DNA of 60,591 bases, the filler included, from Dugesia japonica (lineage: Eukaryota), in NCBI GenBank assembly GCA_001938525.1. It is 5 parts of 5 records of this genome, joined end to end, with 100 filler letters (N's around TTAATTAATTAA, not from the genome) between each part and the next. Parts side by side here need not be neighbours in the genome. Positions count along the whole stretch, not along the records: positions 46,656 to 60,591 come from MQRL01626046.1; 4 more parts are not named here. The stretch is one strand, 5' to 3'. The translations under genes were made by a program, and so were the position numbers. Positions 1 through 60,591 of the stretch are shown here, piece after piece. Numbering within the stretch: the stretch's first letter is position 1; every line of letters begins with the position of its first letter. Under the pieces are notes generated by a model. It was not told the origin of the DNA. It searched no databases and saw nothing but the letters and a program-made list of their open reading frames with translations.

Positions 1-352
1 AATTTTCTGGATCAAATGCCACACAATAATAAACTTAGTATTATTTATTTGAAAACTGAATATTTTACCCTGACACCACAACTTCATCAAAATTTTCTTT
101 TTGAGGAAATATTGATATTTCCTTTAAGTTTCTTTTCATTTTTTAATTAAATTTCATTACGTAAATAAAAAAGTTGGTATAAAAACAGGTTAAGAAAGTG
201 TGAAATGTTTTCCAAGGTACCGAAAACCTCTAATTACGCTACTGCATGCTTGGAATTTTTGATTTATGCAACATAAATAACCATAAATAAAATTAACTAA
301 TATATAAAACAATATACACTCATTTTTTTAAAAAAATGCTTGTATATTAAAA

Positions 353-692
353 GTTATGTAATCAATTATGTAATCTCTTCAATAAATCAAATTAATTTAA
401 AACATTCAATAAAGATTTAGAAAGACCAGTTTGNNNNNNNNNNNNNNNNNNNNNNNNNNNNNNNNNNNNNNNNNNNNNNNNNNNNNNNNNNNNNNNNNNN
501 NNNNNNNNNNNNNNNNNNNNNNNNNNNNNNNNNAAAAAACTTTAAAGATTATCGGTAGCGGGGTATGTGTGCAGCATTGATGATTACAACAATTTATCCA
601 AAATCAATGTTCAAACTGGTCTTTCAAAATCTTTTTTGAATGTTTTTAATTAATTTTATTTATTGAAAAGATTACATAATTGATTACATAAC
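353..692. mobile_element. MITE-like element with ~80 bp terminal inverted repeats (N gap inside); a second, truncated copy at ~13170-13221
   Basis: GTTATGTAATCAATTATGTAATC...GATTTAGAAAGACCAGTTTG (353-433) is the near-exact reverse complement of CAAACTGGTCTTTC...GATTACATAATTGATTACATAAC (612-692). The same arm recurs at 13173-13221. Confidence 0.7.
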
Positions 693-734
693 CATAATTT
701 CTAATAATATATAAAAATACAAGAATTTTAAAAC

Positions 735-1175
735 CTTATCTTGTAACCAAAGTGCCGTATAACGACTCAGCTTTTTTAGAAATTCAATAACACTTTTGTT
801 GAGATAATTTATTTTTTGATGAAAAACGGTTTCGGGTTCTCTGATTTCTTTATATCTTTCCAAATCAAGTAGATGAGAAAAATAAAATGGAGTATCACTA
901 TTCTCCAATCGTACTGGTGGACATGTTTTACAAGTTCCTCTTTTCCATCGAATAAAATATCTAGTACTAAAAATTTAAAATTAATCTTTTTGAAATTATC
1001 AATAAATTCTTAACCATTCAAGACAACCTTTAATCGTTTGAGTTAACCATTTGTACAAATCACTTCCAACCGGATGTAAAACTACATCGGCATTAATAAG
1101 AATAGCATCAACATAGAAAAAAATATCTTTTCCCGACAATCCATTAATAAAAGCCCATAAATTTCTCGTAACCAT
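735..1175 (-). CDS. DNAH10: Axonemal dynein heavy chain (DNAH10-like, N-terminal tail region), exons 1015-1175 and 735-966
   Basis: Spliced via a 48-nt GT-AG intron: MVTRNLWAFINGLSGKDIFFYVDAILINADVVLHPVGSDLYKWLTQTIKGCLECTRYFIRWKRGTCKTCPP...LSRYTALWLQDK. This resembles the DNAH10 segment ...ILHP...TKHFVRWMNGSCIECPP...RYRPLWKLDK as I recall it. Splice phases are consistent. Confidence 0.8.
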
Positions 1176-1369
1176 CTAATATTAAAACAATCATAAATAT
1201 TTTAATTATTAAAATTCATTTTACAATGAATATAATTTGAACTAACTGAGAATTTTGTTACATTATGTAAAAAGTTTAGATATTCAATGTAAAGTTACTG
1301 AAGCAAGAATTATTAAATTTCAAATAAATTCAGATATTTTGAAATTAATGGATATCTTATCTTTTTATT

Positions 1370-1750
1370 TTATAAAAATAAAAGAACACCATTTAATAAA
1401 TATTTATTTGAAATAAATTTCGACGGAATAATATTGTTGTGCATCGAAGAAAATGTGAAAATTCAATAGGGTTTTCTTACTTTAAAATCTTGTGCAGTGG
1501 ATTTGATAATTATTGGTAAAGAGTGATGTGTGAAGCTTTGTTGATAAGGACTTTAAATCCTAATATTAATGTTCAGTTGATGGATTCAACATTGCTCCTA
1601 AAATGATTTTATTGATTAATCGTTGAGATTACATAATCAATAAAAATTTGTAAATAGTTTGTTTTAATAATCTTTGATTGCCTGAGGTTATTCCGTCGAA
1701 ATTAATAGCAAGTAAATACTTTATCATATGGCGTTCTTTTATTTTTATGA
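1370..1750. mobile_element. Degenerate MITE-like inverted repeat pair
   Basis: AAAAGAACACCAT...AATTTCGACGGAATAA (~1380-1431) versus TTATTCCGTCGAAATT...ATGGCGTTCTTT (~1688-1740). Confidence 0.5.
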
Positions 1751-2684
1751 AAACATTGTCAATGGTTTTTGAGTTTTTATTTCATAATTATATATTTACA
1801 CTTTTCACAATTTAGTAAGTATTATTTCAAATTTACTAAGTACTTGGTTTATTAGGAAATTTTTGGTTTTCTTATTTTTTTATTTAATTTTTTTTAATTA
1901 CAATTATTACTAGAATAATTATTGGACTTTATCATTGATCGAATTTTAGAAGTTTCAAAAAATTAAAAATTTAATTTGTTATGTTAAAATTAATTTAAAA
2001 AATAGATTTAAAATGTTCTAATTTATTGTACTTAAATAATTCATTGTAATTAAGCATTTTTTTAAAAAAATTTTAGAACTTCTTGAAGAAAAAAGTATTT
2101 ATATTTTAAAACAACAAACATGATGGATAGTAAATATTGATATCATCAAAACAATTCTTCAAATGATAATTTTTATCCTATTCAACCATTCCAGAAAAAG
2201 CTATTTTTATCTGATGCAATTTGGTGGACTTATTTAGAATCAAATTAGTAGTGAGAATATTTTTCAATTCGGATTTGACATGAGAAAAATTAATGGAAAC
2301 CTAAAGTAAAATTTCCTTTTTTTTAAAATTCCTTTGTTCAGTTTTTTAACTTTTTTACAAAATTTTATTTACATGAAGAAATTAACCTGCAATAAAGAAA
2401 TTTAATTTATGATTCATATTAAAATTATTTAATACTGATTTTGTGGCAAACACTATTAATATGCATTTCGCTCTGTTATTTCTAATAATAAAGTAACAGC
2501 TAAATCATATTTAATTTTTTTTGCATTGTCTTTTTTTATAGCTTATATGTTATACATATACATATTTCGTACTTAAAACTATATAAATAAATTTTAATGA
2601 TTATTGCCAATTTCTTCCTTAATTCTAAATAATCTATGATTTTCTTTCCAACGTATACCATATTTTCGGAAGACAAAGTATTCT

Positions 2685-2938
2685 TATTATTATATATTAT
2701 ATTATATTTAGGGCTGCAAACGATTAATTTAAGTTTAATAGTTAACTTTTGATAAATTAACGATTAATTAAGACAAAGTATTCTTATTATTATATTATAT
2801 TATATTATGTTATATTATATTAAATTATATTATATATTATATTATATTATATTATATTATATTATATTATATNNNNNNNNNNNNNNNNNNNNNNNNNNNN
2901 NNNNNNNNNNNNNNNNNNNNNNTATATTATATTATATT
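2685..2938. repeat. (ATTAT)n microsatellite with a duplicated copy of the hAT left end at 2709-2770
   Basis: Direct reading. The block AGACAAAGTATTCTTATTAT...TAGGGCTGCAAACGAT is repeated on either side of the N gap. Confidence 0.75.
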
Positions 2939-4763
2939 TAGGGCTGCAAACGATAAATTTAAATTTAATAGTTAACTTTTGATAAATTAACGATTAATTA
3001 ATAGTTAATTTCGATTAAACCATGAAAACAAAAACTTTAGTCACATGAGTCACATTTATAATTGTATTTGTCGAAAATCGAAATAACACTGAATTAGCTT
3101 GCTCATATGTCATCTAATAACCAACAACGCAAACAGACGAGCATGTTGACAGTATATGGTTCAAATGATGAGCGAGTCTTATTAACAATATAACCAGCAG
3201 TGCTAAAAAGTCGTTCACATGGAACTGAAGTAGATGGTATGCACAGAATAGTCTTGGCAAGGAATGCTAATCTGAGATATCGATGTTCATTAAGTTTCCA
3301 CTATGGTAGAGGGTCAACTAATTTACCAACTTTCTTCTCCATTTTATAACGCAGTAATTCAGCAGTAACAGATGCTGCATTGAATCTGGCTATGTAGCCC
3401 AGATCATCATCACGTACAGTCATGTGCTTTGTCAACGATGATAGCAGTGGCAATACACAGCTACATGAAACATAATCTTCACCACCAAGCAGGACCATGG
3501 ACTGCCAGAATAAGTCCAAAACTTTGACATATTTTGAAATCTTCTCCCAATCTGAATCTGACAGTTTTGGACCTTTGTATTGCTTCTTTTCATGTGACAT
3601 GTAGAAAGTGAGTGCTTCGATGGCCTGCAAAAGACTCTGCAGCATAGTAAAAATACTGTTCCACCTTGTTGGTACATCTTGTTGCAGCTTACACAATGGT
3701 GACTCAGTACAATTTTCCAAATCAGTTGTGTTTGCAGCACTATGTCTAAAATGTCCGACAATTTTTCGACATTTGCCAAACAATGTTTCAGTATCAGCGA
3801 CTTTAAATCCATGCAATATGCTTAGCTGTAGACTATGAGCCAAACATGGAATATTAGCAAAACCAGTTTTATCAACAGCCCAAACCATATTTCTTGCTTT
3901 ATCTGTAACTAGAGCCTGAATCCTGATCTTTATATCCTAGTCTGATGCAAACTGTTTATATAACTCGGCAACATTGTCAAAATAATGACGTTTGACAACA
4001 TTCACACATTCAAGAACAACACTTTTCAACTTCCAGTAATCAGTAATCCAATGGCCAGTGATTCAACAATAGCTTTCGTTGCCTATAGATGTCCAAAAAT
4101 CAGTTGTCAGTGCAACTCCCTTTGCGTTTTTCACTGATTCTTTAACACTTTGAATCTTGCTGTTATACTTAGCAACCAACAGTTTGTCAATAGTGGGGCG
4201 GGACAGTAGCTTATATTCAGTATTTTCCAATGCTGTCCGTAATACTTGTTGAACGCCGTCATCATGTACTATTGATATTGGTCTGCCACTACTAGCAATC
4301 CAGTTTGCAAGTGATGCTTGAATATCATCCTGTAATGCAGCACTTATTGGACGATCAGACGGACAACAAAAATGAATCAAAGTAGCCTGTTTCGAAGTAG
4401 ATGACGATGCTGCAGTAGACTGTCGGAGCTGAAGTTTCTGATACTGTAGTGGATGTTTGTTTTGGAGATGGTAAGTAAGCGAGGTGTTAGAACCATGATA
4501 GGCAAACGATTTATCACAATGAACTCAATAAACCATTTCAGCATTTTCAATATTTCCATCAGTCAATACTTTAAACCCAAAATGTTCGAATAATCGTCCG
4601 GAAATTTGTTTATATTTCTCCGCTGCAATATTTTTATTTCTAGACTTCCGGTACATTTGTAAGTGATGGTGAAAAAAATTTAGAGTAATAGTTAAAATAA
4701 ATTTAATTGTTAATAAAAATTAACGATTAATAGACAAATTAATAATTAAATTCTACAACCTTA
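2939..4763 (-). mobile_element. hAT (ZBED1/Ac-like) DNA transposon, decayed transposase
   Basis: Imperfect TIRs TAGGGCTGCAAAC / TTCTACAACCTTA. Near-perfect 8-bp TSD ATTATATT/ATTATAAT. Transposase fragments: BED finger (HCDKSFAYHGSNTSLTYHL), ALTTDFWTS, VTDKARNM, CLAHSLQL, DVPTRWNS, and C-terminal STSVPCERLFSTAG dimerisation motif. Contains stops and frameshifts. Confidence 0.9.
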
Positions 4764-5049
4764 ATTATAATTATTATATATGTTGGGCAAAAACGCCGTA
4801 TTTCGAACGAGTTAAATAATGAAAAATAACGAAAAAAATAATACAAATGAAATGAGAACACGAAATACCCGAATAATGAAGAAGAGAATCCGTTGAAGAA
4901 TAAAAACAACTGCTAGACCGGACAATATCATAATTATTACGTTATTATTATTACGGTCATTATTATCATCATAATTATNATATTGTCATTATTATGAGGC
5001 TATTTCAGTTAAGAAAGAAAAGGAAAATTGAGCATAGAGGACCCATATT

Positions 5050-6570
5050 TAGGGTTTTTCAAAACTGTTAAACTTTAACAATAAAACAGCTATTTTTTGG
5101 CTGTTTTTGGAAGTCAAAAATTAAAAAATTTTCTCAATACAAATAATTTGTTATTTAAACAGTAATGATGATTAGAAATGAATTTTTGTAATGATATAAT
5201 ATAAATTTAACTTAATGGAAATTAAAATTTTGAATATTTTTAAAATCCTCTGATTTCAAATAACTACAAAAGTAAGTGAAAATATAAATTGAATAACTTT
5301 TATATTAATAAATAATTTGTTGTTACCAGCAATTTCATCGGTATGAGAATATTCCACAAAGGTAAAAAAAACCCAGAAACCAAAGAGCTAGAAGCTCAAT
5401 GTAAACGATGCAATAAAATTATCAAATATTCAGGGAACTCAACAACATTTAAAACTCATCTTAAGAAACATGGTATGATATCGATAAGTCCTCATAAAAC
5501 ACAACATCCAAAGAACTTCCAAGCGAAAAGGGAACAAAAATTATAACAAAAATAATCATAAGGAAATTATAACAATAGAGCAATCACAAGAAATAATTAT
5601 ATAAGAAGATCGATTCCTCGTGCCGGATATAGGGTTCCTGCTTCTGAACGTGATGTAATAAAACTAGTTTACGAAGATTATGAAGAAAAGAGAAATAAAA
5701 TAATTGCAACCATAAAGGAAAAGCTTGAAAATAGAGTAAAATTTAACATGTGTTGACGAGTACACAACAGTGAGAGGAAGACGATTTTTTGTCGTTAATA
5801 TTCATAGCAGTGGTGAAAGAGCTACAATAAAAACTGGTATTGTGCGTATCCTTCGTGCATGCTCTGCTCTTGATATGTTTGAGGCCATGGACAATCATTT
5901 GGTTGGATTTGGCTAAATTTAGCTTAAGATATTGTTGGATCAACGTGGGACGGTGCTGCTGTCAATAACAAATATATTCTACATATTGATGTAATAAGAT
6001 AATTTTGCTTAAATCATGCTTTGCATTTAGGAGTTTGTGATACATTATATAAAAGAAAAATTCAAGAGGATGAGGATGATGATGATCAGATTATGGATAG
6101 TAATAAAATTGATGATATTGATGAAATTGGAATATTTGATGATGGAATGGATATATAAATGTTAAGTAATGATTCAATAGAGCAAGAAATGTATTATCAC
6201 AATCTATTAGAGAAGACAAGGAAACTTGTTAGCTTTATCAAAAACTACGGTTCGCAATTATGTGGAACGCGTATTTTCAGTATGCAGTAACTTTTGCACT
6301 AAAATAAGATCACGCCTTTCTGATAGACCACTTCAAGCTCTTGTGTATTTAAAATACTATTATAAGAAGTAAAAATGTAATAGTTAAACGATGCTTTTTA
6401 TATATGATAAAATAAAATGTTAGTTTGCAATAAAATGTTGTCTTTTACTTTAAGAAATTTGAGAAAAATAAAAAACCGTAAAAACAGCTGGTTTTTTCTA
6501 AAAATAAAAACAGTAACAGCTGTTTTTTTGAAAACCACTGTTTTTGAAANNNNNNNNNNNNNNNNNNNNN
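5050..6570 (+). mobile_element. Internally deleted hAT transposon (BED finger, DDE remnants, dimerisation domain)
   Basis: Left end TAGGGTTTTTCAAAAC; right end ...TTTTTGAAA next to the gap. Fragments CKRCNKIIKYSGNSTTFKTHLKKHG, VDEYTT, DGAAVN, CLNHALHLGVCDTLY, VERVFSVCSNFCTKIRSRLSD. Confidence 0.8.
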
Positions 6571-7177
6571 ACAAATTTTCGAATTTAAATATTGTATAAG
6601 AAAATGTATTAAAAGTAACAATACAATATTATAATAATATGTTAGAAGGACTTTTGTGGCCATCGTATTTACTTTAATAATTATAATTTGATATTTTTCA
6701 TATATAATTAATGTTATTACAACATTAATTAATCGGTTCAGTCACTAGTTAGTTTAGATTTTCCAAAATCCAAGATAACGAAAATTTAAAAATTGAAATT
6801 GCTGATTAAACAAAGGCCACCAACAAGACAATGCGAATTTGGTTTTCCAAATTCGCTGTCAATCATAGCTGGGTGAGACAATGCATTTTTCAATTTTCAT
6901 GCCCACAAAACAGCAGGTAGTGTCACAAATTAGTGGTTAAAATAATATCGAGACGAAAGATGGTTAGTGGACCAATAAAATCAGTCAAACAGTTAACATC
7001 AGGTGTATCAAAAACAGGTGCAGAAGGAGAAGAGAGCTAATTTTCTATAGAGAATTTTTACACAATTTTTTGGTAATTGCAAACAACGAGAAGAAAGTAA
7101 TTTTGTTTTTTAGACATAATAAAATGTATAAACTCGAGTGACCAGCCTAACGATTGTGCTCCTTCTGAAATTAATGA

Positions 7178-7407
7178 GTTTAATGAGAAATATTCTGTGA
7201 TTGAAAGAGAGAATGTCAATAAAGTTTAGTGAGAAATATCATACAGTTGTTTATATAGTTTAATGAGAAATATTCTGCGATTGAAAGAGAACATGTCTAT
7301 AAAGTTTAGTGAGAAATATCATACAGTTGTTTATATAGTTTAATGAGAAATATTCTGCGATTGACAGAGAGAATGTCAATAAAGTTTAGTGAGAAATATC
7401 ATACAGG
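7178..7407 (+). repeat. 80-bp tandem repeat, about 3 copies
   Basis: GTTTAATGAGAAATATTCTGYGATTGA...GAGAAATATCATACAG starts at 7178, 7258 and 7338. Confidence 0.85.
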
Positions 7408-8570
7408 TGAAAGTGAACATGTTTATAAAGCTTCCTGAAATATGTCATGAAATTGAACGAGAAAATCATTGGGAAAGTTGAACAGAGAAAATGTTTATGC
7501 AAACGTTTTAAGAAAAGCAAATTACGCTGAACGGAAAGAGAAAATAACTATAGCAGAATATAAAAATATAAATGAATAAAATATTGCTTGAAAATTTATT
7601 GCAGATCACTGAAACAGAAATAAATAAAAGTTTGTTCGAAATTTCATCGCAAATTAAAGAAGTAGTTGGAAATAACGAGATAACCAATCCAGCTTTGAGT
7701 TGTATCCCAGATTGAAACAATATTTAAAATTTAGTGATATGGATTTTAAATTTTGTTACCTTAAATCCTGGGAGCTCGGTCATACGTGTACGACTTCATT
7801 ACGTCATTTTATTAATTAATTGTACAGTTTTGCGATTATATTGAGGAAAATGTATTACTTAAATTTGTAAATTTTATTTATTAATTTTTTATCAAAATTT
7901 TAGTAATGGTTTTAATTTATTGTTTATAACTTTCTAATTTTATAATTTTCTAATTAAACTATTTTTAAAAGAGTTCGTATTAGAAAATTGTCGACTGAGT
8001 TAAACCGGACTTCATTAGTCATTGATTACCCCGTGAAAATGAATTGAACTGAATGAATCTAACTTGGGATTGAAATTGTATCTTAAGGAATTTCTTGCGA
8101 GAGCTCCGTAAATGTGTGGACGAGAAAAGATGACTGGAATTAGCGGGCATCTTCCNNNNNNNNNNNNNNNNNNNNNNNNNNNNNNNNNNNNNNNNNNNNN
8201 NNNNNNNNNNNNNNNNNNNNNNNNNNNNNNNNNNNNNNNNNNNNNNNNNNNNNNNNNNNNNNNNNNNNNNNNNNNNNNNNNNNNNNNNNNNNNNNNNNNN
8301 NNNNNNNNNNNNNNNNNNNNNNNNNNNNNNNNNNNNNNNNNNNNGAGCAAAATATTGGTTGTCACAAACACCTATGCAAATAAAAGACGCGATACAGCAA
8401 AGTCGCGCTGAACTCGGAAAGAAGGGGCATGACACAGAGGTGTCATAAATACTTGAGAGTTTTAGATATGCCCCTAGACCATAGTGAAATCATTATCAAT
8501 CAGTGAGATTGATCAACATCAGAGAATTTAGACGAGTATATTAAAACAACAAAAGCCAAAAACCCCAACA

Positions 8571-8705
8571 TATTATATTATATTATATTTAGTTATATTA
8601 TATTATATTATATTATGTTATATTATATTATATTATATTTTGTTATATTATTAAATATTAAATTATGAATTATAATTTATTATACTATATTATTATATTA
8701 TATTC
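8571..8705. repeat. (TATTA)n microsatellite
   Basis: Direct reading. Confidence 0.85.
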
Positions 8706-9077
8706 TATTTAAATTTATTTAAAATAAGAATAAGATCAAAAATCTATTTTTAATATTAAATAGATTAATAAAAAAAGAAATTTTTAGAAAAAAAATTGAA
8801 AATTCATTCAACAAATGATGAATTATTAAATATTTATTTACTAAGAGAAATAATAAAAATTATTATAATTTCTCTTTTCGTTGAGATTAGAATTTTTGAA
8901 AATGTAAATTTCTACTTATAAATAATTAAAAAGTTTGATTTGTAAAATAAATGTGTTAGAATACTCCATTTTTTAAAATTTCCTTATTTCCTAAATGAAT
9001 ATAACAAAAAACTCTTTTCAAAATTATACAGATTGAAATAACAACTCAAAGTTCAGTTATTGTAATTTAAAACTAAC

Positions 9078-9454
9078 ATTAATCAATCCTTTACATAATT
9101 GACTTTCATATCTGTAATAAAGTTCATTCATTAATGGACATTCACTAGTTTTCGTATTATATAAACTCTCTTCCAATCTTTGAAGTATACTGAATAGTTC
9201 ATTATTTATTTTTGTCGCCAAAATTTCGCATTCATTTTCTCGACTTTGTTCAGCATAATCAATGAACTCCTATAACAGATTTTATTATATTCATGTTTTA
9301 GTTTATTTATTACTTTAGCCGATGGAATATAACCATCTGTAAATCCAGAACGTCTTTTAAATAAATTCACTTTTTTTAATCGTGAAATTGCTTTTTCTAT
9401 TTGTTTATCACATTTTTCTAAATCAAACAGTTTATTTTCCACAGTTGTAAGAGC
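9078..9454 (-). CDS. DNAH10: DNAH10-like dynein heavy chain, exons 9314-9454 and 9078-9269
   Basis: 44-nt GT-AG intron (9270-9313). Spliced ALTTVENKLFDLEK...VNLFKRR...PSAK|EFIDYAEQSRENE...LYNTKTSECPLMNELYYRYESQLCKGLIN joins in phase 0 to the 1175 exon and is colinear with the DNAH10 tail. Confidence 0.75.
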
Positions 9455-9955
9455 CTTTAAAATAAAATAAATAGCAATTGAATCTTTATTATGATTATTA
9501 TTATTTGATTAAATTAAATTAGAAATGTTTATAAATTTTCCAATATTTATTTACGAAAATATTACTAAAATATAAAATACGAAAGGGTAAATTTTATCGA
9601 AAATATAATGGAACAAGATTAAATAATAAAATGAAAATTTTTGTAAAAATTTTAAACGTTTCTAAGATTTGTTTTAATGAATTATAATATTGCTTTAAAT
9701 AAAAGTCAATACAGTATTACTCAGCAAATATTTCATTTTGTACTATCTAATCTTAGTAATAGTTGATATTCTATCATTTTCAAATTATTGATTTGTGATT
9801 GGTCAATAATATATGATTCAATCGATAACGATTCAAATTTAATTATGAATGATCAAAATATTATATAAAGATATTGGGAATTTCATTGGAATTTTAAGAA
9901 AGTTTTTAATACAAAATTTTAAAATAATAATTCAATAGTTTTACAATTTTTTCTA

Positions 9956-12220
9956 TTGGTTGTCAGTTAAGTTCGAGCACATTTTCAGTATGTGGAATTA
10001 AAACAGGGTTTTATAAATACGAATGATTGAAAACAAGTCACATATTTTCATATTCTAAAAGATAAATGATATATGTGAGTTAATAAAGATAACACGATTT
10101 ATTAAAATAATCATCGAATGTATTACGCCAATTTAAATATAGAAGAAAATAAAATTCGTTATAAGCGTTTGATGCCTTGCATTTACCGGGAACGTAAAAT
10201 CGCCACAAACATCAAACAAAATATGCGCTGTTTATGGTATAATTGTTTTTATCTGAAATAACTGTAGAAGTAGAATGTTTTATAAACATCGCTTTTATGA
10301 CCCATCGAGGCGACAATATTTTATATGCCAGTCTTCATTCGAAAAAAGTTATGCTCTGTATCTGGTGGGACTGGCAAGGAATTTGGTTTTATGAGTTTCT
10401 ACCAAATATTCTATAAATTCCGAATAGTACTAAAGACAAATAAAACAAACAAATTAAAAGAAAACGTCGGAAGGAAGTCGTGTTTCATTAGGACAATGCG
10501 CGCTCTCATTTGTCTTTGGCTAGTAAAAAAGTGTCTGGAGTTCCCATCATTCTAATTCATCAGATATTGAACCCATAGATTTCCACTTATTTAGGTATTT
10601 GCAAAAAAATAAATTGTAGAATGTTGCGTGAAAGATGGAAAAAGTTTGTAAACAAAATGATAACTATGTAATTTAATGAATGTATATTGAAATTTACAGA
10701 GGTTTGAATCTTTATATTAACAAAATAAAACAATGAATTCAGGATTTTATTTGTTAATAATAGCTAAAAAATACCAAAAACAATCATTGGAATGAAAGAT
10801 TGTAACGTACATGCTTTTTCAATCCATTCTCTAGTAAGATGAAAGAAACCCAAACAAAATTATTTTGAAATATTTCATTCAGACACTCATCAATCGATTC
10901 AGAATGTTGTCGTGAAGCAGTGAATCGGTTTTTATCATGGAAAACTTCTCTGTTTGGTTTAATTGAGGATTGTAAGGTGATAGGTATTTGAAAAAATTTT
11001 AATTTCAAGTAAAATATTCTCAATAGCCGCGCTGTGATAAAACTTTAAAATTTTACTCGGATTCTTTCTAAAATAAGGGATGAGATTTGATTCAAAAAAA
11101 TTAAGAAATATTTCGAAATTAAACGCTCCTCTTTTAACTTGAAATCCCACAACACTACTGGCATTCATTATACATAAACAACTAAGATTTATACCTTCAT
11201 TAGCACCTACATTGAGATATGCTTTTTGATTTATCGCGGAATGGCCATATTTCCTGTTTGTGTGATTATTAAATCCATACTCATCTAAAAAACGAAATTT
11301 TCATTAGGTATTCTAGTGATCGCATTCGCAAATATGGCTCTTTCATTGATTCTTGCAGAAAGATTTAGTTAGCTTGTTTATTTGGCACGATAAAAGAGTG
11401 GTGACATTTATTTCATCTTTTAAAAATATAGAAGAGACATTAAAAAAGTCAATTTCTTTCAATGGGAATAAGAAACAACCGTTTTCTAGTTATACCAATC
11501 TTTTTGAATTTCCTGTATATTGTTGAAACGAACTTAGAAATGTTATGATATTCATTTAATTTCGCTTGAACATCGATAATATCAAGGAATTATTTTTTGA
11601 AATTAAATAATTTAAAATTAATTCTGTATTAGATAGTATAAAATTTCTTCTTCTAATAGTTTCACTTCTTTTCTCCCTTTGTTGATTAATTTGATCAATA
11701 ACCTTTGCAACAGTTTGTCTACATAGACCAAAATCATCTGTTATTTGAGATATTTTATATTCTCCTTGTGAGATATGACTAAGAATATTATTGACCTTTA
11801 TATAAGTACATCGACATATGTATGTGATAATGGGTGAATGCGTAATTGACTGTTTGAATGTTTGTATGATTTTAGTGCTCAGACATTATTGCATAACTGA
11901 TTCTTCAAAAGCTATAAATATTTGTTACAATGTCATTTTGTGTTTAGAATATATATTTTATGCTTAATTCGTTTTCCAAGTCTAACACTCCTGAAGTCAT
12001 TTTTCGTTTGATATTAATCATAAGTTTTTTTTAGTAATTTCCTTTCTTTGTTTTCTTGTCATATGGATGTGGTAATAAAATAAAATAATTGATAATATTT
12101 TAATCTATAAAATTGTTAATATTAAAATGCAAAATTGTTAATATAAAAATGTAAAACTCTGTAAATCTGTTACTTTGGAATTTTCATTACAAATCGAAAC
12201 GAAATTTCCAGACAACCCAA
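9956..12220 (+). mobile_element. Decayed mariner element with a nested IS630-Tc1 element
   Basis: TA-flanked TIRs TTGGTTGTC / GACAACCCAA. Remnant KKVMLCIWWDWQG and a degenerate YSPDIAP-type motif (~10550-10590). Confidence 0.65.
10745..12150 (-). mobile_element. IS630-Tc1-type (DDE) transposase pseudogene nested in the mariner
   Basis: Fragments FLDEYGFN, GAFNFEIFLNFF, YLSPYNPQLN (cf. LPPYSPQLNPIE). Many stops. Confidence 0.65.
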
Positions 12221-12365
12221 TAAATATCTTAAAGATTATTAGAAAACAAAATTATAGACATTTACAATTCCATATTTACATCAAAAATTAAAATTTTAAA
12301 TCTATATGAGATTAAATCATAAATTATATACTATGTTAATATATTATTAAATATAAAATCTCAAC

Positions 12366-12615
12366 TGTATCGCAAAGTGAGATATATTCATCAAATGGTA
12401 AACTGTCCCAGTTCAACATAAATGTTCCTCTATCGAGAATAGTAAGTAATATTTCCAATGAATCTTCTAACATCACAATCTATAATAAACAAAATAAAAA
12501 AATTATTTATTAGTATTACACAAATTACACTTAAACTGTTTATTGAAGACCGTATTTTGTCATAGCGTTCGAGAATTGTTTCAAGAGATAAAATTGTTTT
12601 TGCGAAATGAGATTC
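12366..12615 (-). CDS. DNAH10: DNAH10-like dynein heavy chain, exons 12529-12615 and 12366-12479 (5' part of gene lost at contig end)
   Basis: 49-nt GT-AG intron. ESHFAKTILSLETILERYDKIRSSINSLS|IVMLEDSLEILLTILDRGTFMLNWDSLPFDEYISLCDT contains the dynein tail G-x3-LNWxSL motif. Phase 0 into the 9454 exon. Confidence 0.75.
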
Positions 12616-13221
12616 CTAAATTAGAAAGATGAAAAACAAAAACCTGTAAAACTAAATACAAAGAATAATTAAATTTAAACATCGTTTTTGATATTTTTTT
12701 AAAATAAAATATAAAGAATAAATTATAGAAAATAACGGAAAGTGTTGACTAAATCATTGAGATTATTAAAATTATTAATAATTTTGAGTGATTCGTAGAA
12801 TGAAAATGCAATATTTTTATTGAAATTATTTTATGTGAGGATAATTAGTAAATAATAATATTGGGATCATAGTAGAAATAGTTCAATATTAACTGAAATT
12901 CAAAACATCAACAGGAAATGTTGTAAAAATACTGTATGATTACATTTGTTAGCTATTTTTATAGTCGCTGTTAGATGAGTCTAAGATACTCACCGTTGAA
13001 TTTTAAAAAGTTTTTGAATCCATGAAATATTTTTTTAAAAAATAAAAGATGAAGAGTTAACAATTTAAAGAAGCAATATTGGTGAACATAATATTAATTG
13101 TAAATCAGTTATCATTAAAAATAATTTTAAAATTTCGTGCATCGATAATCAATTGATCCAAAAATTATTGTTCAAACTGGTCTTTCTAAATCTTTATTGA
13201 ATGTTTTTAATTAATTTGTTT

Positions 13222-13321
13222 NNNNNNNNNNNNNNNNNNNNNNNNNNNNNNNNNNNNNNNNNNNNTTAATTAATTAANNNNNNNNNNNNNNNNNNNNNNN
13301 NNNNNNNNNNNNNNNNNNNNN
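13222..13321. other. Artificial contig linker N44-TTAATTAATTAA-N44
   Basis: Identical 100-nt structure occurs four times; TTAATTAATTAA puts stop codons in all six frames. Confidence 0.9.
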
Positions 13322-13712
13322 CTTACTTAAAAAAAGTTTCAAACAAATGTTTTTTTTAAAATTTTTATTAAAGTTACAAAATTTTTTTCAAAAAACGTTT
13401 TTATTTTATCCGAAATTTTCGATTTTACCTTCTTCAGGAGGTTTTGATCATTTTTTGATGTAAGCCTTAGTTTATTTTTGTAATTTTGAAAATATTTAAT
13501 TGTATTACTCAGAGATGAATTGTTGAAAATTTTAAAAAAGTGAATAATTGACCAAAATGTAATTTTCACAACAAAATAATAATAATAATATTACAAAAAT
13601 ACTATCAATATTATATAATTAAGAAAGTGTTTTTTTTAAATATTTCAAATTTATTTAAACTTAATTAATTAAATTTACAAATCAATAAAAAATGGTTAAA
13701 ATAATTTTAATA

Positions 13713-14982
13713 TTAGGGTGTCACAAAAGTTCGTGGTCACTACAATATGAAATCATATTTATACAAAACAAATATTTATTANAACATTTATAACATGAAT
13801 AAGTCTTCAAAATATAATCCGTTGTGTTGAATTGTCTTTAACCATCTCCCACTTAGTTATTTGATACCATTCATGTACCAATTTGGGCTTTGATGAAAAA
13901 ATTCAGTAATACCGATTCTCACGTCTTCCACATTCTGAAAACTTTTCCCTTGCAAGTAATGAGCCATGGAACGAAAGAGGTAATAATCTGAAGGTGCAAG
14001 GTCCGGACTATATGCTGTATGTGGTAGTGGTTCAATCCCTTTTACTTTCGTTATCTTATTTTTGGTTTGCCAAGCAACATTTGGATGAACATTGTCCTGC
14101 TGTAACAAAACACGTTTTCTGTTTATTAGAGCTGGGTATTTGGTCGCAAGGATTTCATACATACGTTGCAGCTGCTAAACATAAAACTGGGATGTTATTG
14201 CAAGTCCATTTGGAACCAACTCAAGGTGTATGGGGCCCTCGTAATTCCACCAAACACACAAAAAAACCTTAGCAACTGGTATAGGAAGCTCATCAGGGCT
14301 TAACCACTGATTTGGCAAGTCTGGATTCCGGAAGTACACACATTTCTTATCGCAAGTAACTATGGTTTTCATAAATCGTTCATCATTTGTGTAGAGAAGA
14401 AGTTGTTCAAATATTTTCACACGTTTTTCCGCTTGTTCGGGAGTCAGATCATGGGGTACAATTTTGAATCTCCTATTTCTCTTGCCATGAGACAACAGTT
14501 TGCGGTGAACTGAAGATTTCGGAATTTGAAGTTCATCTGAAAACCTCCGGACACTGGTACAGGGATTTTGCTCCACAGAATGCATAATTGTTGTGAAATC
14601 AACTGTTGAGAGTCTTCCAGAACGTTGCTCATTATTAAGATCTGCATTACCAGAATTTAAATTTTTAAACCATTTGATAGCTGCGCTTTTACTCACGAAT
14701 TTGGCTCCTTCAACTTCACATATTTCAACTGCGGCAGCTCTGGCACTGAATACTTTTTTCCAATAATGGAGTAATAGTATGCGAATAGGAGATTTTTGAT
14801 AAATTTTCATATTATTCTGGAATACTAACAAAAAAATATTAGATCAATATTTTTTATTTATATTACTTTTTATGTCCTTTAAAAATAAAACTAAATAAGT
14901 TTAATTTATTAAACTATTTAAGCAATTTAACTATAAATATTATACTTTCAAAAAATGACCACAAACTTTTGGGACACCCTAA
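13713..14982 (-). mobile_element. Near full-length mariner element (D,D34D transposase, frameshifted)
   Basis: TIRs TTAGGGTGTCACAAAAGTTCGTGGTCA / TGACCACAAACTTTTGGGACACCCTAA, ~1.27 kb. ORFs 14175-14831 (VPHDL, IVTCDKK, VFLCVWW) and 13857-14162 (LQQDNVHP, YSPDLAPSDY). Confidence 0.92.
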
Positions 14983-16429
14983 TTANTCTATTTTTAAAAT
15001 CAATTTAAAACTTAAAAAATTATTTTTTTAACCATTCATCTGTCAATAAATATATACGCTTATAATAAAAAAATTTTTTTTTCAATATTTTGGCATAGCC
15101 TTCTTCAGGAACTATAGAAACAATAGTTAAATAAAAGCTAAATAAGCAAAAAATGTAATTAAAATTTTTTATTTTACTGATGAGAAATGAAGACCAATTT
15201 TAGTTCATAAAAATTGAATTACAAAACCAGTATTAATTACAAAACCAGTATCTATCATAAAAACTCTAAAAAAATTTTCATGAGGATTGCTGTATTGGTT
15301 AAGATTTTCTAAATATATTTAACAAAAATATCCACGACTATCAATGACAATGTTTTTTCATTTATTGATATTTAAATTATCAAAGTAATATAGTAAAATA
15401 AAATAAAATTTAACGAATTCATCGATTCTATTTAACTTCAAATCAACNNNNNNNNNNNNNNNNNNNNNNNNNNNNNNNNNNNNNNNNNNNNNNNNNNNNN
15501 NNNNNNNNNNNNNNNNNNNNNNNNNAAACGTCATTTTGTAAATTCCATCAATTGATTTAGTAAATTGGGAAACAAATTAAATTAAATTAATATATATTTA
15601 TAGAGTAATTGATAAACAAAATTATTGGTTTCATTTTTTAAATTTTGAAATAAAGTAAAAAAAAGCAAATATTATATTTTTGATAAAAGTCTAGAGTAGA
15701 AAAATATTAAAATAATAATTCGAAGAGTTCTGTGGTTTTAAAATCAGTGCCACCTGAAAACATCATTCAAAAATTGAAGGATTTGTCGAATTGTACAATA
15801 ATTGATAATATATTGTAAAGATATCATATATTCTATGGTAAATAAATATCAACAGAACTGGAAGTCACTTTATAATTTTTCATTTTCAAAATTATTTGAT
15901 TTAACTATATTGAATTGTTGTTTTCATTTTCATTTTGTGGTAGGATTTCTTTGAGACTTACTTATTCAAAAAGAAAACTAAATGAAAGTACAATAGTTTT
16001 AAAACAAACAATATATTTCATATTTATTTTTACTTTAATAACTTATACAACCTGAGTTTATTTTCAGCGTTTTTACCATGCCTAAATCTCAACCGAATCT
16101 ATATTAATTGTATTTTACAGTTAAATTATTTTGAAATTCTTATAAATAATCACAAATCCTACAACTAAGAAACGAAAAATTATTTTTAGCAACAGTAAAT
16201 TTTAGTCAGCTCAAACAGATTTATGATTTAATATTAAATGACAAATATAATATTAATTTAATATAATAATAAATTACCAAGATTCATTATTTTTAAAATC
16301 TAGCAATAGTTTCCTTGGTATTTAAAACACATTAATATTTTTACTGATATATTTTACTAATCTCTCAAGTGCATTTTTAAAAAAAACATTGAGATTTAAT
16401 TTAGATATTATAATAAATAAATGTTGAAA

Positions 16430-16598
16430 TTTGCTAATTGTAAAATCCAATAATTCCTGAACTTGAATTAATTAAAGTAACTACTGAACACAAAGTGCCC
16501 ACCATAGATAAACTATTAACATTTTCAATATATTAATAGAAACTTTAGGAAAGACCATTTATGTTAGGTCAATAACCATGTTTTTTGTCCATATTTTC
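16430..16598 (-). pseudogene. Possible degenerate second exon of the SLC16/MCT gene
   Basis: After an AG acceptor: KYGQKT, then in another frame IENVNSLSMVGTLCSVVTLINSSSGIIGFY, weakly like MCT TM3-TM5. Stops and frameshifts. Confidence 0.25.
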
Positions 16599-17291
16599 TA
16601 TTGAAATAATAGAAGGAAAATTATTCTAACAGTTTCACGACCAGTATTGATTTAAATGAAAAATCTATTAGAATAAACCATAAATTTTATTTTATGAAAT
16701 TATTTTTTTTCATATAAACTAAAATATTGATTATATAAATTTAACACTGTTTACCATTATAAATTTTTTGAAAAAATATATCGATTCTGTTTCAATTAAC
16801 AGCTAATTAAGACAGATTTACCAACAGTTGATCGACATTCTGTAAAATGAAAACATGAAAATCGTGATAGAAACGACAAACTGTTGTTAACACGCTTTTT
16901 ACAATTAATTCATCGTACGAAATCAAATAATAATAATTTGCATCAAAAATACTTAGATTGGCAGTTTAATAATGACCTTATTAAACATAAACAATAGTAA
17001 AGTACTGTAAATCATCAAGTTTTAAACACTAGATTTATACCATACGATTCCTTAACAAACTAACTAATGAAATTTTTAAAATAACTAATGATTAAGNTAA
17101 TAACAGACTTCAAAATTAATATTAAACATTTCTCATTGTATAACATTTGATATGGTAGTGATTAAACATAATTATAAAAATCATGAAATTATTGAACAAG
17201 TATATTATAATTGCATAAAGTCTAATAATTATTCACTTGTTTTATAATTATTGTAATTTATTAAAAAGCAATATATAAGTATTAGATAAAC

Positions 17292-17396
17292 CAGGGGTCT
17301 CGAACTTAAACGGCCGCAGTAATGCTATAATNGATATAAATAATATTTCAATTTATACGACAAAATTATTGAATAGCCTCTTGTTTGCGACCCCTG
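17292..17396. mobile_element. 105-bp hAT-type MITE
   Basis: TIRs CAGGGGTCTCGAAC / GTTTGCGACCCCTG; imperfect 8-bp flanks AGATAAAC/ATATAAAA. Confidence 0.7.
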
Positions 17397-18156
17397 ATAT
17401 AAAAAAATACTGATTTCAATGATTTCCAAATATACAGGTTTTTCAATTTTAAATTTCGCTCTATTAATGAAAATACAATGTCATTTGTTATTTATTCAGA
17501 TAATCTATGACTTCAGACTTAAGAATAAAGGATTTCAGAGCTAGATTAATTGTTAAAATGGATTGATCAAATTATTTCTGAGAGACAGTTAATTGAAAAA
17601 GAAGAATGCTCTACAAAAATTTATGTCAATAAGGAGCGATATGAAGAAGGAAACAATAAACCTGAATTATGAATAAATTATGCTGAAATTTAGAATTTCA
17701 ATCGGCTCACGCAATAATATATTAGAGAACATTAAGTTATATTAAAATTAATTAAAATGAATAACAAATCCGTAAACCTTCACGTTCTTGTATTTTTATT
17801 TTTAATGATTTTATGACATGATCATGCAAGCTTTTCAAACCTTACAAATTAGGAACATTGTAAATCATATGCAAAACAAATCTTAGCTGATTATGTCATA
17901 ATGCTCTTTAAAGTTTAAACTAGCATATTTTAATAATTTGAAACTTAATTGTAATGATCAAACATTAAAAATTTGAAGACCACAAACATAATCATATAAT
18001 CCAATTGTTATAAACAAATATAGTTTTTTAATTACCAGTTAAGAATATTACTTAATATAATTCACTTTTAATAAAAGTAAGACAAAAAACATAATTTCTA
18101 TGGTATTAAATAACCAAATAAAATCCAAGTGACAAATTATGATTACAAACATTTCA

Positions 18157-19335
18157 AGTAGCGAGATAGTAGCGCATCAGAACACCTAGCTCCCCCGCCG
18201 GCAAGCGTTTTGAAAAAAGTGTTCTGAAAATTTGAGCATTTTGATTGGTCGATAAAAATACATGAAAAACTTTTAGATTTTGGTTTGTCGAATTTTTGGT
18301 CGGGGAGTTCAAAAATTTGAATTTTCGGAATTTAATTTTTCTGCGAATTTTTAGGATATGATTTCAGATTAGGTATGTTTTAACTCAGAATTAAATTCTG
18401 TATAAGAATATAATTTTAATGTTTTCAAAACATGTTTGGTTCTCGATACAAGGTTAGTAGCGCATCAGAACACTTGAACTTTGTTTCAAAAATTTCTCAG
18501 TCAATATTGATTGTATGGCTTCGACTTTGATACCATTCGTCTTAGAATTAAAAGTTGAACATATTTCACATAGGGTTTGTTGTACAATTATGCATGGTTC
18601 TCAAAATAATGTATAATTATATAATTAATTATAAATTATAATATAAAAAAATTAATTTTTAAAATATTTTTATACGATTTAACTCAGAATTAAAACATCT
18701 ATAGGAATATAATTTTATCTTTCTCAAAACACGTTCAGTTCTCACTACAAGGATAGTAACGCATCAGAACACTTTGACTTGTTTTATAAGTTTATCAGTT
18801 AAAACTTATCGTATGGCTCTGAAAGTGATAGCATTCGATTTAAAATAAAATTCCAAACATATTTCGTATAGGGTATGTTGAATAATTATACTTACTTTAA
18901 AAGACAGAAAATTACCAGGTACCATGTCCCACATTAGATAAAAAATAATTATTTACTCTAGAAATACTCTAGAAATGATAAGCAAACAAATTTAGTATCG
19001 TTGAACTCGGAATAAAAAACTGAACATATTTAATATAGGGTTTGTAGTTTAAAAATGCTTCGTTCAAGAAATAATATATAATTATATAATTAACTATAAT
19101 TAAAATAATAAAATTTTAAAACTATTTTTAGACCATTAAACTAAGAATTAAAATCTGAACATGTTTCGCATGTTTACTGTAGAAAAATGCGTGGTTCTCG
19201 AAATAATATATAATTAATTATAAATTATAATTAAAATAATAATTTTAAAAATATTTTTAAACCATTAAACTCAGAATTAAAAACTCTATAGGAATATAAT
19301 TTTACTTTTCTTAAAACATGCTCGGTTCTCTCAGA
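18157..19335 (+). mobile_element. Maverick/Polinton-like terminal region with internal subrepeats, homologous to 49572-50340
   Basis: Starts AGTAGCGAGATAG. Internal repeats TAGCGCATCAGAACAC (x3) and AACTCAGAATTAAA. Shares long blocks with 49572-50340 (e.g. CAGGTACCATGTCCCAC at ~18917 and ~50050). Confidence 0.5.
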
Positions 19336-19339
19336 AAGA

Positions 19340-19920
19340 GCTGTGGCTTTAGATGTGGTATTACTATTCACTGTGTGTGTGCTGTGTTATCTAAACTGTA
19401 CTGTGGCTGTGGTATTTCTATATACTATGTTTATGTGTGTGTTATTAAAACTGTACTGTGGCTGTGATGAGAATTTGCTTGTAGGTGACTACAATTTATT
19501 CATGGCTTAATGAAATTAGTGTATAGGTTGTTGGCTTTGATGTCTGTTCAATTGATAAATTAGTAATAAGTCGAATAATTTTGATTCGATTAGGTACTAG
19601 GTGTGGTATTGATTGACTTTACTATATTAAACTGGTTTTAATGTAACACATGGGTTTTACTGTGACCATTAGTTTCACTGTTACACATTAGTTTACTGTA
19701 ACACATAGGCTTTACTGTGACCATCACTTTCACTGCTACACATTGGTTTACTGTATGAAACTGGTTTTATTCTATCACATTGGCTTACTTTACTAATATG
19801 CTTACTCTATCCATTGGTTTCACTGTATCACATTAAGTTTCTGTACTCATTTGCTTAATCTATCCATTAGCTTTGCACATATATAGACACATATAGACTT
19901 TATTGTGTTCATTGGTTAAT
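19340..19920 (+). repeat. Degenerate ~19-20 bp minisatellite (TTTACTGT..CACATTRG)
   Basis: Direct reading of repeated units, e.g. 19655-19760. Confidence 0.6.
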
Positions 19921-20859
19921 GGATTAATTTACTGAATTTCCCTTGAAGAAATTTTTATATAACTTAATAACTATGTAATTTGATTAACTGTCTCAAATAA
20001 TGAAATTCAATATAATATTCCAACACTTCATGGAAACTCTGTACCATTTTTCAAGCACTGCTAAGATATTATAGTCATATATCCTTCATCATCACCATCA
20101 GCCTACATTTCTGCGTGAATCTTTGTCTACAACTCGTCTGCCCCTCTGCTTTATTCATTCCTTCTTTCCTATAAAAATAAAAAAACAAACACTTTTAGTA
20201 ATTTGTAGAAAATTTTCCTTCATTTCTACGCTTTTATGACATCTATATGAATATATGAATAAAACCCTAATGTCCTGGGCATACTTTATTTATAATTTTC
20301 AACAATTTGTTTATTGATTTTATTTAGTTTTATAGGGACTAATATAATTATATAAACAAAGAGTTAAGTAATTATACTGAATATTACATAGCTATAATAA
20401 AAATTCAAAATGTTATTATTTTTAAAAAATTTTTCTAATAAAATTTTATGAAATATTTGGCTATATTGAAATTTTAAAATTTTTTCAACTTTTCTAATAT
20501 TTAATAAAATTAAAACCTATATTGAAATTTTTGAAAACTTATAAAAAAAATCGAAATATTATAATTTGTTTTAACCTTTCTAATAGTAAGATTTTTTCAA
20601 AATTAAATCTGTATTGAAATTTAAAAACCTATAATAAAAATTCAAAATTTTCGAAAATTACTGAATTTTTAACTTACCAAACTTTCTTTTATTGCTATTT
20701 TTTGTCGGAATTTTAATAAATTGAGTTTATTCTCACTTTACTTAACATTGCTTAAACTTAAAATAGTATTTTTAACAACAAACTTATAAATACCAAATAA
20801 TTTCCTGAGATATAAAGGCTTTTTGTTCTTTCAGAAACTTTTATTATGTATTTAATTAT

Positions 20860-21330
20860 TATTTTTCATTTTGTCTGATGATGAAATATATTATAATAAA
20901 GTTTTATCTTAAATGGCGTTATTTATTTTATACTACACAAAGTTTATGAAAATCCTGTAAACGGAATTGGATTTAAAAAATTATTTATTGGATTTGAATG
21001 TTGTATACAGATTGGAAAATTGAATCATGTTTATAATCATGGATAGTACAAAGATACATAATTTTTTAGAATTAACAGCATTAACAGAGAATAATATGCA
21101 AATTTGATATCTACCTCAATACAGTCATATGCTAAACCGAATAGAAAATTTTTTCTCAAATTTTAAGAATTATACAATTCTAAAACAGGCATCAATTGAA
21201 GAAAAACTGAGGCTTTTAATTGAAATGGAATTTGGGACTATTACAGAAACATATTTAAGGGGAAGATTCCAAAAAATGTTGCGACACATTGAAAGATCGA
21301 GAAACAATAATGTTATTAATTTTTTTAAAA
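20860..21330 (+). mobile_element. IS630-Tc1 transposase C-terminal remnant
   Basis: IIMDSTKIH ... YLPQYSHMLNRIENFFS (cf. IMDNAxIH / LPPYSPxLNPIE). Confidence 0.65.
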
Positions 21331-22689
21331 TTTCTATTTATGAATATATATATTATTTTCTAATAAATATTTCAAACATACGATAAATTTTTGGAAAGTA
21401 ACGTTAATAACAATTTTTTTTTAAATTTTAAATTGTTCGATAACCACATTAATTATTATTCTTGATTTCTTATCAAGTTAATATTAACCGTTTAAAAATA
21501 TAATTTAGTAAGTTTTTACTATGTAAAATTAGTTGCATAAAATTAGCTTTTGTATATTTTAGATTTCATTAAAATAAAGTAATAGCTTCGATCAAAGTAA
21601 ATTGTTGTTTTATAGATATTTGTATGTTTTATATTACTTATCGTTGATATTTTTGGTGTATTAACGTATAAATTATAACTGATTTCTTAAGTCGAGACCA
21701 AAGAGGATTAAACAATAAGACTAAAAATAAAATAGTAGATCTAAGCAATTTGAAATAAATTTTGAATGAATTATAAAAATAAATCAAATTCCCAATAATT
21801 CATTGAAATTGTTCAAATCTCAGTATAAGGAAATAATTATTATTTAATAATTTTAGCCAACGGAAGGTGGTCAAATTCTATTTTAATATATAATCAGTTC
21901 TATTTCAAGTATAATAATCTTACTAAGCATGTGTTCTAATAGTAAAATAAATGATGTTTAAAAATATTAATTGTAATTTGCAAAATGAATTACCAATTGA
22001 AGATTTACCTAACACTCAGAAAATATAAAATATTTGTTTTTGTAAATACCGAGTAAAAATAAATAAATAAAAAATTCATAAAAAATCATTAAAATTATTC
22101 ACTAGATTTGTCAATATATTTTAATAAAACTATTTCTTTAAAAATAAACATTCGTTTAATTTTTTAATGAAAATTTTTCACTAAGATAAAAAATTAACCA
22201 AAAACACCTGAAATTTTAATTTATTAAATCAATTCAATTTTTACACAACAAATAAAATTAAACAAATCTTTATAGCTTTATTTAAATCAATTTTTTACTT
22301 TAAATTCGATAAATTAATTATGAATTATTATCAGAATTAGATAATTAGGCATCCCATTTATTAGAATACAAAACGATTTTATCGATTGATTTTTCAAACT
22401 TAATAATAATAATAATTTAAAAATGAATGAGTTTAAATTTGTTGATGTAAATAAAAATGCGAAATAAATTTTGTGAATTTTTTAAAATCCTATATTGTGC
22501 AGATCAACAAGAAATCTATTCAACAGGTTTGTACGATATCATATGTTAAGTGCACATTAACTAGAATACCATAATTCATTTGGGAAATATTCATTTTTGC
22601 TAAATGTGATAAAAAAAATTATTACTTTGATCATTGGTTTATTTGAGATTGTATGATAATCAATTAATAATTCAAACAAAATAGCTCAC

Positions 22690-22905
22690 TTGTGATTAGA
22701 TAAATTCCTGAAAGAAGACTACCAGGCAAAATAGTCAAGGAGGTGTGTGACAATACAAAATAGGTTTCTATGTGTTCACAATGTATACCATAAGTAAAAC
22801 AAATTCCATCAACAAATACCATGCAAATCAATGAGCCTATAACAACAATCCAGCCCCAACTATCATCGATTGATGTAATATGCTGTTCTTGTTTTCTGGT
22901 AACTT
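22690..22905 (-). CDS. Monocarboxylate transporter (SLC16/MCT family) exon, TM1-TM2
   Basis: Clean AG...GT exon of 216 nt: VTRKQEQHITSIDDSWGWIVVIGSLICMVFVDGICFTYGIHCEHIETYF...PGSLLSGIYLIT, matching the MCT DGGWGW...DG...G...GSLL signature. Confidence 0.8.
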
Positions 22906-24049
22906 CTACAACAAAATTAATTTATAACATATGAATCAATATTTAATAAAATATGTCAGACATAAATCAATATTAAAAAATTTATTTTCAATATTTAATG
23001 TGATAAAATATTGTGAATGAACTTGCTTCTCAGTTAAATATTTTCACAATTTTAAGTGATGATAAATAAATAAAAAATACAGTTAATAAATTATGAATAT
23101 TACAAGTTCAAAATTCTAGAAATGAAAATCTAAATTCTAATTTGCAATAGATTTTGAAACGACAAAAATATTTCAACTTTTATTATTGTTGTGAAATGTG
23201 AAAGAAATTATATTAAAATTTTTATTAAACTTTAATATACTATAAAATTATTTCATAAATTTAAATTATTATTTTTAATAATTAAATTTGAAATATCTAA
23301 ATAAAAAATACAGTTAGAATTTTTATTGTAAATATAAAATGTAAAATTATTAGAACAATATTTTTTGAACCAAAAAATAACACAAATTACTATTCAGATA
23401 ACCTAATATTATAAGCAATTTAATAAATAAATAAATAATTAACAAAATCTAATTCAATCAAGCCACTAAAAATTTTTTTATAAAGAAAATTGAAAACGAG
23501 CAAGGTTAATATAAATTTATTCTAAAATACATATTTCAGAACATATTTAATGACAATCGATTCTGGATTATAAATATTTTTCTAAGAACAATTAATAAAT
23601 AAATTGATGTGTTATGCATTTACAATTGAACGTACATATGGGCTGGACATAATTGAAATCGCAAACGACAATCAATCAATTTTAGATGATATCATTAAAC
23701 ACTCAGTTACATTAAATGTCAAGATATTCTTTCTTCCTAAATTTTACATCAAACATAAACTTTGGAATTGGATAAAGATATTATCAATTTTATAATTTAA
23801 TAGTGATAAACTTTATATTTAGATTTCTATACAGAATAATTTAATTATTTTTAATTCGATGTTCCAAGCAGAAATACACCGTAATACTTAATAATTTACA
23901 CTGTTCAGTTAAATATAACAGAGTTTCTGCTGGATATGTTTTGTGTCTTATATAAATGTTGATCTTACACCTTTGAATTGATTAATGGTAAAGGATTAAA
24001 GACAAGGAGCCCATTCAACTATTTAGAATTTGTATCATAAAAAATTTAT

Positions 24050-24500
24050 TTGATAGAAATTGAATAATTAATTTACAAGTTGCAGACATCAGATAACAAA
24101 TTACAGAAAGTTTTGAAAATGTTGCTCTTCATTTTTTAAACTCTTTTTTCATGCTTTCAAAAACATTAATAATTGGTTGACCAGGAATGTCATTAAGTTT
24201 GTTGGTGACGTTAATCTTCAGCCCATCCATAGTGTGACGGTTGTTTTTGTATACTATCTATTTAAAATAGCTTAAGAGAAAATAATCAAGTGGAGTAAGA
24301 TCCGGTAATCTGGGAGCCCATATTTATTTTGAAATTACTTTATCACCAAACAATTCTTTAAAAAATGTCAAGGTTATTCGTGATGTATGGGCTTTTGCAG
24401 AATTTTTGTTGGAAGAAACAATGATTTCTTTTAAGCAAAGTTAGAAACTGTTCAATTATTGAATGGTAGCATTCGCTGTTAATAGTGTTGGTTAAAAAAT
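24050..24500 (-). mobile_element. Tc1/mariner (maT/rosa-like) transposase remnant
   Basis: WAPRLPDLTPLDYFLLSYFK...VYKNN (cf. WPPRSPDLTPLDFFLWGYLK). Confidence 0.6.
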
Positions 24501-24519
24501 AGGCTATTTTGAGAATGAA

Positions 24520-25285
24520 TACGGCTAAAGACATGTGTAGTCTAACATTTTCTTGATGAAACACAATACTCTTTCTGTTTGCAAGGTCAAACCGCTTCTT
24601 TGTGATTATTTCCTTTAAACTACTTAGTTGTGAACAGTATTCTTCGAATTAATAGTTTGATTTTGAGACACGCTCATAAAATCCTTCCAAATACATATCA
24701 TTGCCATTCTTTGATGTAAACTGGCTTTGGCTATAGTTAATGGAAAATCTAATGGATTATACCATGATCTCGTACGCTTAAGATTAATCTATTCTATCCC
24801 TTTTTCTTTAAGGGTTACCGTTCACTTATCAAATTGATTTTGTAAAGGCATTTTTTCATATTCACCGGTTGTTTTATGGCGATAACTAACAATAAGCGCC
24901 AATATTTCTTCATTATCGATCTCAAGATGTCGCCGAAACATAGTGAGTGCATCGGTAAGATAAAATTTTTACTAGAAAATTTCAGAACCACTTACGACAC
25001 GTAGAATCATCAATATTTTCACCGTACACAGACCATACTTTTTGTGGATCTCATAAATTTTGTGCCTTTTCCGAAATAATAAAGCATTAAATGCTTAAAA
25101 TATTTTTTCCTATCTTCAATTTTAAATGTTACTAAATTTGAGATGCAATTTTATTGAAATATTTGTTCATTTAAACATTAAAACTTTATTGTGTTAACTT
25201 TTATTATTTTATTAAATATTTTAGTAATTTCCATTAAATAAAATATTTGCACAAAAACTTGACGAACTTGTGCACAGACCTAACA
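24520..25285 (-). mobile_element. Decayed mariner fragment
   Basis: VFHQENVRLH, IWKDF, KPVLH remnants; terminal-like GAACTTGTGCACAGACCTAA at ~25263-25283. Confidence 0.55.
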
Positions 25286-26015
25286 TAATTCTACAATATG
25301 TAAAAAATCAATGGTTTTAGAAGTAATAATAAAAACTTAATGACTTATTAAATTAAGAAAACAATAATGCTGATAATTTTATCATAAATTATGCAAATTT
25401 CTTGTTGATTTAAGTGATTAAAAATTTAAAAGATAGTGAAACAATTTTATTTCGTAAAATTTTCAATAATTAAATTTACAATGAAAATTCCAAATGTTAG
25501 GGAAAATGTTCACAAGCAATGTAATTTCAATAAAAACATTTTCAATTCCATTCATAATTTCATTCAAGAAAGGCAGTTTTGTTAATTTGCATTATTTAAG
25601 CAAATTGCCAAATGTTTTATAATTACAATTATTACGAGAATAATAGTTGGACGCAACTATTGATCGTTTTTCAGAATTTATTAAAATAAAATCTTGGATC
25701 AATTGTTTTTTTTTGTTATTAATAATTCTAATTTTCGCCTTTGTTGATTCCTGACGACGAAAAAGTCGAAAATTAGAATTAATCACAAAAAAATTTTATG
25801 ATCAAAGCTTTTATTTTAATAACATGCCAATTATCAAATTTGTATACATACTACATAAAAAAATTTCAATCGAAAACAAATTTATTTATTGATTAAATTT
25901 TAAATTGAACATTACGTTTCAAATATTTTAAGAAATTAGTAATAAAAGATAAACCGAATAATTTTACTAATTATCAAAATTATACTAAAAAAATTATAAA
26001 AATCAAGAGTTCGAT

Positions 26016-26115
26016 NNNNNNNNNNNNNNNNNNNNNNNNNNNNNNNNNNNNNNNNNNNNTTAATTAATTAANNNNNNNNNNNNNNNNNNNNNNNNNNNNN
26101 NNNNNNNNNNNNNNN
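26016..26115. other. Artificial contig linker
   Basis: N44-TTAATTAATTAA-N44. Confidence 0.9.
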
Positions 26116-26670
26116 TTCAAACAAATTTATAGCTTCTAATCTCTTTGTCTTCTCTATGGTTGCTGTTGTCACTACTTTGGTCTTCTGATCTATTTCATAA
26201 CTACGAACTATCTTCGGTATGTGGCTCCACAAATTCATCACAGTGTACTTACCTCTCATGTATTCATACACCTTTTCAACTCATACATGAAATCTCTTCA
26301 TTTCCACGCCTGTAGTTAATCAAATTTTGAAAATCTTTGATAGCATCTTTCTCTTTCNNNNNNNNNNNNNNNNNNNNNNNNNNNNNNNNNNNNNNNNNNN
26401 NNNNNNNATTCTTCCAACAAATCTTCATCTAACAAACACGATAGTAATCTCTCTTGTTGTTTTATCTGGGTGATGTTTTTACGTTTTCCTTTCTCGGCAT
26501 CTTCATGTAACATTTGACATTGTACATATACTTCACATCTTGATCTAGATAACATATCTGCATTACCATGATGAATTCCTTTTCTATATTCCAAAACCAT
26601 GTCTAAACTACTCAGATTATTAATCCATGTCTGCAATTGTGACGCTATTGGTTTTTTTGTCGTCATCCAA
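26116..26670 (-). mobile_element. Gypsy pol fragment (end of RNase H to start of integrase)
   Basis: MTTKKPIASQLQTWINNLSSLDMVLEYRKGIHHGNADMLSR. This is the segment expected just after RTDHK of the 44012-44410 family. Confidence 0.75.
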
Positions 26671-27149
26671 GCATTCTCATTTAAAGAGCAAATCCGGTGA
26701 ATACTTTGTGAATCTTCGTGAAAAATTTTGCAAACAGTTGATTATTCCAGCAATTTTGAAGATCACTAACAGTAAAGTTTAAGATGCTTTAGAAGCCGCA
26801 TACAAAATTAAACCATATGCAAAATTCTGAAAATATTTTGACCATTGCGTCTAAAAAATAATGATTAATTTGCTAAAATCCTGTTGCATGCTGAGATCTA
26901 CTAGTTTTGCAAAATAAATGCAAGTAGACAGATTGGTCAGCATAAAAATAATTTTTTGATTTAAACTATTAATTTATAAAAGAAATTTTATAAATATCTT
27001 ATTTCATATTTTTAAGCTCATAAAACCTTAAAAATATACTTGAAACTCATTTTCGTAANNNNNNNNNNNNNNNNNNNNNNNNNNNNNNNNNNNNNNNNNN
27101 NNNNNNNNNNNNNNNNNNNNNNNNNNNNNNNNNNNNNNNNNNNNNNAAA

Positions 27150-27620
27150 CCTAAAAACTATAACCCCGACACCCATTCTGTCTTTATTTTCCTTTTTAAA
27201 ATAAACGCTTTTACTCACAAACGCACCATCTACTACAAACTACAGTGCCTTTACATTATCATATGCTACCGGTCTTCCTCTTTCATTCAAACCAAAATTT
27301 ATTTAAATCCAACCAAAACTCGCAACACTAGACCTTTTAAACCGTAAACCGATAACACGTCACTGTAACCAACAACAAAAGTTTTGTAAATAGTTATCTA
27401 TAAAATTCTATACCGATTTACAAACATTATTTAAATACATCATCAAAACCCAAAAGAAATTTTAAAAAAATGAAAAAAAGATTTGAAAAATTAAAGATAG
27501 AGGATAGAATAAGAAGAAAAGAAAAAAATCCGTAATCAATCGAATCGGAAATCAATAATCAATCACATCGAAAATCAATAATCAATAAATGGGNGATAAT
27601 TCATACGTTTGCAGACCCTA
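27150..27620 (-). mobile_element. hAT end fragment with subterminal repeats
   Basis: CGTTTGCAGACCCTA (reverse complement TAGGGTCTGCAAACG) resembles the 2939 TIR; AATCAATAATCAAT subrepeats. Confidence 0.4.
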
Positions 27621-30600
27621 CTGTCATGTATAAAAATGGTGGATTCATGCTGACCAATCTACGCACTAATGTATTTTTCGTTTTGTCCAATCCTGATAGT
27701 ATTTTGAAATTTATCCTTTGAATAATATGGGTATATAGACCACAGAATGAGTTAGCTAAAATCAAAACCATACCATTTACATGGAGGGCTCTATCAAATT
27801 ATGAATGAAATGAATTTGTGAATATAAAAAAATATGTCTTTTTGTCAATTCCCAGCAAATTATTAGAGTAGATTTGGACTAAAGTTTGACGTTTATAACA
27901 TTGTCAAAAAACCTCAGACACANGGATTTCTTTAGTTTTATTAAAGTTTGAAAAATAAGCCAGTTGTGAACAGTGACGGATCTAGGAAATTTTTCATATG
28001 GGGACGATTTAAAAAAAATTACGTCATTTATTATGTAATCGAAAGAGTATTTGATTTGTTGTTTAAATAAAGTTAAATTAATAATTTTGGTTTAAATTTA
28101 CTAAGGGTAATAATTTTTAATTAATTTTCGCGGAAATCTGGTAGAAAAGTCCCTTTTTTAAATATTTAATTTTTTTAAAAATAAAATAAAATTTTTTTAA
28201 AATTAAGAAAATAAACTGAGGCTTAGATCAAAAAATATCTTATTTTAAAATTTTTATTAAGGTTAAAAATTTCAAAAATTTGTAAGGTTTTCAGGCTTTT
28301 GTTGTTTGATTTAATTACTTTACAATTCATGAGAAATTTGTTGATATATGTCTACTTTTGTTCCAATGGTCTAGGAGCATACCTGGAAATTTTAAGCCTT
28401 TGCATCACCTATGTGACATGCTCCCCTTTCCTAGATTCAGCGCAACTTTGCGGTATCGCGTCTTACTCTCTTAACATTGATCACCTGCTCAGTTCATAGT
28501 TTATAGATAATTAATAAACTAGTAAACTGGTCATTAAATGCTACCAGAGATTTACAACAGTTAAAATTTATTCCAAATCTATAACTATTCATTTATATAT
28601 GTATTGTCACTATGTCCAACTTTATTCATTTAAATCCATTCTATGTAGTACTTTCCTTCATCGTCGATATATGGCCACACATATGCATTTCCCTCTAGCC
28701 ATCCGTAATCTCTCCTCATTTTCAGTTAAATTCAAACATTAAGATAAAAAAAATTCAAATTCGCTTTCACTTTGCAGCCGTTTAGTTCGTTTATTATTAA
28801 CTATTCAAATTATTATTAATTCAATTTCCTGTGTTTCTACTAACTACTTTATAAAAAATTATTGTAAAATGTATTTTCAAATGTTTTCTTATAACTCCAC
28901 AACTACGAATAAAAAATTTAAAATAATCATTATAAATATGACATAACGAGGACCAAAATAAAGGAACACAAAATCCCTTCCAACTTCTATTCAGCCCATA
29001 CCCTGATTAATACGACCGACCTCCCATGATCATACACATGCAAGTTCCGACATAACACCTTTCATATATTAGTATTTACACTGATACCGTTTACTCTCGA
29101 ATATTTGGCGTAATTCCGACATAATTTATTTCAGGTATTCGTGTTAATCCCCGAAGAATATTTCTCTCAAACATCTGCAACCATTTGGATATCATTTTTC
29201 TCTTAGATTTGTGATACTCTCGACCCAATTTTTGCTCATACGTCTGTATTATTTTCTGCAGTATTTTCTTGCAAGTATTTGTGATGAATTCGACGACATT
29301 CTGTGCATATTTCTGCATTATTCTCTGCAATAATTTCTATCAGACATCTGTGACACTTCCAACATAATTTTTTGGCAAATAACTATGATATTCTGTAACA
29401 TTTTCTTTTAGACCTCTGTGTTACTTTTAACATACTTTTTAGTCATATAATTAAGATATATTCAGCCATATTTTCTTTCAGACAACTGTGATACTTTCAC
29501 CATGATTTTTCTCTTGTTCAATACTCATGATATTTTCTACAGGACTTAAATGCAATCATTCGTGATCATTCGGACACGATTTCTGTCGTAAATTTGTAAT
29601 ATTTTCTACAGCATTTTCATCAATTTCTCTGNGATATAATTTACAGAAACACGATCATTGGTTCACACGGATGGACATCCAGAAAAGGCTCGCAATTACA
29701 AATTAATAATTATAATAAAATAAACTCAAAATTACTTTTGCCAAAGTTGATAGGTGTCCGCTCTAATAAATAGTTTTTTCTGAATCGCTATTATAAATTA
29801 GAATTAGGATATTTTAAAATTTCGTTTAAATGTTTAAATTCGTAATAAGATTTTATTTAAGGAGTGTGTGATTTCTTCGTATTGTTATGTTTTATTGCTC
29901 CTGAGGGAAAGAGAAATTGGAGCTGTCGATTAGCTAGCCAACCNNNNNNNNNNNNNNNNNNNNNNNNNNNNNNNNNNNNNNNNNNNNNNNNNNNNNNNNN
30001 NNNNNNNNNNNNNNNNNNNNNNNNNNNNNNNNNNNNNNNNNNNNNNNNNNNNNNNNNNNNNNNNNNNNNNNNNNNNNNNNNNNNNNNNNNNNNNNNNNNN
30101 NNNNNNNNNNNNNNNNNNNNNNNNNNNNNNNNNNNNNNNNNNNNNNNNNNNNNNNNNNNNTGATTCAGCATTTGGAAAAACAGCAGATAAACATAGATAG
30201 TGCTTGAACTAGTTGTTGTTATTTTCGTTAATTAACGAAATAATAACGAAAATTATAATAAAAGTAATATTAAGAGAATGTTCTCTTTATTATAATAATA
30301 AAATAAGGTTGTAGAGACCTCTTTATTTATATCATCGTAGAGTATTATTTTTAGTATATGCTTCTCAATAATATTCATCTTATAAATAAATTAATATTTT
30401 CTTGTCATCCATTCTCAATTTTCCTTTTTATAATTATAATTATATAATAATAATAATATTAATAATAATAATCCATTTCTGGCCCAGCACTATTTCTTTA
30501 CACTATTTTTTTCTCATTTTTCTCGTGATTTGCTTTATGTGCTTTCTTTGCCCTTCATTTTTAAAAATTATCATTCTGAGTTCAAATTATAAACCATAAA

Positions 30601-31355
30601 TTTATTAAAGTTTTAATTGCCTATAAATTATTACTTTTTAAATAAAATGCTACGAATTTTAATTATTTAAAAATTTCTATATTCGATTATGGGTGGGGGC
30701 GATTGCTCCCATCACTCACTTGTGAATCCGTCCTTAGTCGCGAAAGTGAAAAGAAAACATGAAACTTTATTTAACTATTATATATATTCATTAAAATAAA
30801 AGCTTCGATCAAAATTTGTTTTTGTCTCATTCAGGAATTGAGAAAATTTGAATACCAATTTTTTTTGTCACCATAAAACTAGAAGCAATTATTTTTTATG
30901 TCCGATAAATGAAAATGGGCATATTAGATTAATAAAAAAGTTTTCTATTGAAAAACTGCTTAATAATTCATACTACTCGTGTGTAAAATATAATTAGTCA
31001 GACATTGATGTAATACTTGACTCAGCCATTTCGTAAATTGTAATTATCTAGGCACGAAGTTAAAAATTTAATTGGCTTAGAATGAAATACAAAAATATAT
31101 GAAAATGTAAGTATATTAAATTAAATTAAATATAAACCAATTATAAGAAAATTTTTTTCGACTATTAATTTTAGGTAATATTTATTATGTTTTTAGAAAT
31201 GTAAAGTTGGTACTTTAAATTAAGCAATTAAATGATTAAATTTCATATAAATTTCAAATTTCAATTATTTGTAGTAAATTATAGTAGGTTTATATTTTAT
31301 ATTTTTTAGTTATTTGTTTTAAGAAATAAAAGAAATATTTCAACCTTTACGAAAT

Positions 31356-31782
31356 ATGAGTGAAACTGTTCATCCAGCGGTTGCAGACGTAATTTGAAAA
31401 TTATTTTTGCTAGTTGTAATTTTAAGTATTTTATTAGTACAAATCAATTAAAGTTACTGGGTTAAAACCAGGAGAAAAAAAATATTGGTGTGCCTGTGGT
31501 TTAAGTAAAAATCAGCCATGGTGTGATGGTTCACACAAAGATACTGGTATAACTCCATTAGAGTTTGTCGTTCCAGAATTAAAACCAGGAGAAAATGCTG
31601 AAACTAAAGGTTATGGAATGTGTCAATGCAAGCATAGTAAAAACAAGCCGTTTTGTGATGGATCACATAAAAAATTACAACCAATTGTAGCGGATAGAAT
31701 AAAGGAGTGTAGTAAAAACGGCCATCTTGAAAAAGGCCAGAAAAAGTTGTGTACGAATTGCGGCCATGTTCCTGATTTTTAA
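31356..31782 (+). CDS. CISD3: CDGSH iron-sulfur domain protein 3 (MiNT-like, two CDGSH domains); exons 31356-31388 and 31438-31782 (possible further 5' exons)
   Basis: 49-nt GT-AG intron. [11 protein letters not shown]|[40 protein letters not shown]...[21 protein letters not shown]...[10 protein letters not shown]. Missing from the supplied ORF track. Confidence 0.9.
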
Positions 31783-33064
31783 ATTTCAAATTAATTAGCT
31801 TAGCTGTTATTATACTAATGAAAATATAATTAGTTTTTTTTGCTATTTAATAATAAATGCAATTGATTATGAAATTGATTCATAAATTAATTAATCAATT
31901 AAATACTAAAAAATTCCCGTCAATGGTACCGGGAGAATAAATTAAATAGTAAACACCTTAGCACAATTATGTTAAGTTTTAAACCTTTTCTGTTATGGGA
32001 AAACAATTTTTACGAAATACAAAAAAATTAGACTTAAGCTGGTTTGTCTTTCTCGTTTAAAAAATATTTTTCAATTTCTGTTAGTTATAAAGCTATTTGG
32101 TAAAATAATTTATTTACACATTCATCTAAAGATTAAATATCCCACATAAATTACAACTATTTTAATTTATCCAAAGCCTCAGATGATTTCGAAGTATTAT
32201 AATTTCATGGTTTGTAATTCTGGGACAATATTCTAGTTTCCTATGAACACGNTGAACTTGCATCGTGGTGTACTGGGTTAGTCTGAGTTATTCAATTATG
32301 CTTTTTTACTAAATTAAAGCTGAATTAGACATAACTAAGGCTAATTATTTCCAATATCATTCTGAGGTCGTTTTTAAGTTAAATCAAACCCTATTTGTTG
32401 GGTATTTAATTTATTGGTTTACTTAATTTGTGTGATCAATAGGCCAAGTTTATATAATGAAATTCAGTGTTAATTAGATACATATTTATAGTAGAAAGAA
32501 TTTGAGATAGAATATTATGTATTGCCTTAAGGGTCACTTTGTACTCGTAAAGATAAGTGGAAAACTTTTGGTTTTTCCTATATTTAATATCTTCAATTGA
32601 AATGACTGAATTTTTTGAAATATTAAAACCAACATGAAGTTTATGCAGACCTATACATATACACAAAACACACAAGAAAATTCGATCACATAAAATTTCA
32701 TAGATTTGCTGTGAAATCGATTAAATTAAATAAATAAGTGTTTGCGTAGATTCAAATAGTTTAGAGGGAATTATATCAGTGGCAAAGCTAACTAATTTTG
32801 AAAAGGTGATGAACAGTAACAAAGAAAATGGAGAAAGCTCAATCGACAATCGCTACATTTAAAGATTACAAAGCAACTGGAAATTACTAACGTAAAATTA
32901 ATAGTGGAAACAAAAAAAATGACTAATACTGACAAGAGTTAACTGATGTTGCGATTTTTATTCAAATGTAACTTAGATTTCCTCACAATACGTGCTCTAA
33001 TCTGATTCCAAAATCAGTTCATTTCCAATGGTGGTAAATTAAGAGAGTTTGGAAGGAAAATAAA

Positions 33065-33185
33065 TTAGTGTGGTACTATCTTAAAGATATAATGACGGAC
33101 GAGAAAGAGTAATTAGATATGGATTACACGCAATGATGGGCAACGAGAAAGGATATTGTAATACATGGAAAAAACTACAAGGAAA
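33065..33185 (+). mobile_element. Gypsy RNase H remnant
   Basis: VVLS*RYNDGRERVIRYGLHAMMGNEKGYCNTWKKL, similar to VIAYGSHAISDHEKGYGITRKEL at 44012-44410. Confidence 0.6.
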
Positions 33186-34448
33186 CTATTAGTTTTGTGT
33201 TAATTTCAATTATTACTTATGTGAGTATATTTTGTAAAGCGAGTTGAAATTTTTGTGTGATTGGGGATCATTTTTCAAAAAATCTTTANNNNNNNNNNTT
33301 TAAATTCTAGATGAAAATTTAAATAACTTATGAGGATTTGCTTTAAAACTTTAAATGACGATTTAATAATAAAGTAAAAATTTTAATTTTTGAAAAATGA
33401 TCACCAATTAAAACACGGATATAATTTCTTTGAATAAACAAATAGTGTTGGATATAGTTTTTGTTTTGTGAATAAATCTTTTATGGAAATGAGTTTTGAC
33501 ATTAGTTATCAGATGAATACTTCAAACTCATCTAATAACTATGTAAAAAGGTGTTCTTAGAACACACCATAAACCTGTCATTTTTCTGGTAACAACCAAA
33601 ATACCGATCACATCACAGTTTAGGATCTGTGAGTTCTGTCTTTTTATTCATGAATATTGCAATTTGTTGGCGCGTATGTTATTTTNAANTTATTGTTTGG
33701 GCATCTTAATCCTTTCGCTGCTCCCACCTTATATGCTCGTTCCGGATATTTTTTTAAATTGTACCCTACTGAACATGATCTTCTTACGTTCGGTACTTCG
33801 TACCTAATTGATATCGCTCTTTTAGAGTAGTTTTGTGCACGAGCGCAAAAAATCAAAATGTATTGCGCAGTGAAAGGATTTATGTACTTTTAAAATGTAT
33901 TTTACAAAATCCTTTGCAACTGAGATTAATATAATAAAGTTTAGTATTGACGGACTTTTATTTTTTGATTTCGTAGTTAGTTTAATATAACTGCTGAACT
34001 ATTATAATACTTAATTAAAAATCAAAATGGGCGAGATACAATGAATAATAAGTTAAATTCAATGAGTGTCTTTTAGAGACGTTTCAGTTTAATATTAAGT
34101 TCTGTAATAAATTCTACATTAATGTCTTTGACAATAAATCAAATTTTACATACTGAATCATATATAGATCGTAATGAAGTTAACACGTTTTTGAAGGTAT
34201 AGTTATGTTAGACTTGAANNNNNNNTGAAATTAATGTGACATAGTATTTACTAATTAGATTGCCGATAATAAAAGAAGCTTAATCTTGGGTAATAAAAAT
34301 AAATTTCACCATATACTTGTTGCATAACGATAACTGAAAATATAAATTTTGACTGTACTGTGAAGAAAAATATTCAATTCATTAATTTAAATCAATTAAT
34401 TAATGAAAAAGATATAAATAAATTGATTTATTAAAAATTGACAATTAT

Positions 34449-35246
34449 TTATTTTGTAAATTTTATTCCATATCCAATTTCTGCACCACCAGATACAGGA
34501 ATGTCCGATCCAGTTATGTGCTTAGCCATTTCTGAAGCTAGAAACATGCATGCATTCGCAACATCAATAGGTTCTCCAAGGTTACCAAGTGGTATTAATT
34601 TTTTCATTTTGTCAATTTCATTTTCATAAATAAGTCCACCTTTTATTCTACAGTTATCAATGGTATTTTGCACAAGTAAAGGCGTATTAATGATACCAGG
34701 AGATATACAGTTTACACGTACTCCATTTTCCGCTTCATCCAAAGCCAATGATTTCGTCATAGCCGTTATAGCCCCTTTAGTAATAGCATATGTCACTGCA
34801 TTCCTTTGACCAATCGAACCAACCTGGCTGCTCATATTAATTATGCATCCGCGGTATTTTCTCAGCATCGGCAATGAGTACTTTGAAAACAAAAAATGGC
34901 TTTTAACGTTAATACTGAACAACAAGTCAAGATCGGAACTAGAAAAATCATCTATTTTCCTATCTTCTGGATGAGTGCCAACGTTATTTATTAAACAATC
35001 TAATTTACCACCGTGCACATTTTCTAAATAGTTAATAACTGATTTTATATCATTCTCTACAGTAACATCACAGAACAAAAACATAATATTTCGCCCATTT
35101 AATTCGTTAACTATTTTGTTACCATTCTTTTCATCATTTGAACAGAAAATAACAGTTGCATTAGTACTAGCAAATTGTTTAACACAAGCAGCACCAATTC
35201 CTGAAGTGCCACCTACTATTAAAATTATTTTGTTATCGAAATTCAT
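34449..35246 (-). CDS. HSD17B14: Short-chain dehydrogenase/reductase, HSD17B14 (L-fucose dehydrogenase)-like, intronless
   Basis: Intact 265-aa ORF: GGTSGIG, NNVGTHP, SS..G.IGQ, YAITK, ALDE...GVRVNCISPG and C-terminal GGAEIGYG typical of HSD17B14. Confidence 0.85.
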   Translation of the reverse strand: MNFDNKIILIVGGTSGIGAACVKQFASTNATVIFCSNDEKNGNKIVNELNGRNIMFLFCDVTVENDIKSVINYLENVHGGKLDCLINNVGTHPEDRKIDDFSSSDLDLLFSINVKSHFLFSKYSLPMLRKYRGCIINMSSQVGSIGQRNAVTYAITKGAITAMTKSLALDEAENGVRVNCISPGIINTPLLVQNTIDNCRIKGGLIYENEIDKMKKLIPLGNLGEPIDVANACMFLASEMAKHITGSDIPVSGGAEIGYGIKFTK

Positions 35247-35712
35247 GATATAAATATAATTAAAAACGAAATAACGTATTTAAAACAATACAAAATTTAT
35301 GTTTATCTCAATTCTTAATGAATAATCATATAAAATCAAAATCCAAAGTCTTAAAAAATTCAATGTATGTAATAACTCTTGTTTCACAAAAAAGCCTAGA
35401 TTTCTAGGTTAAATTGAAAAAACTAATAGAAATGCAATAAAACAAAATATTTCAAAAAATGAATCATTAACAATTTGAAAACATCTATAAATATTTATAA
35501 ATATAAAATTATTTTTAAATAATATAAATTTAAAAAATAGCTTTTACTAAAATTTATGCTAACTTTTAATTTAAATAAAAATATTGTAAATAAAATTCTT
35601 AATTTTGATTGTTTTACTTTAAATGAATCAAAACCATTTGTTGTTTTAAAACAAATTTAAAATAATTATTAAATAATATTTTGTCAATATTATTGTATTT
35701 TTGAAGTCTCAA
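35247..35712. promoter_or_regulatory. Putative bidirectional promoter between divergent HSD17B14-like and AMMECR1 genes
   Basis: 466 bp between head-to-head start codons; no specific motif identified. Confidence 0.4.
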
Positions 35713-36104
<392 letters not shown>

Positions 36105-36669
36105 TAATTTCAATGCTTATTTAAGAGATGAATTATTATTTTAAATACATTGGTTATTAGATTAATAGTAAATTTATACAATAGCATATATTTAAAGTTT
36201 AATTACAATACTTTTAAAAATTAGCTTATAATTGTTTAAGATTTCATTATTATATCAAAGTAAATGAATTATATCAATACAAAATGGAGCAGAGAAATTT
36301 CTATATCGAATTTTGTAGTTATAAATTTATATTGAAAAAGCATATAGAAATTATTTTGTTTATTATTATTATGGGATATATTGGTTCTTACAGCTGAAAT
36401 GGTATAAATCCAGAAAACATCAAATTTTTTATGTATTTCTGTTATCAAAGTTTCACATTACGATATTATCTAAAATTATCTTGTAGTTTTTATTTGAAAT
36501 TTTCTTAACGTGACCACTGGGCAGCACTATTGAAATACAAATACACCCAACTCTTTTTTTCACATGGCAGATACGTTCTTAGGAAAACCGTGCATAAAGC
36601 GACACGATTGTTATAGTAAAAAGAGGGATATGTTCATATTGTCTGAGAAGAACCGTGTAAATCAGGGGT

Positions 36670-36769
36670 NNNNNNNNNNNNNNNNNNNNNNNNNNNNNNN
36701 NNNNNNNNNNNNNTTAATTAATTAANNNNNNNNNNNNNNNNNNNNNNNNNNNNNNNNNNNNNNNNNNNN
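36670..36769. other. Artificial contig linker
   Basis: N44-TTAATTAATTAA-N44. Confidence 0.9.
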
Positions 36770-36921
36770 GTTATTATAATATTCATAGTGATAATAATTG
36801 TGTTGATAATAATAACGATAACATTATTGAAACTTTAACACTGATGATTATGTTACAAATTTTAATAATTATCATCATATTTTTGTGATATTCTACTTAA
36901 TGATAATTCAATAATTACTAC

Positions 36922-36924
<3 letters not shown>

Positions 36925-36992
<68 letters not shown>

Positions 36993-37042
36993 NNNNNNNN
37001 NNNNNNNNNNNNNNNNNNNNNNNNNNNNNNNNNNNNNNNNNN

Positions 37043-37097
<55 letters not shown>

Positions 37098-37110
37098 GTA
37101 ATAATAATAA
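36925..37110. repeat. (AAT)n microsatellite
   Basis: Direct reading; spans an N gap. Confidence 0.9.
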
Positions 37111-38224
37111 AAAAATCATTTGGAACTAATAATTGGTGAAAGAGAAAATAAATTAACGGAATTAATTAAATAAAGATCAGAAAACCAAAAAATGAACATA
37201 TAATTAATATTTAAGAAGAAAATAAAATAAATAAATTATTGATTTAAATAAAATAAATCATACGAATTAAAATGATTTGTTTTTAAAAGAAAATTAAATA
37301 TTTCGTGAAACATGACAAAAACGACGACTTCCCAGGTGACAAAATTAGCAAGAAAGACAATTATGGTCAAGAAAAAATCGGAGATTTCGAAAATCTAAGT
37401 TAAAAAGTCATAGCAAGACTGGGAAAGGAGATACAAGGCTTTGAAAATTGACCAATGGTTTTGTAATCCAAAAATATCAACCAATAAGAAGGACTCATGT
37501 GACGATCAAGCCAATAGAAGCATTAGAAAAATTTTATGATGTCAAATAACCAATGAAAGGAAAGAGGGTGTGAAAAGAAACCGGTATAAATGCCGATGTG
37601 ATTTTCATCAAAAATCATCTAAAAAACAAGCAAAACTTATACTCAAATAAATTTTGGATCGGAATTTATCTCAAGAGGTATTAATCGCTTTAAAATTGGT
37701 GATTTGTAACGGTTTCCGACTTGATGGCTTCCAGAAATTATAAGACCCAAAATAATGGTTAAACGGAAAACAATTGGTAGTCATAATAAGTCATTTAATA
37801 CCTGTGTGCTTGCTCCGGATCGGAATTCTGGTCATGTTAGTTGTTTTATTTGTATTAATTGTTAAATTTATGTACCAGTGACTGTAAAAGTTTATAATAT
37901 ATATTTTTCACTTACTAAATTCGTTCCCTTTATTTTACACTAAAACCTAATAACAGACTCATAAAATGGGAACTGACAAAATAAGGACTACTAGGAAAAT
38001 AAGTAGTAGGACTCAAGTATGATTCAAAAATCAAGCGAGTATTATGAAATATGAACCCAAAACCAAAGAAATGCAAGTCTGTACTCGGATTCCGAGTCAA
38101 CGGCTCCATTCCGAAGATCTGGATTTTTGGTGACACCAGATTAAATTCTTCGTGGGGTTTTACTAGGCCAACTACCCAAGATTTAATTCTTAAAAAATCA
38201 ACCCACTTAGATAAAACCCCAACA
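37111..38224 (+). mobile_element. LTR-like element ending in CCCCAACA within (AAT)n; carries clustered CCAAT boxes and a TATA box
   Basis: CCAAT at ~37452, 37481, 37511, 37550; GTATAAAT at ~37584; terminus AAAACCCCAACA (38213-38224) followed by (AAT)n. Left boundary uncertain. Confidence 0.5.
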
Positions 38225-39920
38225 ATAATAATAATAATTATAATAATAATAATAGTAGCAGTAATAATAATAATAGTGATTCAAAAATATCAAAATTTAG
38301 TACAATTTTAGTTTTTTCTCGTATGTGGATGTCTGATAGTGAGAAATATTAATAAAACCTTAAATTTGAATTTTAATGTGCTTAAAATATTTATTATTTT
38401 CTAAAATTATTAAGGAAAAATTATTTATTAAACAAAGTTCGTCTTTCTTTTTAATTAATAAGGACTTCATGAATATTTTATGAATTTTTTAATCTGTAGT
38501 TTTTAAACAAATTTCCCAATATGATTTCTTCTTTGAAATATTTCAAGTAATTCTAAATTTGGTTAAAAGTTGCAATAAAAAATTCATTTTTTAATCAACT
38601 AATTAATAATAAAGAATTAAAATTAGAAATTATAACTAATACTGATTCATGTCTCACATAATTTGACGCTTTTCCAATTAGAACACCTCTTTTTATAAAA
38701 TAGCTTTACTACTAAATTATTGATTATTTATTTACAAATGAATGAAGAATGATGTAGAGGAAATTCTTCTCATAGGAATTAAACTAGTTAACACACTCAA
38801 ATGCATACACACACCAACAATATGTCGAAGAAGTGTGATGGATTATGTTTCTAGTCTTGTAACAATCCAATCACTGTCCCAGAGCAATTACGAAAGATAA
38901 TTGTATTTTTAGAGCTAATCAAATCTAATTAAGACGGATGGGAGCATTTAGCTCTATCGAATCCATACATTTGCTAGATGATAATTACGTGATTGGTGAA
39001 GACTGAGTTTAACCATTCCAGTTGACAATAATCTTATTATGAAACTAGATTGTTATATTTTAGAAATTTTCAGAAGCCACAAAATCCTTTTTCCTTTTAT
39101 TTTCTAAAAATATTATTCATTGAAATTGGTGGAAAACATCAATAAAAAAGAAAATTAATTCTTTAAAATAATGAACTCATTTTTAATCCATGAATAAAAT
39201 GAAGCCAAAATATCATTCAAAATTTTTTAATGTTGTTTGGAAAGGCAATAATTAATAAAAAAAAATCTTTCATATTTTATGTGATTTTTAAATATTTATT
39301 TTCTTATCTATAAATTTGTTAATTTATCTTTCAGATTTCATTAGAAATGAAATAGCAAAAAATTAGCAAATTTTCATTAATGATTTTACTGATAGTTATT
39401 GAAATTTTTGGAAAGTTAATTTAATTTTTATGATACTAGTCCAGTGGAGCAAAAAGGTTGTACTTTTTGAACAGATTCTACTCTATATATTCCCGGGTTA
39501 AAAGTTGCTCCTGAATAAAAGTCACCCAATAAGTATATTTTAAAATTAAATTAGATTTCGTGTATTTTAATTCGTGTTATATTTTTAGCGTAAAAATTTA
39601 ATTAAAGTTTAATTTACAATAGGTATTTTTTATTAAGTANNNNNNNNNNNNNNNNNNNNNNNNNNNNNNNNNNNNNNNNNNNNNNNNAATTGATTGAATA
39701 AATTAAGTATGATGAATTGATTAATTTCCAATGTAATTTGATTAAAACTATGCTTTTGTAGATAAATTGAATCATGTTTTGAAAATAAATTAGATTTCAT
39801 GTATATATTTTTATGATAAAATTAAAAAATTTTTACGGTTAAATTAAAATTATAATAGAAAATGCTTATTAATATAGAACAGATTAAATAATTAAATATT
39901 AATTAAACAGTACATTTACT

Positions 39921-41667
39921 AGTAGTAAAGACCTGCAAATAGTGAGAAAACCATTGATAATAATAGCCGAGTAATGATGACTGAGCACCAGTGAAGAGTA
40001 TATTTTCATCTAATTTCATCTAAAATACCACTCAAAAATTGATCTAGCCGATAAAACTATCAAACTATTTTCAGTTCTTCGGAGACTCGCAAATTAAGTA
40101 CTTGTTTTTTCAAAATAATTTTTATCTTTAAAGTTTGGTGATGTTAGATGAGGTTTTTATTGATCAGCGAAAATTTCTATATCGAATATATGGGTTTATT
40201 ATAATTTTTGAGTTACTTTTGATATTTTCAAAAAATGTTACCAAATCCGGGTACATATTCGTTAGGAAGCATTTTTCCATAGACGATATTTTTACTTTTC
40301 ATAGTCAANATTTCTTCCTGAGTAAAATAATATCCAATTTGAAAGCATACGAGTTATGTATGCAGAGAAAATTGAGTACAAAAACACAAAATTTGAGATT
40401 TTTTCACCACAAAACCCTATTTATATCATCGGGTATTAACTTTAACGATTTTAGGTTAATATATTTTGAATCAGAGACAAAGTCTCTATTGAAATGACAC
40501 TTTGTTGATCTATTTGAGAAGGAAAATATGTTCGAAAAATTTATTAGTGAAAAATGATTGCCTTAAAATTTTCAGCAGTTTGGTATAAAAATCTTTGAAA
40601 TCTGAGATATAGAACATATTTTTTCAAAATTTTGGAAAGTCCCAGCTTCCCAAAAAAAATGCATATAAAAATTTTTAATTTTTTAAAATTATTTAAACAA
40701 CATAAGCTTGCTCGCCCAGATTCCATAAAAAATCGCATAAAAAATTTTTAAAAAACTTGAAAATTTAAACAAATTCCACTTTTTGCATGAATTTCCTTTA
40801 AAATCACCCAAACTGGCACGCCCGAAGAAATATTTGACCCAATCACACAAAAATTACTAATTCCGGGAAAATAATTAACCAAAGATTACCAACATTGACC
40901 AAACCTGAGGAAATATGGGACCGAATTTACCTGAAAATTACTTTTGTGAGAAATTAATTCACCAAGTTTGTCCATACTGAGTAAATAATTTACTAACATT
41001 ACCCAAACCGAGTAAATAACTGACTGAATCGTCCAAAAATGAGTCAAATTTACCTGAACCATCCAAAATTTAACCAAATCGTCCTAACATTACCCAAATT
41101 AACCATTCGCGAGAAACATTTCAATCAAAATGCCCAAATATGAACTAAATTGACCAAATCCGAGGAAATATTTGACCGAATTACAAAAGAATCACCCAAA
41201 TTAACCAATCCAGAGGAAATATTCGATCAAATCATCCAAAACTGACTCAAACTGACCATTCCCGAAGAAAAATTTAACCGCAATCGCCGGAATCAACCAA
41301 AAATTGACTTCAATGAACCTCACCGAGAAATTTGTCAACCAATTTCACCTGAACCAACCCAAAATTTACCTCATTCAACCTCACCAAATAAATTCCCAAC
41401 TAAAAAGCCTAAAAAATATTGCCGCTTACAAAGCCTGGAAAAGTTTTTGCCAACTAAAATCATTGGAAAAAAATTTTACCGCCTAAAAAACCTGAAAAAA
41501 TATTACCAATTTAAGATTACATAATAAATTTAATTGATGGATTAAATTTCCGATTATGTAATTACATCATAGATTAAACTATCAAATTACAGATAATCGC
41601 ACAAATTATAACAAAATGGTGGGGGGGAGTTCGCACACATTGTGACAGTGATCCACTATCCCCTACT
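39921..41667. mobile_element. Repeat region bounded by AGTAG...CTACT (Maverick-like termini), with a degenerate ACCCAAATTAACC minisatellite at 40800-41500
   Basis: AGTAGTAAAG at 39921 and CACTATCCCCTACT at 41654-41667. The two ends do not match beyond 5 bp, so they may belong to different elements. Confidence 0.35.
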
Positions 41668-42284
41668 GTAAAACAAGATATTATAATAAAGATTTTCGAG
41701 GCATTCCCAATTACTCTTGCCTCAGTTTAAGAGGCTCTGCTACTACAAATGAAAAATTTTTAATCACTATATTTTAATAAAAGATTTAAAATTAATCTTT
41801 TTACATATTTTTTAAAATGTGTACTTTTCTCCATTATTTCTCTATAAAAGTATCTATTTATTTCGACCAAAATGCATAAATGGTTTTAACAAAATTAAAA
41901 TTTTATTGAAAAATTTTCACCCACATTTCTTGAAATTTTTCTGAAAATGTTCCCAGATTATGATTTCTCTCTAAATTAAAATGAAATAAACTAAAAGTCG
42001 TTCAGTTTAGTCAAAACAAATTTTAAAAAAAATATTAGATTATTATGAATGATTATAATAAAAATTTTTGTTTTTCCAACGAATAATAATAATCAAAAAT
42101 AAAATAAATTTGTTTATTTATAATGTTAATTATAAGTTCAAAATTTAAATTAATATTTAAAGAATATTTTTTATTAATTTAAATTTTAAAAAAATATTTA
42201 ATATTTCAATNNNNNNNNNNNNNNNNNNNNNNNNNNNNNNNNNNNNNNNNNNNNNNNNNNNNNNNNNNNNNNNNNNNNNNNNNN

Positions 42285-43065
42285 CTAAGTGGAGATCGAA
42301 TTTTTCAGCGAAGTTTTCAGCTATGGAAAGTGAATATTCGTTCTTAGTAGAAATTAGTTTCAAAGTTATTATAGCATTATAAATTTTTGTTCTGTCGTTT
42401 AAAATAATTTAAATTCCTTTTCCAAATTTATTTCAGAAGAGCGTCCTTTCCACATTTTAATTTAATGTTTTCAATAGCTTAATTTAACTTATCAATAAGT
42501 GATTGTTAAATAGTATTCCTAACAGGCGATTTACGAAAACAATTGACTACCGTACAAATATTTAGTAAGACTTTATGAATTTGTCAATAGTTAAGCTAAA
42601 TTTATTTTCTTTATATTATTTTCTTGGAGTATTTCTTGAATTGATTTTGCCTCAATGTCTTCTTAGAATGTATGCACTAATTTCATTACATGACTTGAGT
42701 TTTTATTAAGATGGAACCTTTGATTTGTGAGAGAATCTAGAATAAAAGACAAATTTGTAATTCCTTAATTGAGAATCCATTTTTTGCTTCTAGCAATAAA
42801 TTCATTTAAATGACGTTTATTTTGTGTGTAATCAAATATACTTTTTTGTACATTTTTTGTAATTTATCTGTTGGCGTTTTTTCTAAATCTTCAAGAATTT
42901 CTCTTTATAATTTCAACAGATTAACTTCATATACCTTTTTCAAATGACTAATTAAACACCTGGTAGATGATTCCTTACATTTCAAATATTTCGAACATTT
43001 TTTAAATTTCGCTATCTCATTTTTCATAATATTTCCACACTTCAGAACTTTTCTTCAACATTTTA
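42285..43065 (-). mobile_element. Decayed hAT transposase 5' part (BED finger)
   Basis: MLKKSSEVWKYYEK...KCSKYLKCKESSTRCLISHLK; NGFSI motif downstream; many stops. Confidence 0.6.
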
Positions 43066-43559
43066 ATTAAATTGTATTAAATAGTTGAAATGTAATTAAT
43101 GAAGCAAATTTATTAAAATAAATATAAAATTTTATTAAATAAAAAGTGTACTGTGTAGCATAAAAGAATATGAAAATAAAAGAATATCTTTACTAGATTC
43201 AGATATTTTCATAAAAAATAAAAATAAAAATATACTAGTTCAGTAGGAGTTCGGGGAAATTGTTGGGTATTATGGATATTATATCTAGATTGGAATAAAT
43301 ATTCTTTCAGGAATTTTATCAATTGTTCAACTTTTGATTTCAGTGATAGAGTTGTCGATTTTCAATGNNNNNNNNNNNNNNNNNNNNNNNNNNNNNNNNN
43401 NNNNNNNNNNNNNNNNNNNNNNNNNNNNNNNNNNNNNNNNNNNNNNNNNNNNNNNNNNNNNNNNNNNNNNNTTTGCATTTTATGTCACAAATAAATTAAT
43501 TAAGAATGAATATTTGAGGTTATATATAAAGATATAAGAAAGTTGCATTAATTCTCGCC

Positions 43560-44010
43560 GTTTATTATTTATTTATTTATTTTTACATAACATTTCATTC
43601 AAAGTAGCGTCCATCATTGCTAACAACATTTTCTCAACTTTCTGGTAACAAATGAATTCCACGATAAAAAAATTTCTTCCTTGGAATTTACCCAATCGTC
43701 CAGCCATTTCTGTACATCATAATGGTTGTTGAAGTGCTATTCACAAAAGTCATGTTTCATTGAGCGCAATGAAACTTGGTGATAATCACTTGGTGTGATG
43801 TCTGGTGAGTATGGTAGGTGAAGTAAAACTTCCCATCTGAATTCTGTTATCGTATTCCTCACTAAACTCGAAGTGTAGGGTCGAGTATCATCATGATGTG
43901 ACATCATGGTCTCATATCTATTGGAATAGTCTGGTCATTTTTTGTACAATGCTTGCCTCAATTTTATTAATTGTTGTTGATAACGCTGACCATCTACCGT
44001 TTCACGTTTG
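43560..44010 (-). mobile_element. Mariner 3' fragment
   Basis: ETVDGQRYQQQL...HHDDTRPY...YSPDITPSDY remnants. Confidence 0.7.
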
Positions 44011-44011
44011 T

Positions 44012-46411
44012 TCAGAAGCTTAAAATAAATAATGTCCATTTGCCTTGTGCTATTGTCTTGTGATCTGTTCTCACCAAAAGTCTTTTTCGATACAAATATC
44101 GTTTAAAATGGTTACAAAAATAGTAAATGGTCAATAATTCCTTTCTTGTTATACCATATCCTTTTTCATGATCTGATATTGCATGTGACCCATATGCAAT
44201 GACTTCTACTAAACCATTTTCATTTATTTGCGATAAAACTGCTTCAATTGCATCAAAACTCGCATCTGTGTCTAGTACAAACATCTTTTTGATATCTGGG
44301 AAGCTCAATATCGGTGCTTTTGGTAATGTCTCTTTTATCTCATTAAAAGCTTTATCACAATTTTTAGACCACACAAATTTTTTATTGTTACTTCTACATA
44401 GCTCTTCCAAGCTTCTAGCTTTCTTTCAGTAATTATTGATAAATCGTCTATAGTAATTGCATATTCCCAAAAGCTTCTTAAGTTCTTCACACATTTAGGT
44501 CTTCCAAAATTTTTTATCGCTTCAATTTTTGTTGGATCAGTTTGGACTTCATTCTTGTCTATGACTTGTCCAACAAATTTGACTTCTGCTGGCAATAAAT
44601 GAAATTTTTCTGGATTAATTCTCAACCCTGATTGTTGAATTCTTTTAAAAATTAGGTCTAAAATTTTATAGTGCTGCTCTAAAGTTTCTGAAAATATCAA
44701 TATATCATCCCTGTATACCATTGTTCCTCTAAATCTTCCTAATACTTTTGTCATTAGTTCTTGAAACGTTCCAGGTGCTGCAGCTTTACCAAAAATCATT
44801 TTTGTGAAACAATACTGTCCAATTTTTGTAGAAAATTCTGTTTTCTCTTGTGAATCTTTATGTAACGGAACTTGATAATATGCATTACCCAAATCAATAG
44901 TACTAAAATATTTTGCACCACTCAAATCGTCTAGTATTTCCTCTACATTTGGCATCAAAAATGCCTGTTTTTCTGTGATTGCATTCAGTTTTCTGAAATC
45001 TAGACATGATCTATCGTCTTTCCTTTTTTTTCCAACAAATATTAACCGAGTGTTCCATTGAGAATTACACTTCCTAATAATGCCATAGTCAAAAAAATTC
45101 TTGATAGCTTCATCGATATTATTCTCTAAATGCATTGGTTGTCTCCATGGTTTCGTATTTATTGGTTCTTCATTTGTAATTATTTGATGTTCTGCCGATA
45201 TCCCAGTTGTCTGCCATGAATATATCTTTATGAATCATTATAACTTTCTCTAAATTCTCATTTGGCTTGTTAATCAATATTTTTATTNNNNNNNNNNNNN
45301 NNNNNNNNNNNNNNNNNNNNNNNNNNNNNNNNNNNNNCTGTTTTCTCTTGTGAATCTTTATGTAACGGAACTTGATAATATGCATTACACAAATCAATAG
45401 TACTAAAATATTTTGCACCACTCAAATCGTCTAGTATTTCCTCTACATTGGACATCAAAAATGCCTTGTTTTCTGTGATGGCATTCAGTTTTCTAAAATC
45501 TAGACATGATCTATCGTCTTTCCTTTTTATTCCAACAAATATTAACCGAGTGTTCCATTGAGAATTACACTTCCTAATAATGCTATAGTCAAAAAATTTT
45601 TTGATAGCTTCATCGATATTATTCTCTAAATGCATTGGTTGTCTCCATGGTTTCATATTTATTGGTTCTTCATTTGTAATTATTTGATGTTCTGCCGATA
45701 TCCCAGTTGTCTTCCATGAATATATCTTTATGAATCATTATAACTTTCTCTAAATTCTCATTTGGCTTGTTAATCAATATTTTTATTNNTCTCTATACTC
45801 TCTTTTCATCCGTTGTATTACGTCCATACTTTGCTTTTATATTACAAAGACACATTTATTTCTTCAGTTTTTACTTCGTCTTGTATGTCTTCCAATTCTT
45901 TTATTGTTTTAAATACATCGTCTACTTTTTCTATTTTTCCTGATTTGATTTTATGTTTGATCTTTTTGTCGTTGTAACTATTTATTATTAGCTCTTTTGT
46001 TAAGTTCTCATTGTTCCATTTATAAGCCATTAACTTTTCTACCAATCCTTCAATCTTCTTCTTATCGATATTTATATGCTCTCCATTCCTTCGATAATTT
46101 AGAGCTTTCTCCATATCTTTAATCATTGTTGATGGCTTAAAGAAAGCCTTTGTGAATCTTTCTTCAAATCCCAATGATTCGTCTTCATTTTTAAAGATTT
46201 CACACAGTTCTTTATCTATGAAAGCAACTACAAACCAACTCCTTTGGCCTTTCTTTGTTCTGTTTATATTAAAATACTTCGTTGTCGTCAGGATAAATGT
46301 TTCGATATCATCGCCCAATTTGAAAATTCTGGGGTTTATGGCTTCTTTTAGCAAATCTAATGATGCGTTGGTCGCCATATAAGTTAAATTCCAAACCTCA
46401 GAACTCTCCAT
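44012..46411 (-). mobile_element. Gypsy LTR retrotransposon remnant: gag (45842-46411), RT (44335-45135), RNase H (44012-44410); protease deleted; RT start duplicated across a gap
   Basis: CLDFRKLN, FSTIDLGNAYYQV, YRDD (degenerate YLDD), LDTDAS, EL, RTDHK. PBS-like TGGCGACCA at ~46369-46377. Confidence 0.9.
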
Positions 46412-46555
46412 AAATTGTATTTATTATTACAAGTGTATTTGATTAAAATAAAAATTATGTCAAGAATAATTCATAGTATTAAAACAAATAATCTGAGAAA
46501 TTTTTCAATAAAACAATAATTAATAAATATTCTACTTTACATAAAAATTTATAAA

Positions 46556-46655
46556 NNNNNNNNNNNNNNNNNNNNNNNNNNNNNNNNNNNNNNNNNNNNT
46601 TAATTAATTAANNNNNNNNNNNNNNNNNNNNNNNNNNNNNNNNNNNNNNNNNNNN
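46556..46655. other. Artificial contig linker
   Basis: N44-TTAATTAATTAA-N44. Confidence 0.9.
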
Positions 46656-46760
46656 CTGATCAAAAAAAAAATTTGATCCCAAAAATCATACCACCAAAAA
46701 TAGTGCCCTCATCGTAATGTGTTTCCGAATGTGCGGGCAGTGTGCCGCTATCCCCCTACT

Positions 46761-47010
46761 TACATGATCCACGTAAGTGACTTCCTCCTCAGCCCATTTA
46801 CATTTTGTATGTTTTAATTAAATATTTGCTTTTTCTTATCTAGTAAACACCTCTTCCAAATTTCCGAGATGTTCATTGAAAGTTTCTGAGAAGACTAATA
46901 TGTCATCACTGTACACCATAGCGAATGGTACATCTTCTTAAATTTTATTCATAATTCTTTGAAATGTTTCCGGAGCTCCTGTGCCACCAAATGGCATTAG
47001 ATTATAAGTA
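46761..47010 (-). mobile_element. Gypsy RT fragment between two AGTAG-type termini
   Basis: MPFGGTGAPETFQRIMN...VYSDDILVFS...KC. Confidence 0.75.
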
Positions 47011-48749
47011 GGTACATAGTAGTGCCTCAAAACACTAGCAGTTATCACGGACCCCCCGGGGGGGTGGCTCAGAAACACATTACGATTGTGCTAAGATTTT
47101 TTGTGCGATGATTTCTTGGTTAGTTTTTTTTCTAAGATTTTGTAATCAAAGATTTTTTGATCCTGGTGGTGAAGTGTGTGTGTACTTTTAAATTTTAAAA
47201 TTTGTGTGTGTTTGGCTTGCTAAGGCGGTTTTTAAACAGTAGGTCAAGTTGAGTGTGCGTGGTTGTGTGTGTGTGTGTGTGAAAGAAGGGTTTTGGACTC
47301 GAGGAGGAGTTGGAGATCTTGGAAATAATTTTTTGGAGTTTTTAAAATTTGGTTGTTGTTGGACAAAAATTTGGTGGATATACTGTCTAAAGAACTTATG
47401 GTGTTGGATGGATGGATTTGGCTAGAAGTGTGGTAGCGCATCAGATCAGTCATTTGAGTTATCGTGGGTGTGTTTTTTGGGAGGCTGTAAGTTTCTATGT
47501 GGTAGATGTAATTTGTTGGTTGATGTGTTGTTGGAGAGGTAATGGGATGGAAAAGATTTTGTATGTCAAAAGTGCTTTGATATTTTATTTTAAGGGCTTG
47601 AATTTGATTGGTTGATTTTTGTAAGTAGTATAAGTGTGTTAAAAAAATTTTTCGGGAGGTGGACAAAGGTATGTGTGGAATGACAATTAATTATCGGATT
47701 TTTTAAGATTTATTGCAAATATTTTAGGCTGGAGTGTATGACGTCATAATCTTTTGAAATCTTTATTTTAGTTAAAATGATGAATTTATTGAAAGTTTTG
47801 ACTTGCATACCTATTGCATTTATTTTTTAAAAAATCAATAAAATTCCCAGGCACGTGTTGCTGTGTTGCATTCTTGATTTTTTTATATTATTTCCAGATA
47901 TAGGTCAGTCTAAAATTAACATGATAAAATATTCAAATAAAATTTTTTCTTTACAAGATGATAAAAAACATATAATTTTTTCATAAAAAACATATTAGTT
48001 ATGTAATTTGCTATAAAAAATATATTACTTTTGACAGATTTTTAAAAACAACATATTACTAGTGACAATTTTCTTTAAAAAACATATTAGTAGTAGCAAT
48101 TTTTCTATAAAAATCTCACTAGTCATGCATTTTTTAATAAAAATATATTAGTCATGCAATATTTGTTATAATAAACATATTAATTGAGAGCATTTCTTAG
48201 AACAAAATGATAAAAACATAGAACTGTTTTCATAAAAATCATAATTTCATGAAACCTTTTCATATATAACTAATAAGTCTATATAAAAAAACTTTTATAG
48301 GGTTTATGAGTATATTATTTGTATTATTTACATAGCAGAGTAATATTTATATAGCAAATCTATATTTCAAGGTTTATGAGTATAGTATTTACATATTAAC
48401 CGTGTAAAAAGAGGTCGCCATGTAAAATGCATGTTCATGAAATTAAAGCCTTATTTATTTACTAATTATAAACAAATAAAAGAAAACAATTATCCAATAA
48501 AACATTTATTAATATAGCATTTATTAATTAAACCTTTTTTTCTCATATTCTTGAGTCATCTTCAAAAAATTTTTCTTTTAAAATTTCATAATGGTTCTTG
48601 TTTTCATTGAACGGGAAATCCGATTGAAGTTCTATGTTGAAATTGTTCATAACTTGAAACATGTCTATTCCGGTTGTCTGCAATAAATGATTGAAATATT
48701 CATTCATCATCAACTGCATATATTCATGAAGAAGTTCTAAATTTCTAGG

Positions 48750-49480
48750 TTAAAGGATGCTATTACAATTTGTATTAGAGCTTGATCAGGAAGATAAATA
48801 GGGTTGGTCTCAAAATTGATTTTGAAACCAACATCGACATTAGATTGAAGTTGAAATTCTTGGCAGCTTTAGCGTTTGTTCCAATCGATGATGCGAAGAA
48901 CGTTTTTGATCATCTGGCAACTACATTTCCTGATGAACTTCCCGACCAAAAAATTCGACCAACCAAATCGAAATCGAAAAGCTTTTCATGAATTTTTATC
49001 GACCAATCAAAATGCTTCAATTTTCAAAATACTTGGTAGCGAGAAGGGAGGGATTTTCCAATGCGATACTATTTACCTACTAACATGCATTGAAGGTTAA
49101 GGAGGTAGAGATCCTCAGTTTCCAATCAGGGTTTGGAATCATCACGAGACAGCAACAGAAGGGTAACCTAAGACTACAAACTGTTGCTAGGGCTTCCATA
49201 ATGTACTCAATGCTTTACTGTAATGTAGTAATCCCAGTATTTGGTATTTGTTTGATGGTCTTTAAACGTACATTAACTGTCATAGGCTTACTCTAGCCAA
49301 TGCACAAACATGTTGTCCAGAATTAAAAGGATAGAAATATCAATATCTCCAAGGGATAGTTTCAAACATTGTGCAGCGATATCAAGTGAAACAGGATAAG
49401 ATGAAATATTTGAGAAGATTAGCCAACTTGCAGTAGTAACAAGGTCTGATAAAACAGTAATTACTATATAATGTAATTCA
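48750..49480 (+). mobile_element. MULE/Mutator transposase C-terminal remnant
   Basis: GCYY...LIRKINRVGLK...LAALAFVP; later WNHHE...PKTTNCC*GFHNVLN...PSIW, typical of MULE transposases. Confidence 0.75.
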
Positions 49481-50845
49481 GAGTGTCAAATCTTCTAATT
49501 ATTTACATTTTTTATGAAAAATGTTGATTTTTAAGTATATTTTATGTTTTACTTTTTTTACTTATTTTATTAGTAGATAGATATGTCAGCACGGAAACAG
49601 TAACCCCCTTCGCCTCCGTCGACTGTTTTTGACAAGTTGGCTGTTTTGTCATTTTTCTCACGTGGGATTTTGATTGGACATAACGAATACATGAAAAATC
49701 TTTTTGAATTCCGGTTGGAATGTTCGAATTTTCATCGGTAAGATTGAATATCGAAAATTTATTTTTTAAATTTTTCGGTCAAATTTTTTCGTCTGGTTTC
49801 AAATCTGCTATCGATTGTCTTAGAATTAAAAGGTGAACATTTTGTATATGATTTCCTTATGAATATTCTTGGTTCTCTCAGAAAAGGTATGTCAACACAG
49901 GAACACTTTGACTTGTTTTTTAAATTTCTTGATCAAAACTTTTCGTGTCACTTTGTAAATAGTACTATTCGATTCAGAATAAAACTCTAAACATATTTTG
50001 TAAAAGGTTTGTTGTAAAAATATGCTTTGTTCAAAAGATAGAAAATGGTCAGGTACCATGTCCCACCTTGGATAAAAAATTATTAACTCTGAAAATACAT
50101 ATGATAATCAAACAAGTTTGATATCGTTGAACTCAGAATAAAAAACTGAACATATTTCATAAAGGGTTTGTAGTATAAAAATGTTTCGTTCAAGAAATAA
50201 TATATATAATTATATAATTAATTATAAATTATAACTATAATTAGATTAATAATAATATTTTTAAAATAGTTTTTTAAACAATTCAACTCAGAAATAAAAA
50301 CTCTATAGAAATTCAATTTTAATTTTCTTAAAACAATTTTTGGTCTTAGTGAAAATAAAAACATTATTGATATAACAAGATTTATTTCAATAAATAGTTA
50401 ATCTTAAAATATAAATGCATTTAATTATTGAAATAATAATTAATAAAATACTATATGTTATCGCTTTGATCAATGGGTTATCATGAATCGTTAATTTTTC
50501 ACGTAAAATATCAGTCAAGTCAACTTCTTTCTTTACTTAAACTGGTTTCCTGGTAACTGAATAATTATTATCGATATACTCTACCATACTATCTATAATT
50601 TTTATCAATATTCATTGTCAATAAGTTGAACAATTTACTTTTCGTTTATATTATTTAAAATCAAAATCAATTAATATACACACACATACATAGAAATAAA
50701 ATATTTTCATGACATCATAGGGCCAAAAGTTATACAAAAGGTAATTAATCATACATATTACATAATCTAAAGCATTAAAAATCATGTACACACATAAATA
50801 GTTACTTTATAAACCAAGTCAATATACAATATTTCATTAATAAAA

Positions 50846-51656
50846 ATGCAAGAATCGAAGGATACTGCAGCAACAATTTGTTTCTAATCGAAAAAGACCT
50901 ACTTCGACAAAACAATTACTTATTCGTTTCAAGTAACATTTACTTTTATAAGTACAATTATTAATTTTCATTTAGAAACAAGTAAATATACTCAAATCGA
51001 AATATACCTTGCAGTTAACGAACTTTAACAAGGCTGATCAAACGGCTATTAACGATATTCTATCAAAAATTGACAATACCATGTTAATAAAAGATAGTGC
51101 TTTCATTGATTCAAAGAAAATAATCATCAAAAATTGTGTGATAATAGTAGATATACTAGGATATAAGAAAATTGGTGATGTCACAAAACCTATTTGCGAA
51201 TTTAAAAAGGCTGAAATATGCATGCAACAAGTTATCCTTACCAAAGACAATGTTATGACAATTGTAATTGATTCTGGAACGCCACGAGATTATTACCAGT
51301 TCTAGATAAGGTTTTTCCTAAAGCCGATTATTTATGCATTCCAAGTATAATTTGAAACTATTATTACTGTTATTATTATAATTTAGGAACCGGTTATACT
51401 AAAAAGATGTCCATTCAGTTTGCAAATATTGGAAATCAGTATAGAGGATAAGACAATAATCAAAAATCTTTTATCAAGAATTGATAATATGTTGAAAATA
51501 GATAATGCATCATTCATAAATGATTAGGAATCGAATGAAAATAGCTATCCAAGTGATAAAAACTACTTGATAACTGCAATATTCAAAGGATTCAAAAGAT
51601 ACAACGACACAATTAGTCCTGTTTGGAAGATAAAAACTTTTCAAGATTTTGATTGA
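50846..51656 (+). pseudogene. Unknown internally duplicated two-domain gene (or tandem gene pair) with introns 50933-50975 and 51345-51386
   Basis: Phase-0 GT-AG introns after TYSFQ and IYAFQ. Repeats LQLTNFNKADQTAINDILSKIDNTMLIKDSAFID and LQILEISIEDKTIIKNLLSRIDNMLKIDNASFIND align. Three in-frame stops. Confidence 0.6.
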
Positions 51657-51858
51657 TAAATGTTTTAAACCCTATTTTGTTTATTTGTTTTCATTTAGTT
51701 ATNNNNNNNNNNNNNNNNNNNNNNNNNNNNNNNNNNNNNNNNNNNNNNNNNNCACTACTTTGTTAATTTTTATTAATGGTATAAATTAAAGCACAATTCG
51801 AAATAGCAAGATTTTGTAATATCACATTTTATTGTTGTTTTCATGCATTTGTATTGCA

Positions 51859-52045
51859 CTAGTTTTGTATTTTCTGGATTAAAATTTTCAAATCTGAAAT
51901 TATATTATAAACTTGATTTTGATAATATAAACTCTTGAGACCGAGTATTACAACTTTTCCACTAGCAAATACATTAACACAAGTAGGATTGTAGTTAGTA
52001 AGTCTCAATGCTGAAAATGATTCGGGTTCATACACACACTTGGTT
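51859..52045 (-). pseudogene. Divergent TATA-box binding protein (TBP)-like C-terminal repeat, 5'-truncated
   Basis: YEPESFSALRLTNYNPTCVNVFASGKVVILGLK versus canonical TBP repeat 2 [34 protein letters not shown]. Confidence 0.7.
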
Positions 52046-52049
52046 ATTC

Positions 52050-52880
52050 TTGCTGCCATTTAGAATTATGTGATTTTGGTCCCCTCTTCATCTTCTTTAT
52101 TTTTTCTATTTTTTCTTCTATTTTATGCCATTCCTGTTTTTCTTCGGTTGGTGGCAATGTTCGTTGGCCTTGGTATTCATTAAACACGGCTTCCTTTAGA
52201 TGAGCTAATTGACGACCTTGGTAATCAACTTTGTATATCAGGGTTGATGTACCTGTATGACATGATCCATCTGCTGTCTTGCAGTATGATCTCCCTTTCA
52301 TAGTCAAGTCTTTGCGTCGAAGAATGGTTCATATTCTTTGAGTTCTACTGTATAAGTCTCGATCGCTACGGCAAATTACCATACTTTACCTCTTATGATA
52401 TATGTTCCGTATTCGCAGTTGCCCTTATGTGAAGATATGCTACCCGCTGCTTATATCAGTTGGTCAATTACATGGCCTTTTTTGTTGAGGACTTGAGCTC
52501 CGGGTTTGATAGTAATTTTACCTGTTGTGAATCCTTCTTCACATTGCTGTCCTGTCAAGTGTACAGGATGTTTTACTGTCCCTGGATTAATTATCGATGT
52601 GTAACTGTGGTAACCGCAATGAAATATGAATGTCTTCACTGTCACTATGCATTCGTGTATTTGAGACTTATATTAATCTGATTCCTGATACAAATGGTAA
52701 ACTGAGTTATTTCGGAGTGAGATTTTTTCTGGATTTGCATCTGGATATTCCTCTGTGTCTATTAATGAGAATATCTGTTTTCCCACTTGCATACCATCAC
52801 AATAATATACCAATATGGCTTCACTTCTGCCCATCATTAAGAATAACAAAAATATCGAAGTGGTTAAAGCTTGCCAAGAA
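52050..52880 (-). pseudogene. Envelope glycoprotein, chuvirus-G-like (class III fusogen), N-terminal ~270 aa
   Basis: Signal peptide SIFLLFLMMGRSEA|ILVYYCDG...FSLIDTEE...LYQ...ECIVTVKTFIFHCGYHSYTSI...QQCEEGFTTG...AGSISSHKGNCEYG...W..AV...YCKTADGSCHTG. The Cys/motif spacing matches the chuvirus-like glycoprotein pattern (GYDC...SLL...LLQ...C...YCGMHSH...C...G.C...W.NVV...C...G.C) as I recall it. Confidence 0.65.
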
Positions 52881-52979
52881 TTTCGTTGAGGCAGTCGTGT
52901 CCACCCAATTTCAATTTAATTTAGTTGATCTCATACGATTCAGATTACTCTAGTTTCGCTTTCATAGGATGGCTGTGGC

Positions 52980-53397
52980 TTAAGGCATATTGCCTCAATA
53001 AACTTTTTCCAGCCCCCGTGTTGCTTTATTAGCGGTACAATTTTATTCTGCATCAGATCTACTATGGGTAGCTTACTGAGAATGAAGTTTTTTGACGGCT
53101 TACTTCTGGTTATAGATAAATGTGTTTGATTGATCAAATATGCGATAGATACTAATATCCTTCTTTTGTTGGCTCATCTTGTAATAATTCATCTAATACT
53201 CCCCTCAGGTTATCTCTCGTACCATAGCTGGTACCTTTATTAGCGGGAAATTTCTTGATGGCCGATTCCAATTCCTTTACCAATGGTCTGAGACTGTCAG
53301 ATAGCTGGAATTTCCCAATCCTTATTTTCAGTTCCGGATATAACATTAATAACAATTGTCGGATCACTATTTCTGTTGGCATATCGTCCTCTGCCAA
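52980..53397 (-). pseudogene. Bcl-2-family domain split by a 1-nt frameshift at ~53162
   Basis: BH3-like LSDSLRPLVKELE. BH1-like LRGVLDELLQDEPTK(G)RILVSIAY, restored by one G (AAA G[G]A AGG ATA TTA). BH2-like IVPLIKQHGGWKKFIEAI. Confidence 0.75.
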
Positions 53398-55873
53398 ATT
53401 TCCGCTATATTATTCTTGTGACACTGCTGCTAATCTCTTGGTTTGGTGGTTTACCGATGTTGCCAATCTTTTTTCTTTTAACGCCTCTTCCTCTTCCGGT
53501 TGTCCCAGAGGTTTTGTTATAGGCCTACCTCTACTTTTAGGTTCAGTAATTGTTTCCGCATCCACTCTTGTTAGTGCTGGTTTTGGTGGTGCATCTTCTT
53601 CCGTTTCTGTTGGGTTTTTCATTTCTAATGGGTGCTTTTGATCCATTAATTCATCCATTACCGATGAGGGAAATTCCTTTGCTATTTTGCTCAATATTGG
53701 TGACAATAGCTGTTCCTCTAACACTGATTTTGTTGTGATTATTGGTAGGTCGTCGATGTTCTGTGTTTTCTGGTTCTCTTTTATCTGTTCCTTGATACCC
53801 GTCAATACTCCGTTTACGTATAATTCGGTTATTTCCTCCATTCGATCCTCTAAATCTGGTGGCTGGGTTGTCTGTGGCTCCTCCTCTACATCTAACTCGC
53901 AGATTTCTCCTGACTTTGCATGGCATTGAAATATGTGTTTATCTTCGTCATCGTTTTCAACCAATTTACCATTTATGTATAAAGGTTCCATTGTTAATCC
54001 ACACTCTTACCACTTGTCGGTAACGGCATCCATTAAATCCATCATGTTTATTCCTTGTGGCTTTAATCGACTTTACTTAGTCATGTCCTGCTTATTCTTG
54101 CCTATATTCAAGTATAATGTATAATCCTGAATGTTGGTAGCCGCCGATATTTCCTCAGCATATTTCTGTCTAATTGTGAGCCATTGATTTTCGATTTCTT
54201 CTGGTATTTCCATCCCATCGTATATATCGTAAATTCTATTCATTATCATCCAATAGGTTTCTCAGGGTAACTTTTCTTTATCCGCTTGTACTCTGTTAAC
54301 CATTTCCTCTACTTTACGCATCGCTACTACTTCTCTTGATGCCATTTGCCGCATCCTTATCATTCTCTTCTCTCCAACCGTTGTTTGAGTATGTTTTCTC
54401 TCCTCTTCTGTCAGCTTATCTTTCTTTCCCAATACTATAGAAAGTATTTTTATCTTGATTGGTTCTATCTCTTGTTTATATAGGTGTTCCATTTCTCCCA
54501 TGATTTCTAGTGCAGATCTTCCGTTTTTTGTTACCCACACATCATAATCTATACCAGGATGTTTATCTAATATTATTAATTCGATTTCCTCTCCTGGTTT
54601 CACTCCGTAATCATATAAATGATTTTTTCTCGCGCTGAAATCTACTAGAGCACTTGGGATGCATACACATTTATCTTCTAAATACGGATAGCCTGCCTGA
54701 CCCAAGGGCCGATTCCAAGTCTTCTACCAATAATCCATTGAGCGTTAATTTCATATTTCCTTCTGGGTTGTATAACCATAATTGGTAGTCTGACAATCCC
54801 ATGTTTGATATTAACCAATCAAAGTGTACTAGCAACCTCTCTGTCTATTTGCTCTCGAAATTGGTAACCAATTTTATAACCTCTAGTAACTCCTTCTATC
54901 GATTAGTTAATTTGAAATATACTTCTTTCTTAATTGTATAGTAAAGTTTCTGGGCGCCTGTTAGTATCTCATCGATTCGAGCTAATGATAATCGTGATGC
55001 TTCCTTTTGTTCTACCTTAGGATAGTTCATCAATCTCACTTCCTTGAGTCGTTGTTTCTGGTTTTCGTGAGACTTTGCGGGAATTATTTCCTTAAGGAAT
55101 GTTTCTTCTAGTTTATGATATAACCCGATAGTATCTATTTCCTGGAATACTATTTGTGGTCTTTATACCAAACCCCAATTTATTAGTTTAATTAATGTTG
55201 CTTCATGGGGGCGCATTCCGTAGTAAATTAAACTTTTATCATCTGGGAGAATGTTGATCCCTATATTACCGATTTGCAGTCTGTGACAGTTCCGATTTCC
55301 GGTCCATTGATGCTGATCATTAAATAGGGGTAATTTAAAAAATGAATTTACCGTTATTCATTTGATGCCATCCACTTCTCTCCGTTCTATTTCATTAATG
55401 GCTTCTTTTAAGTGTCGTAATCCCTTTGGTGCTAATTTTAATCGTTTTGGGATGAATTCAGGGTTATTATGCCATACACATTGTATTTCAAATCCATAAT
55501 CTTTTAACGCGGTTTCCTTGTATAATTCCGCAATAAAATCCGATATTGTCTTCTACCAGTTTGCTTTTACTTTTGCGTGTACTTGTGGATGTTGGTACAA
55601 CCTGAGCAACTGATACATCACTGGTCTTTTCCCAGTAATGATTGTTGATGCTTCTATTGTTTTGTAAATAATCTCATTAGTCCATTCGAATTCTGGTGAC
55701 GTAATCAGTATTCGGTTCCTGGTGTCTTCCATCATCGTAACTTCCGTGGTTTCATCATATTGGTTATAGATTTGTCTATGAGTTCTAATCATATTACACT
55801 GATTTTTGTGTTGTTCGTTGAGTAAGTTTCTTTTTGCTCACCTCGCTTGTTGCACCTGTAAATCTTGGTTTTG

Positions 55874-56860
55874 CTATTTAAGCCAGTGGTTTTCTTGTTG
55901 GACTTTATTATATACATTGTCATAAGTGTTCTGCTGTACTAAGTTGACCTGTTCTTTATTTTGATTTACTTGTTGCCTTAATCTCTCGTTTTCATGCATC
56001 AAGTTATCCAGATTCGTGTTTGAATTTCGATTGTAACTTGTTTGGTTTCCATTTGGACATTCCTTCGCCATATGGCCTCTTCTGTTACATTTATAACACA
56101 CGGTTGCATTTTTAAGGAAACAAGTTTCTACATTATTATGTGCAAAACCGATTATTGTTGTTGTTGCCTTTGCTTCTGCATTCTCTTGCTATGTGTCTTC
56201 TTCTCCCGCAAGCATTACATTGTATATCTCGGTTGTTTTGCCAATTATTTCGTTGCAAGTTGAATACTCCGCCATTTTCTCCGGGGTAATTTGGCTTAGT
56301 ATTTCTATTACTCAGTTCCTGCACTAGCGACAGAGTTTTCATCATAGACTGGGTATTTGGTATGAAATCCGATATTCGCGGAATGGTTTCTTCAGTCTGA
56401 GCTTCTACATTAAATACTCGTTCTGTTGGCCGATCGGACGCAATTCGCAATATTGCTAATGAATCATGTAACGTTTCTGGTCTACCTAATTTTACAATAG
56501 GTTTTGCGGTTTCGTCTTCCGTTTAGAAAGATGGCTAGTACTTGGCTATCTTCCCATTTTTCTCCTAATGCCAATTTTACTCTTCTCTTGAGTTCCATTA
56601 TATAAGCTTGGTAGGTTTCACCACGTTGTTGTTTCCGGTGAGTAAATTGTTCAAGGTCCTGGCCTGTTAATTTTAGATTTTGAAAATTATCAGTTAAAAT
56701 TTTCTCTACATTTTCCCATCTATCGGGAATACTTTCCATTCCATTGGTGTTATCCCAGAATACGGTTTTAACGACTCTCTTCGCTTCATCGTCCCATCCG
56801 CAGGTTTTGACATACATTTCAAAATTTTGTAAATATTCGTCCAATTTCTCCGGTATTCAG
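55874..56860 (-). pseudogene. Gag: capsid-like region plus CCHC zinc knuckles
   Basis: DEYLQNFEMYVKTCGWDD...RKQQRGETYQAYIMELKR...FLNG; CNACGRRRHIAREC; a partly deleted middle knuckle FC..HNNVETC; CYKCNRRGHMAKEC. Confidence 0.85.
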
Positions 56861-57639
56861 CTAAAATATTCGCCTTCGAATTTTATTTTCCATTCCGGGA
56901 GCTGTGTTTCGGTTTTTGTTGAATTAGTTTTTTCTTTATCGGGATGGAATTTTATTTCAAAATTTTTGGTAACTGGTGGGTTTGTTTAGTTTCCTTGGTT
57001 TTCCTTCGTCTTCTGTGCTTCCTTGGTTACCACTTGCTACNTCTGTTAATTCTATTTCTTTTGATGTATAACTTAGTCCACTTAGTCGGTTTCTATCCGT
57101 TTAAGGGTTACTGAGTGTTCGCCTCTGGATTATTTGATTTTCTTTGTCACTTGTGCTACTGTTGGAACTGATGGTCTCTACGGTTTGTTTATTGGGATCT
57201 GATTTTCCGAGGACACAGATGTCTCCTTCCTGGTCTAAATATAGTGATGTTTTGATTTTCTTCCTCGAGGACTATTTGCGTCTGACTTTTAAAATTGAAC
57301 TTGGTGTAGGTAATCCGTTTGTGCTAGCTCGGGTAGCTGGTTTCCTGTTATCAGAGTGGGAATCTATTTTATTACAGTCCGGCTTGTTAGTTGCCTATTG
57401 CGCTTCCTTAATTTCTTCCTTTTAAATTCCTTAATTAAGTATTCCTTTATTTTTCCTTAATCAAGTCTTTCTTTTAACTGCTAGGTTATCTCTTCCTAAA
57501 TGTGGGAGTACCCATTTTTTCATAGTATAGGCAAACTCTTCTGTTTTCCTTCGTTTTATTCAATGTAATGTAATGTATTCAATGTAATGTAATTCATGGG
57601 GGAGTACCGAGAGTTTTCTTATGGATCGGGGCCCCGTTT

Positions 57640-58230
57640 GAAGAACCCTTTTTCGTGCAGGCGAACGCTTCCGGCTTCTCTTCCTTTATATTCTTCCTCT
57701 AATCAGGCTTCCTTTAGTGTGCTTCTTTTCTTACGTAGGCTTCCTTTAATATGCTTCCTTAATTTTGCTTCTTTCCTCACGTAGACTTCCTTAAATATAC
57801 TTCCTCCTTGTCAGGCTTCCTTTAATATTCTTCCTTGGTGTTTCCTTCCATACGCAGGCTTCCTTAAATATGCGCGCAGAAACATATCCACTATATACCT
57901 AATTATTTCTTCAATTATGGTCCTTAGACAACTGTTGTGGCTACTTTTTACGAAGGTGATAAATCTTCTGATTGCAATTTACCAGTTGGGGATCTATATT
58001 TTCCATAGCTGTGTTCATAGTAAGCATTACTGGATATTCTTCCTAATTTCTTCCTGTTAATCTTCCTTTTATTATATCTTCCTTTAATATCTTCCTTAGT
58101 TTTCCTCCTGATTAGCTTCCTTTGATTTCTTTCTAATTATCTTCCTTCCTGATTAGCTTACTTTAATTTATCTTCCTTTACTTTATCTTCCTGTAATTTA
58201 TCTTCCTGTAGTTTATCCTCCTTCCTGGTT
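57640..58230. repeat. Degenerate short repeats (GGCTTCCTT / ATCTTCCT) in the element leader
   Basis: Many (C)TTCCT(T) units with irregular 12-35 bp spacing. Confidence 0.6.
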
Positions 58231-58836
58231 ATGAATTTCCATGATGATCTCCATGGATATCTCAACATGATCTCTGAAAATATAAAATAACGATTTCTTA
58301 TATATTTTACTTCCTATTTATAACCTGATTTCTATTCTGTTTCATTTACCCTAAATATATTATTTTAATATCATAATAAAACTTCCGAAATTTCTTTCTG
58401 ATTCATTTATTCTCAATATAATACTTTTTGAATTTAAAATTTTAATAATTTATTTATTCAGATATTAATCGTATATTTATTCATTAAAAATGTTAATAAG
58501 ATTTGACATCATATCTTTCTTGATTGATTTATTACACGTCCCTAAAGGTGTTTGTTTCCTGAAAGATTTTGTCAAATCCCGGCTGAACCCACAAAATTCT
58601 TGTTTTGGTTCCACTTGATGGATGNNNNNNNNNNNNNNNNNNNNNNNAGAGGATCCCCCTTCAAGAATTTAATCTAAATTCCCTATTTAGATTTTCGGTA
58701 TAGAGCGGTTGACCTTCAACATTTACTTGAGGTACACGCTCGTATACCTTTAATTCGGGTTCGTTACTTTTCCCTATATCCTAATTAATGACTAAATTAA
58801 TAACGCGTTAAATAACGAAAATTTATTTCTACATAT

Positions 58837-59142
58837 TTACATAAAATCGAGCGCACCCGGGTCTAACCACTGGGTTGGCTCGGGTGGTGTGAAGTCAAAA
58901 GCGGCTTCATCATCCTCGCTGTTCCAGCGAGTCCACGTTTCCTGCTCTAAGCGATTAGATAAATCGGCAATATATTGCTGCAGAAACTCTATCTTATGAT
59001 TCAGGATCTGTTTTGATTGTTCGGCCAGCTCTCCTTGTTTTTTGAATATTAAATCGAGTTTTTTGATCAATCGGTTACGCTGAGTTAAATTTCTCAATAA
59101 AGCTCTCTCATTCTGACGCTTGATATGCCTTTCTAACGGCAA
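58837..59142 (-). CDS. Small coiled-coil ORF just inside the putative 5' LTR, function unknown
   Basis: Uninterrupted 101 codons (TTG start), heptad-like LNHKIEFLQQYIADLSNRLEQ and an acidic/aromatic tail. Confidence 0.4.
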   Translation of the reverse strand: MPLERHIKRQNERALLRNLTQRNRLIKKLDLIFKKQGELAEQSKQILNHKIEFLQQYIADLSNRLEQETWTRWNSEDDEAAFDFTPPEPTQWLDPGALDFM

Positions 59143-59167
59143 CTTTTAGATCAAGCGATCACACCGA

Positions 59168-59555
59168 TGTAAGCTACTTGGGAGTCGAATACGAGGCACT
59201 AAACAATAATCCTAAAACTCTTGAATTTCACGGTGAGCTTCTTAGACTCACCTAACAATATATAATCTTTTATAAATTTAATAAAGTGATAACTGCTGCC
59301 CTGATTTTAATACATATATGTTTAATGATCGTATCCTTAAAATTATTAATGACATTATAAGATGAACAGTATTGTCTATCCTTGAAGTAATATTTAGTAT
59401 AATAAAAGAGAACATTTGTTGAATATGATAACGATGATAATGTCGAAGATTAAAGTCGATAAATAAAAGCTGATCATTAGGATGTAAGAAACCAGAGAGA
59501 GTATAATCGGTAAAAGATTTCTAACGAAATGCATATGAGCATGCACTCTATTACA
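59168..59555 (-). repeat. Putative LTR (388 bp, TGTAA...TTACA)
   Basis: 5-bp inverted termini TGTAA/TTACA upstream of the Gag-containing region. The following sequence TCGGTGTGATCG is only weakly PBS-like, and no second LTR is in the window. Confidence 0.45.
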
Positions 59556-60591
59556 TTTGGAGTATGGGATTATTTTCTTTTCCGGTGGTACCTTTTGATT
59601 CGAAAAAATTTAATTTTTGGGATTTTCATGCACCGTTAATGACAGAAAATTACACTTTTGCCTATAATCGTTTGTCGTATACATGGTGACTAACTAAATC
59701 CTTAGAAAATCAATAGCTGAAGATATAAATAAACAAAAATATATCCATATTTTAGATTTTTAATTAAATAATTCAATGATTTCCTCAATCTTCAAAAGTA
59801 AAACAAATTAAAATATTGATTAAAACATGAATCGATTAAAGAATGATACTGATTAAAGTTCAAGTTTTGCATAACTTAGAAACACATAAGTAAAAAATAT
59901 TTTCCAACTAATGAAATTTTAATGTTTAAAAATTGCAAACTAGCAATTAACACTTCAATTATTTTTCATTATTGTAAAACGTGGGCACGTGAATATAGCA
60001 CCAAAGTTGTGGTAAAATAAATTTTATCATTCATTAATGTTAAATTATGGTTATTAAGGTAAACCTAATCATCTAAATAAATTATCAGCTACCCAAGAGA
60101 TAAACTGAACATGATAATTCTTGTTTATATGTAACACACAAATATAGAGGATATACAGTGTGTAGGGTGACACATGCACATGAATTCGTGCTCAATATGA
60201 GTTGGCACCAAAATTGCCATTGGTATGATGAGTAGGATACATTGAGTTTGTCATGTCAGAACTTGCGAAATGAGTGCCATCCCTGATATCATTGGTGTAT
60301 GCACATGCTGTACTACTCATTTTACACAGTAACTATGATACTGCTGCTCTAACCGATTGTTACATAATCTAATAAAATCTAAGAAACCAGTTACTATGCC
60401 AGTGAGTTAAATTCAATTAAGTTAATTTACAGAAAAATAGAACATTAAATTCCACTATGTTGAATGTTTAATTTTCAGAAATATCAATAAAGTCTTAATA
60501 ATTAAAAGTTGCATTTAATTTTTTTTAAGTTGAGAAAAACTTTCAATACAATTTTTTAATGAAAAATATTTGCAATCAAAACTTGTTTAAC

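Follow-up and report, generated by a model that had tools for sequence, protein, structure and literature searches.

Structure of the locus

The window, by which we mean the whole 60,591-nucleotide stretch of AT-rich DNA that was analysed, contained a decayed retroelement on its minus strand. From the break in env to the upstream end of the element, the following features were recognised.

52047..52163, minus strand: charged tail past the break, not recognisably env, at the junction to another high-copy repeat
52164..52306, minus strand: env ectodomain piece 2, from the frameshift to the truncation (tblastn, frame -2)
52307..52816, minus strand: env ectodomain piece 1, a class III/gB-type start with three stops (PF24664)
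52817..52867, minus strand: hydrophobic env leader, likely an internal polyprotein signal, with a predicted cut after SEA
52994..53179, minus strand: tentative Bcl-2-like C-terminal half with a BH2-like GGW at 53017 (profile of four relatives)
53180..55873, minus strand: degraded coding sequence, some 2.7 kb long, that separates Gag from the Bcl-2-like piece (long ORF pieces)
55874..56856, minus strand: Ty3/gypsy Gag, spread over three frames and comprising a capsid domain and a pair of CCHC zinc knuckles (Pfam)
56857..59223, minus strand: upstream high-copy stretch, likely the 5′ part of the element (depth, tandem repeats)

The env remnant (52867-52164) consisted of the hydrophobic leader and about 217 ectodomain residues. 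The env motifs quoted in an earlier note on this DNA were all present on the minus strand: ILVYYCDG at 52816, the predicted mature env start, ECIVTVK at 52654, HCGYHS at 52621, CEEG at 52543, GNCEYG at 52423 and, in frame after the frameshift, YCKTADGSC at 52286. So was the hydrophobic stretch ending in SEA, at 52867-52817. Translation of 52915-52313, with X at the stops, gave a 201-residue piece in which this stretch was accompanied by the cysteine pattern. In-frame stops were found at 52675, 52453 and 52378. The same note had placed a frameshift at about 52308, and this was confirmed, since env relatives switched from frame -3 to frame -2 at about 52307 when they were compared with the window by tblastn. 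The second piece (52306-52164) was 33-48% identical to the relatives.

Most HSPs of the relatives stopped at 52164-52167; four tblastn rows reached 52137-52140 and the profile match reached 52113. As similarity ended at about 52164, most of 52163-52050 is not env, and the extent to 52050 proposed earlier had to be shortened. The frame following the frameshift remained open across the break to 52047, and 52047..52163 matched no Pfam family.

Only positions 51-305 of a 726-position env profile were covered by the remnant, and the rest of the profile had no significant match anywhere in the window. The gene had four breaks (three stops and the frameshift) and was cut off after about 217 of about 540 ectodomain residues, leaving its front 40% or so. 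A C-terminal transmembrane anchor and a complete ectodomain were absent from the window copy in hydrophobic-segment and profile scans. This copy, truncated and lacking a membrane anchor, is therefore filed as a remnant and not as a working fusogen. It is dead, with a truncated env and with stops and frameshifts throughout.

Classification of the envelope protein

The Pfam family PF24664 (Monjiviricetes_fusion) matched env piece 1 with E=1.5e-24 and 86.4 bits, against a cut-off of 27, over model positions 6-182 of 653. The profile, built from 52 relatives, scored 161.6 bits (positions 51-243) and 14.3 bits (positions 242-305) on the two env pieces, the latter with an iE of 2e-6, and at most 0.7 bits in each of 20 shuffles of the 10-kb region. 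Since the 52 relatives had themselves been found using the window env piece, the Pfam match is the independent test. A single-sequence PDB search with the env piece returned five chance rows (E of at least 4).

The model of the window env (AF2, pLDDT 86.8) had a helix at residues 10-27, corresponding to the leader. In BFVD it best matched the glycoproteins of chu-like viruses, xinmoviruses and their relatives, with E values from 1e-8 to 1e-5 and 14-24% identity. In a structure search of the PDB the top 11 rows were herpesvirus gB, at E of at least 0.04, and no match was found at E<=0.001. VIA-align placed residues 82-201 of the window model on residues 157-282 of HSV gB (98 aligned, Z 4.3, rmsd 4.7); no alignment of the model reached Z>=5 (maximum 4.4) and secretins tied with gB. 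The gB residues that env piece 1 aligned with, weakly, belong to the gB fusion domain region.

A Foldseek comparison showed a gB-like fold in P0004, a near-full-length relative (pLDDT 79.2), and left the window piece alone short of the E<=0.001 threshold in the PDB. P0004 matched HSV-1 gB with E=8.9e-15 (TM-score 0.33-0.40, 9-13% identity), and all the Foldseek matches listed for it were gB. The profile of 52 relatives retrieved 23 rows from the PDB, every one gB and every one weak (E 0.15-1.5), and an Atlas ranking for env placed PF24664 clusters first, followed by rhabdovirus G and gB.

Sequence and models together support the assignment of the window env to the Monjiviricetes-type class III fusion glycoproteins. 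The chuvirus-type class III identity put forward in the earlier note is thus upheld by PF24664, by the chu-like matches in BFVD and by the gB-like fold of a relative. Chu-like virus and xinmovirus glycoproteins and herpesvirus gB share the family and fold of the window env. The nearest relatives, at 30-46% identity, were retroelement envs, compared with 14-24% for the chuvirus rows in BFVD.

Related elements and phylogeny

A full HMMER scan with the window env gave 108 matches at E<=0.001, many of them long, the best being 30-46% identical to it. A word-index search for longer homologues yielded one match among 449 candidates. Labels were attached to three of the 20 relatives looked up and none was informative. 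An aspartyl protease followed env in the same ORF in eight of the 22 relatives scanned, clearly in seven (P0007, P0009, P0010, P0012, P0013, P0018 and P0062) and weakly in one (P0030, E=0.0018). Four of these 22 continued to RT, RNase H and integrase, and P0111 was a fifth. The closest relatives carry env inside a single polyprotein, between Gag and PR-RT-RH-IN, and not in a 3′ ORF preceding an LTR.

Several relatives had unusual structures. P0111 (4,844 aa) combined env with ankyrin, RT, integrase and a number of protease-like stretches; it also had C2H2 matches and, past the integrase, about 1,500 residues that included several hydrophobic segments. P0111, P0009 and P0012 had between two and seven stretches resembling aspartyl protease. 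In P0006 a knuckle, a weak ubiquitin-like match and a weak Bcl-2 match preceded env. P0010 is a 2,627-aa env-PR-RT-RH-IN polyprotein held at NCBI under a Flavobacteriaceae metagenome-assembled genome, and this record is likely to be animal DNA contaminating a bacterial assembly. P0016 had a mitochondrial ribosomal L47 domain fused to an env fragment and P0059 had a whole env fused to an RNase H domain. We take these two to be chimeric predictions or rearranged copies.

A quick tree was made with 77 rows, from the 108 matches and the window, about 31 short matches being left out. The window env fell in a clade of 26 rows (SH-aLRT 99) that held all 13 env-internal rows, two of which (P0003 and P0014) received that label on the strength of an N-terminal extension alone. 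Both rows bearing DUF5641, which we take to be a marker of the BEL/Pao integrase end, fell outside this clade, and in these two relatives env came after DUF5641.

The leader and its polyprotein context

From the stop at 52918 to the start of its hydrophobic stretch the window env had no ATG, the first Met being at 52837, near the end of that stretch. All 14 long relatives inspected had, within a longer ORF, a similar hydrophobic stretch immediately ahead of the N-terminal motif of env. The window leader was below the hydropathy threshold of 1.7. Given the lack of an upstream ATG and the in-ORF position of the stretch in the relatives, the leader is best read as an internal signal, and is likely to be that of a polyprotein. 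In this it differs from the viral glycoproteins, which are free genes with their own start. A transmembrane anchor in long relatives, which the earlier note had expected, was borne out in all 11 that were scanned: a candidate hydrophobic segment followed the env start motif at a distance of 533-549 residues.

The Bcl-2-like piece and the window env were in the same frame, with three stops between them, which could mark a true ORF boundary. In tblastn, P0004 and P0007 aligned continuously, in one frame, from 53161 through env.

Upstream and flanking regions

A Gypsy-like multi-knuckle Gag had been reported upstream of env and we recovered it. Retrotrans_gag (PF03732) matched at 56856-56485 (E=3.3e-6) and knuckles were found at 56219 and 56098 (zf-CCHC, E=5e-7; zf-CCHC_5, E=4.9e-5). 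The Bcl-2 domain of the earlier note fared less well. The piece at 52994..53179 was helical and matched, with an iE of 1.8e-4, a profile built from the region preceding env in four relatives, two of which matched Pfam Bcl-2 below the cut-off (E=9.6e-4 and 0.055). The window Bcl-2-like pieces had no direct match to Pfam Bcl-2 or to PDB Bcl-2. PDB sequence searches with P0024, P0006 and the window piece returned no Bcl-2 row, and P0006 matched the dArc2 capsid (E=0.007). Four of 14 relatives had a GGW that preceded env by 51-81 residues and the other 10 had none; the GGW of the window preceded env by 69. Because a direct match is lacking, the Bcl-2 label is weak, if plausible.

The middle region (53180..55873), searched in three frames, matched nothing in Pfam at E<=1 and showed no similarity to 15 long relatives. 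Its best ESM Atlas score was 0.89, for an unnamed match. MATH, BIR, SUMO/ubiquitin-like and ankyrin domains were not found in the window. Farther upstream, within 56857..59223, tandem repeats occupied 57557-58223 and a short ORF lay at 58837-59145. Repeat searches of the window revealed no LTR pair flanking the element, though one need not be visible in a truncated copy. With env-bearing polyproteins as queries, no pol similarity was detected at 47007-52163, and neither PR nor RT nor integrase lies next to env.

Another, distinct Ty3/gypsy element, also decayed, was located at 44012-47006 on the minus strand and had RT and RNase H (Pfam E 6e-28 and 2e-28). It was considered as the missing pol and rejected, as it is separated from the break by at least 5 kb, comes with a gag-like ORF of its own and is only 33-35% identical over the RT of env-bearing polyproteins. 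The ORF concerned, at 45842-46420, matched no Pfam family and is presumably gag-like. A 450-bp stretch repeated at 97% on either side of an N gap (44838-45287 and 45338-45787) is probably an assembly artefact.

Copy number, composition and expression

The 52-59 kb stretch had a GC content of 36-38%, against 20-31% elsewhere, and a strong AT skew. Summed contig depth over env was 2,400-6,600 in two contig sets of the same organism. It was 400-48,000 over 56857-59223, and fell to 18 and then below 10 beyond 59224 (below 10 beyond 59548). Depths in the thousands, against fewer than 10 in the flank, indicate a high-copy repeat family. The element was found in seven runs, all from one organism.

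Directly past the env break, over 50800-52095, depth was 12,000-24,000. At 52162 six contigs of run X3 diverged from the window, and the contig piece that was listed ended at 52173; past the point where the window copy breaks, other copies appear to continue into different sequence. The repeat at 50800-52095 may be the 3′ region of the element or another repeat. It had RNA reads on both strands in run X9 and contained an ORF of 109 aa (50976-51305, plus strand) with no Pfam family. RNA depth over env was 0-0.25 in two runs, read to 25% and 6%, and came mostly from reads less than 90% alike. None of the listed holders of the element was an RNA run.

Other features of the window

Two host genes were recognised. 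An intronless short-chain dehydrogenase lay at 34449-35279 (minus strand; nearest named animal proteins L-fucose dehydrogenase/17-beta-HSD14-like, 46-47%) and a CDGSH iron-sulfur (CISD3-like) coding stretch at 31438-31782 (plus strand; 52% to bivalve proteins). One of the two also had unnamed matches at 78% and 67%. The nearest named animals of these genes were molluscs and a brachiopod (46-52%), from which the non-arthropod host suggested earlier seems correct. Taken with this, the AT-richness of the DNA and the likeness of the env to Schmidtea elements make a planarian the likely host. The ORF pieces at 3301-4524, 10959-11885 and 13857-14843 (minus strand) are presumably DNA transposase remains (hAT-like, Tc1/IS630-like and mariner-like). 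A dispersed repeat with internal sub-repeats was present in two copies, 78% alike, at 18767-19156 and 49901-50302.

Comparison with known elements

The giant Ty3/gypsy Burro elements of planarians are described as encoding a single polyprotein, in which retrotrans_gag is followed by two or three CCHC knuckles, accessory domains, BCL2, env and PR-RT-RH-IN, and have been proposed to be proviruses (PMC6431247). Their env was reported to match mononegavirus fusion glycoproteins (Arkhipova and Yushenova 2019, PMC6431247) and was tied, via HHpred, to gypsy Env and F-type proteins (PMC6431247). The window element shares with Burro/GYPSM1 the order of Gag, knuckles, accessory region, a tentative BCL2-like piece and env. 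It is also Burro-like in its tandem repeats, its high copy number and its decayed copies with stops and frameshifts. It differs in that Burro has PR-RT-RH-IN and LTRs, for a total of about 30 kb, whereas the window copy is without pol or an LTR pair, and in that the MATH, SUMO, BIR and ankyrin domains of Burro were not detected in it. Unlike the F-type link drawn for Burro env in PMC6431247, the env folds obtained here point to class III. The likeness to Burro1-4 drawn here is one of published layout. Burro1 has been studied in planarians (PMC13465017, PMC8532177), and its BIR/RING region is reported to protect stem cells (cited in PMC13465017).

Flatworm, nematode and bryozoan errantiviruses are described as having only gB-type env, in the order GAG-ENV-POL (Chary and Hayashi, PMC13524379). 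Nine intact flatworm elements are given there, six from Schmidtea, two from Prostheceraeus and one from Macrostomum, and the entry mechanism of gB-type errantiviruses is called unknown (PMC13524379, section 9). Although the main text of that paper mentions neither Burro nor Bcl-2, we infer that its Schmidtea elements include Burros. In its supplement of 229 fusogen sequences, an 11-aa and a 7-aa motif of the window env each occurred in one sequence, in both cases Smed_errantivirus_5, and a 5-aa motif occurred three times, always in Schmidtea. A hand count against Smed_errantivirus_5, ungapped over 133 positions with three X omitted, gave 60 of 130 residues identical (46%); the other rows were compared with the window env by motif only. 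Smed_errantivirus_5 carries its gB-type env between gag and pol, and domain I-II aligns to the window env. At 46% identity the window element is another family or comes from another host species. The published flatworm errantiviruses are intact, whereas the window copy is dead.

The third comparison is with Anakin, mosquito BEL/Pao elements with a chuvirus glycoprotein (Dezordi 2020, PMC7642597). Their env belongs to the same glycoprotein family (PF24664) as the window env. However, Anakin has a BEL/Pao backbone, whereas the window element has a PF03732 Gag and its nearest relatives have env before the protease. The Anakin-type layout, BEL/Pao with env after pol, is not that of the window element.

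We conclude with considerable confidence that the locus holds a broken class III env, of the gB/chuvirus G type, in a decayed high-copy Ty3/gypsy element, likely a Burro-like planarian GAG-ENV-POL element. As pol and LTRs are missing from the window copy, it is filed as a Burro-like remnant and not named Burro. The window element is descended from the published planarian elements that carry a gB-type env in GAG-ENV-POL order, and it works as they do.

Proposed mechanism in intact relatives

The domain order and the hydrophobic segments that underlie the following proposal were observed in the relatives; cleavage, budding, fusion and anti-apoptotic action are steps proposed from sequence for intact relatives. 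One long ORF would be translated, with Gag and the accessory domains remaining in the cytosol. The internal hydrophobic signal would enter the ER membrane and be cut by signal peptidase, and this cut would leave the Gag/Bcl-2-like part tail-anchored. The ectodomain of about 540 residues would pass into the lumen and trimerise, and the transmembrane helix after it would stop transfer. Protease, RT, RNase H and integrase would then lie in the cytosol and be freed by the aspartyl protease. Particles would bud with the fusogen and could pass between cells, and the Bcl-2-like domain would possibly delay death of the producing cell. The window copy is capable of none of these steps.

Alternative explanations

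A more ambitious reading is an undescribed high-copy Burro-like lineage in which the 2.7 kb encode novel accessory proteins, unbroken copies still make enveloped particles by means of a class III fusogen, and the env signal doubles as a membrane anchor for Gag/Bcl-2. We consider this unlikely. If true, it would be a living flatworm retrovirus whose fusogen is cut from one Gag-Bcl2-Env-Pol polyprotein.

It is quite improbable that the family is an amplified, non-autonomous, internally deleted derivative, or that the env piece has been domesticated as a secreted fragment of the ectodomain and blocks related elements. The open frame from the frameshift to 52047 and the high copy number on both sides of the junction would fit such a form. 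However, the env piece contains three stops and a frameshift, the six contigs departing at 52162 and the listed piece ending at 52173 speak against it, and so does the near absence of matching RNA over env.

The earlier note raised an independent env capture, and the notion has two parts. Independence from the mosquito Anakin capture follows from the tree, where the two BEL/Pao-linked envs fall outside the env clade, and that part stands. The other part, that a gypsy element of this lineage newly acquired a chuvirus glycoprotein, could also appeal to the best named structural matches, which are chu-like virus glycoproteins. Yet the window env nests among the 13 env-internal retroelement rows with a support of 99, and its 46% identity to a published Schmidtea element contrasts with 14-24% to viral proteins. 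From this nesting and identity, the capture predates the window element and is already published: the planarian Gag-BCL2-env-pol layout appeared in 2019 (PMC6431247) and gB-type flatworm elements are described in PMC13524379. We therefore regard a new capture as very improbable.

A stand-alone endogenous viral glycoprotein fragment beside unrelated gag remains might explain why no pol adjoins and why three stops separate the Bcl-2-like piece from env, but it is hardly credible given the continuous one-frame alignment of P0004 and P0007 from 53161 through env, the lack of a start codon before the leader, and the GC content, AT skew and high copy number shared by the whole 52-59 kb.

Implications

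The Burro-like remnant is a new but ordinary example, as envelope-carrying elements of this layout have already been described. The questions for the group are whether errantiviruses with a gB-type env can fuse membranes and pass from cell to cell (PMC13524379), and what role their anti-apoptotic cargo plays; a truncated, stop-ridden copy makes these no more testable than do the intact published elements. What the window element contributes is one decayed family to a known group, together with support for placing the env of planarian retroelements in class III, in preference to its earlier link with F-type proteins.

Follow-up and report, generated by a model that had tools for sequence, protein, structure and literature searches.

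The window analysed here, a stretch of 60,591 nucleotides from Dugesia japonica, holds on its minus strand a Gag capsid region, two CCHC zinc knuckles, a long region that we call X, a Bcl-2-like domain, a hydrophobic signal-like stretch, and an env, in this order. The initial annotation had already proposed the order Gag, Bcl-2, and env on one strand, and Pfam, motif searches, and the profile of relatives bear it out. All features given below lie on the minus strand unless stated otherwise. A probable 5' leader (57,557-59,260) includes purine-rich tandem repeats (57,680-58,223), a 23-base gap, and a 102-codon ORF (58,837-59,145). No second copy of this region was found within the window, nor was any long direct repeat. 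The leader is followed by a low-complexity lead-in to Gag (56,990-57,520), whose coding status is uncertain. The initial annotation placed the N-terminus of Gag at 57,520, but these first 177 codons have 6 stops and match no Pfam family. The Gag capsid region itself (56,518-56,985) has one stop and matches Retrotrans_gag at 56,769-56,518 with an E-value of 7e-6, above the Pfam cut-off. It also shows a weak match to the Gag of the database proteins P0013 and P0033. The two knuckles (56,057-56,219) are in different frames, at 56,219-56,178 and 56,098-56,057, and are collinear with those of P0099, a protein encoded in a metagenome contig (L001).

Region X (53,420-56,050) is around 870 codons long, is interrupted by stops, and changes frame once, near 54,700. 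Pfam and PDB searches gave no match. Three weak ubiquitin-like stretches are not significant, and ubiquitin-like profiles built from three and five relatives found nothing significant in the window (best iE 0.06). None of 7,998 candidate proteins was related to the second half of the region, and the best-stretch search with its first half matched none of the 88 env relatives. An RGRP motif at 53,532-53,521 also precedes env in P0013, P0015, P0018, and P0019. Since region X has no detectable relative, the link to the Burro elements discussed below rests on Gag, Bcl-2, and env.

The Bcl-2-like domain (about 52,994-53,370) lies in two frames, with the shift near 53,170. Its C-terminal half matches a profile of six relatives (iE 4e-8), and its N-terminal half is weak (iE 0.16 with the profile, E 2e-4 in blastp to P0031). 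The relatives' profile itself matches Bcl-xL (E 5e-5), and the predicted fold of P0031 (pLDDT 54) ranks only Bcl-2 family chains, with E-values of 0.04 and weaker. The window pieces have no direct Pfam Bcl-2 match, and a word-based search with the Bcl-2/env piece among proteins of 470-2,000 residues retained none of 558 candidates. The linker that follows (52,891-52,993) has three stops, at 52,942, 52,933, and 52,918, and the initial annotation asked whether these are sense codons in the consensus. Two of the three are absent from all contigs aligned at those places. Bcl-2 runs into env without a stop and in one frame in P0010, P0012, P0013, P0029, P0031, P0037, and P0074, which supports the earlier proposal that the two belong to one precursor. 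The predicted signal peptide of env (52,817-52,890) has a hydrophobic core followed by a small-residue cleavage motif, lies at the start of the Pfam fusion profile, and has an aligned stretch in the relatives. A hydropathy scan with a threshold of 2.0 did not call it, as was the case in several relatives, and is not decisive.

The last element, the N-terminal part of a gB-type env ectodomain (52,054-52,816), has three stops and a frame change near 52,305. It matches Pfam Monjiviricetes_fusion with an E-value of 2e-24 over profile positions 6-186 of 653. Pfam, motif, and tblastn results thus place a gB/mononegavirus-type env after Gag on one frame path, with no pol in between. The initial annotation took this env as present and overlooked that it is incomplete: it is cut off at around 52,054, against a fragment of a TBP-like gene. 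The copy retains roughly the first 250 residues of an ectodomain of about 550, and the second half and the membrane anchor are missing, so this copy could not supply an envelope. The homology to env ends at 52,137-52,164 and that to TBP begins at 52,053, and 7 RNA reads leave the window sequence at this join. The fragment corresponds to the last 64 codons of the TBP-like gene (51,862-52,053; Pfam TBP, E 9e-8) and is 84% identical to residues 88-151 of P0100. It belongs to a separate high-copy repeat, with a summed contig depth of 14,000-24,000 per bin, and is outside the retroelement. Residues past 52,053 were considered as a conserved TP motif of env and rejected, since that DNA is TBP-like.

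Along the coding path from Gag to env, 24 of 1,819 codons are stops (1.3%), against 307 of 3,653 (8.4%) off the path, a contrast that is somewhat inflated because the path was picked by eye and by homology. The path is not due to chance. In this sense the 5.4 kb of coding sequence described initially is real, but it is not "almost continuous": the path changes frame six times and its longest stop-free stretch is 198 codons. The window copy is a pseudogene and is predicted to yield no working protein. Between 3,373 and 3,817 contigs per DNA run match the stretch, in all 30 bins, and more than 80% of these are less than 95% alike. They represent an old multi-copy family spanning Gag to env; 24 of the 10,754 aligned pieces were listed individually. 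Of the reads in roughly one quarter of a single RNA run, possibly from another strain, 128 aligned and none was at least 95% alike, giving no sign of transcription of the window copy.

The lack of pol noted initially was confirmed. On the minus strand at 48,000-60,591, a motif search for D[TS]G, YxDD, RNase H, HHCC, and the integrase core found nothing, and tblastn with pol-bearing relatives gave no pol match from 47,006 to the end of the window. An IDSG at 51,264 was considered as a protease and rejected, as it belongs to a plus-strand ORF without family match. The position of pol in the relatives is informative. A pol domain was detected in 9 of the 88 env relatives, after env in all nine and before env in none, the other 79 being uninformative on the order. 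It is also downstream of env in P0103. In P0099, a single ORF of 3,703 residues encodes Gag, knuckles, a ubiquitin-like domain, a possible Bcl-2-like domain, Env, protease, RT, RNase H, and integrase. Its contig is collinear with the window at the knuckles and env, and the Bcl-2-like match immediately ahead of env is weak (iE 6e-5). It is one locus out of 289 pattern matches among metagenome contigs, and no LTR pair was found within its 15.5 kb. Other proteins show parts of this arrangement in one ORF: Bcl-2, env, and protease in P0012, and Gag, knuckle, X, Bcl-2, and env in P0013. Apart from P0099, with its weak match, no database protein found combines a clear Bcl-2 with Gag, env, and a full pol, and eight pol-bearing relatives (P0015, P0016, P0018, P0019, P0024, P0033, P0065, and P0103) have no Bcl-2 match. 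The series protease, (dUTPase-like), RT, RNase H, and integrase that follows env in the relatives is absent from this copy, in which other DNA takes over at 52,054 where the series would lie. Among database relatives, the best are 31-46% identical over long stretches (P0009-P0013, over Bcl-2/env), and the order of pol is thus read from relatives outside the window's own family. No relatives were found among viral contigs.

These results lead us to regard the locus, with a probability of about 90%, as the decayed 5' part of a Gag-X-Bcl-2-env retroelement, broken inside env at around 52,054, whose pol was behind env, as in the relatives, and was likely lost past the break. Since pol follows env in this lineage and the copy breaks inside env, neither an internal deletion of pol nor a pol-less family is needed. 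Both had been put forward initially, and both are unsupported because they assume that pol belongs between the knuckles and Bcl-2. A deletion at that place from a canonical gag-pol-env element would fit the usual order of errantiviruses, as given in the main text of PMC13524379, but is hardly tenable here, where pol precedes env in none of the nine pol-bearing relatives and where no pol lies between knuckles and env in P0013 and P0099. It is also very improbable that the locus represents a non-autonomous family that provides capsid, Bcl-2, and envelope while using Pol made elsewhere, in trans. The window copy does lack pol, and the stretch is multi-copy from Gag to env, the part over which sister copies were followed. 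Yet wherever pol was detected in a relative, it is behind env, and the copy is heavily decayed and stops in the middle of env, against an unrelated repeat, without anchor, polypurine tract, or 3' LTR. Non-autonomous LTR families without pol are bounded by paired LTRs and target-site duplications, and their internal structure recurs from copy to copy. The window copy likewise lacks pol, but its 3' break is ragged and inside a gene, whereas a pol-less LTR family would keep complete genes, a polypurine tract, and a 3' LTR. The locus is therefore likely an ordinary remnant of a kind already described.

Two variants are compatible with a 5' fragment broken inside env. It is unlikely, though conceivable, that later insertions split the element and that an 82-codon RT scrap at 47,006-46,761 is its leftover pol. 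The scrap is on the same strand, 5.0 kb downstream, and is 54% identical to the RT of P0099, 40-50% to those of other gag-env-pol elements, and 37% to a neighbouring Gypsy RT. These identities are in the ordinary range among Gypsy RTs, however, a six-sequence tree fails to place the scrap (support 0.67), and no remnant of the second half of env, of protease, or of integrase was found between it and the element. We consider it quite improbable that env and the TBP-like sequence were joined at 52,054 by an assembly error and that the true locus continues into env and pol. The draft scaffold is gappy, with 47 N runs, and one of these lies 300 bases away from the join. Near-identical pieces stop at 52,173-52,174, and none of the 24 listed contig pieces, out of 10,754, spans the join. 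But shared repeats interrupt contigs in any case, the join itself is free of gaps, and the window is full of broken and nested repeats.

The closest published counterparts are the Burro elements, giant Gypsy elements of planarians. According to PMC6431247, Burro has env between BCL2 and protease, and Burro and GYPSM1 combine N-terminal Retrotrans_gag and CCHC knuckles with a BCL2-like domain directly before a mononegavirus-fusion-related env, in a single reading frame. The window shares these traits, namely an N-terminal retrotrans_gag with knuckles and a BCL2-like domain directly before env. Its two knuckles equal the number in the D. tigrina element, against three in Burro-1 and GYPSM1 (same source). 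Unlike Burro-1 and GYPSM1, it shows no MATH, BIR, ankyrin, or Smc in a Pfam search of seven pieces, although decay lowers the sensitivity and some motifs may be past the break. Everything from mid-env on is missing relative to Burro, and the likeness to Burro-1 to -4 is drawn from descriptions of these elements. Decaying Burro fragments with stops and frameshifts have already been reported in Dugesia japonica (PMC6431247). The GAG-ENV-POL order has been published for platyhelminth errantiviruses with a gB-type env (PMC13524379, whose main text does not contain the words "bcl" or "Burro"). Compared by eye with the supplement of that study, Smed_errantivirus_5 and _6 share with the window env its cysteine pattern and the words SIINPGT, IETYTVELKEYE, and CEEGFTTG. 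As presented there, they have the gene order of the window's relatives and are intact, in contrast with our decayed and cut copy. Together with the low GC, this closest described env makes a planarian host likely. The nearest relatives (P0009-P0013, P0029, P0031, P0099, and P0103) have pol after env where it is present, and seven relatives have Bcl-2, signal stretch, and env stop-free in one frame. They differ from the window in an unalignable region X, and several have no detectable Bcl-2 and some up to seven protease-like domains.

We infer that the window copy descends from an autonomous Ty3/Gypsy element, Burro-like and of the GAG-ENV-POL kind, which encoded a single long polyprotein. In the intact parent, Env would enter the ER by way of the internal hydrophobic stretch, and signal peptidase would cleave just after this stretch, which would keep Gag-X-Bcl-2 in the membrane. 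The anchor of Env would then bring the chain back to the cytosolic side, and protease, RT, RNase H, and integrase would follow there. Once inserted, the window copy would have accumulated stops and frameshifts and would have become joined to the tail of the TBP-like repeat through a deletion, an insertion, or a rearrangement.

On its own the window locus is of little import, being a dead piece of a type of element already described. It does expose a trap for annotation: flatworm-type gB errantiviruses have pol after env, and their 5' fragments therefore mimic pol-less families. The lasting question concerns the intact relatives. Extending an idea of the initial annotation, we tentatively suggest, with somewhat more doubt than confidence, that across this lineage the signal peptide of env may double as the tail anchor of Bcl-2. 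One cut by signal peptidase would then give a membrane-held Gag-X-Bcl-2 and a lumenal Env, and the element might block the death of the host cell at the membrane where it assembles. In the window and seven relatives, a BH2 motif lies 31-62 residues ahead of the point where the env profile begins; the spacing in relatives is consistent with this idea. No such statement was found in the literature searched, and Grohme 2018 may already cover the Bcl-2 topology or pol-less Burro derivatives. Compact natural relatives such as P0013, P0031, and L001 are easier to study than the 30-kb Burro elements, and it is in these that one may ask whether a Bcl-2 anchored by the env signal peptide protects the host cell.

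The window, an animal scaffold of high AT content, is interrupted by gaps and crowded with broken repeats. Along its minus strand, from about 57,500 to 52,054, runs an A-rich coding path (~37% GC) that crosses seven frame segments; 24 of its 1,819 codons are stops, whereas off the path stops make up 8.4%. The initial annotation had followed an almost open frame here; given the 24 stops and the seven segments, this gag-Bcl2-env copy is a pseudogene. The inventory of domains without pol in the initial annotation was correct, as the Pfam and motif scans show. The seven pieces matched Retrotrans_gag, two zinc knuckles, and positions 1-186 of the 653 of Monjiviricetes_fusion, and gave no hit to pol families or to the Bcl-2 family. 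In the motif scan, which covered minus-strand positions 48,000 to the window end, protease, YxDD, RNase H, and integrase motifs were all absent.

The homology of env to its relatives stops at 52,137-52,164, followed by some 35 codons compatible with a variable loop. From 52,053 the sequence is unlike: these are the final 64 codons of a divergent TBP-like gene of small size (51,862-52,053, minus strand; Pfam E 9e-8, with TBPs of the PDB also matched), 84% identical to residues 88-151 of the TBP-like protein P0100 and without match before residue 88. Relatives of this tail (P0100-P0102) have 151-159 residues. In run X1, contig depth at individual positions of the tail reaches 16,000-44,000 (summed depth up to 44,000), and RNA reads diverge from the window sequence at 52,053, which shows that the tail belongs to a separate, very high-copy repeat. 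Related copies of this repeat yield RNA reads in both directions. Since env is cut off at the join, the copy lacks the second half of env, the membrane anchor, pol, and any 3' LTR. The join may be an assembly error instead of a genomic one, and none of the 24 contig pieces listed, of 10,754, spans it. A decayed A-rich ORF (50,976-51,698, plus strand), which matches no family and contains a ~25-residue internal repeat, points towards the TBP-like tail across a 50-base gap, and the two possibly form one DNA element. Among literature titles, we found none on a TBP-like gene carried by a high-copy mobile element.

A phmmer search with one window frame recovered 88 proteins, and for all except one the match lay at the Bcl-2/env end. 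In 3 of the 21 relatives scanned (P0010, P0037, and P0074), sub-threshold Pfam Bcl-2 matches lie immediately before env. A profile of six relatives matches the window at 53,197-52,994 (iE 4e-8) and 7 of the 88 proteins, six being its own training sequences; the N-terminal half of the window domain is in a different frame and matches weakly. A seven-sequence alignment retrieves Bcl-xL structures (E 5e-5), and a low-confidence model of the relative P0031 (pLDDT 54) ranks exclusively Bcl-2-family chains (E 0.04 and weaker). Hence, by sequence and by this model, the domain before env is Bcl-2-like. Its anti-apoptotic role remains putative because NWGR, the canonical BH1 motif, is not retained.

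The absence of pol from the inventory had been read as a deletion or as the mark of a pol-less family. With the domains of P0099, the 3,703-residue polyprotein of metagenome locus L001, as queries against the 88 proteins, pol was found in nine, after env in all nine and before it in none; the remaining 79 proteins are either fragments or glycoproteins that stand alone. P0012 runs Bcl-2, env, protease; P0013 runs Gag, knuckle, region X (between knuckles and Bcl-2), Bcl-2, env; and P0016, P0018, P0024, and P0065 run env, protease, RT, RNase H, integrase. The 4,844-residue P0103 also has env before pol. L001, the sole metagenome locus found, holds a single 3,703-codon ORF that begins with Gag and two knuckles, continues through ubiquitin-like repeats and a weak Bcl-2-like stretch to env (~1,208-1,877), and then has two proteases, RT, RNase H, and integrase. 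The window copy is collinear with it at knuckles and env, and ends at the equivalent of residue ~1,470. That the window copy belongs to a pol-less family, as its inventory might suggest, is thus very improbable.

Contigs matching the stretch number 3,817, 3,373, and 3,383 in three DNA sets, with depth in 30 of 30 bins and over 80% of contigs less than 95% alike, which makes this an old, diverged, multi-copy family. Among the 40 rows listed of 1,552 (52,933 lies outside these 40), the window's letter at the stop sites occurs in none of 4-6 contigs per run at 52,942 and 52,918, and in nearly no contig at 54,009. The family as a whole thus does not share these stops. A strain difference or an assembly error may account for them, as those contigs lack the window's own allele too. 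In seven relatives Bcl-2 continues into env without a stop, and together with the contig letters this argues against a true stop between the two, in line with the fusion initially proposed.

Domain order, decay, the break, and the order in relatives are observed; from general knowledge of viral polyproteins we infer a possible topology. The hydrophobic stretch before env would serve as a signal inside the polyprotein; a cut after it would leave the upstream Gag-X-Bcl-2 tail-anchored, and the env anchor would bring the chain back into the cytosol for pol. From the BH2 GGW motif to where the env profile match begins, the distance is 52 residues in the window; across seven relatives it is 31-62. 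Since the stretch also occurs in relatives without detectable Bcl-2, it is, judging by sequence, probably env's signal first of all, and a Bcl-2 anchor only putatively.

Several polyproteins carry further domains. P0099 (L001:97-11208), P0016, P0018, and P0024 extend 500-1,100 residues past integrase, with two or three extra hydrophobic stretches (in P0099 at 3,304 and 3,593); these tails resemble a second signal-plus-anchor membrane protein within the same ORF. P0015 has four protease-like domains and P0103 about seven, besides ankyrin and C2H2 matches. Downstream in L001, an ORF (12085-13473, plus strand) weakly matches the RNase_T exonuclease (E 0.001), and would be an unusual accessory gene if part of the element. 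P0016, an env-pol retroelement polyprotein, is listed at NCBI under a Flavobacteriaceae genome bin as a hypothetical protein; animal contamination of that bin is likely.

Elsewhere, the window holds an orphan RT scrap of 82 codons (47,006-46,761, minus strand) and a separate decayed Gypsy element (46,420-44,012, minus strand) with a Gag-like ORF, RT, and RNase H. A stretch of 300 RT bases in it appears twice across a gap (44,838-45,137 and 45,338-45,637), likely a scaffolding overlap. Host genes are a short-chain dehydrogenase (34,449-35,279, minus strand) and a CDGSH iron-sulfur protein exon (31,438-31,782, plus strand). Decayed DNA transposase fragments lie at 3,301-4,524, 10,959-11,885, and 13,857-14,843; by eye they look hAT-like and Tc1/mariner-like. 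The four identical 100-base N spacers around TTAATTAATTAA (13,222-13,321, 26,016-26,115, 36,670-36,769, and 46,556-46,655) were rejected as biology, being scaffolding linkers with stops in all frames.

Env before pol agrees with two studies. In the giant Gypsy elements of planarians called Burro, env sits between BCL2 and protease in the same frame, and Dugesia japonica reportedly has decayed Burro fragments (PMC6431247). Errantiviruses of flatworms, nematodes, and bryozoans have a gB-type env and GAG-ENV-POL order, with ENV-POL matches in the three dugesiid genomes listed in the supplement (PMC13524379). Of the six listed Smed errantiviruses, Smed_errantivirus_5 and _6 are nearest to the window env by eye. 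The extra motifs of Burro-1 proper were not found in the window copy, which we therefore do not class with it. We consider it, with a probability of about 0.9, a member of the Burro-like GAG-ENV-POL kind, already known, that has decayed and is broken at its 3' end. By analogy with the relatives, other copies of its family would be expected to carry pol, behind env.

Follow-up and report, generated by a model that had tools for sequence, protein, structure and literature searches.

A likely Bcl-2-like domain ahead of Env in a decayed, multi-copy retroelement of the planarian Dugesia japonica

This study asked whether a short, frameshifted stretch of the Dugesia japonica genome carries a Bcl-2-family domain inside a retroelement, and what such a domain would do there. 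The window, meaning the whole stretch of DNA analysed (60,591 nucleotides, five parts joined by filler), had earlier been read without database searches, and that sequence-only reading took two adjacent minus-strand ORFs to be the halves of one interrupted apoptosis-regulator domain. The interpretation favoured here, and probably the right one, is that the locus holds the decayed and truncated remnant of a gag-env retroelement that exists in many copies and is likely of the Burro kind, with a captured Bcl-2-fold domain before Env that probably blocks host-cell death in active copies. The features concerned are as follows:

57500..59257, minus: probable 5' terminal repeat and leader, inferred, with a TG start at 59257 and a guessed inner edge
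56518..56769, minus: retrotransposon gag domain (PF03732, E 7e-6, above the curated cut-off)
56051..56222, minus: two CCHC zinc knuckles in different frames (PF00098, E 1.1e-5; PF14787, E 4.9e-5)
about 55180-55243, minus: second ubiquitin-like look-alike, by eye
54571..54624, minus: by-eye candidate for the end of a ubiquitin-like domain, from its motif
53410..54006, minus: acidic linker ORF in the same frame as the first half-domain (ORF given also as 53410-53991)
53164..53409, minus: likely Bcl-2-like domain, first half; open frame with three predicted helices (alpha1-, alpha2/BH3- and alpha4-like)
53304-53266, minus: BH3-like stretch
53199-53164 and 53161-53138, minus: BH1-like region, on the two sides of the break
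53160..53170, approximate, minus: frameshift of the window copy, inside the BH1-like region; the frames differ on each side
52943..53161, minus: likely Bcl-2-like domain, second half; an alpha5-like helix is followed by a BH2-like end of helix-GGW-helix form
53032-53000, minus: BH2-like stretch
52152..52897, minus: start of env, with a hydrophobic stretch resembling a signal peptide, plus the N-terminal ~240 residues of a fusion glycoprotein of Monjiviricetes (chuvirus) type (PF24664, E 2.1e-24)

The proposal that the segment belongs to a retroelement polyprotein was borne out; gag, two knuckles and env lie around it in order. The element occupies the minus strand from about 59257 to 52050, where GC content is 37%, compared with 26-27% in the flanks. 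Beyond about 59400 contig depth drops to that of single-copy sequence; its peak is at 57325-58384, and there is no second LTR within the window. About 2.6 kb between the zinc knuckles and the domain has no family match; the ubiquitin-like look-alikes, searched as broken sequence, gave no Pfam or PDB match, and for the acidic linker ORF there was neither a Pfam family nor a relative. No MATH, BIR, RING or ankyrin domain was detected in 54010-59391, the 3' part of the element being missing. The env is broken and shortened, with four in-frame stops and similarity ending near 52150, and pol is absent, the window copy stopping within env. Because of its several frameshifts, frequent stops, cut-short env and lack of pol, the window copy is dead, and it is unable to make the protein.

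Other sequences were noted at the edges of the element and elsewhere in the window. Near the presumed element start, a 102-residue ORF of no family (58837-59145, minus) might represent an accessory ORF carried by the terminal repeat. At the other end, a TBP-like fragment (51871-52053, minus; PF00352, E 1e-7) adjoins the truncated env; since its contig depth is very high and the RNA reads on it (run X9) have loose ends, it apparently belongs to a different repeat of high copy number. The window has a further broken element, of gypsy type and with RT and RNase H, at 44012-47006 (minus); a 300-base direct repeat spanning an N gap (44838-45637) may have been duplicated in the assembly. DDE transposases of two kinds, mariner-type and Tc1-like, are present in broken form at 13857-14843 and 10959-11885 (both minus). 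There is also an intronless, animal-like short-chain dehydrogenase at 34449-35246 (minus; best PDB match 17-beta-hydroxysteroid dehydrogenase 14, E 8e-60), and an open frame at 31438-31782 (plus) with two CDGSH iron-sulfur motifs, which we take to be CISD3-like.

A coordinate check confirmed both minus-strand ORFs (53152-53397 and 52940-53137), in different frames, and together with a three-frame translation it agreed with all of the ORFs, motif positions and stop counts of the earlier reading. A single stop (53412) separates the first half from the upstream linker ORF, and three stops (52942, 52933 and 52918) lie between the second half and the env signal peptide, which share a frame. The break was left unrepaired throughout: searches and folding were run on each half by itself, and an X was used for motif scores across it. 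Near-identical contigs in runs of two studies (X1 record 3, X5 record 15; X1 may be the source of the window) cross the break without a gap, which indicates that the frameshift is real DNA and not an assembly slip.

The window copy is one of very many. The runs comprise 0.7-0.9 billion letters of contigs each, a size that, with the animal-like neighbour gene, the GC-poor flanks and the gag-env order, fits the planarian host. In each DNA run about 5,700-6,300 contigs fell on the 7.9-kb element, most of them less than 95% alike, and the 561-base stretch around the domain was matched by 388 contigs in run X1 and 341 in run X2. The contigs covering the domain were 80-99% identical to the window copy, and some extended from it into the upstream linker. 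A one-off insertion, the circumstance that would have undone the original proposal, is therefore not what was found; the domain is multi-copy. How sister copies cross the break was followed in 16 listed pieces (720 more were found), eight of which bridge it. Seven of these eight are out of register with the window copy and have both halves in one frame; they represent about five distinct sister copies, two of which recur in both runs. The remaining piece is nearly identical to the window and ungapped.

The pattern of variation pointed the same way. Variable places were chosen by support (40 listed, 56 further), and 36 of those listed fall in the two halves. Third codon positions, counted in each half's own frame, make up 20 of the 36 (p 0.005, one-sided binomial), and 11 of the 19 in the first half alone; the bias vanishes when the other half's frame is used. 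From this bias and the single frame of seven of the eight listed bridging pieces it follows that the element family maintained the domain as a single coding domain under selection. The suggestion that the two ORFs are one interrupted domain agrees with the single frame of most of the listed sister copies; neither half gave a significant Bcl-2 match. The same data bear on two related explanations, that a host Bcl-2 retrocopy landed in one element copy, or that the gene works and faulty assembly produced the frameshift. Hundreds of contigs over the domain at such identities, their continuation into the linker, and the recurrence of the frameshift in near-identical contigs of two studies all speak against these, no support for either was found, and they are regarded as hardly credible.

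Whether the domain is a Bcl-2 domain is a separate question. With each half searched singly, there was no match in Pfam, including Bcl-2 (PF00452), and nothing significant for either half in a PDB sequence search, an Atlas search or Foldseek (best E 2 to 5); a VIA fold search listed no Bcl-2-family entry, and the searches for relatives of the domain returned no intact one. The profile and fold comparison suggested at the outset, run here on separate halves, therefore returned no significant match. Structural models were of low confidence. From single sequence, AlphaFold gave the first half a pLDDT of 56, with helices at residues 12-23, 40-53 and 65-77, and the second half a pLDDT of 64.5, with helices at 2-16, 33-48 and 52-60. 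In these low-confidence models the order of three plus three helices equals that expected, alpha1, 2 and 4 followed by alpha5, 6/7 and 8, with the GGW turn preceding the last. The second half had just six Foldseek matches among 350,542 PDB chains, and all six are Bcl-2-family entries: BAX, four Bcl-2 structures, and a BCL-2-family/Affimer complex in which the matched chain may be that of either partner. These matches are weak (E 4.8-9.7, over 24-29 columns) and not independent of one another.

The motifs are of uneven quality. The order of the BH motifs and the GGW of BH2 were taken from PMC8998228. The BH2-like site keeps six of eight pattern positions, the first Trp position not being kept, and with its GGW it sits 43 residues after the BH1 arginine, where about 42 would be expected. 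Alone, a six-of-eight match of this kind is common, with seven in the window and an occurrence in 49 of every 100 of 300 shuffles. Requiring in addition an Arg-hydrophobic-hydrophobic triplet, 41-44 residues upstream and in an open frame, leaves a single occurrence in the window, at this site, and none in the 300 shuffles; the patterns and spacing of this test were selected after the site had been seen. The BH1 pattern scored at best 5/10, away from the expected site, X covering part of the motif; the break falls inside the NWGR, with Arg-Ile-Leu after it and no Asn and Trp seen before it. The BH1-like string as first quoted contained a residue at the break that had been supplied by the reader and is not encoded by the DNA, so the argument from changes in BH1 is not an observation. 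The altered BH3-binding specificity deduced from those letters is accordingly unsupported, one letter lying at the break and the others belonging to a decayed copy. At the BH3-like site six of eight pattern positions are present, the two missing being the Gly and the Asp. This Gly-Asp pair is the mark of a killer BH3 and is not required of all pro-survival or viral Bcl-2 members.

In host Bcl-2 genes the GGW marks a boundary between exons (PMC8998228), and the domain sequence is continuous across this site. Such an unbroken run is what would be expected of an RNA-derived capture, and was counted in favour of a captured Bcl-2. On the helix order, the weak Foldseek matches, the motif pair and the position, which is that of a published BCL2-like motif, a Bcl-2 fold was considered very probable for the domain, and Bcl-2 identity is likely, short of proof. 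Against this stands the view that selection kept a helical polyprotein domain unrelated to Bcl-2, with chance look-alikes for motifs. It would explain the lack of a significant match in any library searched, the frequency of BH2-like matches on their own and the late design of the motif test; it does not sit well with a position matching that of the BCL2-like motif in the same published layout (PMC6431247), with Foldseek PDB matches of the second half solely to Bcl-2-family entries, or with the fitting helix order, and was judged decidedly unlikely.

A Bcl-2 fold need not act in apoptosis. The poxvirus Bcl-2-fold proteins A46, A52, B14 and K7 bind innate-immune signalling proteins, and the domain might do likewise, or serve as a scaffold in the polyprotein. 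The weak BH1 pattern, the missing BH3 Gly-Asp and the lack of a tail anchor of its own all lean that way, as does the statement, in PMC8998228, that BH1 changes can abolish groove function. BH1 letters from a decayed copy are poor evidence, however. The BH2-like end has been well preserved, cellular Bcl-2 and BAX chains make up the weak fold matches, and Burro elements carry other anti-death cargo (PMC6431247; PMC13465017). A non-apoptotic role was therefore thought unlikely, though less so than a chance look-alike, and the preferred reading remains that of a captured domain acting against cell death.

That reading leans on a published layout. Burro elements (PMC6431247, section 7) have a gag with CCHC knuckles, a Ubi2/SUMO-like domain, a BCL2-like motif, an in-frame env and then protease; the env matches mononegavirus fusion proteins, and the same paper describes Burro fragments in decay, riddled by stops and frameshifts, from the genome of one dugesiid, and proposes that the elements meddle with apoptosis. 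The link to Burro had been suggested in the sequence-only reading, and this source substantiates it, with the BCL2-like motif after a ubiquitin-like domain and env between BCL2 and protease. Like these giant gypsy-like LTR elements (Burro / GYPSM1), the D. japonica element has gag and CCHC knuckles, a likely BCL2-like domain, and a mononegavirus-type env on the gag side of pol, with env directly after the BCL2-like region in the same frame (three stops intervening in the window copy). It too has very many copies, including decayed ones with stops and frameshifts. Unlike Burro, which is near 30 kb with two LTRs, the window copy ends in env, without pol (PR, dUTPase, RT, RH, IN), and has only two knuckles seen, no detected MATH, BIR, RING or ankyrin, and a ubiquitin-like domain guessed by eye. 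The comparison is one of layout, not of sequence; placed by domain order rather than by an RT tree, the element is likely of the Burro kind.

Gag-env-pol errantiviruses with an HSV/gB-type env are described from Nematoda, Bryozoa and Platyhelminthes in PMC13524379, and short env motifs are common, by eye, to the window env and two Smed env rows given there. In contrast to the window copy those elements are intact, and 'Bcl' does not occur in the main text or in seven supplement files. Two polyproteins from metagenome assemblies, P0001 and P0002 (3,761 and 3,771 residues; clusters of 7 and 21 members), are intact, single-frame gag-env-protease-RT-RNaseH-integrase products, and the window env is 35-38% identical to theirs. 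Protease-like stretches number three in each, of which one follows the integrase; the C-terminal region is hydrophobic, and by eye there is also a ubiquitin-like stretch. Unlike the window element, they have a much shorter gag-to-env stretch and no Bcl-2 family match before env. The in-frame env design hence exists without Bcl-2-like cargo, and on the strength of these two intact relatives the domain appears to be optional cargo of some lineages. Outside retroelements, the window env is 27% identical to the G protein of a chuvirus-like genome (L001). Both chuvirus-like RNA virus genomes noted (L001 and L002) have glycoproteins 25-27% identical to the element env, and L001 encodes a polymerase, a glycoprotein and a third ORF.

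In the proposed mechanism, a Bcl-2-fold domain would have been captured by the element and placed just ahead of Env. An active element would make one polyprotein, with the Bcl-2-like domain at the end of its cytosolic part. From BH2 up to the signal-peptide-like peak (1.45 at 52861) the hydropathy scan showed no long hydrophobic segment, and thus no C-terminal membrane anchor directly after BH2. The Env signal peptide, which lies about 45 codons further on, may then keep the domain at the membrane, or the protease of the element may free it. The domain would bind pro-death BH3 helices, as viral Bcl-2 proteins do, and so damp cell death in the producing cell, a pro-survival role presumed for active relatives. 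It is possible, but at present doubtful, that the Env signal peptide of active copies also acts as the tail anchor of the Bcl-2-like domain, each envelope synthesis leaving a pro-survival Bcl-2 on the cytosolic face of the ER. In that case a retroelement would be employing the anti-death tactic known from large DNA viruses, and would directly affect the survival of its host's stem cells. The hydropathy scan is compatible with anchoring of this kind and is no test of it.

The cargo itself is already in print, as the BCL2-like domain of planarian Burro elements has been published (PMC6431247), and the window copy therefore adds little: the layout recurs in a high-copy family that has decayed, and there is evidence of selection on the domain as coding sequence. 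A literature search that did not reach Grohme 2018, Lee 2026 and supplements found no functional test of the Burro BCL2-like domain. Burro1 is also credited with an anti-apoptotic protein, B-IAP, which is reported to protect stem cells (Lee 2026, as cited in PMC13465017). The expression of Burro and the composition of the genome are treated in PMC8532177 and PMC11410931, and planarians use a Bak/Bcl-2 pathway (PMC8998228). The viral Bcl-2 proteins of large DNA viruses, as reviewed in PMC11209288, where the word 'retrotransposon' is absent, offer the nearest parallel, a diverged fold on a mobile genome that is hard to detect by sequence. They are, however, separate DNA-virus genes with shown binding, whereas the domain described here is a polyprotein segment with a putative function read from sequence. 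Function would be better studied on intact elements than on the relic in the window. Should the domain prove to block cell death, it would stand with B-IAP as a second anti-death arm and be the retroelement equivalent of viral Bcl-2.
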